DNA of 64,000 nucleotides from Blasia pusilla (taxonomy: Eukaryota). How positions within the stretch are numbered: the first letter of the stretch is position 1; each line of letters begins with the position of its first letter. Location of the stretch: assembly GCA_050084515.1 (NCBI GenBank), contig CM114271.1, forward strand, positions 4,030,001 through 4,094,000, written 5' to 3'. Shown one piece after another: positions 1 to 64,000 of the stretch. The notes below the pieces were generated by a model. It was given only the letters and a program-made list of their open reading frames with translations. It did no database searches and had not been told where the DNA came from. The position numbers were made by a program, and so were the translations under genes.

Positions 1-884
1 TTCACAAAAAGGGAAACCCCCTAGATTCTTACACTAGTGTTGACCTTGTGTTATGAGGTAATAAAACTTCTCTAATTATTTATGCAAGTGTGGTGCCAAT
101 TCCTTAAACATTCCTTCACTACTCATATCTATATTATACACTTAATTATGCAAACGAGGGGCCAATTCAATGAACATTCTCATGTTACAAAGATTTTCTT
201 ATTGCTTATTTATAAATGATGGGATGTCTCAAACAGTGAAAATCCGGAAACAAAGGACTAATTCCCTTTTTTAAAAGTGTAGACCCTACCAGCACGATTA
301 TCAATATCAAGCCCCACTTATGCCGCAATACTCTAAATGAAATAATGTCGAGATATTGTTGAGAAGAATTATCAAAGGACAAGCACTCTTCAAAGTTGGC
401 TGGATGATGTCATAGAATGATGTTCTATTCTGTTGCATACTTTTGAAAACAATCATCAAAACAATCAATCACCTTCAAGCGAAGGACGCATGAAACTGAA
501 ACGACAGCGCTTTTAACACTAGGAACAGACAGCACTTCTAGGAGCCCCATAGGTTTTTCGCTTCGTTATTTGATACTGTGTCCCTCGCGGTCTCAGAGTG
601 TAAGGACTGAGTGAGCTTCCAGTGTAGATACGCATTTTGTCTTGAGACGATTCAGACATCTGCAGCTCGGAGTCGAGTAGAGTAGATTGATCGGGTCGCT
701 CGCTGGTTCTGAGGAGGAGTTGTTGGAATGAAGCGCAGATACCTTCTCTCCGCAAAGGAGGGAGGAGTTGTGTGCCATAGGGGTAGGGAATGTTGACGAA
801 TTCGGGCTCATCCTGAGCTGCGATCAATCAAACCAACCCCACAAATACGGTTCGTTTGGGAACGCTGAAGAATGCAACTGATTC

Positions 885-1898
885 TCATTGAAAAAGTCCT
901 GTTACGAATTCCATAACTGCTCCCAACACCTCACCCATGCCATCTGATGCACCCTCGACCACGTCCCCGAGACCGTCTGCTGCTCCTTCCAGACCATCGC
1001 CAAAGTCGCCTACAACAGATGTTGCTCCTTCGAAGGTTTGCGCAACGGAATCGGGATCCGCTACAGCGGACTGGATTTGACCGATTCCAAAACCCGTAGC
1101 GGTACTGATGGCTGGATTCACCACGAAGTTGTTGACGGCATCCTTGGCGTAGTGCTGGCCGACCTGCTTCAAGCCTATGAGTATGGCGAGCATAGCAGTC
1201 CAGTCTACTCCGGGAGCCACATCTATTTGCAACTCGGATCCTGCACCAAAGGAGGCATTTAAGATCAAGTTCTTCACGGACTTCGTGACGATTGCCACCA
1301 GCTGATCCTTCTCATTCACAATTTGCATGGTCCTCCCTGCAATGTCTGCCAGAATCCTGTATGCCACTTCCTTACTGTCCCCGTAACACACACACAGGTT
1401 GTGCCTGATCGACATCGACTTAATTCTGGACTGCTTTGCAATGTTGAAGTAAGAAGTCTCCCCATCTGCGTCCTGAACATACTGCCTTCCATGCCTCGTG
1501 AACGATTTGGGCCTTACCCTGAAGCTGCACATTCCATGGTATCCAGTCGCATGGCACATGGATTGCCACTCTCCAAATGGAGACCAGAAGTTGTCATCGG
1601 GGACCAATCCCAGAGGATCAAGGCTCTGGTATGGATCCTTTCCAGGATGGTGCGTGACCAGCAAGACCTCTCCAGTTTCACCATTGAAGATTCTGGTGTC
1701 GTCGAGAGAGAGATGAGCCTTCTTGAACACGAAGCTTCTCGGCCGATTGGAGTATTGCTCACCCAACTTCACCCCTGTGCCCGCTTGTTGAGGCACTAAA
1801 GCTGGATTGGGAGGCCCCAATGCGAGCTCCACCAAAAAGTTCGGATCATTTAGTTTCTGAAGCTCTGAATTTGGCTTAAGTCGCGTGCCATCTGCCAT
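885..1898 (-). CDS. LURP-one-related (LOR / Tubby C-terminal-like) protein, 337 aa, intronless CDS
   Basis: Uninterrupted ORF with LOR-type motifs (IFNGETGEVLL, IVNEKDQLVAIV, LQIDVAPGVDWTAMLAILIGL) and an acidic Gly-rich tail; a paralog relic lies at 14.4-15.2 kb. Confidence 0.85.
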   Translation of the reverse strand: MADGTRLKPNSELQKLNDPNFLVELALGPPNPALVPQQAGTGVKLGEQYSNRPRSFVFKKAHLSLDDTRIFNGETGEVLLVTHHPGKDPYQSLDPLGLVPDDNFWSPFGEWQSMCHATGYHGMCSFRVRPKSFTRHGRQYVQDADGETSYFNIAKQSRIKSMSIRHNLCVCYGDSKEVAYRILADIAGRTMQIVNEKDQLVAIVTKSVKNLILNASFGAGSELQIDVAPGVDWTAMLAILIGLKQVGQHYAKDAVNNFVVNPAISTATGFGIGQIQSAVADPDSVAQTFEGATSVVGDFGDGLEGAADGLGDVVEGASDGMGEVLGAVMEFVTGLFQ

Positions 1899-3226
1899 CG
1901 CCTCTTCCTTCTCCCAACGCCAGCAGATGTTCAGCGTTCTCCACCAAAATCCTCACGACGCCTGTGTCCACTGGATCGATAACCTCAAAAACTGGGTAGT
2001 TCGTCCGATCGTAACACCGGCCCTCCTCACTGCCAAATGTCAATTCCAACAGCAAGGCCAAACTGAGATACAATGAATGACCACCGATGCTCTCGACCCT
2101 AAGAAAGGGTTCAAGATGCGGCAGAAGCACATCTCCACGCCCAAAACTCATCACCATCTACACCAAAATCAACTCCCGAGCTCCTGACAATGCCAATGCG
2201 TTCAATTCCAGACACCCAACGCACACTCGGCGCATGTCCGCAGTCCGCACCGAGAACTGTGCGTCGAGCGCAGCGACAATCCACAACCGTATCGACGAGA
2301 ATCACTTACATACCTCGAGACTCGGCCAATGATTTGTCTCCTGCCTGTACCGCCTCGCCCTCTTCAGTCTCCCCTCCCTAGAAACGGCAACACTCAGCCT
2401 GAGATCATGAGCCCCGGTTGTCACCGAAGCACATTATTTATCCCCAATGAGTGTACGGACTCTCACATAGCTCTAGCCTCTTGTGAATCTGACGCGTGCT
2501 GATCGCGACTTGTTCATTCATTCGCGACTCCTTCGCAAGTTCGCAGAGAGGGAGTGGGCTGGGCAAATAGCACCGCACCTAGTCTCCACGTCGTCGCCTA
2601 TAAATGGCCCTGAACGTGCAGCTCAGCGACTCAACCGGTCCCCGCAGCCGATCATAGTCAACGGCCCCCCCCCTTCCAAAAGTCCCGCAGCAGTGTTGAA
2701 CTGCTCGACCGGCTCCATCGGTCATAGACATTCACCGGATCCCATTCAAACTCCTTTGCTAGTGTGATCCCTCCTTGTACTTTGATATCCTCGACCATGG
2801 CTATCATCTATACTATTAAGAGAGAAGTGGTTTTCACAAGGCGATAAGAGAGTCCCTTTAATCCAAAATGTATGGCATAGGCATTCAGGTAAGGGGGCAT
2901 TCAAGTAACGGACGGGACGGATGTTAGGGACCATGGAGTGGGCCAGGGCGTATAGGGCTAGGCACCGTGGAGGGGACTGTCCATCGCACGGCCCCTTCAC
3001 GGGTCCTAACTAGTATGGTTAAAAGGAACAAGTATGCGGCCCCCTTGTTTGAAGACCCCCGAGTGGGGGTTTAAGATGTAAAATACTCTTCCGAGAAAAG
3101 AGTCATTTTCCCATAGCAGGCTGGACTTTGGTAGAGTGCAGCATGGGTGAATTGCTTACATTGTTGTTTATGGAAATAATCAAGCATAGGTAGCATAGGG
3201 GTGAAGCAATGAAAAATATATTAAAT

Positions 3227-3540
3227 TGTGGAATTATTGATATCTTTTTATGTTGATCCTCAGTGGAAAAAAGAGACAATTGCTTGCAAAAGAAGATGTC
3301 ATTGATGTCGTGCGCATACACATCGCTACACAACCCACATCACTGGTCACATCTACATACCACACGCCACCGATCTTCCCTAACATACGGGATCGGTGTC
3401 GTGTGGTATGTAGATATGACCAGCGATGTGGGTTGTGTAGCGATGTGTATGCACATGACATCAATGACATCTTCTTTTGCAAGCAATTATCTCTTTTTTC
3501 CACTGAGGATCAACATAAGAAGATATCAACAAATTCCACA
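3227..3540. repeat. Long near-perfect inverted repeat (foldback), arms ~150 bp, loop ~15 bp
   Basis: 3227-3375 is the reverse complement of 3391-3540 with scattered mismatches; near-identical ORFs 3234..3503(-) and 3263..3598(+) reflect this. Confidence 0.95.
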
Positions 3541-4128
3541 TATAAATGAAACATACTCACGCATATACACTGGGACCCCACAACTAAATCAAAAGTAGTA
3601 AAAATGGCTCACCCGGCCTAAAACTCCACTCATGAATCTACATCGGCATATCGAACCACATCCATCCTCTACTATGAGGGAATCCGGACGCTAGCACCCT
3701 AACTCCTACACATCCACACACGTCTATGCAAGAGAGGCGTTCCTAAGACTCAACATGAGAAAGATGGTTTGAGAAAGCCATCTCTTTCACTCTTATACCC
3801 TTGGGAAGAGCCAAAAGGCTCTTCCCCCAAAAATAGCCCTACCAAGGGTAACCTACATGCACACGTTACCCCGTGACTGTTGACTTGATCAATAGGTCAC
3901 TTGCCGGACTAAAACCAAAATAGGAAAATCGTGATAAACGACGTTCCCGACACAACAGACTTAATATTTCATCCGACATCTTGGGACGAAGTTATACCCG
4001 AACAACCCGTTGACTCTCTATGCCGTCGACACGATAGAACTCTACCTACGTCAAAATAAGATGTGACATTGAGTAGAACGATGTCGGATAGTAAAATCAC
4101 CCAGTGTGTAAACTCCTCTCTCATTAAG

Positions 4129-5268
4129 TGTTAGAAAGAGTTTTATTAGTATTAAGTAAATTAGCTTATGAAAAGGAAATTCCCATGTTTAAACCTCTTT
4201 ATGATGCCTCTTTTATGCCGGCCCAACTTTAGGAAAAGAGGTAATAGATAAAAGATGGGATTAAAAAATTAAAGTAGTGGGATTGGTGCTTTAATGAAAG
4301 AAAAGCAAAAGTAGTCTTAGTTGATGGCTAGGGTAGATGGGGTAGTTTGGAAGATATGAAGTGATTAAAGGAGGATATTTTGGAAGAGATAAAAGGTAAT
4401 CTACTTGTGTCAAAATCTGATTGGTTAAGCTTTGAGAGGAAGCCATGCGGCACACGATAAGATTAGCCTTATTTCGTACTCTTGTGGATCCCTTGTGAGT
4501 GTATAAAGAGGAGGGACCTTCAAGGGTTCATCACCTTCTACTTCACATCTTGAGTTTCTAGTTTCACTCTTGAGTGGACGGCTTGGGATTGCTTGCTCTT
4601 CCAATGAGATTGGATTATCCCTCTTGGAAGAGTAACTAGACCATGGTCTAGTCTTCGATAGGATTCTAGTGTGTGGTATGTGTGGAGATGAGAGACTTGT
4701 CACCTTAGGGGAAGTTTAGTCATACTAGAAATAGTGGATGGTTTGGATTGTTATTTTCCCAATGAGAGTGGATTATCCTTCTTGGGAGAGCAACTTCACC
4801 AAACCCCATTCTAGAGGAGAGTAGAGGATGTTTGTTAAGTATGGATAGGGATGGAGCACGAGTTGTGCCAAATTTTCCTTTCCTTAACCTGTACCACGTC
4901 AAGATTCTCTTTGTAGATAGACACTGGTTCACTCGCTATCTAGTTCATCACTTTGGGGAGACGTTCATGAACCAAGTCATGCAATCTCCAACTCCGGTGA
5001 TTCTTCCTGTAGTCACATACGGAAGAACATAGGATTATATTTTTTATGTCCTTATATATCAATCCATGGATGTCAATAGGCCTGTTCGAGTAGGGTTTAA
5101 CACAAGTTGCGCTATTTTTCTTGTGTACAAATGTAAAGTAGTTTACAAGGACTTCATAGTAAGGAATTTCGGGATTTCATGTTATGAAAAAGTGATCGCC
5201 TCGGCACTACCATTCGTGATTCCTGTCGTGAGAGAATGGAGGGTTTATATAATAATTTTGTACTGACA
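4129..5268 (+). mobile_element. Probable solo LTR of a Ty3/Gypsy family, containing an internal ORF
   Basis: Starts TGTTAG, ends CTGACA, TATA-like TATAAA at ~4502; homologous to the LTR at 5388-6304. No convincing TSD seen. Confidence 0.6.
4841..5266 (+). pseudogene. LTR-embedded ORF of unknown function, 141 codons, one internal TAG (copy 1)
   Basis: ATG 4841 to TGA 5264-5266 in one frame; only stop is TAG at 5030-5032, which is TGG in copy 2. Confidence 0.7.
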
Positions 5269-5870
5269 AAAGGAAAACTTCTTATAGAGTTCGACTTTCA
5301 TCAACCACGTCTGTTGCAGCTAGAAGGTCCGCCCTTACTCGAAGAAAGACTCTCGACACGACAACGAAGGAGTGTGTAATTATCCTTTGTTAGTGGTTAT
5401 TAAGTTAGAGTCTATAACATAAAGCACATAAGTGGGAAAGAACCAGCCAAAAAGAGAAGATAAAGAACATAAGATAAAGATGAAAAGTAAGATTAGGATG
5501 AGGTTGGGGATAGATGTGGTAAGATGAGATATAGGAATATTAGAGTCAAAAGAAGATCATCTCATGCTATAAGAATATGACACATGGTATAAGGATGGGA
5601 AAATCTAATTTGTCTTCACTGTACCTATCTCTAAGGATATAAAGAAAGAGAAGAGGCCTCGAGGGGCATTGTACCTTTGATCGAGCAACTCTAGAATGGT
5701 CTTATGAGATTGAGAGTTGGAATGGTTACCATTCCAACTAGAGTGGATTATCCCTCTTGGAAGAATAACCAAGTAATAATACATTGTTAAGAGTTAGATA
5801 GGCTTATTAGAGGCTGACAATGGCTATTGAGCTGTAAGTAGAGTAAGGGGGCAGGGCTGTTCTACAGATA

Positions 5871-6304
5871 ATGGATGGAGGGGGAGCGAGAGTGACTCAT
5901 AATTTTCCATTTCTAAACCGATTTACCATCAAACTTTTATATGTAGATAGACATTGGTTCACGAGATATCTCATATATCGCTTTGGCAAAGTTTTCATGA
6001 CATAAGTGATGGAGTCTCTCTTCCCGATGATTCTCCCAATTGTTACATATGATCATGTGTGGGATTGCACTATTTCTATATTTTTTTAAACGGGATATGG
6101 GGAATAGATTTGAATAGGCCCCTACGAGTGTCTTTTAACACTCGATGTATTATCAATCTGGTTTGTTAACCCAAGGTAGCATATAGAGAGTTTATGGTGA
6201 GGAAGTGTGATCAAGAGTATTATTATGAAGATATTGCATCGACATTGCCTTTTATAATCCCTATTGTGCGAAATTGGCAAGTGCATATCTTGACCTTTTA
6301 TTTA
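5871..6304 (+). pseudogene. LTR-embedded ORF, copy 2 (premature stops and one frameshift)
   Basis: MDGGGARVTHNFPFLN...VDRHWFTRYL...LPFIIPIVRNWQVHILTFY aligns end to end with copy 1. Confidence 0.7.
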
Positions 6305-6463
6305 AGTGGTAGTAAAGAGTCAAGGGAAAGTCGGAGTGACCATGGAAGAAACTTTGAGGGATATGATTAATGACTTGATTCATGAATTGAGAGAGTTGAG
6401 AATTGCTGTTGATCAAAGTCAAGACCAAGTCCAAGAATTAACTCAAGAAGTTGATCCTGTCAG

Positions 6464-6467
<4 letters not shown>

Positions 6468-6528
<61 letters not shown>
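6468..6528 (+). repeat. (GA)30 microsatellite inside gag
   Basis: Pure GA run. Confidence 0.97.
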
Positions 6529-6531
<3 letters not shown>

Positions 6532-9481
6532 CCGACGGATGGGATGGAGATGGAAACCATGAGTACCTTGACTTCTGGGGAGAGTGAGGAAACCTTAAGG
6601 GCACGAGCATTAGAGGCCCAAGTAGCATAAAGAGTGATAGAGATAAATACCCAAACGTCATTGATATTGAAAATAACAAAGGCATGCAAGGTAGAACCAT
6701 ACAATGGAAGTCAAGTCATGGGGGTATTAGAGGGTTGGATCATTCATATAAAAATCCATTTATCCCTTTTTAACATCGATGATCATATTGCAGGAATGTT
6801 TGTAAGATCTTGATTGACAGATCAAGATCTTACCATGGTATCAAGGATGAGCGAGATCCTTGATTGAAAATTAGTCAACAAATCACATGGAGCGGAATGA
6901 AGCAAGGGCTACAGTAGCCCTTATTTATGTGGATCCCATCCTTACTGCTACAATGAAATTATGACGATTAGAGCAGAAAGGTAGTGTGGAGGACTACATC
7001 GAGGAGTTTCGTGACTTATAGATACAAATCCGTGACATGAATGGGGCAGAAGCCCTCGATCTATTCAAGAGAGGTTTGAAGAGGAAGGTGGATCAAGAAG
7101 TGATTCGAGATAACCCAAAGGATATCAATGAAGCAATTGTATGTGCCCGAAGAATAGCAAATCTATATGAAGGAGGAGGAGAGGTGGTTGCTTCCAAGAA
7201 AAATCACTATGGACCCACACCCATAGAGTTGGGTAACCTTCAGGCAGGAGACAGTTATGTACCATGAAGGTTAAATGGAAGGGTGCCAATTGAGAGGGAT
7301 CGAAACCCAAAAAATACAAGGGATTGCTCCTCGAACCGACGGGCCGGGGGTTCCTAGAGGAGGGAGATAATTTGAAGTTGGAAGAGATACACGCCAATGA
7401 TTTGAGTGTGATAGATATGGTCATATAGCCATAAATTTTTGCTTTCGTATGGGGCCATATCATCGCCCTCTTAATCATCTTGAAGGGGGACACACGCATG
7501 AAGATGACGAAGAAGATGGATCTCAGGGAAACTCTGATCATAAATAATCTCGCCTCGTGGATATACTAGTTCTACCAAAAGGAGAAAAGACGAGGATCAA
7601 CACAAATATGTGGAGGTAAATGGTTTAAAGAGAGGAGAAACTCATCTGATCATCATAGATATGGAAGTAGAAGGGTCCCAAGTTAGAGTGTTGATTGATA
7701 CTGATGCAACAGAAAACTTCCTTTCAAGAGCCATAACTATGAAATTGGGCTTAGGTTTAGAGAGGGATCAAAATGAAGAGGTAGAATTTCCAAACAAACA
7801 AACTGAAAGGATTGATAAGCTTCTTCTGAGGATAGGAAAGTATCTTGAAGAGTTGGAGTTGAAGGTCATTCGAATATCCCGTTATGATGTTATCTTGGGG
7901 ATGCCTTGGTTAGAACAATACAATCCAAAGATAGATTGGAGAAAAAAGATTCTGAAGAAGCTTTATGGAGATAGAGTTAGATCACGTCCTAAAATCCTAC
8001 GCCTATATGTAATAGGAAAAACTGCCATCAAACATCAAGATATATGCTTCCTTGGTTTAATAAGAGATGTTGGTAGTTTGAAAAAAAACATAAGAGTTCA
8101 GAGAAGTATTGGAGGAATATAAAGATGTATTCCCAAAAGACTTATCATCACGGCTACCACCCAAACTCATGGTAGGCCATAAGATTGATGTCATTCTAGG
8201 AAGCACACCACCATAAGGCTCCTTACGGCATGAGGCCAAGGGAATTAGAAGAATGTAAGGCCTAAGTGGACAAGATGCTGCAGAAAGACTTCATCCAACC
8301 AAACGTCTTGCCATATGGAGTCCCTATTCTTTTCGTGAAAAAGAAGGAGGGAAGCATGTGACTATGTATTCGAGTATGGAGCACTCAACCAACAAACAAT
8401 AAAGAACAAATATCCATTACCAAGAATGAACGATTTGTTTGACGAGCTACAAGGAGCAAAATACTTCACCAAACTCGATTCGAGAAGCGGCTACAACCAA
8501 ATTTAAATTATCGACGAACTCAAGACTGCTTTTCGTATTAGGTATGGACACTTTGAGTATTAAGTCATGCCATTTGGTCTTACCAATGCAACTACAACTT
8601 TTATGTGCTTAATGAATGATATCTTTCGTCCATATCTAGATAAGTTTGTCATCATATTCTTAGATGATATCTTGGTCTATAGTAAAATTATAGTGGATCA
8701 TAGAAATGATTTACAAGGAGTCCTTCATATCCTACAAGATAACGAGTTGTATGCTAAGCTTCAAAATGTGAATTCAACAAGATAGAAGTTGATTATATAG
8801 GGCACCGAGTAAGCGTAGAAGGCATTCAAGTGATGAATGAGAAGGTAGAAATGATCAAAAAATGGAATGCAGTAGAGGATCAAACTCAATTCAAGAGTTT
8901 TTTAGGATTAACAAGATTCTATCGAAGATTTTCCAAAGTTTTTGCTTGAATCGTATAATCCTTGACAATTTTAGTAGGAAAAGGAAAAAAGTGGAATTGG
9001 GGTAAATCATAAAAGATCTTTGAAATGGTATGATCCTACTTGACCTATAAAGTTGTCCACAGATGCATCAGGTACTACCATTGGAGCAAATTTACTACAA
9101 GAATAGGATGATGGATGATATTTTATTGCCTTCTTTTCTCGCAAGTTGTTGCCAGCGGAACAAAACTACCATACAACTAAGCCAGAAGAACTTGCTATTG
9201 TATTGGGAACAAATCATTAGAAACACTATTTGGGCGATAAAGAGTTTGTGGTGAGATTGATCACAAGCCTTTGGTATACTTAGAGTCCCAAAAGGAGCTC
9301 TCCAAATATCAAATTTGACGGGCAAAATGACAACAATAGTTCACCATGAAAACTATCTACATAGAAGGAAATAAGTAGTCGGCAGCAAATCCCAATATGT
9401 CAAAAATGTTGGGAAGAAGATCCATAGATCTCACTATGGATCTTGTTTGTGAGTTACCATGTACAATCACAGGACATGACT

Positions 9482-9659
9482 CTAAACAAATACATGGAAG
9501 GAAGAACATAAGGGAGAAATTAACACGAGGGAGTAATTGGGGAGTAACATAAGAAATGAGATTTTGTATGGGGGCCACCTAAGCAAATACATGGAAGGAA
9601 GAACATAAGGGAGAAATTAACACGAGGGAGTAATTGGGGATTAACATAAGAAATGAGAT
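9482..9659. repeat. Direct duplication of ~80 bp, period 97 bp
   Basis: CAAATACATGGAAGGAAGAACATAAGGGAGAAATTAACACGAGG... occurs twice, at the truncation point of the Gypsy element. Confidence 0.9.
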
Positions 9660-10989
9660 GTTTTTATTACGGATTTATCACATCCAACTTGCATTTTGCA
9701 AGTTGAATATGACTTGAAATCGACTACTAGCTAGGGCCCTAAACAGTGTGGAAATTCAGGTCATGAGCAGTGTGCATGGAATCCATATAAACTCACTTAC
9801 CTCTATCCACAACTTCCACAATATCAACGTTTGAATGTCCCACACTTGTTAGTGACCTCGACTAAGGACGAGTGTGGGGCACCACCGACCACTGAATACC
9901 TCATGGAGTCCCACACGAAAAAATATTTAATATCAATGGTAATAAAAAATAGGTGCACTTTGCATGGGCCTCCGATGAAAGTCATGAGAATGGCATAGAG
10001 TTTCTTTGGTAGGCCCCAAGTCAGAAAGTGGAGTCTCCAGCGGCTGTAAGCACTGGGAGGAGGCACCGTGTTTAATGAACACCGATGTTCGCGGTAGAAA
10101 CATGGCAGTCGGAAGGCCGAAATTTGGGTTCTGGGACAGTGGGCCACGGAACCCTCAGGTTCATGTGAGGGCACGGACTGAGCATGCGGGGAAATTTGAA
10201 ATCTCCTGTAGGGAATCTTGAGCATAAGCGTGAATGCTGTTTGCAGATTTTCTCGGTCACGGACGGAGCTTTGCACAGCGAAGAAGGCTGAATCGTAGGC
10301 ATCTTGAGGGTGTAAGGATTCCAAGGTATGCGATAATAAGTACTCAACTGGCCTCTCGAGAGCAAGGAAAGGTCGATGGTTTCGTTTCTTCGTGTTATCG
10401 TAGGATGGTTAGAGATTTCTATTTGAGCATGGGTTTGGCAGTTGGACATGAGTGTCTCCTTCGTGCGTCATATTGGGGAGTTCATGATGCATAGAATCCG
10501 TGGTCATGTCGGGGGATTCATGGTAGCAATTAAAGAGACCTAATACGCAATAATTAGTGCCAAAGGAACATGTTCCATGTAGAACCCTTTTCTGTTTGTT
10601 TCCTGTGCTGTGCGACTCTTTGGGGTCGATTCCATGCGCGCAGGGTCGCGGCGACGATAGAGCGTCGCCGACTTTTCTGCGCCCAAAAGTTTTGGGCGCA
10701 GAAACGTAAATTTGGATAAATGTAGGGACAATTCTCCGAGATTGGATGCGATCAAGCGTCGAACGAAGTCGAACGAAGTGGACATTGGACAGTAACTTCG
10801 CACACATTGCACGAACAATCCTTGATTCCTTCGTCGAAAGGAGGATTCTCGTGACTCAGACCTTCAAGTTTTCGTTACGTTACAAACATTATTTCTAATT
10901 CTAAAGTTCGCTTCTGTTGAAGCGAACTTTTTAGAATAGTGTTCGCTTCTGTTTTGAAATGTTATTACGACAGAGGACGGCTGGCTTAG

Positions 10990-12460
10990 GAGCTCGCCGC
11001 AGGATATGGATTCGATTCCATGCAGCAGATGTGGTAGTCTCAGCATTTCAAGTCCTCCACATCGTGTAAGCGTTTGGATCTCTACAGGAGGAAAACGACC
11101 ACACAGCCACGTTGGAACTGGGTGCCTAAGCGACATGTGAATGGCCGAAATCCAACCCTCTCGCCAGCCCAAGCGATTCTTTTCAGACTTCAAGTTCCTT
11201 ACTTACTTAACCTTCGTAGTGTGCGAAGATCATGCGAGAGAGTGTTGTCCATGAGCTATCCAGTATTGGCGAGTTCGACCAGCAGCCGCCTTAGAATCCG
11301 AAAGTCACAGTTGCTTGGTAAAGCTTGAAACTCGTTGATAGATCCATCTCGTTGAGGGAGTGACCGGTGAGCAAGCATACTGCCAGATCCAATTAATTGG
11401 TCAACGTAAGAATGCCATACCTGATAAGCTGACATTTAGTCTGTATCTTTCTTGTATAGTAGTATACGAGAAAGAGTACACACCTTATCTGCGCGGCAGA
11501 GTTGTTTTGCGTTTGGACTGTTTCGCCAGAGTTGGGATTCCCCAAACACCGTAATTCTTTCACTGAATAGGGTGTCCCATAGTAGAAAAGAAACCCCAAT
11601 TTTATGCAGTCGTAGAAAATTTCAATCCATGCCATGTTACATAGTCTGAACGGATGAAAACATATCTTGAACAAACCATTTGTGAAAAATACGAGATTCT
11701 GCCCATGTGGTGCGTTCTCGTGGCTGATGTAGTTGTCAACCTGCTAATATGCTCCTTAGTTAAGTCAAAGTCCTGAGGGTAGAACCATAGAACGAGGAAG
11801 GACGTGACCTTATCACTGTACGATCAGACGACTTAGCAGTCGTAAAATTGTGAATTCTGGAACGGTGTAGCAAAGTTCTGGATAAGAATAAAATGAGGAT
11901 CCCCCATTGTAAAGTCCGGATAAGAATATTAAAATGAGGATTCCCTTGATCAAGTTCGGTAGATCTTGCGCGCTCATTCAATGGGGATGATTATGCTGAG
12001 AGATCATTTTGAAGCTGGAATGGCATGTTGGTCCGGAACTTGGAGGTAGCAAATTCTAACTCACCGGCTTGAAACACTCGAGCTAGATTTTCCCATTTTA
12101 ACAACGTAGACTCAATCAAACGTACATTAGCGTGAAGAGATTGCGAAAGTGGCTATGACTTGGTTTCCATGGCAACCGTGACAGGGTTATGACACCCGAC
12201 AGTCGTCTTGAGGAAGCTAGATTTGAGGTGTGAGGAAATTTCGATTGCAAACACTCCGTATGAATGTCGCCTCCTCCAACTCATCAATTCCCCTTCCACG
12301 AGCCGTTCAAAATAATTCCCCGAGAGTTGAGTTCTCGTTCGTGAAGGTTTCCGAGAGAAAGAGCATCACTAGGAAGGCTTCACGACCAACTTCGGAATGG
12401 ATAGTCCACGTTTCCCAGCTTCCATGGAAGCAAAATATACCATCTCCTCCTATACGAGTT
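10990..12460 (+). pseudogene. Heavily degraded NB-ARC-LRR (NLR) relic
   Basis: Motif-like fragments in canonical order across frameshifts: KIMREC..P.A / LSSIG (GLPL-like, ~11230), LYLSCIVVYEKEY (RNBS-D-like, ~11440), ISIHAMLHSL (MHD-like, ~11620), then LAVVKL*IL, SWNG, RLETLELDF and LRKLDLRC (LRR-like). Boundaries approximate. Confidence 0.45.
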
Positions 12461-14453
12461 AACGTAACCAGTTTCTAGTATTATGGAGAGTGACTGTTCT
12501 ATTCCTCAATTTCTCAACTGATAAACATCATGGAAGGATGGTATCAAAATTGTATTAAGGGTTCTAGAGATGGGTTAAGTCATTAATCAAAACCAAAACG
12601 ACAGTTTCTTTTCTTTCTTCTAAATTAACTTTTACAATTTTCAAACGTTATTTTAAACTGATTTCGAACGAAGTTGACAAGGGAACGATCCATAATGGCC
12701 GAGAGGAGGGACCACATAAATAATAATAGAGCTACAAAGTTTAGTTCGTCGAATAGTATAAAATGGGAAGGATAAGAGAAGTGGGGCTCGCTTCGCTTGA
12801 ATAGAGTCCGTGCATCGACGGGTTCTAGTTCAAGGCGGAAGCATTGCATTGAAACAGTGGAGGGTGCAAATGGATTTTGCTGCATCATCTCAGAACGCCG
12901 GTGGTTGCGGCAAATCCTCATGATTTGTTTGCATGCTCAGGATATATACGTGCTTTCTCCGCTGCGCAGCGCTGGAGCTGATTTGTGCCATTCCATCACA
13001 TGATTCTCTGTCCTCGATCGTCAGAGTTTCCCGTTTCCGAGTCAATCCACCTTCAATTCAAGAGCGCTCTGCGAGCCACGCTCGAGCGCTCTGGGTATGA
13101 CAGAAATCGTATCGATATGAGGAAGGACAGAGCAACTTCAAATCTTCATTAACGTCGATGTGGAATGCTTTTGGAAGGATTCGGTCGTGCCGTCCTATCC
13201 TAGTCCAAAGGAAAGGAGGAGGGGGTTGAGGATGAACACAGGACTCCACATTCTTAAGAAAGAGAATAACCCTGTATCTATTGATTTCAGAACCCTCGTC
13301 TCGGTGAAACGTATGGTCGAAAGTAGATTACACACGTACGTACTGCTATCTGCGCTGCAGTAGATCCGACATGGCAATCAATCAGCAATTGCAACTCTAA
13401 ACATCCGAGTCTCTTGCTCAGCCTGTTCAGAATACCAAGATTGACAAGAAGTTGCACCACACTCAATTCAAACGCTGATGACTCTTAAGGCCACGTTTAG
13501 GCCGGTTCCTTGAAAGATTTCACTGATAGACAAAAGCGACACTCAGAGCACTCCAACTAATCTTAGTACAAGAAAGAAGTAGTAACAACACGGACTATTG
13601 TATGCTCAAACAGAGGAGACACGAATTCGAAACAAAATTGACAGTGACGAAGATTGAGCAGCTTATTGCAACACCATAGCGCTTCACATGTAGTAGATGA
13701 GCGCTAACTCGACAAAAAGGTAAACCGAGAGACTGTAGTCATTAAGTAGTGCCCCTCGTAGCCTTGCGACCCTGGACCCACATAAACATGGAGAGAGATA
13801 GAAAGAGAGAGATGAAAGCTGCCATAAGACATCTGTATAAAAGGGTTTATTAACTTATTTATCCCCCTAAAACAACTGTTCCTAAATTTAGAGAAGAGAC
13901 TTTAGGCACTAGTATCTATTCATACTTATTCAACAACAACAGCGTTCCTTCCAACAACAACAGAGTTCCTACGCACATGTGTTGCGTTTAGGAATCTACT
14001 AAATTCTGGCCTTCCCTAGATCCCAAGACAAAGCGAAGCATAAAAAACTCACTTTGCGATGGGGACCAACCGCGGAAACCATGTCCTTTCATGCATAAGG
14101 TGCCTCGTGGTCTCCGGCGATTCGGAACCGTCCTTTTTCCTCTATCATCTCTTCATGAGTTTCCTTTCCCTCTCAAACGCGAAGAAACGGACGTTCTCAG
14201 ATTTTTGAATAATCACGCTAACATTGAGTGTCGGAAAATTACTTAAAGAATTGTGACCTATTCGAGCTCTTTTCTCAATCGTTGTTTCCCATTTTGTTCC
14301 TGTCAGTTCTGGTCAAGTTGAGATTTGAAAGAAGTAGAGATCTGACTTCAGCGCTGAGAACTCAAATTTTTGAATGCTTATGAGAAAAACGCAATCACCG
14401 TGTCCGTAAGGTCACTAAGGACTGCCATAATCTCCGCCTTCGTCCCTCATTCA

Positions 14454-15180
14454 TCATTTTCGGTCTCTTCCGAAGGTTCTCCTTCTCATCAGCGCGGTCG
14501 GTACACAGCAGCTCCGATATCCACAGCAGACTGGAGTTGATCGAGGACAGGACCCGTATCTGTACTGGTAGCGGGAGCCGACAGGAAGTTGTTGACTAGA
14601 TCGGTTGCGTATTGTCTGCCCAATTTTCGATGGTGAAACTGGGAAGGTCTTGTTGGTCGCCCACCAGCCTGGGCAAAATCCATACGAAAGCGTTGACCCT
14701 CTCGGAGTGATGTCCGACGGGAAAAAGCCGACACCGGATGGAGAAGGGGAATTACTATGCCAGGCGACGGGATACAATAGAATGTGTGATTTCAAGGTCA
14801 GGCCCAAAACGTTCTCGATCCATGGCAGGCAGTATGTTGAGAGTTTAGACGGGGAGACTCATTACCTCAACATTGCCAAGCAGTCCAGGTCTCACTCGAA
14901 GTCGGCCACATACAATTTGTGTGTTTGTTACGGGAGTGGTAAGGACGTGGCTTACATGGTCTCGTCAGAAACGACATAGCGAATTGTCAATCAAAGTGAG
15001 GAAGGAGTTGGTGGCAATCGTCACAAAGCCGGAGAAGAAGTTTATCTTAAATGCCTGCTTCTGGTGTCGTCCACAGAGGGATGAGCATTTTTGTACACAA
15101 ACCTTCTCGATCGACTCCTCCTCCATGATCTGCTCGATCGACACTGACCACCAGCACTTCCAGTTTTGGGTTCAGCACTC
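14454..15180 (-). pseudogene. LOR paralog pseudogene with an internal inversion (~14622-15061 now on + strand)
   Basis: Minus strand ...RRFVYKNAHPSVDDTR ends at ~15060; plus strand IFDGETGKV...FILNACF spans 14622-15061; minus strand GRQYATDLVNNF...QLQSAV resumes at 14620. All three pieces match the 885-1898 protein. Confidence 0.9.
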
Positions 15181-15741
15181 ACGATACTCAAGTCTCAATG
15201 CGCTCATCAACAAACAGAGAGCATGAAGAATCGAAGCACCCTCAGGCTCTCCACCGATTGCGACGCAGAGGGTGAATGAACCCACGAGGAACTTCGAATC
15301 GAAAACCATCCATTCCAAAACCAGCTCCGTCTTCGTACTACCATACACTTTTCGAAACGCACATACGGCTGACAGACGATCTCAGCGTGATATACTGCGA
15401 TCAACCTCCCTTCCAACTCTCCCCCGACTTCTCGAGATAAATCGAGCAGTAGAATCGTTAACTTGTGGGCTCAGCAACGACAGACCGCAATTTGAGCTGC
15501 GCAAGCAACAGACCACGTACAATCTACATCGATTGACAAGCATACCTCCAACAACTGCCCAAATGGATCAAGATATATTCCGAGGCTGGATCCACGGAAT
15601 GTCGCGGATAAGTATGAGCGCGTCCAGGACCAAGCGGTGTTTGACCACTCGCTACACAAGCCCATGCACATCCCCCGTAATCAATCATTCTACTTTTCTC
15701 CTTATCGACGCGTTGGGACTCGGTCTTCGCCATCAAAATGT

Positions 15742-15742
<1 letters not shown>

Positions 15743-15775
<33 letters not shown>
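15743..15775 (+). repeat. (CAG)11 microsatellite
   Basis: Pure CAG run. Confidence 0.95.
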
Positions 15776-15777
<2 letters not shown>

Positions 15778-18700
15778 CCACCCCCAAACGGTTGAAAATT
15801 GCCGCGCAACGAATTCTTCTACCTTCAGACAAACACTCGAAATTCAGAGTTCCTGGCTTCATTAAAGGAGTAAAGAGAAACGGAAGGTCCACTTGTTTCT
15901 CCTTTTTGTCAGCTGCTCCTAGACTCCTGTCCTAGACTCGTAGCCACTTTCCATTTTCTAACGAATCGTTGACGCGGTGCCGTGATAGACTAGGTTGCTA
16001 CGTTTCTTCAGATGGTTGCCAATGTTTCTCCCAAACGCTACATGGTCTCAACTTCTCAAGCACGTCGTACGAAAAAGAAAAAATAAATAAAATAAAACTT
16101 TCTTACTGTTTTAAAATCTGGTGTTTCTTGTCATTATGTTTCTCATACAAGACAACGAGAACAATATAAAAGGATGGCCCTTTCTCGAGGTATCTTTCTC
16201 GGATTTCTCCCATGGGAGAGTACTCTCCCATGAGGGAGCGATGAATGAGTGAATGAATGAAGAGGAGGGACGGCTGGAAAAAACGCATAACTCGGTAGGA
16301 GACAAAGTAGTCCAAAAACATAAAAGAATTAAAAAATAACTTTAGGTCCGAGTCACATAAAAGAATCCATGTTCCAAAGATTTTGGGAGTTGCGATTTTT
16401 TACCGGTTCCGCTTTTTCCCTTCTTATTTTTTTATCAATCAAAAATAGATATCTAAGTCATCATGATCATGGACTTTTGTGAGTTCTTTTTTCGTATTTT
16501 TCTACCTCCCAAAATATTTGTAAAGCATCAGCTAGTGTTAGCTTCAAAGAATTATAACTCATCTTTGCTTAGAGCCGAGAGAATTTCTAGTGTATATCGG
16601 GATGAGACTATAAGAACTCTAAGACTATGGGTGCACCTTTCTCTATCATCTTGCCATTGGATCCCCTAAAGTTTTTCTCCATCCTTCTCATAGTAGACTC
16701 TATGACCATAGCTTTATCTCCAAAGTTTTCATACCCTTGAATCACCCTTGGAAAAGTTAAGGTTTTTAAATTTTGATCCCAAAACTTTTTTTGGAGAATA
16801 TTTTGGAATCACGTCTCTCACAATAGATCAACGAGATCTAGTGGAGCACATTCGAGGATACTAGAGGAAACCCTCACGAGATTGAGGATGACCTACTGTG
16901 GCCACAGATAGCATGAGAGAGTTGGTTTCCCCTTGGTTTCGGTTCATTTGGAACCATATTGAGTAACTTACTATTTCGAGTAAGTTACTATTTTGAGCAT
17001 AATTGACTTAAAGTTTCTACTTTTGGAAATGGCCCTTGACCTCTTACAGTCGGTTGAGACCAAAGAGATGATCTGGGAACATAGTTTACCGTGGAGAGAC
17101 GTTGAGAACTCATTCTCTCTTCGTTGAACCTCTTTGCATAAGGCGGAGGAGTTATGCTCCTCCTTGCCTTGTGTGTGTGACCCAACCTTCTCATTAGGAG
17201 AGTGGGTTTGGTTTTAAGAGAGGGAGAGTCATTGATTGATTGATTGATTTGTGTGCATCGTGGAGAGATTATGTGAGAAGCACTTGATTTATTTGAGACA
17301 TTTTGGTATTTATCCTCTCCATGTTTGGATGCCATGAGTTAGCATAGGATCGTGTGTGCTTGTGTGTATGTTCGGTGACAGTGATGTATGTTGTGTAGCG
17401 ATGTGTATGCGCACAACATCGTCCAACTCATTGTAATCTTATGTGGTGTATTTTATGCCATATGTTTTCAAATTCTTCTTTTTTTTCCTCCCTTTGTCTT
17501 ACTTACAAAATTAACTTTCTAGGGAGATAAAAGCACTACTATTATACTAACCTCCTTTTACTCTGCAAAATTTCAGATTATGCCTATTCCCAAATAGATA
17601 TAATTGGGGCTAGCTCAGATCCATTTCATTCCATATCCGAGAAGACTCGGGGTATATGTTGAGCCAATGTTAGGGGAGAAGTGGGTTGCATGCGGATCAA
17701 TCATCGGAACAAAATTACGCAAGTTCTGATTTTTATTTGTATCTAAATAGTCGATCGGAATGAGAAAATTTTCAAAATGTACTAAAAAAATACCTAGGCC
17801 CGATTTCAGCAATGCAACTCTGTCCGAGGGTGGCTTAGCCCTGGCCATTAGACTAGACCCATGGGATAAGGCAAAAAACACCAACAACTAGGAAAATCTA
17901 TGCCCCCCCCCCCCCTTAGCATCTCCGAAACCCGGATCTACTAGGTAGGGGAGGAAGTCCATCCTTTTCTATTTGACATCCATAGGCTTTAAATAAAATC
18001 TTGCCTTCGATTGAATATAATTCATTTCCGAGTTCCCACATGGATTTGCAAACGGGGGCGACTGCGTCAATATTTGCATCATTACTCTTCCAAACATCAT
18101 TTGTGTGGTAAAGAACGTCACAACCCATCAGCATTTCAAGCACCTCTTAAAACGATATATTCTTTTATTTATTCTAAGAGAAGTTCATGCTCTCCGAGCG
18201 ACGAAAATAATGTTCCGGCACTGTCCTACGGGTTTCATACGATCTGAGTTGTGGGACAAACGTCCCCAACACTCAAAGAATAGATCCTTCTAAACGCATT
18301 AGACTAATTTTTGTTGATTTCAAACGTCGGAAACGGAAGTTAAGTTCGCCGCTTCGTTGCCTGCAGCTACTAAGTAGGGGTTATCCGTAGGCACCTCAAA
18401 TTAGTTAATTTTTGATATTTGTTAATTTGATACCAAGACTATTCCTAGTTGCATCGGGCAATGAGAGAAAATTCTTTCCATTTAATAGTATTGTGGAGCT
18501 GTAAAATAGTTTCACACTTTTTATTTGGAATTTTATCATCTATTAAGAAAAAATTAGGAAACGAAAAATGGACATGAGAAAATCTATAGGTGGAAAAAAC
18601 TTATCACGTATCTTATGGTACAAAAATGGAAAGGAAGTTGGATTTGAAAAAGGAGGAAAATCCCAAAATAATTAACTTTTTATTTGAAACCATTTTTTTA

Positions 18701-20571
18701 AAAAAAATTCGTAGGTCCTAGTAAAAGCCATAGAGGTAGTTTGTACACCAAATACATTAGTTTTGGCAGGATAATTGCTGGGACGAGAGAAAAAAATGTT
18801 TGTATAGGAGTTATACATACCATAAGAGGAATAGCCGGAACCGAAATACAAACCAGTACATACACATATAAACACATAGAATAGAATATCCCGCGCGGAG
18901 AGGAGAGAATACTAGGGAGGGAGGGAAGTTGGGGATGGAGAAAAAGTGTCCATATACAAACTTGCATATAAAAAAAAATTTGTATACCAAATATACAACC
19001 AAAGGGGAGAGAGAGGATATAGTGGTGAGGAACCATTAGGATTAGGAGTTGTTAATTTAAGTCGCATGAATGGAATTACAAATGGGATTACAAGATAGAG
19101 CAGGAATTTAAGTCACAAGAATCATGTTACATGACACCCAAAATTTTCATCCACGGTGTTAAGCAATCACACAACCCGAAATAACCTGCCCATCAAATAG
19201 CAAAACAAAGCATACATGTATGTAGGGCCCGTAAAGAACTAGTGAATATTTTGTAAAAGAAAATCATGAGATGAAAAAATAATTTGAGAAAAAAAGATAT
19301 TCCAATTAAAAACATAATTCTTACACTCATGATACCAATACATGCCAAGAATATGGAATATTCCTAATTTGTTAATGAAAATCATGATATAGATTTAATT
19401 TGATTGGTTTCCCAATCTCTATCCCCTAGTATTTCCCAGCGGGGGAATTGTAAAGAAACTTTCTTCGTCCAAATCTTGTCACATTAACCATTTCAAGTTT
19501 TCTCCTCTATCCCTACATTTCTTAATGCAAGGAGGAGGGAGCCAAAACAAATAAACATAGGTAGCACAAAAAAAGGGAGAATAGAGAAAATTTTGTGACA
19601 AACCCCTAAGAGCTATCATTATTTAAAAGGCCTTTGATTTTGCCATAGAGGATTCCCATGTAGGACCTAAGAGAGTGTGAGATACCTATGTGCTCTTGGC
19701 TACCCAACAATAAGCAACGATATGGTTGCCAAAGTTTTAAGAGAACTTTATGGCTCTATTAGGTAAGAGCTCTTCATGGGCCTTGCACATCCAAATAACG
19801 AGGCCTAGAGTTCTTAAGTATAAACTATAAAGAAGGGGCTATAAACTAAAGACGGGGCTATCATACAATTTCCTCAAATAATTAGGGTTGTTAATGTTCG
19901 AGGAGCAACCAAATAGGGAAATATCCCACTTCTGTGTCTTTGAATGGAAGAACATGATTTAAGTTTCAAGATGATATTTTTAAATAGATCATAAAGAATG
20001 AAAATACGGATTTCGGCGGGAATAATTAAGTGACAATACTTCAAAATGAACTTTGAAACTATCAAAGACTTTTCCTTCAAGATTCCATAGATCCTTTCAT
20101 CTAGAGAAAATTCTTTGGATGACTAAACACAAACAATAGGAGCACGGCATGAGGCTAGTATGAGCTTTACAATAGGAGTAGGAGCTTCAAACCCAAAGAT
20201 TACCTCTCACAAACATTAGCAAAACCTACAAATTTTCACCACTTTGCTATAACTCATCACAAAAGCCTCTTCCTTGATTTGGCTAGCTTTCTAGCTCCAA
20301 TTGTGTGAGTTGAGTGGTAACCAATGACATTTATATTAGATGTATGAAACTTATTGATGTCTTCACGTAGTCAACATTGTCATATTATCAAGTCAAGCAA
20401 AAATGAAAAAAAAATGGACATAAATGGAGGATTTTTTTGTTTTATGGAATACGGTATGGTGGCTCATTGGGCTGCGTTAAATTAAAGTTACAAAATTTAG
20501 ACCGCATGAAGTTAGAGTCCATTAATCCAAAAGGAGATATATGTATGAGAAGGAGATATATGTACAGTAAT

Positions 20572-20882
20572 TAAGGTTGCATGTGGACAAAGTTTGTGTC
20601 CGTGAACTTATGTCCATCCTATGGAAGGACTTGTCCGTTTGGGCCTTACTTTTCCTTTCCTTCTCATTCCCTTTACTTGCCATTGTGTTTCATACTCTTC
20701 CATTTCTTCCTCCCTCCACCTCCACTTCCGCCTCCCTCATTGCTCCTCTCATCCTTGCATTGCCTTCAAATATGGACTAAAAATGCGGGTCTTACCTCTT
20801 GGAACCCATGTCCGTGGACATGTCCAAACTTGTTCGTCCATGTTCGTCATAAGAAAGATTTTTCCATTTTTGTATAATCATT
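20572..20882. mobile_element. MITE-like non-autonomous element, empty-site copy of the element at 36388-44079
   Basis: Collinear with 36388-36474 joined to 43844-44079; termini resemble CAnGGTTGCA...TGCAACCATG. Confidence 0.75.
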
Positions 20883-21699
20883 TTTAAATTATCCAATAAT
20901 AATAATTTTGACAAACAATGTTTGTCAAAATTGTTAGAGGTTATCTCAAGTACACACCATTTCTAACAAGTGTCATTAGAATTTTTTTTCAAAAGTTATC
21001 TTAAAGGATCGTATATAAATTGGCAACTAGAATTACACTTAAGGTGAAAATGACTTTTGTGTCTCAATGTTCTTACTATTCTTATGGAAGAGTGTTATCT
21101 TCTTGATTTACAAACACCTTTTGTTACACATGACAATTAAATATTTGTATGTAACATCATTAATCAATTTAATAACACCTTTTGTTAACACATGACAATT
21201 AAATATTTGTATGTTGATTAATTCCCTAGTTGGGTAATACATTAACAACTCTTCAAACATTACTAGTTTCTATTATAATTACTTTTGATTATTAATGGTG
21301 GAAAGCCCATAGGATGAGCGGGAGTGAAATTCTCTTGTTCTAAGCAAAGAGATGTAACGCAGATAAGAAAGATAAAACTTGATGTAACGTAGCTACCATG
21401 GCATGTTGCATGCTTCCATCCGTACGATGTTTTTTCAAAAGCAACTACTTTGAAAACATTCTTCATTTCTGAAATTTGCCAGCAGCAGGAGATAAATATT
21501 TGAGGAAAAGACAACTTTTCTTGAACATGTTTCTCCGAAAACACTTAGTATAAAATTGCACGAGTGTTGCTTTGATTAACATACCACATCTCTTTGAACC
21601 ACCCAGGCTCCATGTGACAAGTACGTAAATAATCAAATGGAGTGTGCGTTCGTGCCATGCCTCCTACAGAGCTCTAGAAAATTTCTTACTGGACCTGTC

Positions 21700-22846
21700 T
21701 TTCTGGCAGACTTCCTAGAATTCAGATTTCCAATTTAACCTTCAAAGGTGGCACATTCCTTTATTTCACAAGTCATTGCTAATTCCACTTCTGCTTTGCG
21801 GGACTGAACGTGCGCCTTCCTTCTGTATCCAGACACACGTCGCACAGATTCGTCCGTTGCAAACATTAGCAGAAGTCGGTGACAAGTCCCTTTCTGCTTC
21901 AGTCCACCAATTGCAATATGTATATGCCTTCTTGACCTCATTTCCCGACAAGATCGCGTGTTTAGATCTTTACCCATTTTATGTACAGAATTCGATATAT
22001 GCGCTACAGTCCTCGCGCTTCGTCGAGAACATAGACTGGTAGAACTCTACAGATCGTTCTCAATACCCAGCAATTCACTCTCGGATCCGAGGCCAGTTTT
22101 TCTTGCATAATCTCCTGCCATTCATAGACGTGGAGGGCTGACGAACGACCCAATGGAGCATGCTCGATTGTTTGCATTTGTCGTCACCTGTTCTCCATTG
22201 GGAAGTTTGGTTGCGAACCCGAGGCAATCACTGTGATAAGAATTTGAGCGGATCTCGCGATGATCCGCTCAGAAATGGGATGCGACTCTTGAATTGTGAC
22301 TGAAATTTGAATCCCGCTGGTGAATCATGCAGAAAGGAAAAAGAAGTGCGTTTCATCTTCCTCTTCTTCTCTGCTTCTCGCGCGGAGGCAATCTCACTCG
22401 TCGCCGACGGGCCGGCTCATCTTCGAGATGTCGAAGCCCGTGCTCTCCAAGCTTTCATGCTCATCGTCCCTGTTCTTGAAGCTCTCATGCGACTCATTGG
22501 CAACTTTATGCGGATCGCGCTGCTCATGCCCATAGGACCTGTCTAAAACATCGGCATCAGTCACACTGCTGATCTCCGCTTCCTCCGGAGCTGAGGGAGA
22601 GGGTTGTTGCGGTGAGCGCGCCTCCTCCTCGGAAGCAACGGCCCCAACTTGCGCAGCCGTCGTGGAAAACAAACACGTCCGAATCTCTGCGGCCTGCGCC
22701 AGCAACAAGCTCCTTCTTCGCCGGCTCAGGGAATCCGACTTCCAAAGAAAGGACCCTGAAGATCCAGGTTGCGGAGGCGACACATATCGTGAAACCCTCT
22801 CCGCAAGACCGACTCGCAACAAGTTCTTCGCCTGAACGAGTGCCAT
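21700..22846 (-). pseudogene. Organelle-targeted protein gene relic, possibly P-class PPR
   Basis: 150-aa ORF with an Arg/Ser/Leu-rich presequence (CLFSTTAA) and an acidic tract; downstream frames are broken but include GKDLNTRSCREMRSRRHIHIAI, reminiscent of PPR N-terminal helices. Family call is tentative. Confidence 0.4.
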
Positions 22847-23009
22847 CGACTACAACCGCTTCCGAGCCCCACGAACGGAAGATCTAGCGCCTCCGTATCC
22901 AAATCGATCCGTGACTGCGCTCCACAACGTTGGGGATTCCTCGATACGACTGACTGCGAGCTGGAATTTCCGCGGCTATGACGGTAGAATTGGACTCCAG
23001 AGAGAAGGC

Positions 23010-23036
<27 letters not shown>
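23010..23036 (+). repeat. (GA)n microsatellite
   Basis: GA run upstream of the 22846 ORF. Confidence 0.9.
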
Positions 23037-23040
<4 letters not shown>

Positions 23041-26039
23041 TGCGCGTGAGTAGAGACGAGTTCCGAGTGTTATATGAGTTTCGTCTGGAGAGGTACTGCG
23101 TCTCGTTGATGCGATTTCAGGGGGGGGAGGAGTGGGGGCGTGGCAGGCATGGCTTGCGGCTCGTCGTGATCTCGACGCGTGGACGCCACGTGCTTGCTCC
23201 CTAGAGTCACTTCTCAATCGCGAATGGCGACGTGAACATCTGTGTACATTGCATTGTATTGTAGCTATGAAGTTTGAATTGCCCTTTTAGTTGGCTTGGC
23301 TTGGTTTGTTACAGTTAGCGCCGCTTGGGAGGGACGGACGGAGTTTGGACGGAGTTTGGATGGTTGATCGGGCAGGGGTTTTAAGGGGGAGGAAATCACA
23401 TAAAGCTTTTCTCGCTAGTAATTTTTGCCCGCGCGATTAAGCGGGTGATTAGTGGTGAGATGATTAGGGAATGAAAAAATTCAGAGCAGGTATAATAAAG
23501 TTTTTTTAATTTAATTTTTTTCATATAGTTAACTTGGTTCAAAATAATTTTTCATATATTTTCCTTTATTAATTTTGGAAAAGTAATTTATTCTTTTCCA
23601 ATCCCCGTATTTCAATAAATAAAAGAAAATCACTTATTTTGATGAATTCTTTCCCCAAAAGAGGGATTAAATTCCCCCCCCCACAAACCTAACTTGAAAG
23701 TTAAAAGCAATATAGAAATAAGATGTCTTCCTTTATTTTGAAGAAAATTTCTTGTCTCGTTAGTGTCCTATTATCCTTTCATTTTTCCCAAAAGAAAATT
23801 TAATTTTCCCTCAAACTCAACTTTAAATTTAGTTTGCATGAAGCTTGAAAAAATAATTTTAAATTTTCAAATAAGGAAAGACTCTAGAAGATTTCATCGG
23901 GGAAGAGTTTGAATTTGAATTAATTATAAATTTATATTAGTATGGGAGAGTGCCTTCTTGATTTGCAAACAACCTCTCTGTTTGACATGTCGCAACTAGG
24001 CAGCAAGAAAACAGTTCACATGCTTCGGGCAACAAGAAATAGATTGAATTTATGTACAACATGATTGATCTCTTCCTTTCACGGGCTATACATTAACTCT
24101 TCATACAATTTTTTATTTCCTGTGCATCGCATGAGCACCTTACTAGTAATTAATTATTATGAAAACCTTACCCATTATTCTTTTCTGCTTAGTATAGCGT
24201 AAAATTAAAAAATATTCATGAATTCATGCAAAAATTTGATTGGGGTTCTCAAAGTTTCTAAATTAGTAAAAAATTCACTCATTTTGATCCAAAGTTTGTC
24301 TCAAAATATTCTTTAAAAACCCTCACAATTAAAGTTTGAAAAGGAGATTAAATGACATATTTCTAAAGTAATATGTAATTTCCCTTCCAAAACTAGCTTG
24401 AAATTAAAAGTTTTAGTCTTTTTATAGTCTCCTTTCTATTCAAATCTTAGCTTAGTATAGAGAAAATTAAACAATAATTGAAGATCTGACAGCTTCACAC
24501 GTGGCGTTCACGGCCACGTGTGAGCTTCTTAGCCAAGGCTAACGCCTTTAATAATATGATTTATGGAATGCTAATTTTTCTTAGGGTGTATTAGGTTAGA
24601 GGGATCATCTCTTCTTTCAACTTAGTGATTCCCTCCTCTATTCCTTTCCATAAGTTTTGTCCATGCATTTAACTTCCCTCTCTCTTTCCATCCATGTCAT
24701 TTCTCTTTGCTTAATTTTCTACTCTTTTGAAGGAATTAAGTAAGAGCACACCATTGCTATGCATTGGCATAATTTGTGCCTTCAATATTTTTCCACCTTA
24801 CAACGTCTTAAATCCATCCAAATATTCTTAGAGCAACTTATTGTCACATCGTATTAAGATTGTTGTGATTGATTTTTAAACTTCACACATACTCACGCAC
24901 TCTCTCTTTCTCTCTCTCTAAAAAAACATTGGTAAAATTTGAAATTTGAGAATTTTAAATTTACATTTTTGTGTCTAGAGAGTTACTTTGTTTTGGTTCT
25001 TGTTAATATGCTATGAGCGTCTAGAGAGCAAGATCAAGTCAAGAGATTCATATGGGAGGGAATGTATGTGCATAGAGTTTAGGTGGTGTTTCATCCTTCA
25101 TAGCAAGCAAGAGTTGTAAGAGGCTTAGAAGGAGTTGGGTCATTTTGGAGTGGAGACAACTTGTAGATGGCTTCAAATTCAGATCTCATGGCGTAGTTTG
25201 CAAATTGACCTTCAAAAATTTCTAGATATATCCATAGTTTGAAATAGAATACAAATATCATTCAATATTCCAAAATCACACCTGCATCTTTCATTGATAA
25301 TGGGATTGGATAATTGTTCGATTTTGGACTCTACAAGGCCTTTACCATTGTTGGTAAAGGCCTAGTATCAAAGTTGATATATGTTAAGCGTGATGGAGCA
25401 CTTCTTTAAGTTATGAGGGTATGTTTCTCCAACACTTAATATCAAGAACATTTCTCCTATATGTTATAGTATCAAATGTAAAGTTTTAACAATTTTAGTT
25501 AGGAAAGATCTTCGCTGCACATGCCATGTGCCATCGATTTTTCATGTCTCGACACAACTCATGACATATTTATTCAAGTTTGCATTTGGTCATTAACTTG
25601 ACAGAAATGGATGAGTTTCTATCCTAAATGAAAATATTCATTTTTAATACAACTCATGTTCATGTTCGTTTTTTTTCAAAAATCTTTGTTTTCCTTGTAA
25701 CAAAATATTAAATTCTCTAAAAGATCTCCTTTAATTTCCTTTTGATAAGTATGATTATATTACAGCGGCCTTTCCAAATTTAGTGAGCACATTTCCTTCC
25801 GCTATATTATCGAAGAAATCTTAGACGCCCCGACTGACAACTGAAATATAACTTGGTGATTTATCTTCTCATTTACTTTTATCGAAAAAAGCTTCACTTC
25901 TGTTACAAGAATCTATACCAGTTGAGAAAACATCACGTTGCAAAATCAACGCTGCGGGTTTCACAATTACGCGGCCGCCTCACAAATTGGTGATTTCAGT
26001 GGGTGTAAGTGTCTTTTCAATATGAAATAGTACGTGCAC

Positions 26040-26930
26040 AATCCATTTGGCCAGAGAGTTCTGAGGTACTGAAGAAATCCACAAGGATGCAACTACCTCA
26101 CGAATCGTAGCTTTAGATGGGCGAACATATGTCTACTGGATAATGAAACAGTGTCTGCACAAGCCAGTTGGCTATAGTCGTAACATTTCCCACACTGTCA
26201 GCTGATCATAGTAGTGTGGAAAATTTCAAAGTACTTCGAGATTCGACCTCTGTCTTGGAACTGAAACAGGTTGTTGACTCCATCGGACCTCTGTACAATT
26301 ACTTGCTTTGGAGAAGTCGGGTGATGGTGGTCCCTCTCTCTCAGCCCTGTAGACACTGGCAGTTTAGAAGTTCATGCAGGACGGGGTATGTGAAACTCCC
26401 AAGCATCTATAGGATGTACTGCCTTCAGACAGTGGCTTTTATACGACAATGATCCTACTAAGCCTCACAATTAGGTTGGTGAAGCATGAATTGTATCTGA
26501 AAGCTGGGAGTAAGAAAGCGAGAACAATCTGATTTCGAGAAGAACCATGTGGAGTGTTCGAGAGACGAACACTCACTTGAGCATTGCAATTTGAGTTTGC
26601 TTAAATGATGATCCCTGCATCTGACACTTTCAAGGGATTCTTGAGGGAGGGGTAACTTGGATAGCTTTGATATACAGCTGAAGGTGAGCAGGTGAGCAGG
26701 GGTGCAGCCAGGTGCACTCTGTATGAGAGGTTTGACCGATCTAGGGAGTGACATTGATCGATTTCCTAGTTGGTAGTCACATCAATAGACCGCAACTAAA
26801 TGCTGTATGTAGCTATGAGACCTACATAAGGTACGGGGTGCTATGCAACCAGACGTTCCTGAGTTCATCGTTCACGGTGGCCATTTCCTTCATCACCCTG
26901 GCCGAACGTGATCGGAGACTGGTCCAAGCA
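26040..26930 (-). pseudogene. Degraded LRR region of an NLR-like gene
   Basis: Fragments NDELRNVWLHSTPYL, IQHLVAVY*CDYQL, SCISKLSKLP, LSKLKLQCSSECSSLEH, LHELLNCQCL and FLQYLRTL, separated by stops and frameshifts. Confidence 0.45.
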
Positions 26931-27049
26931 ACTTGAAGAATTTCTCCCCACGTGACTGTCGAGGTGGTGCATGATTCAATCCTCTATGAAGGTGAACAAT
27001 CTGCCGATCATTATCTCCTGCCACTTCCAGATTTGCTGATGCTGTACTC

Positions 27050-30000
27050 TCATAACAGACTTGTCTCCTTAGGCGATTGACTAGTTGCCAATAATGGCTG
27101 CCTTGACGTTTTAGCCAGTAATTTCTCCAGCTAACAAGACGAAAACGAAGAAGTCAGCCATTTTGCAACAGCATAAGGACTGTTACATGAACTGTGGCGA
27201 AGGCTGAGAAAGATGACACTGAGATTTGAACTGTCACAAGTAAGCTATGAACTACTGATAGTAGGCTGGTTATGGATTTGGGGGAGTTGATGGAAGAGGA
27301 AGTAGTCATCACCTACGTTCAAAGTTAGCGAAAGTTACAGATCAAAAGATGCTTTAGCAACAATGAATAAATGCCCTTGGCGAGGCTAATCTACTGGCAA
27401 TATTTCTCCAAGTTAATAAAATTGTCTCTGTTCCTGAATTAGAGTTTTGAACGTGTGCCGGGATCAAGTTCTCATTGAATTGGCTGCAGTGGACCAGACG
27501 AAGAGGTGGAGAAAAAAGGCACACCTCCACAATTTGCTGCTGTTGATGCTGTCCAAATTGGCGTTCAGCAGATATGGATGCTTCGAGAGACGCCAATTGC
27601 AATTCCATCTCCTTCACAGCCTCAGCTAAGCCTGTTTGAGTGTGGGTTCCTGACATGCTGTGTTGCCTGGTACTTAATAATATCCTCAATCTTTCATCCT
27701 TTATTGAGGATTCTCCATCATCATTTACTCCCACTGTGACCTGGCTATTGCTCCTGCTCTCTTCTGTCGTTTGATTTTCAAGCCAAGGCCTGCCAAACGT
27801 GGTTTTCAGTGCCGGGTCATGCACTAGACTCTCATAAAGCGACCCATCAAAGTTCGGCATGGTACTGCATATATGAAGCTCTCACAATGTCTCTATGATC
27901 GATAATAGCACGGGAAGGGTGTGTGAATGTACTTAATAACTAGGAAGAAGGCAAGGAAGACTGATCCGCTGATTCCCAAAGACTCTGATGCCCATTGGCC
28001 CATTGCATACGTCGCTTGTGCAGACTCCTTCAACCCTGAGAATACCTGCGCATTCAGAGACGTGATATCCATGAATTGCACACGGATGTGATCAACTTAT
28101 CATCAGAACAATGCTACTGTGGAATTCGACGAACTGATGCAAGTTGAGGACTTCGATAAAGATTCTTGAGGAGAAAACGTACCAACCAGCCAGCTGCTAA
28201 AGTCAAAGCACTTTTTGCAGCTGTTGGCATGACCAATCCCATCACTGCGACGACTTGTTCACCGTCGACACGTATCCCAGTTTGAGGAGCTTCAAACTTC
28301 GGCAAGGAAGTCAGGACGATGTTAGGAACTACAGCACGCACAGGCACTTCTGCAGACTCGTGAGATCTCTTTCTCTTGAGATGCTCCAATGATGGAAGTG
28401 TGGGATTTAATTTGAAAGTGGGTAGGTTGATAGAGAAGCTCCTGAAGAATCGGTGATTCAACGCTTCCTCTGCTGTAGGGCGACTGCTCCCAAGACCTGT
28501 CACATTGACCTATTAGTCGACATCCATAATACAAGTCCAACAAGTCCACCTAATCAATGCCAATTATTACAAAAGTAGGGAGTTGAAGTTGTTGGGCAAA
28601 AGGACAACGGTATGACATAGGTCAGGCAACCATGTCAAGCCCTTTAAGAGTATTCAAACAAGAAGTGTCCCTAGTCAGATTGGAACATCAATGTCTAAAA
28701 TTAGACAAAACAGGGGGTGGTTGATATGGATAAAGATCACACTTGGCCATATGGAGAAATGTTTGTCATGTCTTGGTTGAAGCATGGCCCTCACAAGTTC
28801 CCAACCAGCACCACCTGCATATTAGTCATGAGAACAAAGACCCATCAGATCTGCCAGAATAAGGTAGCCAGGGTCCGATTCCACAGCTGAAGGCTACAAG
28901 TCTCTCCAGCATGACTTGACTGTATGACAGGATAGACTTTTAGTGCACAGGGCTCAGAATGTCGGATAGAATATCTACTATAGGCCTTGACAAGCCCAGA
29001 GCATTGCGTACCATCAGCGTCAAGAAGAGAAAACTCTTCGTCATGGAAGCGACACTTTTTCCTCCAAGCATCCAAGTTATGTCCGGCACGCTTCAGTTCT
29101 GCATTGAAAGATTGCTTTGAAGGCCACAGTACAAAATTGTTTCTAAGTTAATCAACTGCTTCCATGATGGCACTAGAAATTCCTATCAGAGAGAGTAGTG
29201 AGTGCAAAACAGAACGGGATCTCCCACGAAGCCTTCAAACAAGACTACCCGTTCAGACCCATAGTTTTCCAGTCTCAGCATTGAGATTCATAGGCGATTT
29301 AAGTTATTCTCAGATACACACCAGACCAATGTCTTGCCGCAAGGGTCTGACAGCCATCTGCAACAAAATCAAACCCTGCAAGCAACATCCGATGTTTCAG
29401 TGCCCAAGACCGCCACTACCTATGTCTTCAATGGCCCAGTTTGACAAAATAGGGATTAAGCTTTCATTTAGATGGCAAGACAATCTTCGAAGCATCAAGA
29501 ATCTACTTACTGCTGAGTAGAGATCGAAACGATCAGGAGTATTAAGTCGCCAAACCAAGGGAGAAATTAATGAGCACAGCGGTTCAGGTGGTAGATGTGG
29601 CGTGGAGGTCGGCATAATATGATGTTCGGGAGCTGCATAGGTAGGGTCAATGATAGTTTCATCAGGAACCTGCCATGACGACGAGAGTTCGGAGCATTAG
29701 AAGTTGCAGTGCAGTGAAGGGCTTTGGCGATCACCAGAACAAATGTCAGCTGTCATTTTAGATATCACCAACAAACAAGCCATTGGATGAGAGTATGAGG
29801 GAGATGAACATGGAGTGGTTAAGGCCACTAAAAATTGCAGCCAATCATCTGAAGATCATTAACCCACATAGTTGTAGCCTGAACGGATATCAACAGAAGC
29901 GCCAAGGTCGATAAGCTTGAAGATGCCTTCTTCTTCCGCAAGGATGAGATTCAGGGGCTTCACATCTCGATGCACAAGTCCTGCGGCAAATAACCGAATC

Positions 30001-32630
30001 AATTTTCAGATACTCATGCACTTCACTTCACCGTTCTACTTCGCGCTTGTATCTTCAGCTACAAGTGCGACGGAAGGAGATCAAGAGGCTCTGAAGGCAA
30101 TCTTGGATAGATTTGTACTACCTTTCATTCTTTATCCCCCACAACACTCGCGCATTTCTATTCATCTCACCTGTTTTATGCAGATCACGAAGACTTGACA
30201 GGATTTGGATCATTATTTTTCGAATCACTGCATTTTGTTGCTTAAGATTCTCAGACTTGGACATACTCCGCTCCTTGGACACCTAAACCCATAGATTAGT
30301 AAATGTTAGACAGTCCAAGACTTGGACTCCAACTTGCAACAAAACTGAGGGCACGCCAAGAAGAAGAAGATCAGGAAGCACCACCACATGTAACTACATA
30401 ATTCGTTAGCATGCTCTATGGCTATCTTGGTCCATCGCAGTGATTAAATCGATTGTACACCACGTGTAATGTGCAAACTGAGGACTGAGACATTCAATGA
30501 ACATGTGCTTAAGTAGAAGACCATCACTGGTCGTACTCGCGCACCTTGCTTCCAAGAACAAACTCGGCGACGTTATCAGGGAAGTTCCTTTGCTTCAAAT
30601 AGTAGTCCAGGGTACGGGCCCCTTCATATCGCCAGATCAACCACGTACCCTGAAAAGCGCAAGCAAATCGAGTGCCATATAAGTTACTCTTCGATTCACT
30701 GGAGTCCAAGGCTTTGAGAATCGCCACGATGAACTAAAAGGTGAAAGATATGGCACCTCGGTTAGTCTCCCGCGAATCTGCGAATGGCTTACTTCTGTCG
30801 TCCCTAGAAATTCGGCACACGAGCTATGGGCTGTCCTCTGCAGGCATGGAGGTACATAACCATGGAACGTTTCTCCCGTTAGTAGCTGCCAAGGGGGAAG
30901 GTGAAACAGCGAATGAAACAAGGAATCTTTTGGTGTGATGGGCAATGGAATGCCGTACCTGCACTCTGCGATTCATGTAAACTTCTGCATCTTGCATATC
31001 ATGAGCTCCTCGAATGCGCGGCTTGACCTTCTTCAAGACCACGTGCAGTTCCTTATTCTGCGACCCCTTCCTCTTGCCTAGCGAGAATAGAAGCGAAGGG
31101 CACAAACAAGTGTTTTCATCAGCAGTCAGTCGACCCCAAGATCTCCTCTGGAAATTATCGGCAGATTCATTGACAACACCTGTATCCCATGGGAAATTAG
31201 ACATACCTCTCCCGATGTACCCTTCATACACAATGCCAAAAGACCCTTGCCCTATTTGCTTTCCGACTTCGACCTCCTCTGCGTCGTAGGAACTGCCACC
31301 AAAAACGTTTCGTCAAAGAGTGATTTCATCAAGTTCGAAATCAGAGGAGCGCAGGTGCATTCGATATATGAAATTCCATTATTCCCATCTGCAAAGATCT
31401 TTTTTGCACTTCGTACACGTTCTAAAGCGGTGCATGTTGGATTAAATAGAGATTAAAAAAAGGCGCAATTCGTGTGAGCGCAATCGAATTATTCTGACAA
31501 GCGGATCGATAGGGGCCGCTAGTAGAGGACGTACACGTCGTAGTGCGAGTGCACTGGAGCGTAGGCGAAATCCACAAGGCCCATTAGGCTCCCAGGAGCT
31601 GCGAGGAAGTACCATAGAGCCACAGGCACTGCGGTGACCGCCCACCAAATCGTACTCTGAGAAGAATAATACACAATTGGATCAGGCACACGAGACTCCG
31701 ACGAAGATCTTCCCAGAAAATGGAACTGCTACGAAGTCACAGCTGCGGTCGCTTACCTCCGCGTTGGCGGGCAGAGGAAGGCCCAGCGCTTCCGCGTTTT
31801 GAAGCAGGTCCACCTGAAGCTGCGCGAGCGCATCGTAAACTTCTGTGCTTAACCTGCCTCCCACAGACGCAACCGTCAATACAGTCAGCGCGCCACCCGG
31901 GAGAAAAAATTGAGCAAGTAAAGGAGACGGTCATTCCAACTCTTCTTCGTGTGAGTTTGATCTTCTTTTCGCGTGTGCTTCTCTAGGACACTTTCGAATT
32001 TTCGGTAGACGGATGATCAGGAAACTCCCGAATCATTAGCATCATCGCCTCCCAGTTGGTAGACACTCTTGGTCCGAGGGATTCATTGAAAGTTGACTCG
32101 GAGTTCGACGCTACAGATTCAGAGACTCCGCACAACCTCACGCGTGGAGATGGAGATTCGGCGGACTGCACAATCTACAATTTCCACGCGCTTCGACAAT
32201 CCTTAGATTTGAACTCAGGCGGAGAGCTCGACTGAGTGGTGGTGAACAGCACACAAGCCAACCTCGAACACGTTCCCAAGAACGGCAGCAATCCAGAGAA
32301 CGTTCCTGTCATTGCTCTACTTCCATGCGTTGTTGTTGGGTACTTGCTTCGAGATTTTCGACGTCTGTTCGGGAGCATTTCATGATATTTGAATGAGACT
32401 CACACGAGATCTTGGTAAGAAAAAGCGTACCCGCTGGAGAGAGCGGGCATTTGAGAAATGCACTTTCGAATCAGACGGCTCTGGAGATTACATGGGCGGG
32501 ACGGTTTGCGATTTTTGAGCGCGCTGAGGGAGGAAGGAGCAAGGAAAGCGGAGTGCAAAGGCGGGCAACTGCGGGGGACTGTAATGGGATGGGACAAAGA
32601 GAATCTCAAGTCAGTAGTGAGCGCAGCCAT
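27050..32630 (-). CDS. STN7/STN8-family chloroplast Ser/Thr kinase, 17 exons, 756 aa as reconstructed
   Basis: Exons with GT-AG introns and consistent phase: 32630-32431, 31853-31757, 31656-31535, 31292-31207, 31077-30959, 30837-30757, 30649-30545, 30282-30171, 29980-29868, 29669-29511, 29375-29322, 29114-29012, 28814-28743, 28496-28183, 28045-27933, 27864-27525, 27130-27050. Transit peptide, N-terminal hydrophobic helix (LWYFLAAPG), GQGSFG, VVLKK, HRDVKPLN, DLG, YAAPE, PDRFDLYSAGLILLQM. Confidence 0.9.
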
Positions 32631-34694
32631 CGCCACAGCTCTCGGACTGCTCTTCTTCCCTGATCTCTTGAATCGTCTTCCCTTCCCTTCCCTTCCCTTC
32701 CCCTCTCCTCTCCTCTCCTCGACTCCCCTCACTTTCCGCGACGGTATTCACCAAACCACACGGCTTCCTTTCACTTCTTCGGTAGATTCAACCACACCTG
32801 GGATATCTGTCTCGCAAATTCCCGAGACGTATGCTGCTGCTCTTCGTCTCCTGCTCTACATCTATCCCGCTGCTCTTCAACAACCGAGTCTCTCGCCACG
32901 TAAAACCACTCCCTCCACACGCACCTACGCGCCGCGCTCTCCTTGGCCTCAACCACGCACCAATGATCTCGACAGCCTACCAGTGAAATCTGCGATTCCG
33001 CTGGCCTTCGAAGGTTCTTATCCTCTTTGAATTTCTTATTAGCTTCTTGACGCCTCCGCAACAGGTCTCTCCTGTCGTGATAGCGCCTTCGGCATGATCT
33101 CTCTCTCTCTCGTCCACCACTAAAAGCACAACAAACCGTTGGCAAATGCTGGTCCAGAATGAAGACCACTTGAGAATTTTCGTTGACTGCTTCCGAGTAT
33201 GGGATGGCAGAGCAGCGAAAGCAGCTGAAATTCCTTGGACTTTTCCCGGCGTCCTTCCACCAATCCGCCCTTCTTTAGAACTCCACCATAGGCTTTTACG
33301 AGTCGCAGTGCGCGCTACACGAACCTCCCACTACCCGCACGAAATTCCTTGGCAACTTGCGCTCCGCATTGTCCGCATTCCATCGCCGATTTTTTTACCG
33401 TGAGGAGTCCGTCGTCGGATTTGGATCATCCCGGTGGGTAGCCGTCGGCTTTTTACTAATTCCACATGAGATACGGCCGGATATTGGCGGCCTACTCTCA
33501 GATCGCGCAGCTTTTGGCTGCTAGTTAACGTCCACGACTCAGTTTTGCCTGAATTGGAATCCAGGGCAAGCCGCGCGGGAACGCATGTACTAGGGCTTGG
33601 TCGTTGGGGGCCTGAGAGTGTCAACTCTGAAGGGACAAGGGAGGGGTGGCGAAAGCTCGCGATTGGCGAGGGCGAATCAATGAGGGGCGATGGAGGGGGA
33701 TAGTAGGGTGTGGGAGGACGGAGGCTCTCATTTGCAAGCCTCTGCCTAAGTTGTTTTCACGGTGTTTGAGAGTTTCGTCGGGACTCGATGGTATCTTGCA
33801 TTCTGTGTGACTCATCCGGACTAGAATGTGTCTTTGTATTGTGCGCTGAATTCCCGTGATTCTCTTTGCAGACTCGCTGCATGCTCACTTTGCTGGGACT
33901 CTTTGGAGTTCTGCACATTGCACAATGTAGATTGGATTCCTCACGCTTTCTCATAGTTGGGCCCGCGGGACAGCCACTGTTATAGTGCATTTTTTTCCCT
34001 TTAGTTAGCTTTACATCATTTGATTACTGGTTGAGGCATGTTGTTCAGGAGAGCTACTTTAGTTCTTGCTTGTATGCTCCATCTATGAGCTCATATCGTT
34101 GCATTTCCGCTATTACATTAAGTGTCACCTTTCTTTTGTGACAATAGTTGTAGCTATGCAATTGCAGCTTCGCTAAACCCGCCTATCTTCATTGCTGGAT
34201 TTTTATTCTGTTAGTTGTGCCCTGCAAATATTCTTTGCAAAGTCCGCTTTAGCTCGAGTGTTTTACATTTCTTGCCACATCTCTTTCATCGTGACCGTAG
34301 TTGTAGAGGAGGCTGGTTGGTTCCGCCCTACCTTGCTGTAAGCTTGAGTTTGCGTATCCTGCTCACGGATTGAGCTTGATGTGCACTCTAGAGGCTGATG
34401 TGTGCATTTCCTTCGACTTTTGATTATTGCTCATGCCGATCTACCTACACTAGTTTTAGTTTTTTGGATAGGTTGGAAGATATTTAGGAACCACCTGATT
34501 GTGAACCCTTCACCAGAATGCAGAGGGGGCATTTTTACATTTTCGTTCTTTACAGGTTCTCTTGACCTTCTTTACCATATGGTCCGTAGGCTGTACGCCC
34601 GTTTAGGTTAAAGTTTTTTGGCTAAGCTTTTCTTTTTCCTAACCTCATTCTGTCCAATTAGGGAAGGGGGGTGGGGGAGATCTACCATCCTTAC

Positions 34695-36281
34695 ATGGCC
34701 AAGAGACGGAGAACTATGAGTGAGATATTAAATAAGGACCGCAACCAAGATTTTTCAGAAGAGACAAGTAGGTCGGGTTCATCAGATGGGAAGGAAGTGG
34801 ATAGAAACAACGCACCTTCAGTAAGCATGGTTGAAAAGAATCAAATAGCGTGGAAGGACATGTAGTATTTGTTCTTTGATTGGATAGAGTTTCATGTAGA
34901 AAGTGTAAGGATTTTATGTAAAGTTTGTGGACAGGGGAAGGGATAAAGTTCCTTTGCAAGGGATGATGCCATAAACTGCAAGGTTTTGGCCTTTATACAT
35001 CATGGCAAATCAAACGAGCACATGAAACCCTCATGGGTTGCTAATATAGGGAACAGGTCTATGGCCAAGGCCATAGCCACTACTAATCGGACTTGTGATA
35101 TAGCTTTATTGATTTTATTTAAGTGTGCTTATTCCATTGGAAAGGAAGCCCGAAATTTTTAAACTTTGTGAAATTTCCGAATTTGTGTAAGCTTTTGATT
35201 TATGTGAATGCCCCGATCACGAGAGAATTGTATGAAGATGAGAAGAGTTGTGTGCTGATACATGCTATTACATCAGCCAAGTTCTTCTCAAAAGGATCCT
35301 TAGTAGAGTGCAAAAGTCTCTTTTTTTTGAATCATGATTGATGAATCGATTGATATCAGCGTAACAGGGCATTTAGTTGTATTTGTGATTTACTTAGAAG
35401 AAGGTCAACTTGAAAGTTCATTTTTAGGGTTGACAGCATGTCCAAAGAAATGCTCAAATGCCATTACCAATAACCTTTTGGAGTTGATGAAGGACTCGAG
35501 ACTAGAGACTACAAAGATGGTTGCTTTTGGGTCTAATAGAGCCTCAAAGATGGTAGGGAGTCGAAATGGGGTAGCCTCGTTGCTAAAGCAGAGGGCAAAT
35601 CTCTTCTTGCTATATGTTCATTGTATTGCGCATAGAACCAATTTGGCCGCTTTGACAACATCCAAAGGACCGACTTGCAAGGATACATCAAGAGAACTAG
35701 ACTCCATTTTGAATAATATTGTTGGATATTTTAGGAGGTCTTCCAAGAGGAATTGTGCTCTTGCAACCCGTGCATGAGAAGTTCATGACTCCCAAAGGGT
35801 AATGAAGAGGTATCATAAAATTCGTTGGTTATCACGTTGGCAAGCGGTTATTACATTGTGTGACTTATTGGAATAAGTTCTTAGGCATTTCAAGGATATT
35901 TCCCCATCCGAGGATGATGGTAATGCTGCTAATTTGTACAATAGGTTGAGATAATTTCCAATGATCTACCAACTATACTTTTTGGTTGACATTTTGTTCA
36001 CTCTTGCTAATTTGAGCAAAGCTTTCCAATATAAATTCCTTGATGTGAGTACCATTGGAAGTATACTGAATTCTGAAATTTCTTCCGTTACGATGAATTT
36101 CGTTCTGGAAAACCATGACTTAAATGCTTCTATCTTCTCAGAGCATATAGGTTATCATCTTTTGCCTGATTTTGGCCCTTCTGACGGATATTTGAAATGC
36201 ATGCAGTATGACATAAGGGGCCAAAAGTTCCATAGCATCGATATAGTGAGAGATTGGACTAGAAAGGATCTGGAGGCCCCT
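34695..36281 (+). pseudogene. hAT (ZNF862-like) transposase pseudogene, C-terminal part deleted
   Basis: MAKRRRTM, MIDESIDIS, VHCIAHRTNLA and YHKIRWLSRWQA align to the 743-aa transposase; stops and frameshifts; after DLEA the sequence jumps straight to the 3' non-coding region. Confidence 0.92.
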
Positions 36282-36474
36282 CTAGGAGGAAGGAGGGAAT
36301 GGACCCTTTTGTAATACTTAGGAGCTTTGTATAATAAACTTCAAGTATTATGAAGGGGTAGGATCCTTGATTCCCAACTAGTGGGAGCAAGTTTGCATGT
36401 GGACAAAGTCCGTGTCCGTGGATATATCCATGTCCGTGACTTATGTCCGTCCTATCGAAAGACTTTTCCGTATG

Positions 36475-37487
36475 TGTCGCGCCCCTACTCTCCTTGAACG
36501 TCAATCTTTAGTGTTGCGGAAGCGTGCGTTCACTAGGTCACGAACTCATCACGAACTCATCGCCGATCTGCACCCAAACACGCATTCTCGTTAGTCGGGT
36601 TTGGGCCAACCGGCGTTCCGACCCACCGAGTCCTCAACTCGGCGTCTCATCAAGCTCAACCTTCCTTAGTTCCTAGCTTCCAAAACATGGCAAGTCCTTC
36701 AAGACTTGGAACAGACTTCCTGGTTAGTCCAGGGATCTGAAACGGCCCTTGCGCGCCTAACGATCCCAACTGTTCAACGGTCCTCGGGTGAGTTCCGAAC
36801 CGAGACCCAAGTAATTGAGTCGCGGTGTGAATTCCAAGAGGGATGTCTAAAATCGCCTCAATGGACTTGGTGCAGGTTTTCCAACCCAACGCCCAAACTC
36901 GCGTTCCGTTCCATGCCCTTGAGCCGCCCCGCGGCGCCCAAAGTGGGGTTTGGGTTCCAAGCACTCTCGGAGACCTTCCCCCTTACTAGTACTTCTGGGG
37001 TTCTCCAATAACCCCTCCCCTTTGGGAAAAGAGGGTCGGGCCCTTCATTGTGGCCCTCAACCCGACTCCACTTATAGTCGTTTTTGGGTCGTATCTCGGC
37101 CGCTGCTTATGCGTTTGCAGCGATCTTTGGTGCGTTTGGACCGGCTCTCCATAAGCTTTCCAACGCACCCTTATTTGCTCCAAAAGCATCTCGGCGCTAA
37201 AAGTTATGGCCATAAATACAGTCGGAAACTCTCAAACGCTAGTGGCGTTCCAAATCCGGATCTTCCCTTTGGCAACCCACTTCCTAGACTCGACTTCTTC
37301 CAAGTTTCATTCCGCGTTTGGTCCAGGTTTCTCAGTCGCGACCATAACAACTGAAACGCGACTCCTCGTTCGCGTCTCGTCTCTTGTCTCCTCTTTGAGA
37401 CACTCCAACGCGCAAACCATCTTAACGTGACCCCGCTAATGTTCCGATGTTCCGCTTGGCACTTGTTTGGTCATGAGGGTCGCGACA
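36475..37487 (-). repeat. 3' LTR of the chromovirus
   Basis: TGTCGCG...CGCGACA; nearly identical to 42826-43838. Confidence 0.97.
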
Positions 37488-38178
37488 CTCACCCCTCTTT
37501 TAGAGGTTGATGCCCTCATCAACACAAACTTTTATTATGTCAAGTCTCCTGGGCAGCCTACCCCTTGACATTGAATTGCGTTCTGGTGGCTAACCCGCAA
37601 TTCCTCTTAGTCTCTAGTTTTCGCTTTGCCCCACTTAGAATTATGAGCCTCTCCTCTTCGATAAGCCTGGACTAGTTCCAAGGAACTAACCTATCAAATA
37701 AGCTAACTAAGTGTGCAACCTTAGACTCTTTCGACTCATTACTGTAAACATCACACCTGTTTACCTGGTCCACAAATCGTACTACTATTGGGTTGCTCTC
37801 GTATTCGACTTAGGCGCGTCACTAAGTTTACTTATGTGGCCACAAGTAAGATCACCCCAAGCCCCAAGACAGACTTCATCTGCCCCGCCGACGCTAGGGC
37901 GAGCCCGAGTGTAATCCAACACAAGGTCCTGTTCTAGGTGCTTATCCACATACAAGCTCTCACCTCAAATACTCCTTGTCTGTCCTCTTGTCGTACATTC
38001 TAAGCCTATGATGAACGACTCATAGCCATGCACTACCACATACAAATTGCAATCAACACTGGTATCGAATCTCCAAATCCATACACTCCTTTATTGCAAC
38101 ACTAGCATATTCTAGTTACAACGGCCTTCGGCCCAAGATTCCACTGGTTACAAGTCATGTCTATAGCTTCTCCTCGTA

Positions 38179-41100
38179 CTAACGTATGTGCTTCGCTTGT
38201 GTTCGCTTGAAGTCACACAACAACTCTTGCGCGTGTTCCAAATCCGCCTCCACAATCCAAGTCGCCTCCATCACATGGTAGCCCTTCCATTTTACCAAGT
38301 ATTTATACTTGTTGGCCCGACGCCTCGAACGTAAGATGGTCTCCACCTCAAACTCCGGCTCTTCATTTACGATGACCGGGTGCGGTCTCACCACCTGTCT
38401 CCGCTCGAAACGTCCATTATCTTGAAGATATTTCTTCAACAATGACACATGAAAGGTCGGGTGAATCTTGAACTCGTTTGGCAGCCTCAACGTATACACA
38501 TCCTCTAACGGGTTTGCCACAATCACATATGGTCCAGCATACTTGGCAGACAGCTTCGCAGACAACTCTTTCGGAAGAGTGAGATTCTTTACACTCAACC
38601 ACACTTGTTCTCCAACTTGGAATCGTACTTGGCGCCGACTCTTGTTAGCATGCTTAACGTACCTCATTTGAGCCTTTGCAAGACTTCGCCTCGCGCGCTC
38701 TTCTTGTTCTCACATCTCTACCAACAAACCTTCTGCCGTCGCTTGTCGTGTTCGTGCCAATGTAGTACCCTTCGAAAGGGCTAGATCAAGAGGCCCTTCT
38801 GGCTCTCGTCCATTTGCCAGGAGAAACGGAGATTCTCCAGTTGCAGAATGCTTGGTTGAGTTGTAGCAGTATTCCGCCATGCTCACCACTGACCCAATCG
38901 CGTTGATCAAAGATCGACATAATTCCTTAAATCTTGATTCACGATAGAGTTTACCTTTTCATCGGTCCATCCGTCTATGGGTGGAAAGCCGTCTTGAAAC
39001 TCAGCTTGGTCTTAAACCTTTCGAACAAGTGCTTCCGAAAGCAACGGTAAACTTTGATCCCGATCTGAAACAATGCTCCTCGGCAAACCATGAGCACGCC
39101 ACCAGCTATCGAGGAATAGTTGCGTTGCGGAATCCACCGTCGCACGAATCTCACCAACTTGCTAAACCGATCAACAATCACAAGTATAGCGTTGTATCCT
39201 CAGATTCGGAAGACTCGTGATGAAATCCATACTCACACTTTGCAAGGGTCCTTCGGGATCGGCAAGGGATGCAGCAAGCCCTGTTTCTTATCATAAGAGA
39301 CTCTATTCGCTTGGCAAGTCACACTGGTCTTCACATATTGAGCAACATCCTCTTTCATGTTGGGCCAAAAGAACCGCCGACCACAGCTAGCGAGATTTCT
39401 CTCCTTTATGTCCGCCAAGGGCCCGTCGTGACATTCCGCTAACACCTTGGTTCGCATCCTGCCTTGCCCTACATAGATCCTACTCTATTTGAACCTTAGT
39501 AAACCGTGCCTCAAACTTATGTTGGCCACCTTCTCACCCTGCTTCAACTTCCCCAGGTATACCCCTGCTTGAGCATCCTTCATATATCCTTCACGAATCC
39601 GTCTTTCCAGATCTATTTCCTTAGGGAACATTGCTCTCAAGACCTGTGTCGTCGACGGCATGTGTTCCTCCTTGCGACTTAACGCATCTGGAATCACATT
39701 ATCTTTACCTGGCTTATGAATCAACTCAACATCCATCAGCGCCAAGGTATCATGCCATCGCAATTGTTTTGGTGTCACTCGATCCTGGGTCTCAAAATAC
39801 TTGAGTGATATATTATCGGTGAATACTCGAGTCCGGTGGAGCCCTAGATAATGCCGCCACTTCCTCAAGCAATGTACCACCGCGAACAACTCTTTCTAGT
39901 GAGTAGGCCATCTCCTTTCAATATCGCTAAGCTTCTTGCTCTCATATGCCACCGGTCTCCCTTCTTGCACCAACATTCCTGCAACCGCGAAATCACTAGC
40001 ATCGGTATGCACTTCGAACGGTTTGTCGAACTCCGGCAGCTTTAACACTGGTTCTGCGATAGAATCTGCTTCACTCGGTTGAATGCCTTATTAACTTCTT
40101 GGGTCCAAGTCGTGTTGGCAAATTTTGCTGTCCAATCCGTGAGAGGTCTCACAATTCCCGAAAAGTTTTTCACATAAGTACGATAAAATTGCACCGCACC
40201 TATGAACCTCCTCATCCCCTTTACAGTGGATGGGGGTTCCCACTCGGAAATCGCCTTTACCTTTTCCATGTCTGGACTGACGCCATCTGCACTCACCACG
40301 TGCCCCAAGAATTTGATCTTTCTCAAACCGAATTCGCTCTTCTCTACATTCGTATATAGCTGATTTGCCCTTAGCTTAGACAAGACCGCTCTCACATGTC
40401 GAAAGTGCTCCTCTAGTGACTTCGAATAGATAAGTATGTCATCGATATAGATGATAACATACTCATCCATTTCCTTGTGAAAAATGGAGTTCATCAATGT
40501 GGTGAACGTTGGAGGCGCGTTACATAGACCGAAAGGCATCACTACAAACTCAAAGGAACCGTATCTCGTCCTGCACGTAGTCTTCTCCACATCCGCCTCG
40601 GCAATCCGATCTGGTAATATCGACTTCAAGTCAATCCTACTGAAATATCTCGCGCTGCCGACCTATCAAAGAGATCATCTATCCTCGGAAGAGGATAATT
40701 GTTCGAACCGTCACTTTGTTCGAAGTGCACGGTAATCAACACTGACCTCATCTTTCCATCCTTCTTCTTTACAAAGAGAACAGGTGCTCCATAAGGCAAC
40801 TTGCTAGTCCTAATGTAACCCTTTTCCAAGAGCTCACTTAACTCCTTTTTCAACTCAAGAAGTTCCTCCTGATTCAACCTATATGGTGCTTTTGAAGGCG
40901 GTTGGGAACCGTGTATGATCTCTATCTTATGATCTACGGCTCTATGCGGCGGCAATTCAATCGGAAGCTCATTTGTCAAGACATCCTCAAACTCCTTGAC
41001 CACTTCCTGGAGTGGTTCTGGGACTCCCCTTGAAGCAAAGTGTCCGATCTCTGCGATATCGCTTGTAGCCTCCTCCACTTGTCTCATCAAGCAGAGAAAT

Positions 41101-42682
41101 CCATCCTCCAACTCAGTCATGCTCCTCCTTGTGATCGAGTTCACCAACTCCATTTTCGTTGGAACTTCACGGACCAACCGCACCTGTAACCGTTTGCCTT
41201 TTAGCAAGACGCTCAACCTCAATGGTCGGCGTCTTAACTCCACCTCATACGCATCTAGGAATGTATTCCCCAAAACTCCGTCAATGCCATCCATTTCGCA
41301 CACAGTGAAATTCTCCTTCAACTTGAATACCCCGCATCCTACTGTCAAACCCAAGACCAAATCAGAAGTCCGATGAGACTTGCCTCCTGCAAATCCCACT
41401 CGAATGGGCTCGTCCACCTTAGAGGTAGACAACCCTAGTTCCTTCATGATTCTCGGGCTTAGGAAGGAGTGCGAAGCACCTGTATCCACGAGCAACAAGA
41501 CATCGCGATCAGCAATCTTGGATCTTAGGTACACCAAATTGTGCGCCCTCTTGGTGACTTGAAGGGCGTCTCTCGAGATCGCCGCCAACAGATGCTTAGC
41601 AGCAAACGCAATCATACTCCCATTACTAACCTTCGGTTTGAACACCCTTTCGACAGTGCCCGGTTCGCCACGGTTGTAGCATACGACCTTGCCGGTCCGT
41701 GACTTTGAGTGTTGTCCTCCTTTCGGTTTCGCATGAAGTTCCACTCGTTTTCTTTTTGCCGGGCGACGACTCTCCTGGTTCGTGCTGGCCCCCACTCCAG
41801 CCTCTTTTGAACGCCTCCTTATTTTTCGACTTCTTCGAAAAAACTTTTGGCTCGAAGGGTTTCTGGGTTTGGACCTCATCGTCCCCAATCCGCTCCGCTA
41901 GCTTCGTAAGGTCCCGCGAGTCTCCGGCAACGCGTCGGCATTCGGTAAAGGGCCTTTTCAGCGCTCGGCTTGAGTCCACTAATGAAGATAGCCTTCTTCG
42001 CGTGTTCATCCATCTTTGGACTAGAAGTCAGCTTCGCACTAAACTCCCTCACATAGGCGCTTAAGGAATCACTCTGCCGCATCCGCACGCATTCCACCGT
42101 GTCACGCAACCCTTGGTACTCCGGAGTGAACCGATCCCCAATCAACTCCTTGAACTCCTCCCAACTCAGAGGTGACTCGCCTCCCAGATATTCCTCTCGT
42201 TGAGCGGTCCACCATTGTAGAGCATGATCCTTCAGGAAAGTAACGGCTACCGTTACCTTGTCCTGCTCAGCAGCCCTCTGCGCCTCGAAGTACAGTTCCA
42301 GTTCCGTAAGGAAATCCTTCACTTTCCGCAAGCGCCCCACTCCCGTGAATGGCATGGGCAGGTCCGTCTTGCAGAGTTTTTTGCCCGCACTCGGGTTTTG
42401 AGTGGCCTCTAACTCTGCAATCCGCTTGCTTTGCTAGGACATCTGCTCCACCAACACCTTCAACAAGTCCAACGTCTGGCTCGACTCCGTCCTTTCCCCT
42501 GAGTTTGGACCCACTAGCCCCGCGGAAGGAGTCGCCTCTAGGACGTCCTCACGATTGGCGTTCAGCTCTTCGGGGGTCTCCGTCTCCTCTATAGCTTCAC
42601 GGTCCGGCATTGGTTCCTCTCTTGGTTCACGTCGCTTGATTCGGCGCTTCTTGGGTTGTTCTCCCTCGATCGCCATTTCCAA
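38179..42682 (-). pseudogene. gag-pol polyprotein with C-terminal chromodomain, frameshifted as assembled
   Basis: At least nine ORF pieces in gag-PR-RT-RH-IN-chromodomain order; chromodomain EFEVETIL...YLVKWKGY...ATW. Confidence 0.92.
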
Positions 42683-42825
42683 GCCAACTCACTCAGATCT
42701 CCTCCTCGTTTCTTGCGTCCCTCCTCGAGCGTCCGAGTCTAGCCGCTACCTTGAAATTTCCCAAGCGTCACGCTGATCCCACGACCCCAAGTTCTCACTC
42801 ACCAAGGATAAGCTTTGATACCACT

Positions 42826-43838
42826 TGTCGCGCCCCTACTCTCCTTGAACGTCAATCTTTAGTGTTGCGGAAGCGTGCGTTCAGTAGGTCACGAACTCAT
42901 CACGAACTCATCGCCGATCTGCACCCAAACACGCATTCTCGTTAGTCGGGTTTGGGCCAACCGGCGTTCCGACCCACCGAGTCCTCAACTCGGCGTCTCA
43001 TCAAGCTCAACCTTCCTTAGTTCCTAGCTTCCAAAACATGGCAAGTCCTTCAAGACTTGGAACAGACTTCCTGGTTAGTCGGGATCACGAAACGGCCCCT
43101 TGCGCGCCTAGCGATCCCAACTGTTCAACGGTCCTCGGGTGAGTTCCGAACCGAGACCCAAGTAATTGAGTCGCGGTGTGAATTCCAAGAGGGATGTCTA
43201 AAATCGCCTCAATGGACTTGGTGCAGGTTTTCCAACCCAACGCCCAAACTCGCGTTCCGTTCCATGCCCTTGAGCCGCCCCGCGGCGCCCAAAGTGGGGT
43301 TTGGGTTCCAAGCACTCTCGGAGACCTTCCCCCTTACTAGTACTTCTGGGGTTCTCCAATAACCCCTCCCCTTTGGGAAAAGAGGGTCGGGCCCTTCATT
43401 GTGGCCCTCAACCCGACTCCACTTATAGTCGTTTTTGGGTCGTATCTCGGCCGCTGCTTATGCGTTTGCAGCGATCTTTGGTGCGTTTGGACCGGCTCTC
43501 CATAAGCTTTCCAACGCACCCTTATTTGCTCCAAAAGCATCTCGGCGCTAAAAGTTATGGCCATAAATACAGTCGGAAACTCTCAAACGCTAGTGGCGTT
43601 CCAAATCCGGATCTTCCCTTTGGCAACCCACTTCCTAGACTCGACTTCTTCCAAGTTTCATTCCGCGTTTGGTCCAGGTTTCTCAGTCGCGACCATAACA
43701 ACTGAAACGCGACTCCTCGTTCGCGTCTCGTCTCTTGTCTCCTCTTTGAGACACTCCAACGCACAAACCATCTCAGCGTGACCCCGCTAATGTTCCGATG
43801 TTCCGCTTGGCACTTGTTTGGTCATGAGGGTCGCGACA
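42826..43838 (-). repeat. 5' LTR of the chromovirus
   Basis: Adjacent to the tRNA-Met PBS; about 10 differences from the other LTR by eye. Confidence 0.97.
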
Positions 43839-45451
43839 GTATGGGCCTCACCTTTCCCTTCTTTCTCATTCCCTTTACTTGCCTTCGTGTTCCATATTCC
43901 CCCATTTCTTCCTCCCTCCAGCTCCACTCCCTCACTACTCCTCTCATCCTTGCTTTGCCTTCCATCATGGACTAAAAGTGTGGGTGCCATCTCTTGGAAC
44001 CCAAGCACATGGACATATCTAGACTTGTTCGTTCATGTCCGTCTTAAGGAAGGACTTGTCCGTTTTTTGTGCAACCATGGATGGGAGGCCTGGCTAGGTT
44101 CAATTCCTACCAAGGATATAATTGTAAGAAGAACAAAGGAGGGGAAAAGAGTAGGCTAATGAGAGATTGAATTTTGAAGGCCAAATGTATATGATCCTTG
44201 GCTCCTAGGGGAGGGAGGCTTGGCCAGGTTCAAATCTTGCCGAGGATGTGAAAGGGGTTGAAGACTTGAAGTTGTGAAAAAAATGTTGTAAATTGAAGAA
44301 GTGTTAGTATTTAAATTTTGTGTTAGAATATGAAGGCAAGGAGGCCGGGAAAATTTTGTTTCGACACAATTAATTGGCAGCCGGAAATTTTTTGGCCAGC
44401 AAAAGAAATTCCAAAAATGTGCCAAATTTATATTTGTAATATTTACCTGAATAAAAAATTAAAAGAGATATTTTCTGCTAATTTTATTATTTGCCTTTTC
44501 TTACCGAGACCCTAAACATAATATCCGTGACTGTTTTACGGGTTTCTTGAAAAAAACTCCCCGGACCTCGGTAGAAACTAGTGATGGGTGATAATGATAA
44601 ATAATTCAAATCACTACATAATTAGTAACCCGTGTGAATTAATAATTTGACCTCCAAAACGAACTCCTAAAGGTGGCACGCTCCGAGTTGTAGCTTTAAG
44701 AAATTTCAATTCAAAAAACCTCTCTATTATGTTGAACCAGTGCGGGGAAGTAATTAATTAATATATACGTGTAGGGCCGTAATGAAATTTAAAGCTAAAA
44801 ATATTTTAAACCATGAATGCTCTATTGGTTTCGGTTTAGCCCATTGGGCATTAATGGTGTCCTCTACGGATGGCGTGGAATCGTGGGTTCATGACAGGTT
44901 ATGAGTTCGCAAGGTCCCTATTGGTGGAGCATGCATTCACAACTGCTGACTGTTTGTCTGGACTCTGGAGTCCTAAACGTCGAGACCCCAGACTCTGGAC
45001 TCTGAACCAGGGTTCGGGGAGTTTTTTTTGAATTGTCGGACTTTTACTGGTAGTATTGATATTATTTCGGATATTATTTTTTCGTGCCGGTCGCAGCCGG
45101 AAGATTGGTAGCTTTTCAATTATTTTCTGGAAATTATTTTTGCGGTCGGTTAAAATCCGAAAATTTTTTTTTTTCTTCTTTTGATTTCCGGGGCTGATTT
45201 TTTTTCTCTGCCAATTTCCGACCGAACTTTGTGAAGCTGCCCAAAAACCGGCTGTTCCTAACTCGGCCGGATTTTTTTTTCTTCACACTCCTTATCTTCT
45301 CCACAACCCTGCAATGCTCAAAAGCCGGAAATATTTTTCTTCACACACTTCTTATATTCTTCACAACCCTGCAATGCTCAAGAACCTGATCCTTGATATC
45401 AAATTCTTCCCTTGAGTAGACATGCAATCTTCTAATACAATAAAAAAAATC

Positions 45452-45557
45452 ATCCTTGGCAGGAGTTGAACCTGACAAAACTCCCACCAGTTGGGAGCCA
45501 AGGATCCTACCCCTCTTGAATACTTGGAGCCATGAGGCTCCAAGTATTCAAAAAGGG
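45452..45557 (-). other. Conserved predicted RNA structure: 22-bp hairpin followed by an anticodon-less tRNA-like fold
   Basis: Hairpin 45557-45510; then ATCCTTGG-CTCCCA(ACTGG)TGGGAG-TTTTGT-CAGG(TTCAACT)CCTG-CCAAGGAT; homologues in the decayed hAT show compensatory changes. Confidence 0.6.
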
Positions 45558-45591
45558 TCCTACTTTCTAAAACCTAAACGACCAAAATCTT

Positions 45592-47823
45592 CTAATCTAG
45601 AGGGGTTTTAGTAACTTCAACTCCCTCATTCGGGGAGATGTATCTATCAGGATTTGCAAACAAATACCTAAAATGAGCAGAATTCTTCCACAATATCACA
45701 GACTCAGACAACATCTCCTCAAAATCAGAAGAAGGTCCTTCTAAGGCAATCCTCAAGACAACATCTAAATACTTTGTGGTCAACCTATTCCGAGATTTAG
45801 TCTTGATCATGTTTTGAATGGAAAAGGCTCTCTCACATATGGCAGTACTAACACATTGGACTCTGGCTATATTTGCCAAAATCAACAAATTAGAAAACTT
45901 ACATTGCAATGAGGGACTCCAACTTACCATCGCCCACAAGTCTCTGAAGTTGCGATCCTTCCACTCGGTGGTAGCCATCAGTTTGAAAGATTGGAACTCT
46001 TGCTTAACAATCGAAGAATTAATGATAGCCGGTTGCAACACACCCCGTGATGGCAATTGATTTCCAAAAAACCCACAAAAATCATCTAAATCTTTACACC
46101 CCCAACTATTTAATCCCACTTGCCGAGAAGGCATGTGCAAAGGATTCAGTACTCTCATAGATCCAATCAAGTTATTATCTCGGAATCGCTCCTGTAAAGA
46201 TGTACACACACTTTCAGCAAACCTTTTCTGAAAGAATAATGCGGCCTCTAAGTCCCTTCCCGTCTGATCTCGAGACATAGCAATGCTATGAAACTTGTTT
46301 CCCCTCATCTCGGATTGTAAACGACGAAGATCATCACCAGGTGGCCCAAAATCAGGAAGTATATGGTAACCTGTATCTTCAGAGAAGGTGGAGGCATTCA
46401 AGTCATGAGTTTCCATGACAAAATTCATGGTAATTCTAGCTATCTCCGAATTCACAATGCTCCCTATAGTGCTAACATCCACAAACTTATACTGAAAAAT
46501 CTTACTCAGATTTGCAAGCATGGAAAGTATGTCAGCCAAAAAGTACAGTTGATAGATCATTTGGAATGATCTCAACCTGTTAAATAAATTTGCAGCAAAC
46601 CCGTCATCCTCTGAAGGGGAAATATCTCTAAAGTATGTCAGTACTGATTCTAGAGAATCACACAAGGTGGTCACAGCTTGCCAACGGGATAACCATCTAA
46701 TCTTGTGGTATCTCTTCATAACTCGTTGGGAGTCATTGAATTTTTCCTGCAACGATGCTAGAATTGTTTTCCTCTTCGACGACCTTCTAAAGTAACCAGC
46801 AACTGCATTGAGAATCGAATCGACTTCAGAGGAAATGGACTTGCAATCAGGAGCTTTTGCAGCTGATAAAGCCGCCAAATTTGTTCTATGGGCTACACAA
46901 TGAACCGAAAGAATATAGGGATTTACCTTCTGCTTCATTTGGGAGGCCACCCCTGTCTGGCTACCTACCATTGTAGAAGCTCCATCTGAACCAAATGCTA
47001 CCATTTTGGAGAATTCTAACCCTCCATCTTTGATTAGTTGCAACAAACCTTCAGTAATAGCATTGGAACATTTTGATTCGCAACGAAGTAGTCCTAGAAA
47101 ACAACATTCTGCCAGACCTTCTTCAATGAAGGTGGCAAACACAACCAAATGCCCTGTTATAGATATGTCAGTTGACTCATCGATCATAATGCCAAAGAAA
47201 GGAGAGGCCTGAACTCTCATAAGACTTCTTCTAAACAGAACTTGGCTAATAAAGTAACACATCTCACTGCAACTCTTCTCATCTTGATATAAGTCTCTGG
47301 TAATAGGGGCATTGATCGATAACATTAACTTACAAAGGCTCGGAAATTTCAAAAATGGCATAGTTTCCTTTGCTAGGAAGTACGCACACTTAAACAATGT
47401 CAACAAAGCAATTTCACAAGTGCGGTTGGTGGTGGCAATGGCCTTGGCCATTGACTTCTTACCCCCATGTGCAGCCCATGCAAGCTTGATGTGCTCGTTG
47501 GACTTGGCATGATCGGTGAAAGTTGAAACCTTCAGCTTTATTGCTCCATCTCTGGCAAACACATTCTTCCCTTTCCCCTTCTTACAAACTTTACAAAAGA
47601 TTCTACCAAGAGTTGAGTCCCACTCAATCCAATCAGACATCGAATACCATACATCCTTCCATGCTACACGAACTTTTCCAGGTACATCCGCACTGCTTCC
47701 TGACGGAGGCGGCTCATCTCTGTCATCAGATGAGCCAGACAATGCGATAATGTCAGGCTCGTCATTGATTTGTTCCTTACCTAGAAAGGATGTCATTGTC
47801 TTCTGTCTCTTGGCCATGTGCAC
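45592..47823 (-). CDS. hAT transposase (ZNF862-like), 743 aa, intact
   Basis: N-terminal Zn finger (FCKVC...H...H), catalytic D (IDESTD), D (SDGASTM), CxxH (CVAH), RW, E (CERAFS) and hAT dimerisation region. Confidence 0.95.
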   Translation of the reverse strand: MHMAKRQKTMTSFLGKEQINDEPDIIALSGSSDDRDEPPPSGSSADVPGKVRVAWKDVWYSMSDWIEWDSTLGRIFCKVCKKGKGKNVFARDGAIKLKVSTFTDHAKSNEHIKLAWAAHGGKKSMAKAIATTNRTCEIALLTLFKCAYFLAKETMPFLKFPSLCKLMLSINAPITRDLYQDEKSCSEMCYFISQVLFRRSLMRVQASPFFGIMIDESTDISITGHLVVFATFIEEGLAECCFLGLLRCESKCSNAITEGLLQLIKDGGLEFSKMVAFGSDGASTMVGSQTGVASQMKQKVNPYILSVHCVAHRTNLAALSAAKAPDCKSISSEVDSILNAVAGYFRRSSKRKTILASLQEKFNDSQRVMKRYHKIRWLSRWQAVTTLCDSLESVLTYFRDISPSEDDGFAANLFNRLRSFQMIYQLYFLADILSMLANLSKIFQYKFVDVSTIGSIVNSEIARITMNFVMETHDLNASTFSEDTGYHILPDFGPPGDDLRRLQSEMRGNKFHSIAMSRDQTGRDLEAALFFQKRFAESVCTSLQERFRDNNLIGSMRVLNPLHMPSRQVGLNSWGCKDLDDFCGFFGNQLPSRGVLQPAIINSSIVKQEFQSFKLMATTEWKDRNFRDLWAMVSWSPSLQCKFSNLLILANIARVQCVSTAICERAFSIQNMIKTKSRNRLTTKYLDVVLRIALEGPSSDFEEMLSESVILWKNSAHFRYLFANPDRYISPNEGVEVTKTPLD

Positions 47824-48334
47824 TACTGGACACTGGGCAACTATTAACTACAATCTGAGAACAGAAGAAGGGCTACTCCACGCGAATAAGTTAGAACAGA
47901 GGAGTTGCAATGAGTTCGAGAACTTCTCGAGGAGAAGTTGTGGCGGCTGTGTGGCTTGGAAAGGCCCTGGTTAATGTAGGCAATCTGCGGAGCAGCAGAG
48001 CAAACCGATGCAAACTTGCTGCTAAGGAAAGAAAAAAAAGAAGTACATCCCGGGTGCTTGAGAGAACACAGTCCGAGAACAATCAAGGGCAGCAGCCTTT
48101 CCAAGAGTGACGGACTTGCCGCACATTGAGCAGCCCGGCCCCCACCCTGATCCCTAGCACCAACGCTACCAAGCCCACCGAAAATGACGAAGACAAGGCT
48201 GCCAAACAGCGTTGCGAGCAACAAGCTTGCAAGATTGGGTTTAGGGTTTTAGCAACGAGATGGAGCGCCAGGAGCGGACTTGCAAAAGAATTCGCCAAAG
48301 GAGAACTGGACGGATTTCGCAAAAGGAGAACTGG

Positions 48335-48775
48335 ACGGGAGCAGAGCAGCAAGGCGGAGCGCAAGGCGGAGCGCAAGGCAGAGCAGCAAGGCGGAGGCAC
48401 AAGGCAGCAAGGCGGAGCAGCAAGGCGGAAGCACGAGCTCAGGAGCAGCAAGGAATCGCAATCCGCGGAGCAGCAAAGCAGAGCAGCCAGGCGGAGCAGC
48501 AAGGCGGAGGCGCAAGGCAGCAAGGCGGAGCAGAAAGGCGGAAGCACGAGCTCGGGAGCAGCAAGGAATCGCAATCCACGGAGCAGCAAAGCAGAGCAGC
48601 CAGGCGGAGCAGCAAGGCGGAGGCGCAAGGCAGCAAGGCGGAGGCGCAAGGCAGCAAGGCAGAGCAGCGAGCAGCGAGCTCGGGAGCAGAAAGCAGCGAG
48701 GCGCAAGGCACAGCAGCGAGGCGCGAGGTCGGGAGCGGAAAGCAGCGAGGCGCAAGGCACAGCAGCGAGGCGGAA
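48335..48775. repeat. Low-complexity tandem repeat block inside the hAT (GCAGCAAGGCGGAG-type units with higher-order duplication)
   Basis: Very T-poor plus strand; recurring units and a duplicated ~130-bp block containing CACGAGCTC...AAGGAATCGCAATCC. Confidence 0.9.
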
Positions 48776-49458
48776 CCGCGGAGCTCTGGACTTTGGAGTT
48801 GCACTCTCCAGGGAGGGAATGCGAATGAGGCCCCATGGGCCCGCAGCGGGGTCTCCACCGCACTGCGGGCCCCCAAGGGGTTCGAGACTCCTAGTTGGGA
48901 ACCGTCCGATCTGGATCGGACGGGTGTACTTCTTGTGCCCTAAGCCCTAAATGAGCGGACGGTCTAGATCGAGCCGTCTCCTCCTTATCAAATCGTGACC
49001 ACTCATAATTTTCCGGCAGCCGCAACTCCAGGCGGCCAAAAACCGTCCGCCGGTAATCGCACTCCAGCCACTAGCCGGTTTCCCTACCCGGACGGCTCAC
49101 TTTCCGACAACTTCCTGCCGGGAAACGGTCAAATTCCGGCGCCTGGTTGGCTCGCCTGCCACTTGCCGGTATGTACCGAATTTCACCCGGAACTGCTGCC
49201 GGGAAGTTCTTCTGATCGTCGGAATTTTTTAATTTCTGCCGGCCGGGGTTACTCGTAACCCCGGATCTCCCCGAACATTGCTCTAAACGTCCCAAGTCGA
49301 GCCATCGCTTCGCCGAGCGCAAATCGAGCTCGCCGGTAGAATTCGCAAACGGAGAAACGAACCAGTGCGCAGTGCCACTTCAAAAGACGCAACATTCATC
49401 TCGTGGACACCCGAAAGAATAGCCAGGAGCTGGTGGGACGGCCAGAGGATTCCTTCTC

Positions 49459-49935
49459 GCAGATCCTACGCGGGAGGATCTGCGAAGGGCGAATGTTACA
49501 AGGAGCGGCGGTGAAGAAGACACATATCTATAGTCGACTTCACGAGGGACGCATCTTCATCCCCCTGGCCATAGAGATGTATGGGGGCTATGGGGGAGAG
49601 GTTTGACTCGTTACTTACGGACTGCGCCCATCATCTCCAATCGAGAAATGGGTTGTCCTTAGTTACTGCGATTCTCTATTGTAGGCATCGGGTCTCCATA
49701 GCGTTGCAGCGCGCCCAGGCTAATGGGCTTTTACGGCGGGCTCAATCTGTGGGAGACGCCGACGCTAGAGGCCCACTTAGTAGTAGTCATAGTTCTCTTG
49801 TTGTTGTTGTTGCTGATATTATTTTTGCTGTTGGTGAGTTTCGTCGTTAGGGGGGAATGCCCCCTTTCTTCCTTTTCTGGTCTTGTTGTGGCCTTCAAGT
49901 TTTGACTCTTTGAGCCTCCCTCTTTTGTACATATC
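49459..49935 (+). mobile_element. 5'-truncated CRE-like non-LTR retrotransposon (restriction-like endonuclease C-terminus and 3' UTR)
   Basis: ADPTREDL...AAVKKTHIY...FIPLAIEMYG / ...LLTDCA...RHRVSIALQRAQA matches the RLE-domain pattern; frameshifted. 3' boundary approximate. Confidence 0.75.
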
Positions 49936-50034
49936 GAAGTGCATCATTTTCCCTATCTCGCATGCTCTTCGCTCATATGTCCTCACCCCCCTTGAATTAT
50001 TGGAGGTCCGGCCGTCCCACCAGCTCCTGCCCAT

Positions 50035-50466
50035 CGATTCGGGTGTCCACGTTAGTGGTGAAACCTCTTCGAATTCGGGTGCCAACGTAAGTAGGGAGAC
50101 GTCTAGGAATTCGGGTGTCAGCGTTATTAGTCAGACGTCTAAGAATTCTTGTGTCCAGACTAGTAGTGAGACGTCTAGGAACTCGGATGTCCACGCTACT
50201 GGTGAGACGTCTAAGAATTCGGAAGTAGACTTTGTTCGTGAGACGTCTGAGAATTCGGGTGTCCACGCTATTAGTGCAAGGTCTAAGAATTCGGGTGTTC
50301 ACGCTAATAGTGCAAGGTCTAGGAATTCGGGTGTCTACGCCACTAGTGAAACGTGTGGGAATTCGGAAGTCGACTTTCTCAGTGAGACGTCGAAGAATGC
50401 GGATGTCCATGCTGATAGTGAGACGTTCATGAATTCGGGTGTGAACGTTATTAGTGAGTCCGGGAG
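50035..50466. repeat. Minisatellite of 12 x 36 bp, approximate consensus GAATTCGGGTGTCCACGCTANTAGTGAGACGTCTAR
   Basis: GAATTC-like unit starts every 36 nt (50071, 50107, 50143 ... 50431) with no indels. Confidence 0.95.
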
Positions 50467-50722
50467 TCGACGTTCTCAGTGAGCATGCGTGTAGGATTTC
50501 CACGAATGCGAGCAGGAATTGGCAAGGAGATGGACGAGTGCGCGTGGCTGTAGTTGAAAGAAGGTGTGCAGACAGACTAGACTCAACGGCGTTTCGTCGC
50601 GAAGCATCGGGTGCTCACTTACCTGACTTACCTGACGTCGTCGGCTTCGTTCGCACGGATTCGTCCCACGCGAGCGAACCGGGAGCCGGTGATGTTGTTG
50701 TTGAGACGGAGTTGGTGACACC

Positions 50723-52465
50723 TTACCCGTACCAGCGGTTGTCGCGATGGAATCGCGTGCTGATGAGCTGCTCAAAGAACTCCTCTCCCAAGTCGCCTAG
50801 ACAGGTTTTGAAAACCGCCATCGTAAGCTTGCGAGTTTCCTCGTACTCTACGCTGCTCCTGCCATGCTCGCGTTCCACGTCCGCCAGCAGAGTGGACGAG
50901 ATTTGCATATTGGGGATGCTGCCGCCGTTGATGGAGTCGTTGATGAGCAGGAGCATGCGAAGGGATGCGATCTTCTCGTCGGCAGCGTCTAGAGCACGAG
51001 CTCGAGCTAGACGAGCGAGATAGGCCTCTATGAACGAGGCGCGCACCCAATTCTTGTGCTTGTCGCTCAGCTCCAGGGATTCGAGAGCCGTCTCCGCGAG
51101 CTGCACTGTGTCAGCGAGATGGCTGATTGCTGGCAGCTGCTTCTGCAAATCTTCTTTGGATCGTGGTGGGGTGACGGCGAGGAGCCGCTGCTGAAACGTG
51201 CTTATCACTTCCTTCAAAGAGCGCACGAGGGTTTTATCTAAGAGGCATCTCTCACAACAGCACTCGAAATTCCAGCTATCGAGGAGCCTCTGGCGATTCG
51301 GATCCAGAATGTTCGTGTATGCGACTGTCAGCTCGTCTCCGGCAGAAAGATCGCGACCCGCACGAACGAACATGGCCCTGCCCACGAACATCCCGATACA
51401 AGAAGGTGCACAAGAGTGATTCATAAATGAAGGAAGAATCCACAGTCCACTCGATTCTTGGGACGGATCCCTGAGAGCTTGTATTCGGTCCATCATTCCG
51501 TCGCCGAATGCACCCGAATTCACCGCTAGTGCTCCATTGAAGGCGTTGCGAGAAATCCTGCTGTAGATATCTTCGTAGTGGAGCTGCACTGCGGAATCGG
51601 GATCAGAATCACTCGGGGTCCATTCACTTCCGGGGATGAAGAGCTCCATGGGTGGAATCTTCGGGACCTCCTTGGGATCAGAGCTTTTGAGATGGTAAAG
51701 CTGATGCATGATTCTTGGAGATGATTTCGCTAGCTTCATAAGCGCCTCAGTGAAATCCACTTTCCAGTCGCGCATTTCTACCTGCTCCTTTTCAATTTCA
51801 CAGCCACTTTCCCAGCTGCTACTCGTGGGCGTGTTATAATTCTTTGCGGCCGTTTTCCAGACATGGATCGCAAGGACATTACTCACGACGAGAAGATGGC
51901 CGTGCCGGACGGGGTGCGTGACGAACAGCCCTCTTCCCCCACGAGAGCACCAACGAATCTCCACAGGACCCACGTAATCGCTGCAAGGGGGTGGCGGCTC
52001 ATTGTTGAGGAGGTAGAGGGAGAGGTCAAAAATCCCATCGTGAGATTGTCGATAGCTCGTTTTGCTCTCTTGCAGTGCGGAGGCGATGATCTTGTTTTCT
52101 GGGCTCAGATTCAGAGCCGCACTGAAAGATGCACAAGCGTTTTCGAATCGCTGGAGACCATGTAGGGCCTTGCCTTTGCGGTACAAGCTGTTGAGGTGAT
52201 GGGAATCGAACTCGAGCGCAGTGTCGGCATCGACCAAGGCATCTTCGTATCGTTTCAATCCCAAATATGCCTGTGCTCTGCTGGAATACGCCAACATCAG
52301 AGTGACGTTGTGGGGAATTCGCAGTGGCTCGTCTTGGCCCAGGGTGATGCACTTGGTGTATAGATCTATCGCTTCTTGACATTTCTTTTTCGCTAGAAGT
52401 CCGTTAGCTTCCAGGCGACTCCGTTCCAGCTCTGCACCGGCGGAGTTTATGGTTGTAGACTCCAT
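50723..52465 (-). CDS. ATXR1: TPR + SET domain lysine methyltransferase (ATXR1/SDG35-like), 580 aa, intronless
   Basis: N-terminal TPR repeats; SET motifs GGRGLFVT, SFMNHSCAP, GDELTVAY; post-SET FECCCERC. Confidence 0.85.
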   Translation of the reverse strand: MESTTINSAGAELERSRLEANGLLAKKKCQEAIDLYTKCITLGQDEPLRIPHNVTLMLAYSSRAQAYLGLKRYEDALVDADTALEFDSHHLNSLYRKGKALHGLQRFENACASFSAALNLSPENKIIASALQESKTSYRQSHDGIFDLSLYLLNNEPPPPCSDYVGPVEIRWCSRGGRGLFVTHPVRHGHLLVVSNVLAIHVWKTAAKNYNTPTSSSWESGCEIEKEQVEMRDWKVDFTEALMKLAKSSPRIMHQLYHLKSSDPKEVPKIPPMELFIPGSEWTPSDSDPDSAVQLHYEDIYSRISRNAFNGALAVNSGAFGDGMMDRIQALRDPSQESSGLWILPSFMNHSCAPSCIGMFVGRAMFVRAGRDLSAGDELTVAYTNILDPNRQRLLDSWNFECCCERCLLDKTLVRSLKEVISTFQQRLLAVTPPRSKEDLQKQLPAISHLADTVQLAETALESLELSDKHKNWVRASFIEAYLARLARARALDAADEKIASLRMLLLINDSINGGSIPNMQISSTLLADVEREHGRSSVEYEETRKLTMAVFKTCLGDLGEEFFEQLISTRFHRDNRWYG

Positions 52466-54265
52466 GAGAGCTGTAGGATGAATCGATCATAAGTCAGATC
52501 TGTCGTCTACAATTCCTCTCTCTGTCTATGGCACCTCAAAAAGAAGTTTGCACCGTAAATACAAGAGATAACAGGACCTGCGAAAACTTCTCAGGGGACC
52601 TCAAGAGGACCGGCGCTTCGATGCTTCGGATCACATCTTGTCTCCATCTCCGAGGCGGTCTTAAATTCTATGCGAAAGATTACGCAGCATCATGTTCGGT
52701 CCAAAATACTCGTTGTTGATGGTGAGATTGACATTATGACAGGACTTAGCGTGCCGTCGCACTTTGATGGCGATGACAGTGGCAGAACATCTGCCATCGA
52801 TGAACCGTCGCCTCAATGAGCTGCGACGTTATGATAGCCCACCATCGTGCGCACTGAAATTCGGGAACTCCTGATTGGATGTTACTGGGAGTGGATCTCT
52901 CAGCTGCTACACCAAAGAGCAGAGTCAATCGCAAGAGGATAGACTAAGCACTCGCATTGCTACACTGGCGAAGAGTGATCAAAGAAACTTTCACTCTCGT
53001 CAATCCGGAACGCCAAAGGAAGCTTTGGAAATGGTTCGCGAGGACCTTACGTTGCGATTGTAGATTGCTCAAAGAATAGGGTTCTTCCGCACCTCAGAGA
53101 AAACACATTAAAGCTAGGAATCCCGCCATCGATTGCCGATGAAAGGTACAAAACTTCACAGAGTATCTCCACTAATCCTAAGAACTGTCAGACAGCGACT
53201 CTACAGTGAGCTCCTTCCGCAGCTCGTCATGCAGCAATCAATGGCAGGAGTCCTGCGATTGATTGCAGCTGTAAGCGAAAATTTTCCCAGCGGATGTCCT
53301 TTGATCCTCAGAAAGCAAATAGGAAATCATCATGCGAATTGAACTGGCTACGAAACTTTGCTGACTCCAAGAAAATCGAGCCTTCCGCCACCACTCGAGC
53401 GCATTCAGAAATAGGAACGCTGAGATCTCAGGTTACTGACGTAGAGCCAACAGACGTGTTCCGCCATTCCTAAACTATCGTCGTCAGAGAGACGGAAGGA
53501 AAAAGTCTCTCCCACACCTACAATCGCAATCCGCAAACCCACACGAAACAGCAGGAGAGCTGTGGCGCAGTGATAATCGATTAGCTCACAGTCACAGGCG
53601 TTCTTCCCTGTTCTCGACCGAACGAACGCTCGCAGTTTCTTCCATCGTAATCTTCCGGAAGCCAACAACCTCTAACGATAAGAGACCAGTGGGTAGCCCG
53701 TGCCACGAAGGACTAATGGAGGAGGACACATTTGCAAATAAAGAAGGCGCTCTTGTGATTTTTCTTTAATCACGAGACTCTCCAAACAACGAATGATTCC
53801 ACACATCCGTAGACATATTAGTCAGATTCAATCGAGTCACGTTTCTTTAGGTATTTTTATTTTGGTGTAGTTAATGTTGTTCATGTTTTTCATGAGTTTC
53901 AAGTGGCAAGGGTTCTTCATTTTCCTTCCCAAAGGGGCTTGTGTAGCCTTGGAGTTCTCAAAAAAATTAATTATTTAGATGTGTTCTCCCATCTCTTTTT
54001 ATTAAAATTTTGTTTCCGATGGTGATAGTTTTTTTTGGAACTCCCGCACCAAAAGAAGACCGAATCCACAAACGACTTAGTGCGAAGATTTGCTTTCCAT
54101 GTATTTCTTGTGATTTTTTCTTAAATATTTCTCATGGCTCCTTGAAGTATCTTAAGATTGTATTTTTCAAATAATGATGATACACATGCCAAAAAAATTT
54201 CCTCCCAAGTGTTCCATATGTCCAATTTTAATAATAATGCTATTTTTTTCATTTAAGAATATTTA

Positions 54266-54428
54266 TCTTATTACGAGATAATTTATATAATTAAATTAGA
54301 TGAACAAGTCTTTTTATTGTTTGACACATGCCCTCTTAAGGCCCTTCTATTGTTAACGCGTGTCATTTAAGGATTATTAAATTAAAAGGAAGACTTGTCA
54401 CCCGTGCATGGCACGGGCTTCATACTAG
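54266..54428 (+). mobile_element. Helitron-like 3' terminus, short non-autonomous element; 5' end uncertain
   Basis: Hairpin CCCGTGC-ATG-GCACGGG at 54401-54417 followed by CTAG|T at 54425-54429. Confidence 0.6.
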
Positions 54429-56974
54429 TATGTTCTTATTTACAAACACCTTTTTTTCTTGAGAAATCATCTTTTTTTATTGACAAATGGTAATAAGAAG
54501 AAAATCTTTTAGTAACATGGGCGACAAGAAAAGTTTTTGTAATTTTATTAATAATCATTTGTCTTGTTTAACATTAGTAGCACTGATGTACATCCCTACT
54601 ACACAATGCATGTAGTTAATAATTTTTAAACTAAAAATTTCTTGGTCTATGTGTTATAAAAAAATATTATCATGCAGCATAAGAGAGATACGTCCAAATC
54701 AAGACTCTACCTTCCCTTAACGATTTAGATCCTTTTAGTATCAATCATTGACAAAGATTATAGAGTTGAAATACACTTAAAAGCACACTTGTGGTATATG
54801 GGATTCCCAAATTATTTTCAACCATTTGCACCATTCTTGTGGAATGTAAGATTACATCTAAAGCCCACCTCATCATCATTTGAAACTAAAATTTCTTCTT
54901 GTACTTCCCTAGTCTTTCATAAATTAGTTCCTCATTCTAAATCCCATTCTAGACTACCATCTTTTCTTTGGAAAATTCTCCATCATGCCTCTTTGTTGTA
55001 GGAAAATAAATTTTGATTCACCTCATTTATAAAAGAAATCTCTCCCTTCTCCTTTAGACCCTCCTCTTCTTATTCCTTATTCCTGATTTATCCTTTCCAA
55101 TTCCGGCATGCTCATTTGAAGGGAAGGATGGGGGGACCCACCTTCCCTCCTTCACTAAGCCCCTCCTAAACAAATATGTGTGGGCACTACTTCTCTCCTT
55201 TCCTTCGTGTTATATTTCAAGTGTTGTTATCTTGCTTCTTAATTGTTTTCAAATGAACAATATTCCTCCATCTTCCTAAATCATTGCTCATTTTAAAATA
55301 CCACCTCGATCATGACCTCAAACTCTCCTCCACCATTTGGAAAACACCCTCAATCTCACCTCCTAATTAAAGTGATTTTTTTAAATTAAAAATTAAAAAA
55401 ATCACCCTCATTAAGGAAATATATATGATCGCTTGGCCTATATTACGCCCCCTTCCTAAACATAAATTCAATACCCCAACCCATACTCTCCCTCATTCAT
55501 GCGGAAAATATTTCATTCCACTTTTTCATTTAGTACGGAGAAATTCACTCCTTCCTATTTCAAAAAAAATTCAATTAGTTGGCTAAAGAGCAACCTTTCA
55601 ACTTAAGGAAGATTGAATCCCTTGAGGTCGAATTCTCAAGGTTGGACCATAATAATAAAATCAAAAGAAACCATCTTTTATTGTATGTAAAACTACAATG
55701 AGCCACATAGAGAGACAATGTCGTCCAATAGTAAGCAATTGTCAATGCAATACACGCGATTAATTAAAAAGTCTAGATAATTTTTATTTAACTTAAGATG
55801 GAATTGAATGAATTAACCTCTGAAATCAATTTTGAGCAATTCCATCGGTTGAGAGGGCAAGTGATCCGATAGGCCAAAAGGGATCAATATCAAGAAGAGA
55901 GGTATTGCAAAATGAAGAAAGGGCTCTCCAATAAAATTAAGAGATTAAAATATTTTTATTTATGAAGAAGTTCATACCATAGAATCTTTGGAGAATGTTT
56001 TTGTAAATAGAATTAATAAGATCACTTATCTTCCAACTTTTAGTTACCTAATCAACGACAAATAAGTACAATCATCTCCCAAGTCACTATTCTAAGGTCT
56101 ATGATCCTCTCATACCTTCAAACTCCTTTCATCTTAACACTTATTGGCAGCACTCTCGATCACTTACCTTTTGAGCCAATAGAATAGTTTGAAATTGATT
56201 TTAAATTATATTTCAAATTTTTGAGATTTAATTTATCATTTTGGAAGGTAATTTGAACATGTGGATTGCACCGACTCCGCTAGTAATATAGATTAGAGAT
56301 CATTTTCCAACATTATCTTTGTTTTAGTTGAAAAAGGAAATAAAGAGGACATTTGTAAACCAAATCATATATGTGAAAGAAGAATCATGTAGGTGTGGAG
56401 TGTTGAGGTTATGGTAATCCACAACCATCTTAGTTGGGCGACTATTTCTATGCACCATTTATTTGCATGCTTGCAACCATATATATGTCTATTTTAGATC
56501 AAAGGAATCTTTTGACATAGATTTGTCCCAAAATTTGATATGCCGATTTCGAGTCTTCAACAGAGTGTCCTAGATTTTCTTCATATACATTTTCCTCGCC
56601 GATTTTTTCTACCCATGCATCGAAATACTAACAAGTAATTTGGAAATTTTCATCCTACTCGTAGATCTAAGAAATCATTCACCTTACTCTCCCTTCCATT
56701 GTCATGCTCATTAAACAAGACTCCATTACCTTCATCACATTACTCTATGGACGACAAATCCCATCGTACATAACATCAACCACCTTTTCTTGAAGTATGT
56801 GACATTCTTTACCTTCTACACCACCTTTTTCTCTTACTCGAATCATTAAAAAAATAAACAAGTGAAATAATATAAGAAAGATCGTGCACATGTAGTACAT
56901 TGACAATGCGGTAGTAGTACATTGCACGTCCATGCGATGCATTGGGTGGATTTTTAAAACACCTCATTGTCTCT

Positions 56975-57416
56975 CCTAACCCATCCCATGGCCAACCCCT
57001 AACTTCCCTCCTCCTAACCCATCCCATTGCCATTCCCTAATATCTCCTCTCCTAACCCATCCCCTACTATCCCCCCCCCCTTCTAACCAATCCCCATGGC
57101 CAACCCCTAATGTCCCTCCTAACCCATCCCAATTGCCATCCCCTAATATCCCTCCTCCTAACCCATCCCCATCGTCACCCCCTAATATCCCCCCCTCCTA
57201 ACCCATCCCCATGGCCAACCCCTAATTTCCCTCCTCCTAACCCATCCCCATTGCCACCCCCTAATATCCCTCCCCTCCTAACCCATCCCCATTGCCACCC
57301 CCTAATATCCCCCCCTCCTAACCCATCCCCTAATATCCCTCCTCCTAACCCATCCCCATGGCCAACCCTTAATTTCCCTCCTCCTAACCCATCCCCATTG
57401 CCAACCCCTAATATCC
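56975..57416. repeat. C-rich minisatellite, ~39-bp unit CCTAACCCATCCCCATTGCCAACCCCTAATATCCCTCCT, about 11 copies
   Basis: Directly visible tandem array. Confidence 0.95.
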
Positions 57417-57493
57417 GTCAAGGAGCGTGCCGTACCTTCCACTCTTTGACCTGCAGAGAGCCAGAGCGGCAACAGCGAACTGGTGCGTGAAGA

Positions 57494-57890
57494 ACAGGTA
57501 GAGCTCGCGTCTCAGCATCCATCGTCCGTCTGCAGTTGCTGCTTGGACTGGGGCAGACAGGTAGAGCTTGCGTCTCAGCATCCGTCGTCAGTCTGCAGTT
57601 GCTGCTTGGACTGGATCTTTGGGAGGCACGGTCATGTGTGCAGAGCGGTAATCGGGCGGGGTCGCCGGGAGCGGGAAAGGGACGGGGCTGAATCTCGAGA
57701 GTGTTTCCCGGAGGCTTGAATTCATGATGCATTCCATTCGAAGCCAAAGAATCCTAAACGAATTTCTCCTCCAGTCCAGTTCGGACCATCTCTGGGATCC
57801 AGCGGCTTGAATTCATGATGCATTCCATTCGAAGCCAAAGAATCCTACACGAATTTCTCCTCCAGTACAGTTCGGACCATCTCTGGGATC
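57494..57890. repeat. Two recent local duplications (periods 63 bp and 91 bp)
   Basis: 57494-57551 vs 57557-57614, and 57713-57799 vs 57804-57890. Confidence 0.9.
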
Positions 57891-59297
57891 ACGCTCTTGG
57901 CAGAAGACGCCCAATCCTATGAACACCCGACGCAGCCGGGTGAGGATGGATGGATGGACTGCAAGAAAAGAAATTGGGAAGGTATGGAAGATACTAAGCC
58001 CTGCCAGCCGGCCAATCCGGCCCCGTCAGCTATGTCATGTCAACGACTGTTGTCAAGAGCCAAGCACAGTTTGGTGCGCTAGACCTTGAAGTGTGGAAAC
58101 AGAGCCCCAGCAATCCCAGACAGACTTCTCCTCCGTTACAATTTGAGTCATTCTTGGCAATCCGAAGTATCTTACCATACGAAGTTGACCGGTAAAGCTA
58201 CATCAATAACTATACTCGCGAGGCGTGCAGAATCGAGTTTCACATACTGAGCCTTTCAGTGTGTGCGTGTGTGTGTGAAGACGAAGAGATTGTAGATAAT
58301 TTAAGGCGAGGTATTTTCAGAGTTCTGCCCATGGCCGCGCTAGCGTATTCATTGGAAAGGGCAAAAAGCATCGCGAAGAGAACCGACGATAACTACCAAC
58401 GGTCAAAAGAATAAAGCGAATAGGATAGAATAACAGCTTGCGATCGAAAGGCTCCGTCGCGAGAGGGCTACGGGAGAAGGAAGATTTGAGAGTGAGGTTT
58501 GAGGTTCGAGGGAATATTGCCTGCAAAGCAAAGAATTCGCCTCTCGATTGCAGAAATTGTGACGATCCGGTAATGCGAGTAGTGCGAATTTCAAAGATGG
58601 AAGAATTTGCACATTTACTGCAAAGCACTCCCGTCGACGACCAGATGGCAGTGCGAGGACAATAAACGAAATGCTAACAAAAGGAAGACTCTCCGCCGAA
58701 AGTAGACAAAGTATCACCAAACGGCACAAGGAAGTACTGCGATTCTTCGCAATTTCGGCATATGAGGTGGTGACATGACTCACCTGAGTTTCGATACACA
58801 ATCCTGCCGGCTCGACGTCAGTTTTACAGGCCAAATGGACGATGCAGAGCACAACACTCCCGTCGAAGAAACGATGGCAGTGGGGGAAAAAAAAGAAAAA
58901 AGCAATGCAAGACGAGAAATGGCCTCCCACGACAGTAGGCAACAAGGTACCATCAAATGACGCACAGAAGTACAGAGATTCTTCGCAATTTCGCCATCGG
59001 GTGGTGATGACGCTCACCTGACTATCAATTCACGAGCTACAACCAAATGCCGCACACCAGTATGGAGATTCTTCGCAATTTCTACACCAGGTGGTGACAA
59101 TGCCCACCCGACAATGGATGATGTAATGCACAATTCTCCCTTTGGAGACGAGATGGCAGTGGGGAGACCATTATCAAAGAACATTCCTCAACTGACAACC
59201 TGATTCAGAGGCGTGGAGTGATAAAGCTACGATCACCATTTCCCTCCACGGGCTAAATGTCTACCTACAGAAGCGGGAATGAAGGAAATCGGGACTA

Positions 59298-59915
59298 CTA
59301 CTCTTTGGGCCACACACTAATCTTCTCCTTCTCGTACTTGACGTAAAGAGCAGCAAGCCCCAGCACGGTGTATACCTGCACGATGAGCGTCCCCGATTCA
59401 TGGTACTGCACAAACGCCTGTCCGGTGGCGAGCTCCACCAAGAGAACGGCTGCAAGCCCCAGCGCTGCGAGGCGCCCATTCAACCTCTCGGTGTAGGGCT
59501 TCATGCCAAGCTCCACAACCAGCCCGTCCGAGACCGGATCCTTCAGCGACACCGGAGGTATGAACACACTACTACCCTTCGCCGGTTTGCTGCTGGCCAT
59601 CATTGACCCTTCCACTCCTTCTTTCCTCGCCTTCCTCGCCTCCGCTTTCTTGCCGCTCCCACTCGTCACCTTCCGCTGCAATCTCGCAAGCCTGGCTTCA
59701 AATTCGTCCCCTCCATCGTCGCCCCCCGCCGCACCATCGGCTTGGCTCTGCGCTTCATCGTCGCCCGCCTGCGCTCGCACTTTGGGCACTCCATAGCTGC
59801 GGCCTGCGCTAGCTATGGAGCTCTTCTTTGCACCCACCGATTGTCGAGTCGAGAACTTGCAAGGGACGCCCGCGATTCCGGACGCCAGAGACAACAAGGA
59901 CGACGGAACCGCCAT
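59298..59915 (-). CDS. SEP4: Stress-enhanced protein 4 (two-helix LHC-like chloroplast protein), 205 aa
   Basis: Transit peptide, DEFEARL...SGSGKKAE, PPVSLKDPVSDGL, LHC motif ERLNGRLAALGL, second helix and YEKEKISVWP C-terminus. Confidence 0.85.
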   Translation of the reverse strand: MAVPSSLLSLASGIAGVPCKFSTRQSVGAKKSSIASAGRSYGVPKVRAQAGDDEAQSQADGAAGGDDGGDEFEARLARLQRKVTSGSGKKAEARKARKEGVEGSMMASSKPAKGSSVFIPPVSLKDPVSDGLVVELGMKPYTERLNGRLAALGLAAVLLVELATGQAFVQYHESGTLIVQVYTVLGLAALYVKYEKEKISVWPKE

Positions 59916-62900
59916 TGCTCTCAGCTTGCGCTTCTCTCAATCAATCGGCAGCACCCATTCCCAATTCCGAGCGCGTGCAGCCCTTTCGATCCATCAAACA
60001 AACAGATCCCACTTTCGGTCTCCGACCACCATTTTTCTGTGATCGCTACAACTCCAACGATTCTCAGCCTCTCCCCTCTCCTCCCTCGTCCGTCTCCCTC
60101 TGCCTTTTCGTTTTGCCGTCTGCTCCTCCACTTCTCGCCGGTCCTCCCCTTGTGACTCGTCACATCGTAACTTAATTGTGGTACTTCAAAGCGGTTAAGT
60201 ACCACAATTAAGTAATCACGCATTTATGTTTCTTTAGTTCTTTATTTTTAAGTTATCGTCAATTTATACTGTAAAGTAAAACTGCATATATTTTCAGGAG
60301 ATTAACATAAAATAAAAATTTATTTTCATCTTCTAGAAAGTAATTGGTGTAAAACCTTGTCAAGCAGGGGAATGAAAGGATTAACCATGATGGGGACAAA
60401 TTATGATAATACTGAAAACAATTTTTTGTTGTCCAATTGCCAGGTGTCAAACAAGTAGGTGCTTGTGAATCAAGAAGACACTCTTTGATTAGAAGGTCCA
60501 TTTGAGTTCTGAAATACGGGTTCGAATGACTCGTAATTTGGGGGTTACGATTTTAAAAGACCACTCCCTTTCAGATCTATGAATCCCTCGAAATCCTACT
60601 TTGTTTTTTTATAGTGTGTATGAGGGACATATCTTCTAGTATTCTTAAGGAGGACAATTTTTTATTGGCACACAATTCTCATGGAAAAATATTTTAATAG
60701 CACGAGTCAAATATCATCTAAAGAACAAAATAATCTTGAGCTTTTGGGTAGAGGACTCTTGATCCCATGTGCAATATGAGCTATGTCATGGTACACCAAT
60801 CACTAATTATGCTTGAATTATCTTCCAAAGGGCTATTCATCTATGGCACCTTATACTTTAAGCATATGGTCATTCAATCCTAATAATAATAATAAAATGT
60901 AATGATTTCGAATGAATTATTGTTAAAATTTAAATTTATGGGGTTGGAAGGAAAAAGAAATATATTTTTAATGAAGTCTAATCTTGTATATACTAATTGG
61001 AGGATGCAATTTCTAAGGTAGTTGCTCTTCTATTTTAGATGTATCTCTATTCACTCAAAATTAAATTTTTTGTTATATGATGTCCCTATTTCCTTTCGGA
61101 AAAGAGTACTTTGAAATTTGAGAATAGTACGGGGAGTCTTATCTAAGTTATAAAATAGGGATCCGTGCATAGCACACACATGCATGGTAACTCTTACCCG
61201 AGTACTTCCTTAGTTACCAACTTGGACCATATGGCCATTAGTTATAGCCTCCACTTACATTAATGGGTTCGTGTGAGCTTTGAGCAACCCTTGGAGGTGA
61301 AGATATATTTGAACTAATCCACACAATATTATAAGGTTTTACATCTCCATGAAAAGGAAATGGTTACCATTTTCACTTCTTGAAAGTATTCAACAATCTT
61401 TGGGAAATGGATGAAGAATAAAAACAAGACTTGAAATGAAAGGAGAGGGACTCAAAGAGTTTAGAAACACCAAGGCGATACCTAGCACGGGCAAAGAAAA
61501 AAGGGAACCCCTACAACACACTAATGCAATTTTATTTAGGAGAGATTGAGATGAAGGGAAGGTGGAATACTCCCCTTTTTCTTCTTTTTTCCAAATGAGG
61601 AGATAAGGATTGCGATTTTTCCCCTAAATAAAGAAGAAGCTAATAAGAGGGCTTTTTTCAAATTGAAGGTAGTGATATTTTTTTATCCTTAAAATAGCAA
61701 GGTTTGTGTGTTTTTCTCTACCCCTCATTCAAGAAACATCTTTAATTTTTATCAAAGAGGGAAAGTGGGAAAGGTTTTTCTTGTTTTAAAAAATGGGACT
61801 TTACAATATTTATTTTTTCCAGAGGTTTTAATTTTCAACAAGGAAGGGGAAAAAAAAGGATAGATCTTCAACTAGAGAGGATTTCATAAGGAACTTTTTG
61901 CAGTATAGAAACAAAAAACCTTTGAAGTGTTTTATATTTCTTATATGAGAGAAGAATAAATCGGTTTTAATTTTCAATTTAGGAAGGGAAGAGGAAAAAA
62001 AATGAAATCTCAAAAAGGAAGGGAAAGTGAAACTTGGGAGAAATTTTCAACATACACCTTCATAACGAAAGAAATTAAGTCTTTCATTTTTAATAAGGTG
62101 GGGGAAGAGAACTAGGGAATTAAATTTCAATTGCCCTTGAACACAAGATAACAAATAAACAACCTATCAACCTTTTCCAACTGTCTATTTTCCTCCCATG
62201 AGGTAGGGTAGGATAAGGGAAAATGGGACATATGCACAAGATTATCATCACACTAGGGGGACATTAGCTATGGCTTGGAGATCGAAACTCCCAATGAATG
62301 CCATCTCTGAAGCTTTTCAACTCTTTAATTTTCAAAAAAAAAATCATACTAAACCAAAACTGGAATAGAAAAGAGGCTTAAGTAATTATACTCCTTCTGT
62401 TTTGAAATTAAATTTAAATTTAAATTTTTGTAATCTTGATTGAAAATTTGCGAGTCTATTTCATGTTCAATTTATTCTTCCATTATAAAAATAATAATCT
62501 AATTTTTAAATTTTTAAAATTTAAATTTCAAGTTAGTTTTGGAAGGGAAATTATAGATTATTTTGGAGAAATGTGAAAAGATAATAATTTTTTTAAAATA
62601 GTCTTCAAAAGGATGAAAAGAATTTTAATTTTTTCAGAATTTTATTATGAGAATTTATATGGAATTTTTATTAATTGAGAGATAGAAATTGGAAAGCTAA
62701 TGATAATTACTTTTTCTGAATTCTCAATACCAAAATTCTTTATTTTTCAAAATAAAATTTTTTAATTCATACTTACTCATTTTTTATTTTTTTTTATTTT
62801 TTTCAACTCTGAAATTTTAAATCTAAAGAGTTCATAATATTCTCCATTTATGAAGTATTTTCATTTCCACCAATTCATTGGAAAAAATTTTACTAGTGTA

Positions 62901-64000
62901 TACTATCAACATGGTAAGAATCTCATTGGAAATAAAAAAAATTCACATGTATTTTTTTTTAAAAGCATCTTAGAAGAGAAAAAAAAAAAAAGAGACTACT
63001 TAATAAAAGTCCATGTAAATCATCGCACTAGTGGGTAATGCTATGTTGGAAGCTACTAAATTGGCTTAACCGATTTAAGAGGGTTAGAGAATATCTTCTC
63101 AACATTCATGGTAAGTGCAGAAATATTAACTAGCAAATAAATTATATGATTATTTATACTAGTTAGGACCCTAAGGGAACAGAGCAATGCACTCCATGAT
63201 TCCGTAGCCCTAAATGCCCCGTTATGCTACCTGAATGCCCCCTACCCGAATGGCCATGCCACCCATCATACATTTTGGATTCAAAGGACTACTGCTGATA
63301 TCTATGGTGTTGCCATTTGAAATCACTCCTCAAATAATAATATAGAATATTATTGGAGAGGATTTTCTCATTTTGAGAGCATCTCTCCTCTTTTTTAACC
63401 CATAGGAACACTCATTGTCTAAGGGAATAGGATCAATTTGAATGAGCAATGGTCCAAAATTCATCATCATACTATTAAGCACGTCAGCTCATTATGAAGA
63501 CAAATGATTAAATGACACGTATCATATTTTTCCATGAAGCCAGTTCATGATGGGTTTTCTTTTAATTTTACCCTACTCTAAGCAGGAAACAAGAATAGGT
63601 AAGATTTTAATAATTATATTATTTACATATTTATCTATAATATTTAATAAATAAATAATTGAATATAATTAACTCAAATTCAAACATCTTTCCCTTTAAA
63701 TCTTATAGAGTCTCTTTAAATTATATTCTCTTTTCTCATTTGGAAATTTAAAATTACTTTTTCAAAGTTCATGCCAAAAAATTATAATAAAAAATAATTT
63801 AAAGTTTAGTTTTGAGGAAATTTTAATTTTTCTTTTGGGAAAAAATGAAAAGGATAATAGGTCACTAATGGGAAAATAAATTTCTTCAAAATAATAGAAG
63901 ACATATTTTTTCTATAATATTTTTAATTTTCAAGTTAGATTGGGAGAAAATTTTAATCCTTCTTTTGGAAAAAAATTCATCAAAATAAGTGATTTGATTT

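Follow-up and report, generated by a model that had tools for sequence, protein, structure and literature searches.

Two small adjacent genes, here called ORFa and ORFb, were found together with a promoter core and a predicted RNA hairpin in two Ty3/Gypsy elements of Blasia pusilla, one a chromovirus and the other a non-chromovirus. The presence of the same module in both is the most striking point of the analysis, and was absent from the first-pass annotation of this DNA. The gene pair is real and apparently undescribed, being unusual in its size, its fold, its position in U5, and its sharing across lineages. No description of the protein family or of U5-encoded ORFs was found in the literature searched, which lay largely outside subscription papers.

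Anatomy of the gene pair in the two element families

The window analysed is a stretch of 64,000 nt (contig CM114271.1, positions 4,030,001 to 4,094,000). The features that concern us, all on the plus strand, are the following:

4082..5363, +, solo LTR of family A (Phygy-like non-chromovirus Ty3/Gypsy), 1282 bp, TGTCG...CGACA
4375..4550, +, promoter core of family A, TATA at 4502; approximate boundaries carried over from young copies
4593..4635, +, predicted bulged RNA hairpin of family A, first copy; -20.2 kcal/mol, z -4.4, 0/200 shuffles
4750..4794, +, predicted bulged RNA hairpin of family A, second copy; z -2.2, 5/200 shuffles
4841..5059, +, ORFa of family A, 72 aa if intact; here a stop at codon 64, terminal stop lost
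5066..5266, +, ORFb of family A, 66 aa, intact in this copy
5375..5721, +, 5' LTR of family B (chromovirus), decayed, end approximate; followed by a primer-site remnant
5724..5770, +, predicted bulged RNA hairpin of family B, just 3' of the primer site; z -2.9, 4/200 shuffles
5871..6089, +, ORFa of family B, outside the LTR, 72 aa if intact; here a premature stop at codon 45
6104..6304, +, ORFb of family B, 14 nt past the ORFa stop, 66 aa if intact; decayed here
6342..9484, +, gag-protease-RT-RNaseH of family B, decayed, truncated in the integrase region

The first-pass annotation had recognised two homologous coding stretches in the sense orientation, and their starts at ATG 4841 and ATG 5871 were verified; the protein motifs it quoted are present in the window, as is the upstream motif that it had seen three times (4599-4627, 4757-4785, and 5732-5760). 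Its boundaries had to be redrawn. The TGTTAG start and the "terminal TGACA" assigned to the first unit are both internal to the true LTR (4082-5363), which is bordered by the 4-bp target duplication ACGA (4078-4081 and 5364-5367), shares with its relatives a homologous span from ~4079 to 5366, and extends 97 bp beyond the ORFb stop. The second unit, taken for a single LTR, has an LTR of only ~350 bp, with the ORFs located 3' of the primer site and ending 38 nt ahead of the gag ATG at 6342. In this second copy ORFb has lost its start and its terminal stop and contains an internal stop, and no 3' LTR of the element was found in the window. We consider the overall anatomy, that is, two genes and their placement in both elements, to be very nearly certain.

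The single protein of 141 aa that had been proposed did not withstand the comparison of copies, since codon 73 is a stop in 27/29 family-A and 28/29 family-B copies. The same stop was found in 29/29 A copies from a protein search, 31/31 further A loci, and 8/9 copies of a second B set, these sets overlapping in a few loci and the set of 27/29 having been chosen by DNA search. A second ATG follows the stop (27/29 A and 28/29 B copies) after a spacer (A, 6 nt; B, 14 nt), so that in B the two genes lie in different frames. In both families ORFa encodes 72 aa and ORFb 66 aa, aligning without gaps, and copy 1 of the window looked like one long frame because the codon-73 stop was lost there. A search with the read-through protein as the query gave nothing. 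The ORFa and ORFb profiles align with each other (hhalign 98.7%, E 4e-16), and on this likeness the two genes are paralogues. Read-through or frameshifting at codon 73 could still yield one longer protein, in keeping with the common frame of both genes in A, where TAG with a following C, a leaky context, is the predominant stop, with the public homologue P0006, an a-b fusion that carries a and then b at the spacing of family A, and with the absence of the stop in 3 of the 150 best protein-search matches. However, the B genes are out of frame across their 14-nt gap with a further stop 27 nt downstream, each gene retains its own ATG in the copies just counted, TAA occupies codon 73 in 7/29 A copies, and the homologues are mostly single units; we thus regard a fused product as quite improbable.

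A DNA search of the genome of the window (390 Mb, 26 contigs) with copy 1 rendered 2440 candidates; scores were computed for 40 of them, and 30 were retrieved. Full-length elements were sought by fetching pairs of matches ~7.2-7.5 kb apart. All four full-length copies of family A (8474-8799 bp, LTR pairs 97.8-99.5% alike) contain gag, RT, RNase H, and integrase, and all four carry the ORFa-ORFb pair in both LTRs. The earlier claim of an ORF inside LTRs was thus borne out for family A but not for family B, whose genes lie outside the LTR. Because family A holds the pair in both LTRs, its solo LTRs carry it as well. After setting aside 10 loci not scored as A, 2 duplicates, and 17 truncated copies from the 99 loci classed, 70 whole LTRs were left: 50 were solo LTRs with a target duplication (perfect in 31, with a single mismatch in 19), 8 were attached to elements, and 12 had no duplication. 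CG was central in the duplication, on at least one side, in 50/50 of these solo LTRs and at 8/8 element-attached ends. An 18-nt primer site starting with TGG lies directly 3' of the 5' LTR in 4/4 copies, with no matching tRNA gene by pattern search; in Phygy, primer sites correspond to tRNA-Trp (81%) or tRNA-Thr (6%). A Pfam scan of the integrase C-terminal stretch of one copy (L094) gave no family, and hence no chromodomain. The 4-bp NCGN target duplication is common to family A and Phygy, and the length of family A falls inside the Phygy range (7656-9968 bp), both characters being tabulated in the accessible part of Neumann et al. 2019 (PMC6317226). Target duplication, length, and the absence of a chromodomain, rather than an RT tree, make family A a Phygy-like non-chromovirus. 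The accessible text of PMC6317226 does not mention coding capacity in Phygy LTRs, whereas those of family A carry ORFa and ORFb. Phygy has been noted in a liverwort (PMC12885004, in the part available), and the available part of PMC7466625 makes no mention of an ORF.

For its part, copy 2 rendered 312 candidates, 30 of which were fetched, and ten longer stretches of family B were taken for element structure. All ten showed the order LTR (~353 bp), primer site, hairpin, ORFa, ORFb, and gag. Both LTRs were visible in 8/10, none of these LTRs containing the ORFs, and in one element the LTR pair was identical (100%). A chromodomain (PF00385, E 4e-15) was found at the integrase C terminus of one copy (L099), and a 5-bp target duplication in 7/10 copies (two had no 3' LTR in the stretch, and one was unclear). 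The primer site, TGGTATCAGAGC or a one-base variant, was present in 10/10 copies and is presumably of the tRNA-Met type. No 9- to 13-nt complement of the post-LTR sequence was found within the LTR, whereas Tcn1 elements are 83% self-priming and 5% tRNA-Met; by its primer site, family B appears Galadriel-like. Copy 2, which had been read as the same type of element as copy 1, therefore belongs to a different Gypsy lineage, the chromoviruses. A young family-B element (L098, G000:C2:50513600-50523500) was also seen inserted in a family-A LTR at LTR position ~505-509, beside the first hairpin.

The module common to both lineages

The enzymes of families A and B are only distantly related (30% identity over 355 aa of RT-RNaseH, 22-27% for integrase), and the two gag proteins gave no match at E 10. 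Identity between the families is ~74% for ORFa and ~61% for ORFb. The promoter core, ~180 nt around the TATA box, aligned between A and B with a score of 85.5, against a mean of 28.9 and a maximum of 50.5 for shuffled sequences, and was equalled by 0/1000 shuffles. No homology was detected between the first 200-300 nt of the two LTRs, where 150/1000 shuffles reached the score.

In B the predicted hairpin lies next to the primer site; A has two copies of it. It folds in 6/6 copies (z -2.0 to -4.7), although one B copy does so in a different register, and the second family-A hairpin scores better in a young element (z -3.4, 0/200 shuffles) than in the window. Two pairs of the stem exchange U-G, C-G, and U-A and remain paired in 116 and 115 of 126 distinct copies, counts that are biased by the selection of copies with a motif pattern; the top pair is closed in only 38/126. 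An Rfam search rendered one match, at chance level.

The family tree, built on 73 columns and with many unresolved forks, groups the ORFa proteins of A and B on short branches, at a node left open with a single long-branch row. We infer that a module of ~1 kb comprising promoter, hairpin, and genes moved between the lineages in one old recombination event; adjacency alone would account for the joint movement of the three parts. No third carrier family was found in the genome among the best 150 matches of three divergent queries, the loci checked being A or B.

Selection, transcription, and protein family

The remark that many differences between the copies are synonymous proved accurate, since changes between A and B concentrate at third codon positions: in one intact pair, differences at the three positions numbered 17/11/43 for ORFa and 19/10/39 for ORFb, and the third-position excess was significant (Fisher p 7e-16 and 1e-9, respectively). 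In the other five frames pS did not exceed pN, save in the reverse frame with common third positions, where pS was 0.58/0.51 and pN 0.23/0.28 for ORFa/ORFb, with 3-4 stops. The comparison between families drew on distinct intact copies, numbering 36 from A and 19 from B in the case of ORFa and 41 from A and 23 from B in that of ORFb; it gave a pS of 0.69-0.79 and a pN of 0.20-0.28. The dN/dS between A and B was 0.13-0.14 where dS was unsaturated, far from the neutral value of 1, and between older and younger A sets it was 0.16-0.19. Values within families were higher (0.20-0.62), as is expected from decay after insertion, and this signal is weaker. Broken copies were excluded from the set and the younger A set was picked by protein score, a choice that lowers dN/dS within families but cannot produce the pattern between them. 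Purifying selection on ORFa and ORFb is thus shown at the level of codon comparisons, and the earlier reading holds insofar as these Gypsy elements carry an accessory coding region that is under selection and uncharacterised.

To assess transcription, 6-12% of each of three raw RNA runs from a single study, together with one contig set, was compared with window positions 4050-6460 at 80% likeness. The RNA comes from an organism in which the same families occur, possibly a close relative rather than this species, and the reference copies are decayed. About 2100-2500 reads were mapped per run. In most of them the first mate fell on the minus strand, the orientation expected of sense RNA under most stranded protocols. 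Strong sense transcription, the support looked for in RNA, was observed over both gene pairs in 3/3 runs: depths on the two strands were 36-156 versus 0.1-11 for the A genes, where reads of solo and element-attached LTRs are inseparable and pooled, and 77-180 versus 0-7 for the B genes.

In family B, depth was similar across ORFa, ORFb, and the start of gag. In family A, depth was high in U3, some reads reaching, in full-length elements, the preceding polypurine tract, fell to a minimum of 12-54 at 4455-4616, just past the TATA box, and rose again before the genes. Divergence does not explain this drop, since the reference is 88-91% like young copies there, and ORFa and ORFb are therefore placed in U5. 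With the genes in U5, their expression would come from the 5' LTR and from solo LTRs rather than from the 3' end of the RNA. Alternative splicing was considered and found unsupported: no forward joint was listed for the 6710 mapped reads of the three runs, a result whose sensitivity is limited by the decayed reference and by 130 loose-end rows outside the listing. Candidate sites do exist, the stops doubling as AG acceptors and a GT lying just 5' of ORFa in B, but in B the depth of ORFa equals that of ORFb. Reads joining the end of the LTR to its start (5364 to 4081) were also seen, numbering 1, 10, and 2 per run; some contain short insertions similar to pieces of the primer site. The joints look like those of two-LTR circles of family A, which would indicate ongoing reverse transcription in the samples.

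A profile search of 1.84 billion representatives rendered 59 proteins at E 0.001, and a second family search rendered 90 proteins among 148 candidates. Most public homologues (108/143) are 60-80 aa long, and they group into a-like proteins, b-like proteins, and a third subtype, with supports of 99/96 and 99/95 for the clades of ORFb and the third subtype. The third subtype was not found in this genome among the matches listed. Among 21 outside homologues looked up, the only one with a named organism was CAM6127331.1, from the liverwort Calypogeia fissa, a finding that together with the Phygy-like carrier suggests a bryophyte host, probably a liverwort. Searches of viral contigs and prokaryote genomes for the genomic surroundings of outside homologues gave no locus, and a metagenome scan gave two chance loci. 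In P0004 and P0033, of the third subtype, the domain is duplicated internally, so that tandem doubling happened more than once.

AlphaFold2 with 44 rows (pLDDT 88) predicted a beta-alpha-alpha-beta-beta fold, ORFb not being modeled separately, with a strand at residues 18-25, helices at 27-38 and 40-48, and strands at 53-60 and 64-71. At the start of helix 1 the residue is lysine in 89% of family members, and next come positions occupied by Q (81%) and R (59%); ORFa of families A and B has R in place of this K. Charge is modest (K+R 6 and D+E 5-6 in ORFa, K+R 7-9 and D+E 4-5 in ORFb; family median net +1). Searches for known relatives were negative. The four proteins matched no Pfam family at E 5, and 44 members gave 11 scattered single-member Pfam matches, none of them PF10536, PF04195, or PF03078. 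PHROGs and NCBIfam matched 0/44 members, PDB sequences gave no match, and the ESM Atlas gave no usable one. Foldseek with the predicted structure, the check proposed beforehand, found no match at E 0.001 in the PDB and viral sets, and the best VIA-align results were Z 4.0 for a first model and Z 3.5 (rmsd 3.8, 53 aligned) for a better one; the lack of a match to a predicted model in structure libraries does not prove a new fold. The beta-alpha-alpha part may resemble ribbon-helix-helix DNA-binding proteins, although none of these was among the listed structural matches of the monomer model at Z of at least 2. A complex of a and b predicted without alignments scored 0.01, which counts neither for nor against assembly.

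Possible roles and comparison with known systems

Our preferred reading, offered tentatively, is that a and b are oligomeric accessory regulators that would act on the promoter-hairpin module of their own element and raise its output of full-length RNA. Both genes precede gag at the 5' end of the sense RNA, and ORFb and gag would be reached through re-initiation or leaky scanning on unspliced RNA. Scanning would pass 4-7 upstream ATGs, as there are seven between the TATA box and ORFa in A and four in B; the translation of ORFa is therefore not assured. In a young A LTR (L091:780-1050) all seven are in one frame, which is not that of ORFa, and one of them lies in the bulge of each hairpin. In the predicted structure, the hydrophobic C-terminal pair of strands could mediate assembly of a and b, and the conserved residues with basic or amide side chains where helix 1 begins may contact the nucleic acid of the cis module; binding to promoter or hairpin would then boost full-length element RNA. 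On the other hand, the proteins are not strongly basic, and a hairpin beside the primer site resembles a packaging or dimerisation signal, which would need no accessory protein; in retroelements such signals are typically hairpins next to the primer site.

Alternatively, and as the main rival to this reading, the pair might act in counter-defence, binding a host silencing component of the small-RNA or methylation pathway and so shielding the carrier element, as the VANC anti-silencing proteins do for DNA transposons. Spread across lineages would follow from a benefit that does not depend on the enzymes of the element, the near-neutral charge would fit protein binding, and the wide divergence of the family an arms race; the carriers are young, with LTR pairs 97.8-99.5% alike in A and up to 100% in B, and their sense RNA is abundant. 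However, the searches showed no likeness to known suppressors, the selection observed is purifying, and the RNA abundance may come from the samples and not from suppression, so that we consider this role unlikely.

A function as particle or movement factors for cell-to-cell passage, after the fashion of sORF2 in the Drosophila MDG1 group, appears improbable. The layout is alike, since MDG1 elements carry two short ORFs 5' of gag, sORF1 and sORF2, with low dN/dS and unspliced RNA (bioRxiv 10.1101/2025.03.14.642691, in the part available), and the C-terminal half of our proteins is very hydrophobic. According to the same partial text, sORF2 is a myristoylated single-pass membrane fusogen, whereas ORFa and ORFb have neither a membrane helix nor the Gly-2 myristoylation motif MGxxxS/T, residue 2 being D in 4/4 proteins. 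Their maximum 19-residue hydropathy is 1.06-1.53, strands and not a membrane helix being predicted (by tools other than a dedicated membrane predictor); among homologues, 18/108 reach 1.6 and one 2.0. There is also no polybasic tail, as the protein ends at its last strand. The sORF1 protein is described there as a predicted nuclear helix-turn-helix protein, whereas ORFa and ORFb share one beta-alpha-alpha-beta-beta fold, and we claim no homology. That the ORFs act mainly as upstream ORFs tuning gag-pol translation, with a minor role for the peptide, is very improbable: they are the last ORFs ahead of gag in both families and the stop-to-start gaps are short (6 or 14 nt, and 38 nt to gag in B), but the strong amino-acid conservation with near-saturated synonymous sites, the confidently predicted fold, and the broad homologous family point to a working protein.

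The regulator and the shielding readings could be embraced by a wider one, possible but on balance doubtful, in which an undescribed bryophyte family with a new small fold would form part of a portable promoter-hairpin-protein cassette that drives or shields retrotransposon RNA, has moved between the two deepest Gypsy lineages, and, through its U5 position in one carrier, was left in a large excess of solo LTRs able to supply the proteins in trans long after the loss of gag-pol.

The arrangement is reminiscent of the retroviral pairs of accessory factor and RNA element Tat/TAR and Rev/RRE, in which a small element-encoded protein is likewise found beside a bulged 5' hairpin; here binding is only proposed, and ORFa and ORFb have no arginine-rich motif. 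The sag gene of MMTV is also encoded in an LTR, but in U3, whereas the family-A genes lie in U5.

Plant LTR retrotransposons are usually viewed as needing only gag and pol. Extra ORFs are nevertheless described for plant Ty3/Gypsy elements (eORF-5'F of Tekay, Ogre, and TatII) in the available part of Neumann et al. 2019 (PMC6317226), are placed in the internal region only in that of Vicient and Casacuberta 2020 (PMC7264820), and are heterogeneous even within a lineage according to the accessible text of both. Like them, ORFa and ORFb are conserved in most copies, in sense orientation, upstream of gag, and of unknown origin. They differ in their ~70 codons, in being paired paralogues, in their position in the LTR in one family, and in their occurrence across lineages. 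As far as the accessible text of PMC6317226 goes, that survey screened only extra ORFs of at least 250 codons and listed none for Phygy, Tcn1, or Galadriel, a threshold at which genes of 70 codons would escape. The promoter-plus-gene module found in both lineages counters the view, as given in the accessible parts of these surveys, of independently acquired extra ORFs. This accessory family is selected, transcribed, and predicted to fold well, has a candidate cis target, and sits in elements with near-identical LTRs. Solo LTRs become possible protein-coding loci, with 2440 candidates for family-A genes in 390 Mb, a figure that is not a copy count.

Several other features were observed in the window. 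Direct repeats 96% alike and 6351 nt apart (36475-36774 and 42826-43125), probably the LTRs of another element, are accompanied at matching offsets by a stop-to-stop frame of 143 codons at both ends (36923-37354 and 43274-43705), which the a/b profile does not match. An inverted repeat of 155 nt, 91% complementary with a 15-nt loop (3221-3545), is possibly a MITE or fold-back element, and a similar stretch of 42 nt is found again at 17379-17420 and in several loci. Purine-rich repeats of 113 nt and 49 nt with open frames on both strands occupy 48373-48950 and 50001-50494, with a 36-nt tandem array within long minus-strand frames, and GC-rich stretches at 56967-57889 and 58620-59182 contain short tandem families, with C-rich units of ~39 nt, units of 63 nt and 91 nt, and spaced units of ~230-280 nt.

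Follow-up and report, generated by a model that had tools for sequence, protein, structure and literature searches.

A hairpin and an anticodon-less tRNA-like unit behind the transposase gene of a hAT element in Blasia pusilla, and related units in distant loci

What does a tRNA-like fold do directly behind the stop codon of a transposase gene? The question is raised by a 64,000-nucleotide stretch of Blasia pusilla DNA (the window), in which the open reading frame (ORF) of a hAT transposase is followed by a long hairpin and by a unit built like a tRNA from which only the anticodon arm (residues 27-43) is missing. Here, we establish the anatomy, element membership, strand, position, conservation and covariation of this unit and weigh the functions that it may have. 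We consider it likely (probability about 0.85) that selection maintains the hairpin and the tRNA mimic without anticodon as an RNA element of the transcript of the hAT transposase, read in sense orientation.

The hAT element and the module behind its stop codon

The locus contains the following features. Inverted ends and target duplication were read by eye.
45008..49280, minus strand: complete hAT element of 4273 bp with inverted ends and an 8-bp target duplication
49280-49267 (minus strand, CAATGTTCGGGGAG) and 45008-45021 (plus strand, CAGGGTTCGGGGAG): inverted ends of the element
49288-49281 (GTTTAGAG) and 45007-45000 (minus-strand reading, GTTCAGAG): target duplication of 8 bp
45592..47817, minus strand: intact, intronless transposase ORF, listed as 743 aa from GTG 47823, with the first ATG at 47817
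45509..45558, minus strand: hairpin of 23 bp (closing A-U pair included) with the 4-nt loop TCAT, starting 33 nt past the stop codon
45452..45505, minus strand: tRNA-like unit of 54 nt without anticodon arm, beginning 86 nt past the stop codon
45505-45498 with 45459-45452, minus strand: acceptor stem of the unit, 8 bp (ATCCTTGG/CCAAGGAT)
45497-45481, minus strand: D-like arm, CTCCCA-ACTGG-TGGGAG
45480-45475, minus strand: linker of 6 nt
45474-45460 (loop 45470-45464), minus strand: T arm, CAGG-TTCAACT-CCTG
45442..45449, minus strand: T8 tract, 2 nt (GA) past the unit
45022..45441, minus strand: 3' subterminal region from the unit to the inverted end, with a 59-nt direct repeat and CCGG/AATT-rich motifs

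The element has the short terminal inverted repeats and the 8-bp target site duplication of a hAT transposon; read by eye, its inverted ends agree at 12 of 14 bases and the two target copies at 7 of 8. The transposase ORF ends in a TAG codon (45594-45592). In Pfam, its product matches zf-C17orf113 above the cut-off (45.3 bits), and DUF4371 (23.9 bits) and Dimer_Tnp_hAT (20.4 bits) slightly below theirs. Full-length homologues of the 743-aa protein with 55% identity have PF14291, PF25431 and PF05699 on record, so that DUF4371 and the hAT dimerisation domain are documented in these homologues. The closest named relative is a liverwort protein. The tRNA-like unit lies inside the element, 444 nt from its 3' end, and the direct repeat beyond it occupies 45271-45329 and 45331-45389 (repeat family D6). 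A T-arm-like minihelix was also seen on the opposite strand, approximately 380-410 nt from the 5' end of the element.

The minimum-energy fold of 45560-45441 consists of exactly the hairpin and the tRNA-like unit (-63.9 kcal/mol, z = -7.98), and none of 200 shuffled sequences folded equally well. The sequence, the fold and the sense placement just past the transposase ORF thus agree with the original prediction. Two details differ: the hairpin, described as 22 bp long, has 23 pairs when the closing A-U is counted, and the linker to the unit is AGG (3 nt) instead of TAGG, since the T is paired. The hairpin contains two G-U pairs that can pair on the sense strand only, and its energy is -41.0 kcal/mol in sense and -32.5 kcal/mol in antisense orientation. 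At position 45552, 15 of 23 DNA reads of other copies carry A>G, which converts a G-U pair into C-G.

A second, diverged hAT copy in the window carries two further units.
34846..36387, plus strand: 5' part of the diverged copy, with an ORF remnant 69% identical to 47666-46243
36303-36359, plus strand: hairpin (region z = -4.78)
36363-36387, plus strand: 5' half of the first unit
44088..44117, plus strand: 3' half of the first unit, with linker, T arm TAGG-TTCAATT-CCTA and acceptor 3' strand
44194..44247, plus strand: second, tandem unit with three G-U pairs (72.4 bits with our model R1)
44248..44570, plus strand: 3' subterminal region and end of the copy (CTCCCCGGACCTCG, ~44557-44570)

This copy is an internal-deletion derivative that lacks ~680 nt of C-terminal coding sequence, i.e. 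the C-terminal third of the ORF, and its 3' end (CTCCCCGGACCTCG) agrees with that of the intact element. Both homologues had been placed correctly before, and the differences reported for them (T stem TAGG/CCTA, G-U wobbles, loops TTCAATT and TTCAAAT) hold. The first homologue had been joined across what was taken as a simple gap; both halves are genuine, and between them lies a 7.7-kb Ty3/gypsy retrotransposon, over whose 5-bp duplication GGGAG the halves rejoin. By folding, the second unit has no upstream hairpin (z = +0.64). A 21-mer pattern covering T arm and acceptor occurs three times in the window against 0.00 expected.

Conservation within the window's family and in distant loci

We compared five units of the window's family, which includes the metagenome loci L002 and L012. 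In the three copies with an intact ORF (window, L002 and L012), the unit starts 86, 69 and 63 nt past the stop codon, although their transposases share only ~51% protein identity. All five share one layout: 25 nt through the end of the D arm, a linker of 6-7 nt and an acceptor plus T stack of 8+4 bp, the 12 bp of a tRNA that had been noted in the window copies. The T loop is TTCAA-N-T in five of five units and the D loop has GG in four of five (the unit W2 has AG); with the 12-bp stack, a 7-nt T loop of the form TTCRANN and the D-loop GG, we counted the units as tRNA-like in geometry. Among 89 pair cells, 81 are Watson-Crick, six G-U, one A-C and one other; these were counted by script, as MAFFT (alignments A3 and A6) shifted L012 and W3 by one column at the D stem. 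At D-stem pairs 2-4, both partners differ when the window copies are set against L002/L012, and the first T-stem pair appears as C-G, U-G and U-A. A T run of at least 4 close past the unit is present in one of five units, the 3' trailer is not conserved and CCA is not encoded. The T tract of the intact copy, which the original prediction made part of the motif and which would be a Pol III terminator, is therefore no family feature. The hairpin measures only 10-13 bp in L002 and L012. Two close relatives gave no unit in the flank covered (~370 nt past the stop in L008, ~100 nt in L004). The 5' region of L002 contains a second GGTTCAATTCCTG (~395) without a convincing acceptor and with no element end found, which we take as chance.

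Outside this family, the unit recurs in distant relatives. Across 47 metagenome loci encoding related transposases, units were found in 15, all on the transposase strand; in the 25 loci with at least 2000 nt past the catalytic motif, 11 have a unit and 14 have no detectable one. The unit follows the HC[VI]AHRTN codons at 1389 nt in the window and at 1355-1994 nt in the loci, and is 54-77 nt long. The flanking transposases have 25-51% protein identity, and the flanking untranslated region (UTR) cannot be aligned. Model R1 scores the window unit (45452..45505) at 85.2 bits. Model R2, built from four distant units only with the window's family left out, still scores it at 39.1 bits (E = 2.4e-9) and recovers the window's family (E = 2.4e-9 to 5e-4) plus six more loci. 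Of 19 R2 matches with E no higher than 5, each has the orientation of the transposase and 18 fall downstream of the catalytic motif. In 46 ORF fragments that precede the distant units, Pfam found no transposase domain, owing to the decay of these copies, and their tie to the transposase is thus drawn from the motif distance only. Scans of genome-contig and viral-contig collections returned no hAT relatives.

The pairing of the unit is conserved where its sequence is not. In a 12-sequence alignment, which was fitted to the model's structure and thereby favours pairing, 89.7% of cells are paired against 69.5% in shuffles, 17 of 21 pairs show changes in both partners (10.8 on average in shuffles), and covariation scores 0.573, compared with 0.236. 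None of 500 shuffles attained the observed value in any of the three measures. Slid controls of this alignment gave 40-52% pairing, and a 4-sequence alignment pointed in the same direction. Covariation was the check proposed for the original prediction, and the compensatory changes seen in the window thus extend to very distant relatives. Over units and hairpins, 16 G-U mismatches stand against one A-C, and sense folds are more stable than antisense folds by 4.8-8.6 kcal/mol in four of four modules. Single-sequence folding energies are ordinary in six of eight regions folded (z -1.77 to +1.18). In the L027 unit, which is decayed, three of four cells in the T stem and two of four in the D stem are unpaired. 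The composite of hairpin and mimic had been proposed as one motif of the hAT family; the unit indeed occurs in distant loci, whereas a hairpin abutting the acceptor was absent from the distant regions folded and was seen in the window's family only.

The same fold at the same place in so many distant relatives is probably a working signal. As the stems are kept by compensatory changes and the mismatches are almost all sense-strand G-U, the evidence points to an RNA selected on the sense strand.

The unit is distinct from canonical tRNA genes and, over the sequence covered, from a dispersed SINE. ARAGORN called no tRNA gene in the window and none at the units in the 47 loci. The Rfam tRNA family RF00005 gives 14.9 bits (E = 1.5) on 45451-45505, below its threshold of 29, so that the family has no match at its gathering threshold. 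A linker of 6-7 nt takes the place of the anticodon arm of a canonical tRNA. Every unit match at E<0.01 in the 264 kb searched lies within a hAT 3' region. A tRNA-derived SINE was rejected: no independent dispersed copies were seen in this sequence, and the consensus sequences built from loose ends of DNA reads proved to be hAT flanks in diverged form, so that membership of the hAT family, as predicted, is borne out. A general role of the hairpin as a microRNA precursor was likewise set aside (best Rfam score 29.8 against 80 bits; 10-13 bp in L002/L012). A home-made acceptor/T-arm descriptor was discarded, as its 65 matches in the loci, against 10-32 in shuffles, were mainly AT-rich junk. Weak R1 matches (E 0.025 to 6; window 27675-27719, L021, L041/42 and others) fell on other strands or at other places and were treated as noise. 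In the genome and viral contig scans, the exact 21-mer of T arm and acceptor occurred in only four bacterial contigs and one viral contig. In three of the five, a tRNA-Arg called by ARAGORN spans the match; in the viral contig the call lies a few bases aside, and L050 has none. Located inside true bacterial tRNA-Arg genes, the 21-mer is therefore ordinary tRNA sequence.

Three RNA runs of the organism (X16, X17 and X18) placed six, four and zero reads on the stretch. Judged from depth bins (45460-45561), two X16 reads apparently cover hairpin and unit; a T>A at 45517 assigns them to another copy. DNA reads at 92% likeness cover the module at depths of 41 and 29, compared with 15 in the coding bin and 13 falling to 5 downstream, i.e. 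two to three times deeper than the adjoining bins. With the loose ends representing diverged hAT flanks, this coverage makes the module the best-conserved part locally. Three DNA reads carry an exact tandem duplication of the unit.

Candidate functions of the unit

A 12-bp acceptor/T stack and the elbow features are the parts of a tRNA that are read by RNase P, RNase Z and the CCA-adding enzyme. By analogy with mascRNA and the plant mitochondrial t-elements, our preferred candidate, held tentatively and at somewhat less than even odds, is that the unit serves the transposase transcript as a processing signal of tRNA type and is cut by RNase P or RNase Z. Nuclear enzymes of the host, namely RNase P (in plants the protein-only PRORP) and/or RNase Z, would recognise the acceptor/T stack together with the elbow formed by D loop and T loop, the Pol II transcript would be cut between 45506 and 45505, 86 nt past the stop codon, and a tRNA-like RNA of ~55 nt would be released. 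In the window's family, the upstream mRNA would then end in the stable hairpin with a 3-nt overhang, and this terminal hairpin may protect a 3' end without poly(A) tail. A precedent is offered by intronless hAT transposase mRNAs, in which reviews describe 3' RNA-stabilising elements (ENEs).

Several observations count against a processing signal. No unit is detectable in about half of the related loci with enough flank, and T loop and acceptor 3' strand are kept in sequence as well as in pairing, as would equally be expected of a B box acting in DNA. The deletion copy, which lacks a working ORF, keeps two units and reads show a tandem duplication, neither of which a signal acting in the mRNA only would need. 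An mRNA without poly(A) is expected to be translated poorly, and plant RDR6 prefers such RNAs. If indeed placed on hairpin and unit, the two X16 reads would run uncleaved across the proposed cut site; either precursor RNA or carried-over DNA could be their source. The lack of a conserved T tract and the restriction of the hairpin to one family weaken parts of the earlier interpretation.

It is doubtful, though conceivable, that a plant hAT clade ends its transposase mRNA in the manner of MALAT1, by a PRORP cut that yields a polyadenylation-independent, structure-capped mRNA and a ~55-nt small RNA. If so, this would be the first such ending for DNA transposons as well as for protein-coding nuclear mRNAs of plants, and a second solution, beside the ENE triple helix, for stabilising intronless transposase RNA. 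Should tRNA-processing enzymes prove to cut the unit, transposons would stand beside MALAT1 and NEAT1 as users of the tRNA machinery for mRNA 3' ends; such a cut would show how an intronless selfish gene can evade polyadenylation-linked host surveillance, and would provide plant biology with a small natural device for making mRNA ends without poly(A) or for releasing small RNAs. Whatever its function, a fold retained behind transposases of 25-51% identity is a new annotation landmark for this hAT clade.

All structural and strand evidence would fit equally well if the unit escaped cleavage and, as part of the 3' UTR, mimicked a tRNA so as to bind tRNA-binding proteins, a reading that we regard as unlikely. 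Such a mimic could act in export, translation or stability, as plant viral tRNA-like structures do, or in cell-to-cell mRNA transport, as tRNA-like motifs of mobile plant mRNAs do. The two X16 RNA reads are contiguous over hairpin and unit, going by the depth bins, and the idea that UTRs of plant mRNAs can contain tRNA-like motifs is established in the literature. Yet a fold recognisable by tRNA-processing enzymes should get cut, CCA is not encoded and the trailer is not conserved. In one study (PMC8166872), dicistronic tRNA-mRNA transcripts were found in none of 17 libraries of a moss and none of 11 libraries of a liverwort; the transposase's closest named relative is likewise a liverwort protein.

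Some of the evidence could be explained at the DNA level or by history. A Pol III role, either as an internally promoted small RNA gene or as a B-box TFIIIC chromatin boundary, is distinctly improbable. GGTTCAA-N-TCC, conserved in five of five window-family units, fits the B-box consensus, and T8 follows the unit in the intact copy; but a T run of at least 4 is found in one of five units, and the expected A-box region departs, by eye, from the A-box consensus. Recruitment of TFIIIC to a bare site would not call for an acceptor or D stem, yet both are maintained through both-side changes; the T loop TTTGATC of L025/L026 breaks the B box while the cloverleaf is still scored, and a boundary would not require the single orientation shared by all units. 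That an ancestral hAT captured a tRNA gene or SINE head once and has carried it without function seems very improbable, even if about half of the related loci lack the unit, the L027 stems are decayed and the 21-mer is ordinary tRNA sequence: place, strand and 88-98% pairing are kept at 25-51% transposase identity, and neutral decay predicts equal numbers of G-U and A-C instead of the observed 16:1. This G-U excess, which in DNA consists of mismatches and which A-C does not match, also speaks against a cis element of transposition such as a transposase-binding box or a subterminal cruciform, the least probable of these readings. The deletion derivative retains the unit, and the T-arm-like minihelix near the 5' end, on the other strand, would fit such a role; however, the unit lies 444 nt from the end and is not in both ends, unlike usual transposase-binding motifs, and its stem sequences vary freely while pairing is maintained.

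Comparison with known systems

Plant mitochondrial t-elements are acceptor plus T-arm mimics in mRNA UTRs that serve as RNase P/RNase Z signals and can dispense with an anticodon arm. They resemble the unit as acceptor plus T-arm mimics in an mRNA untranslated region without need of an anticodon arm; they differ in being organellar, whereas the unit belongs to a transposon of nuclear type, marked by a target duplication and by a nested LTR retrotransposon. The tRNA-like structures of plant RNA viruses are 3'-terminal, end in or receive CCA and are often aminoacylated. They, too, are tRNA mimicry by a selfish element's RNA in plants, but the unit is internal in the DNA, with ~440 nt of element beyond it and a trailer that is not conserved. 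With tRNA-derived SINEs and B-box-only TFIIIC sites, the unit shares a T-arm sequence that fits the B-box consensus; it differs in that no dispersed copies were seen in the 264 kb searched, that the A-box fit is poor by eye and that a terminator is present in only one of five units.

A parallel exists with mascRNA and menRNA of MALAT1 and NEAT1_2 (RF01684). In both systems, a Pol II transcript (the transposase mRNA in our proposal) carries near its 3' end, in sense orientation, a short fold of tRNA type whose anticodon arm is reduced, and a stable structure lies directly upstream. RF01684 is the best tRNA-type Rfam match of the L019 unit, with an identical arm layout, albeit at 14.1 bits (E = 2.9) against a threshold of 42.5; on the window unit it gave no match at E up to 10. 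By eye, the upstream structure here is a fully paired hairpin without a U-rich triple helix or A-rich tract. The carrier RNA codes for a transposon protein in a plant-type genome and is no vertebrate lncRNA, and cleavage is only proposed. A review sets MALAT1 and MEN-beta apart from all other stability elements, transposon ones included, by their tRNA-like structure. The literature covered, which lies outside Tycowski 2016 (PMC4864102) and Zhang 2017 (PMC5505346), yielded no tRNA-like element in a DNA transposon.

ENEs and double ENEs (Tycowski et al. 2016) are described in PMC7583470 and PMC13541005 as triple-helix 3' stabilising structures in intronless hAT and other transposon RNAs. U-rich internal loops of the ENE clamp the poly(A) tail; the hairpin studied here has no U-rich internal loop, and a perfect hairpin plus tRNA mimic stands in that place. 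Common to both is a structured RNA just past an intronless hAT transposase ORF that is thought to be stabilising.

The hairpin and tRNA-like unit of the intact hAT element

The 743-aa ORF that ends on the minus strand with the stop codon TAG at 45594-45592 encodes a hAT transposase according to the Pfam search. Full-length homologues of 743 aa (~55% identity) carry DUF4371, zf-C17orf113 and the hAT dimerisation domain, and the best named relatives are found in Riccia sorocarpa (50%) and Adiantum (35%). Based on the inverted ends read from the sequence (CAATGTTCGGGGAG at 49280 and CAGGGTTCGGGGAG at 45008) and the flanks GTTTAGAG and GTTCAGAG, the intact element spans 45008-49280. A hairpin and a 54-nt tRNA-like unit, together termed the module, lie 3' of the ORF on the same strand; the unit is internal to the element, 86 nt past the stop codon and 444 nt short of the 3' end.

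Features of the window
45558-45509, minus: hairpin of 23 bp with loop TCAT and two G-U pairs, beginning 33 bases past the stop codon
between hairpin and unit, minus: linker AGG
45505-45452, minus: tRNA-like unit, 54 nt
within this unit: acceptor of 8 bp, ATCCTTGG/CCAAGGAT
within this unit: D-like stem of 6 bp with loop ACTGG, then a 6-nt linker
within this unit: T stem of 4 bp with loop TTCAACT, then GA and T8
36303-36359, plus: hairpin of the diverged hAT, retained
36388-44087, minus: Ty3/gypsy chromovirus, 7.7 kb, with gag, protease, RT, RNase H, integrase SH3 and chromodomain
44194-44247, plus: second, tandem unit of the diverged hAT
50726-52486, minus: single-exon TPR and SET domain protein, 587 aa, probable host gene
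888-1952, minus: weak LURP-one-related match, probable host gene
7544-8119: retroviral-type protease fragment

The predicted minimum-energy fold of 45560-45441 consists of exactly the hairpin and the unit (-63.9 kcal/mol, z = -7.98, none of 200 shuffles as good). Sequence and fold thus agree with the architecture of the original prediction, except that the hairpin counts 23 bp and not 22 and that the linker is AGG and not TAGG. ARAGORN detected no tRNA in the window, nor was any Rfam match obtained there at the gathering threshold. Under relaxed thresholds, the Rfam tRNA model aligns to the unit end to end (14.9 bits against a threshold of 29, E 1.5), and the hairpin has microRNA-precursor matches that all fall far below threshold. 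In its dimensions the unit equals a tRNA that lacks residues 27-43 and nothing else. The 12-bp stack is retained, and so is the elbow, with GG in the D loop and the T-loop sequence TTCAA; stack and elbow are the features gauged by RNase P, RNase Z and the CCA-adding enzyme.

A second, diverged hAT lies on the plus strand, tail to tail with the intact element. It is 69% identical over 34846-36278, lacks ~680 nt of C-terminal coding sequence and ends at ~44570. Sequence comparison within the window recovered both homologues of the unit here as originally described. The first is interrupted exactly at the end of its D arm by the chromovirus (LTRs of ~1.35 kb, judged by spacing), with the duplication GGGAG at 36383-36387 and 44083-44087. 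Six DNA reads place a retrotransposon LTR junction at 45481, the same unit position, in copies that resemble the intact element more closely; this LTR is similar, not identical, to that of the window's chromovirus, and the shared junction means either that a composite was amplified or that insertion recurred at one site. The two units of the diverged copy are 76 nt apart. Likewise, some genomic copies carry two head-to-tail units, since a junction of 45506 with 45451, present in three reads of the DNA run X13, marks an exact tandem duplication with a 2-nt spacer.

Read depth in X13 is ~1 in the flank outside the element, ~2-7 in the 3' subterminal region, ~15 in the ORF beside the module, and 41 and 29 on the module itself. 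At 45446 and 45578, the loose ends of DNA reads yield consensus sequences that can still be recognised as diverged flanks of the same hAT. The module is therefore the locally most conserved stretch of the element and not a separate repeat; the dispersed SINE head unrelated to hAT, raised as a counter-case in the original prediction, is not what these reads show. On 44950-46450, read counts from the organism's three RNA runs were 6, 4 and 0. Going by depth bins, two reads of RNA run X16 probably fall on the hairpin and unit; they derive from another copy.

Other repeats were noted in and around the intact element. Its 5' region upstream of the ORF (48323-48782) holds GC-rich, GCAAGGCGGAG-like tandem repeats with units of ~13 and ~113 nt, and a pair of direct repeats of 59 nt (81% alike) occupies its 3' subterminal region at 45271-45389 along with CCGG/AATT-rich motifs; these are likely transposase-binding repeats. 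At 48872-48899, ~380-410 nt from the 5' end, the strand opposite the transposase gene (plus) holds a T-arm-like minihelix (GGGG-TTCGAGA-CTCC between CCCAA and TTGGG). Its sense strand reads TTCCCAACTAG, identical to the 5' strand and loop of the split unit's D arm, and is preceded by a 9-10-bp hairpin. Just outside the 5' end, a 36-nt tandem repeat array (50001-50494) overlaps long open frames on both strands.

Units in related transposons

Metagenome contigs were scanned once with a transposase alignment, yielding 47 loci. Two close relatives with adequate 3' flank (L002 and L012, ~51% protein identity to the window's transposase) carry the unit, starting 69 and 63 nt past the stop codon, respectively. 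Each unit follows a hairpin of its own whose sequence differs, ending 0-3 nt from the acceptor; one of these hairpins counts 10 bp and is bulged, the other 13 bp. Both units match the window almost exactly in the T arm and acceptor 3' strand and have CCTTC(A)/(T)GAAGG as D stem in place of CTCCCA/TGGGAG. No unit was present in ~370 nt of flank in L008 or within ~100 nt in L004; the remaining close loci end too early to show one.

Loci with transposase fragments of 25-45% identity (L019/20, L014-16, L027, L044) encode a fuller cloverleaf on the same strand, in which acceptor, 4-bp D stem and T arm are accompanied by a small additional hairpin at the anticodon-arm position. A covariance model built from four distinct distant sequences alone recovers the window's family (intact element 39.1 bits, E 2.4e-9; L012 3e-6; W3, a unit of the diverged copy, 1e-5; L002 5e-4) and additionally matches six loci (L025, L026, L028, L032, L033, L035). 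At E up to 5, all 19 matches lie on the transposase strand and 18 lie 3' of the catalytic motif HC[VI]AHRTN, the one upstream being L047 (E 0.16). Across the loci, matches start 1355-1994 nt downstream of the motif codons; the corresponding distance for the window is 1389 nt. The unit occurs at E<0.01 in 15 of the 47 loci; where at least 2000 nt follow the motif, 11 of 25 loci have it and 14 do not, or roughly 9 and 10 families with near-duplicates grouped by eye.

Families that cannot otherwise be aligned share a conserved leader (G)UAGG immediately 5' of the acceptor (window 45509-45506, L019 ~4702-4706, L014 ~4179-4182, also L027, L028 and L044), and several distant units have a loose GUUA 3' of the acceptor. 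Leader and trailer could form a cleavage-site context or contact each other. In the CPR bacteria Dojkabacteria and Saccharibacteria (L048, L049, L051), tRNA-Arg genes coincide with an exact match to the 21-mer made up of T arm and acceptor 3' strand, and a viral contig (L052) has such a match beside a tRNA-Arg gene; the 3' half of the unit is therefore ordinary tRNA sequence.

Covariation and strand asymmetry

The four distinct distant sequences pair in 88.0% of pair cells versus 76.9% in shuffles (0/500 reach this), and six of eight acceptor pairs changed on both sides. In 12 distinct aligned units, fitted to the model in a way that favours pairing, 89.7% of cells pair versus 69.5% in shuffles, and a slid-partner control gives 40-52%. 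The compensatory base changes proposed earlier are borne out in this alignment: both sides changed in 17 of 21 pairs versus 10.8 in shuffles, with a covariation score of 0.573 versus 0.236, and none of 500 shuffles attains the observed value on any of the three measures.

Of 89 pair cells counted over the window family's five units, 81 are Watson-Crick, six G-U, one A-C and one other. The four hairpins contribute a further 10 G-U pairs, with A-C mismatches absent from the minimum-energy folds used for the count; in such folds A-C would appear as an internal loop and never as a pair. Strand-symmetric mutation should produce equal numbers of both; a subset of 13 G-U stands against one A-C (p ~0.0009). 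In all four modules the predicted fold of the sense strand exceeds that of the antisense strand in stability by 4.8-8.6 kcal/mol, and A>G at 45552, in 15 of 23 DNA reads of other genomic copies, turns a hairpin G-U into C-G. These three observations indicate that selection acts on RNA of the sense strand rather than on a cruciform in the DNA or a protein-binding box.

Possible roles of the unit

By sequence comparison, the putatively functional tRNA mimic of the hAT transcript has good support as a conserved structure. We tentatively favour, at a probability of about 0.45, that the unit is a processing signal for the transposase transcript, because it has tRNA dimensions and elbow, is always sense-oriented behind the ORF and, in the window's family, abuts a stable hairpin, as mascRNA abuts the MALAT1 triple helix. 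The cut would fall at 45506/45505 and yield an mRNA capped by the hairpin, together with a ~55-nt small RNA. Against this stands the expected trouble in translating an mRNA without poly(A); an uncut tRNA mimic in the UTR, which would share the elbow and sense position, is a rather unlikely reading.

The T arm is B-box-like and conserved in sequence, which also counts against a processing signal; a Pol III or TFIIIC element is improbable. Many relatives lack the unit, distant families lack the adjoining hairpin, and a non-coding deletion copy retains the unit, all of which weigh against processing. A neutral relic is slightly more improbable still, with the covariation set against it. Least probable is a DNA cis element of transposition, to which the strand asymmetry is opposed.

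A full-text literature search found no tRNA-like structure described in a DNA transposon in the parts of the sources it returned; Tycowski 2016 or Zhang 2017 may mention one. According to two reviews, ENE triple-helix elements are carried by hAT and other transposon RNAs, and MALAT1 and MEN-beta are set apart from all ENE-bearing RNAs by their tRNA-like RNase P ends (PMC7583470, PMC13541005). A further study detected dicistronic tRNA-mRNA transcripts neither in a moss nor in a liverwort (PMC8166872). We rate tRNA-like processing or mimicry modules as already known, and their hAT carrier as new.
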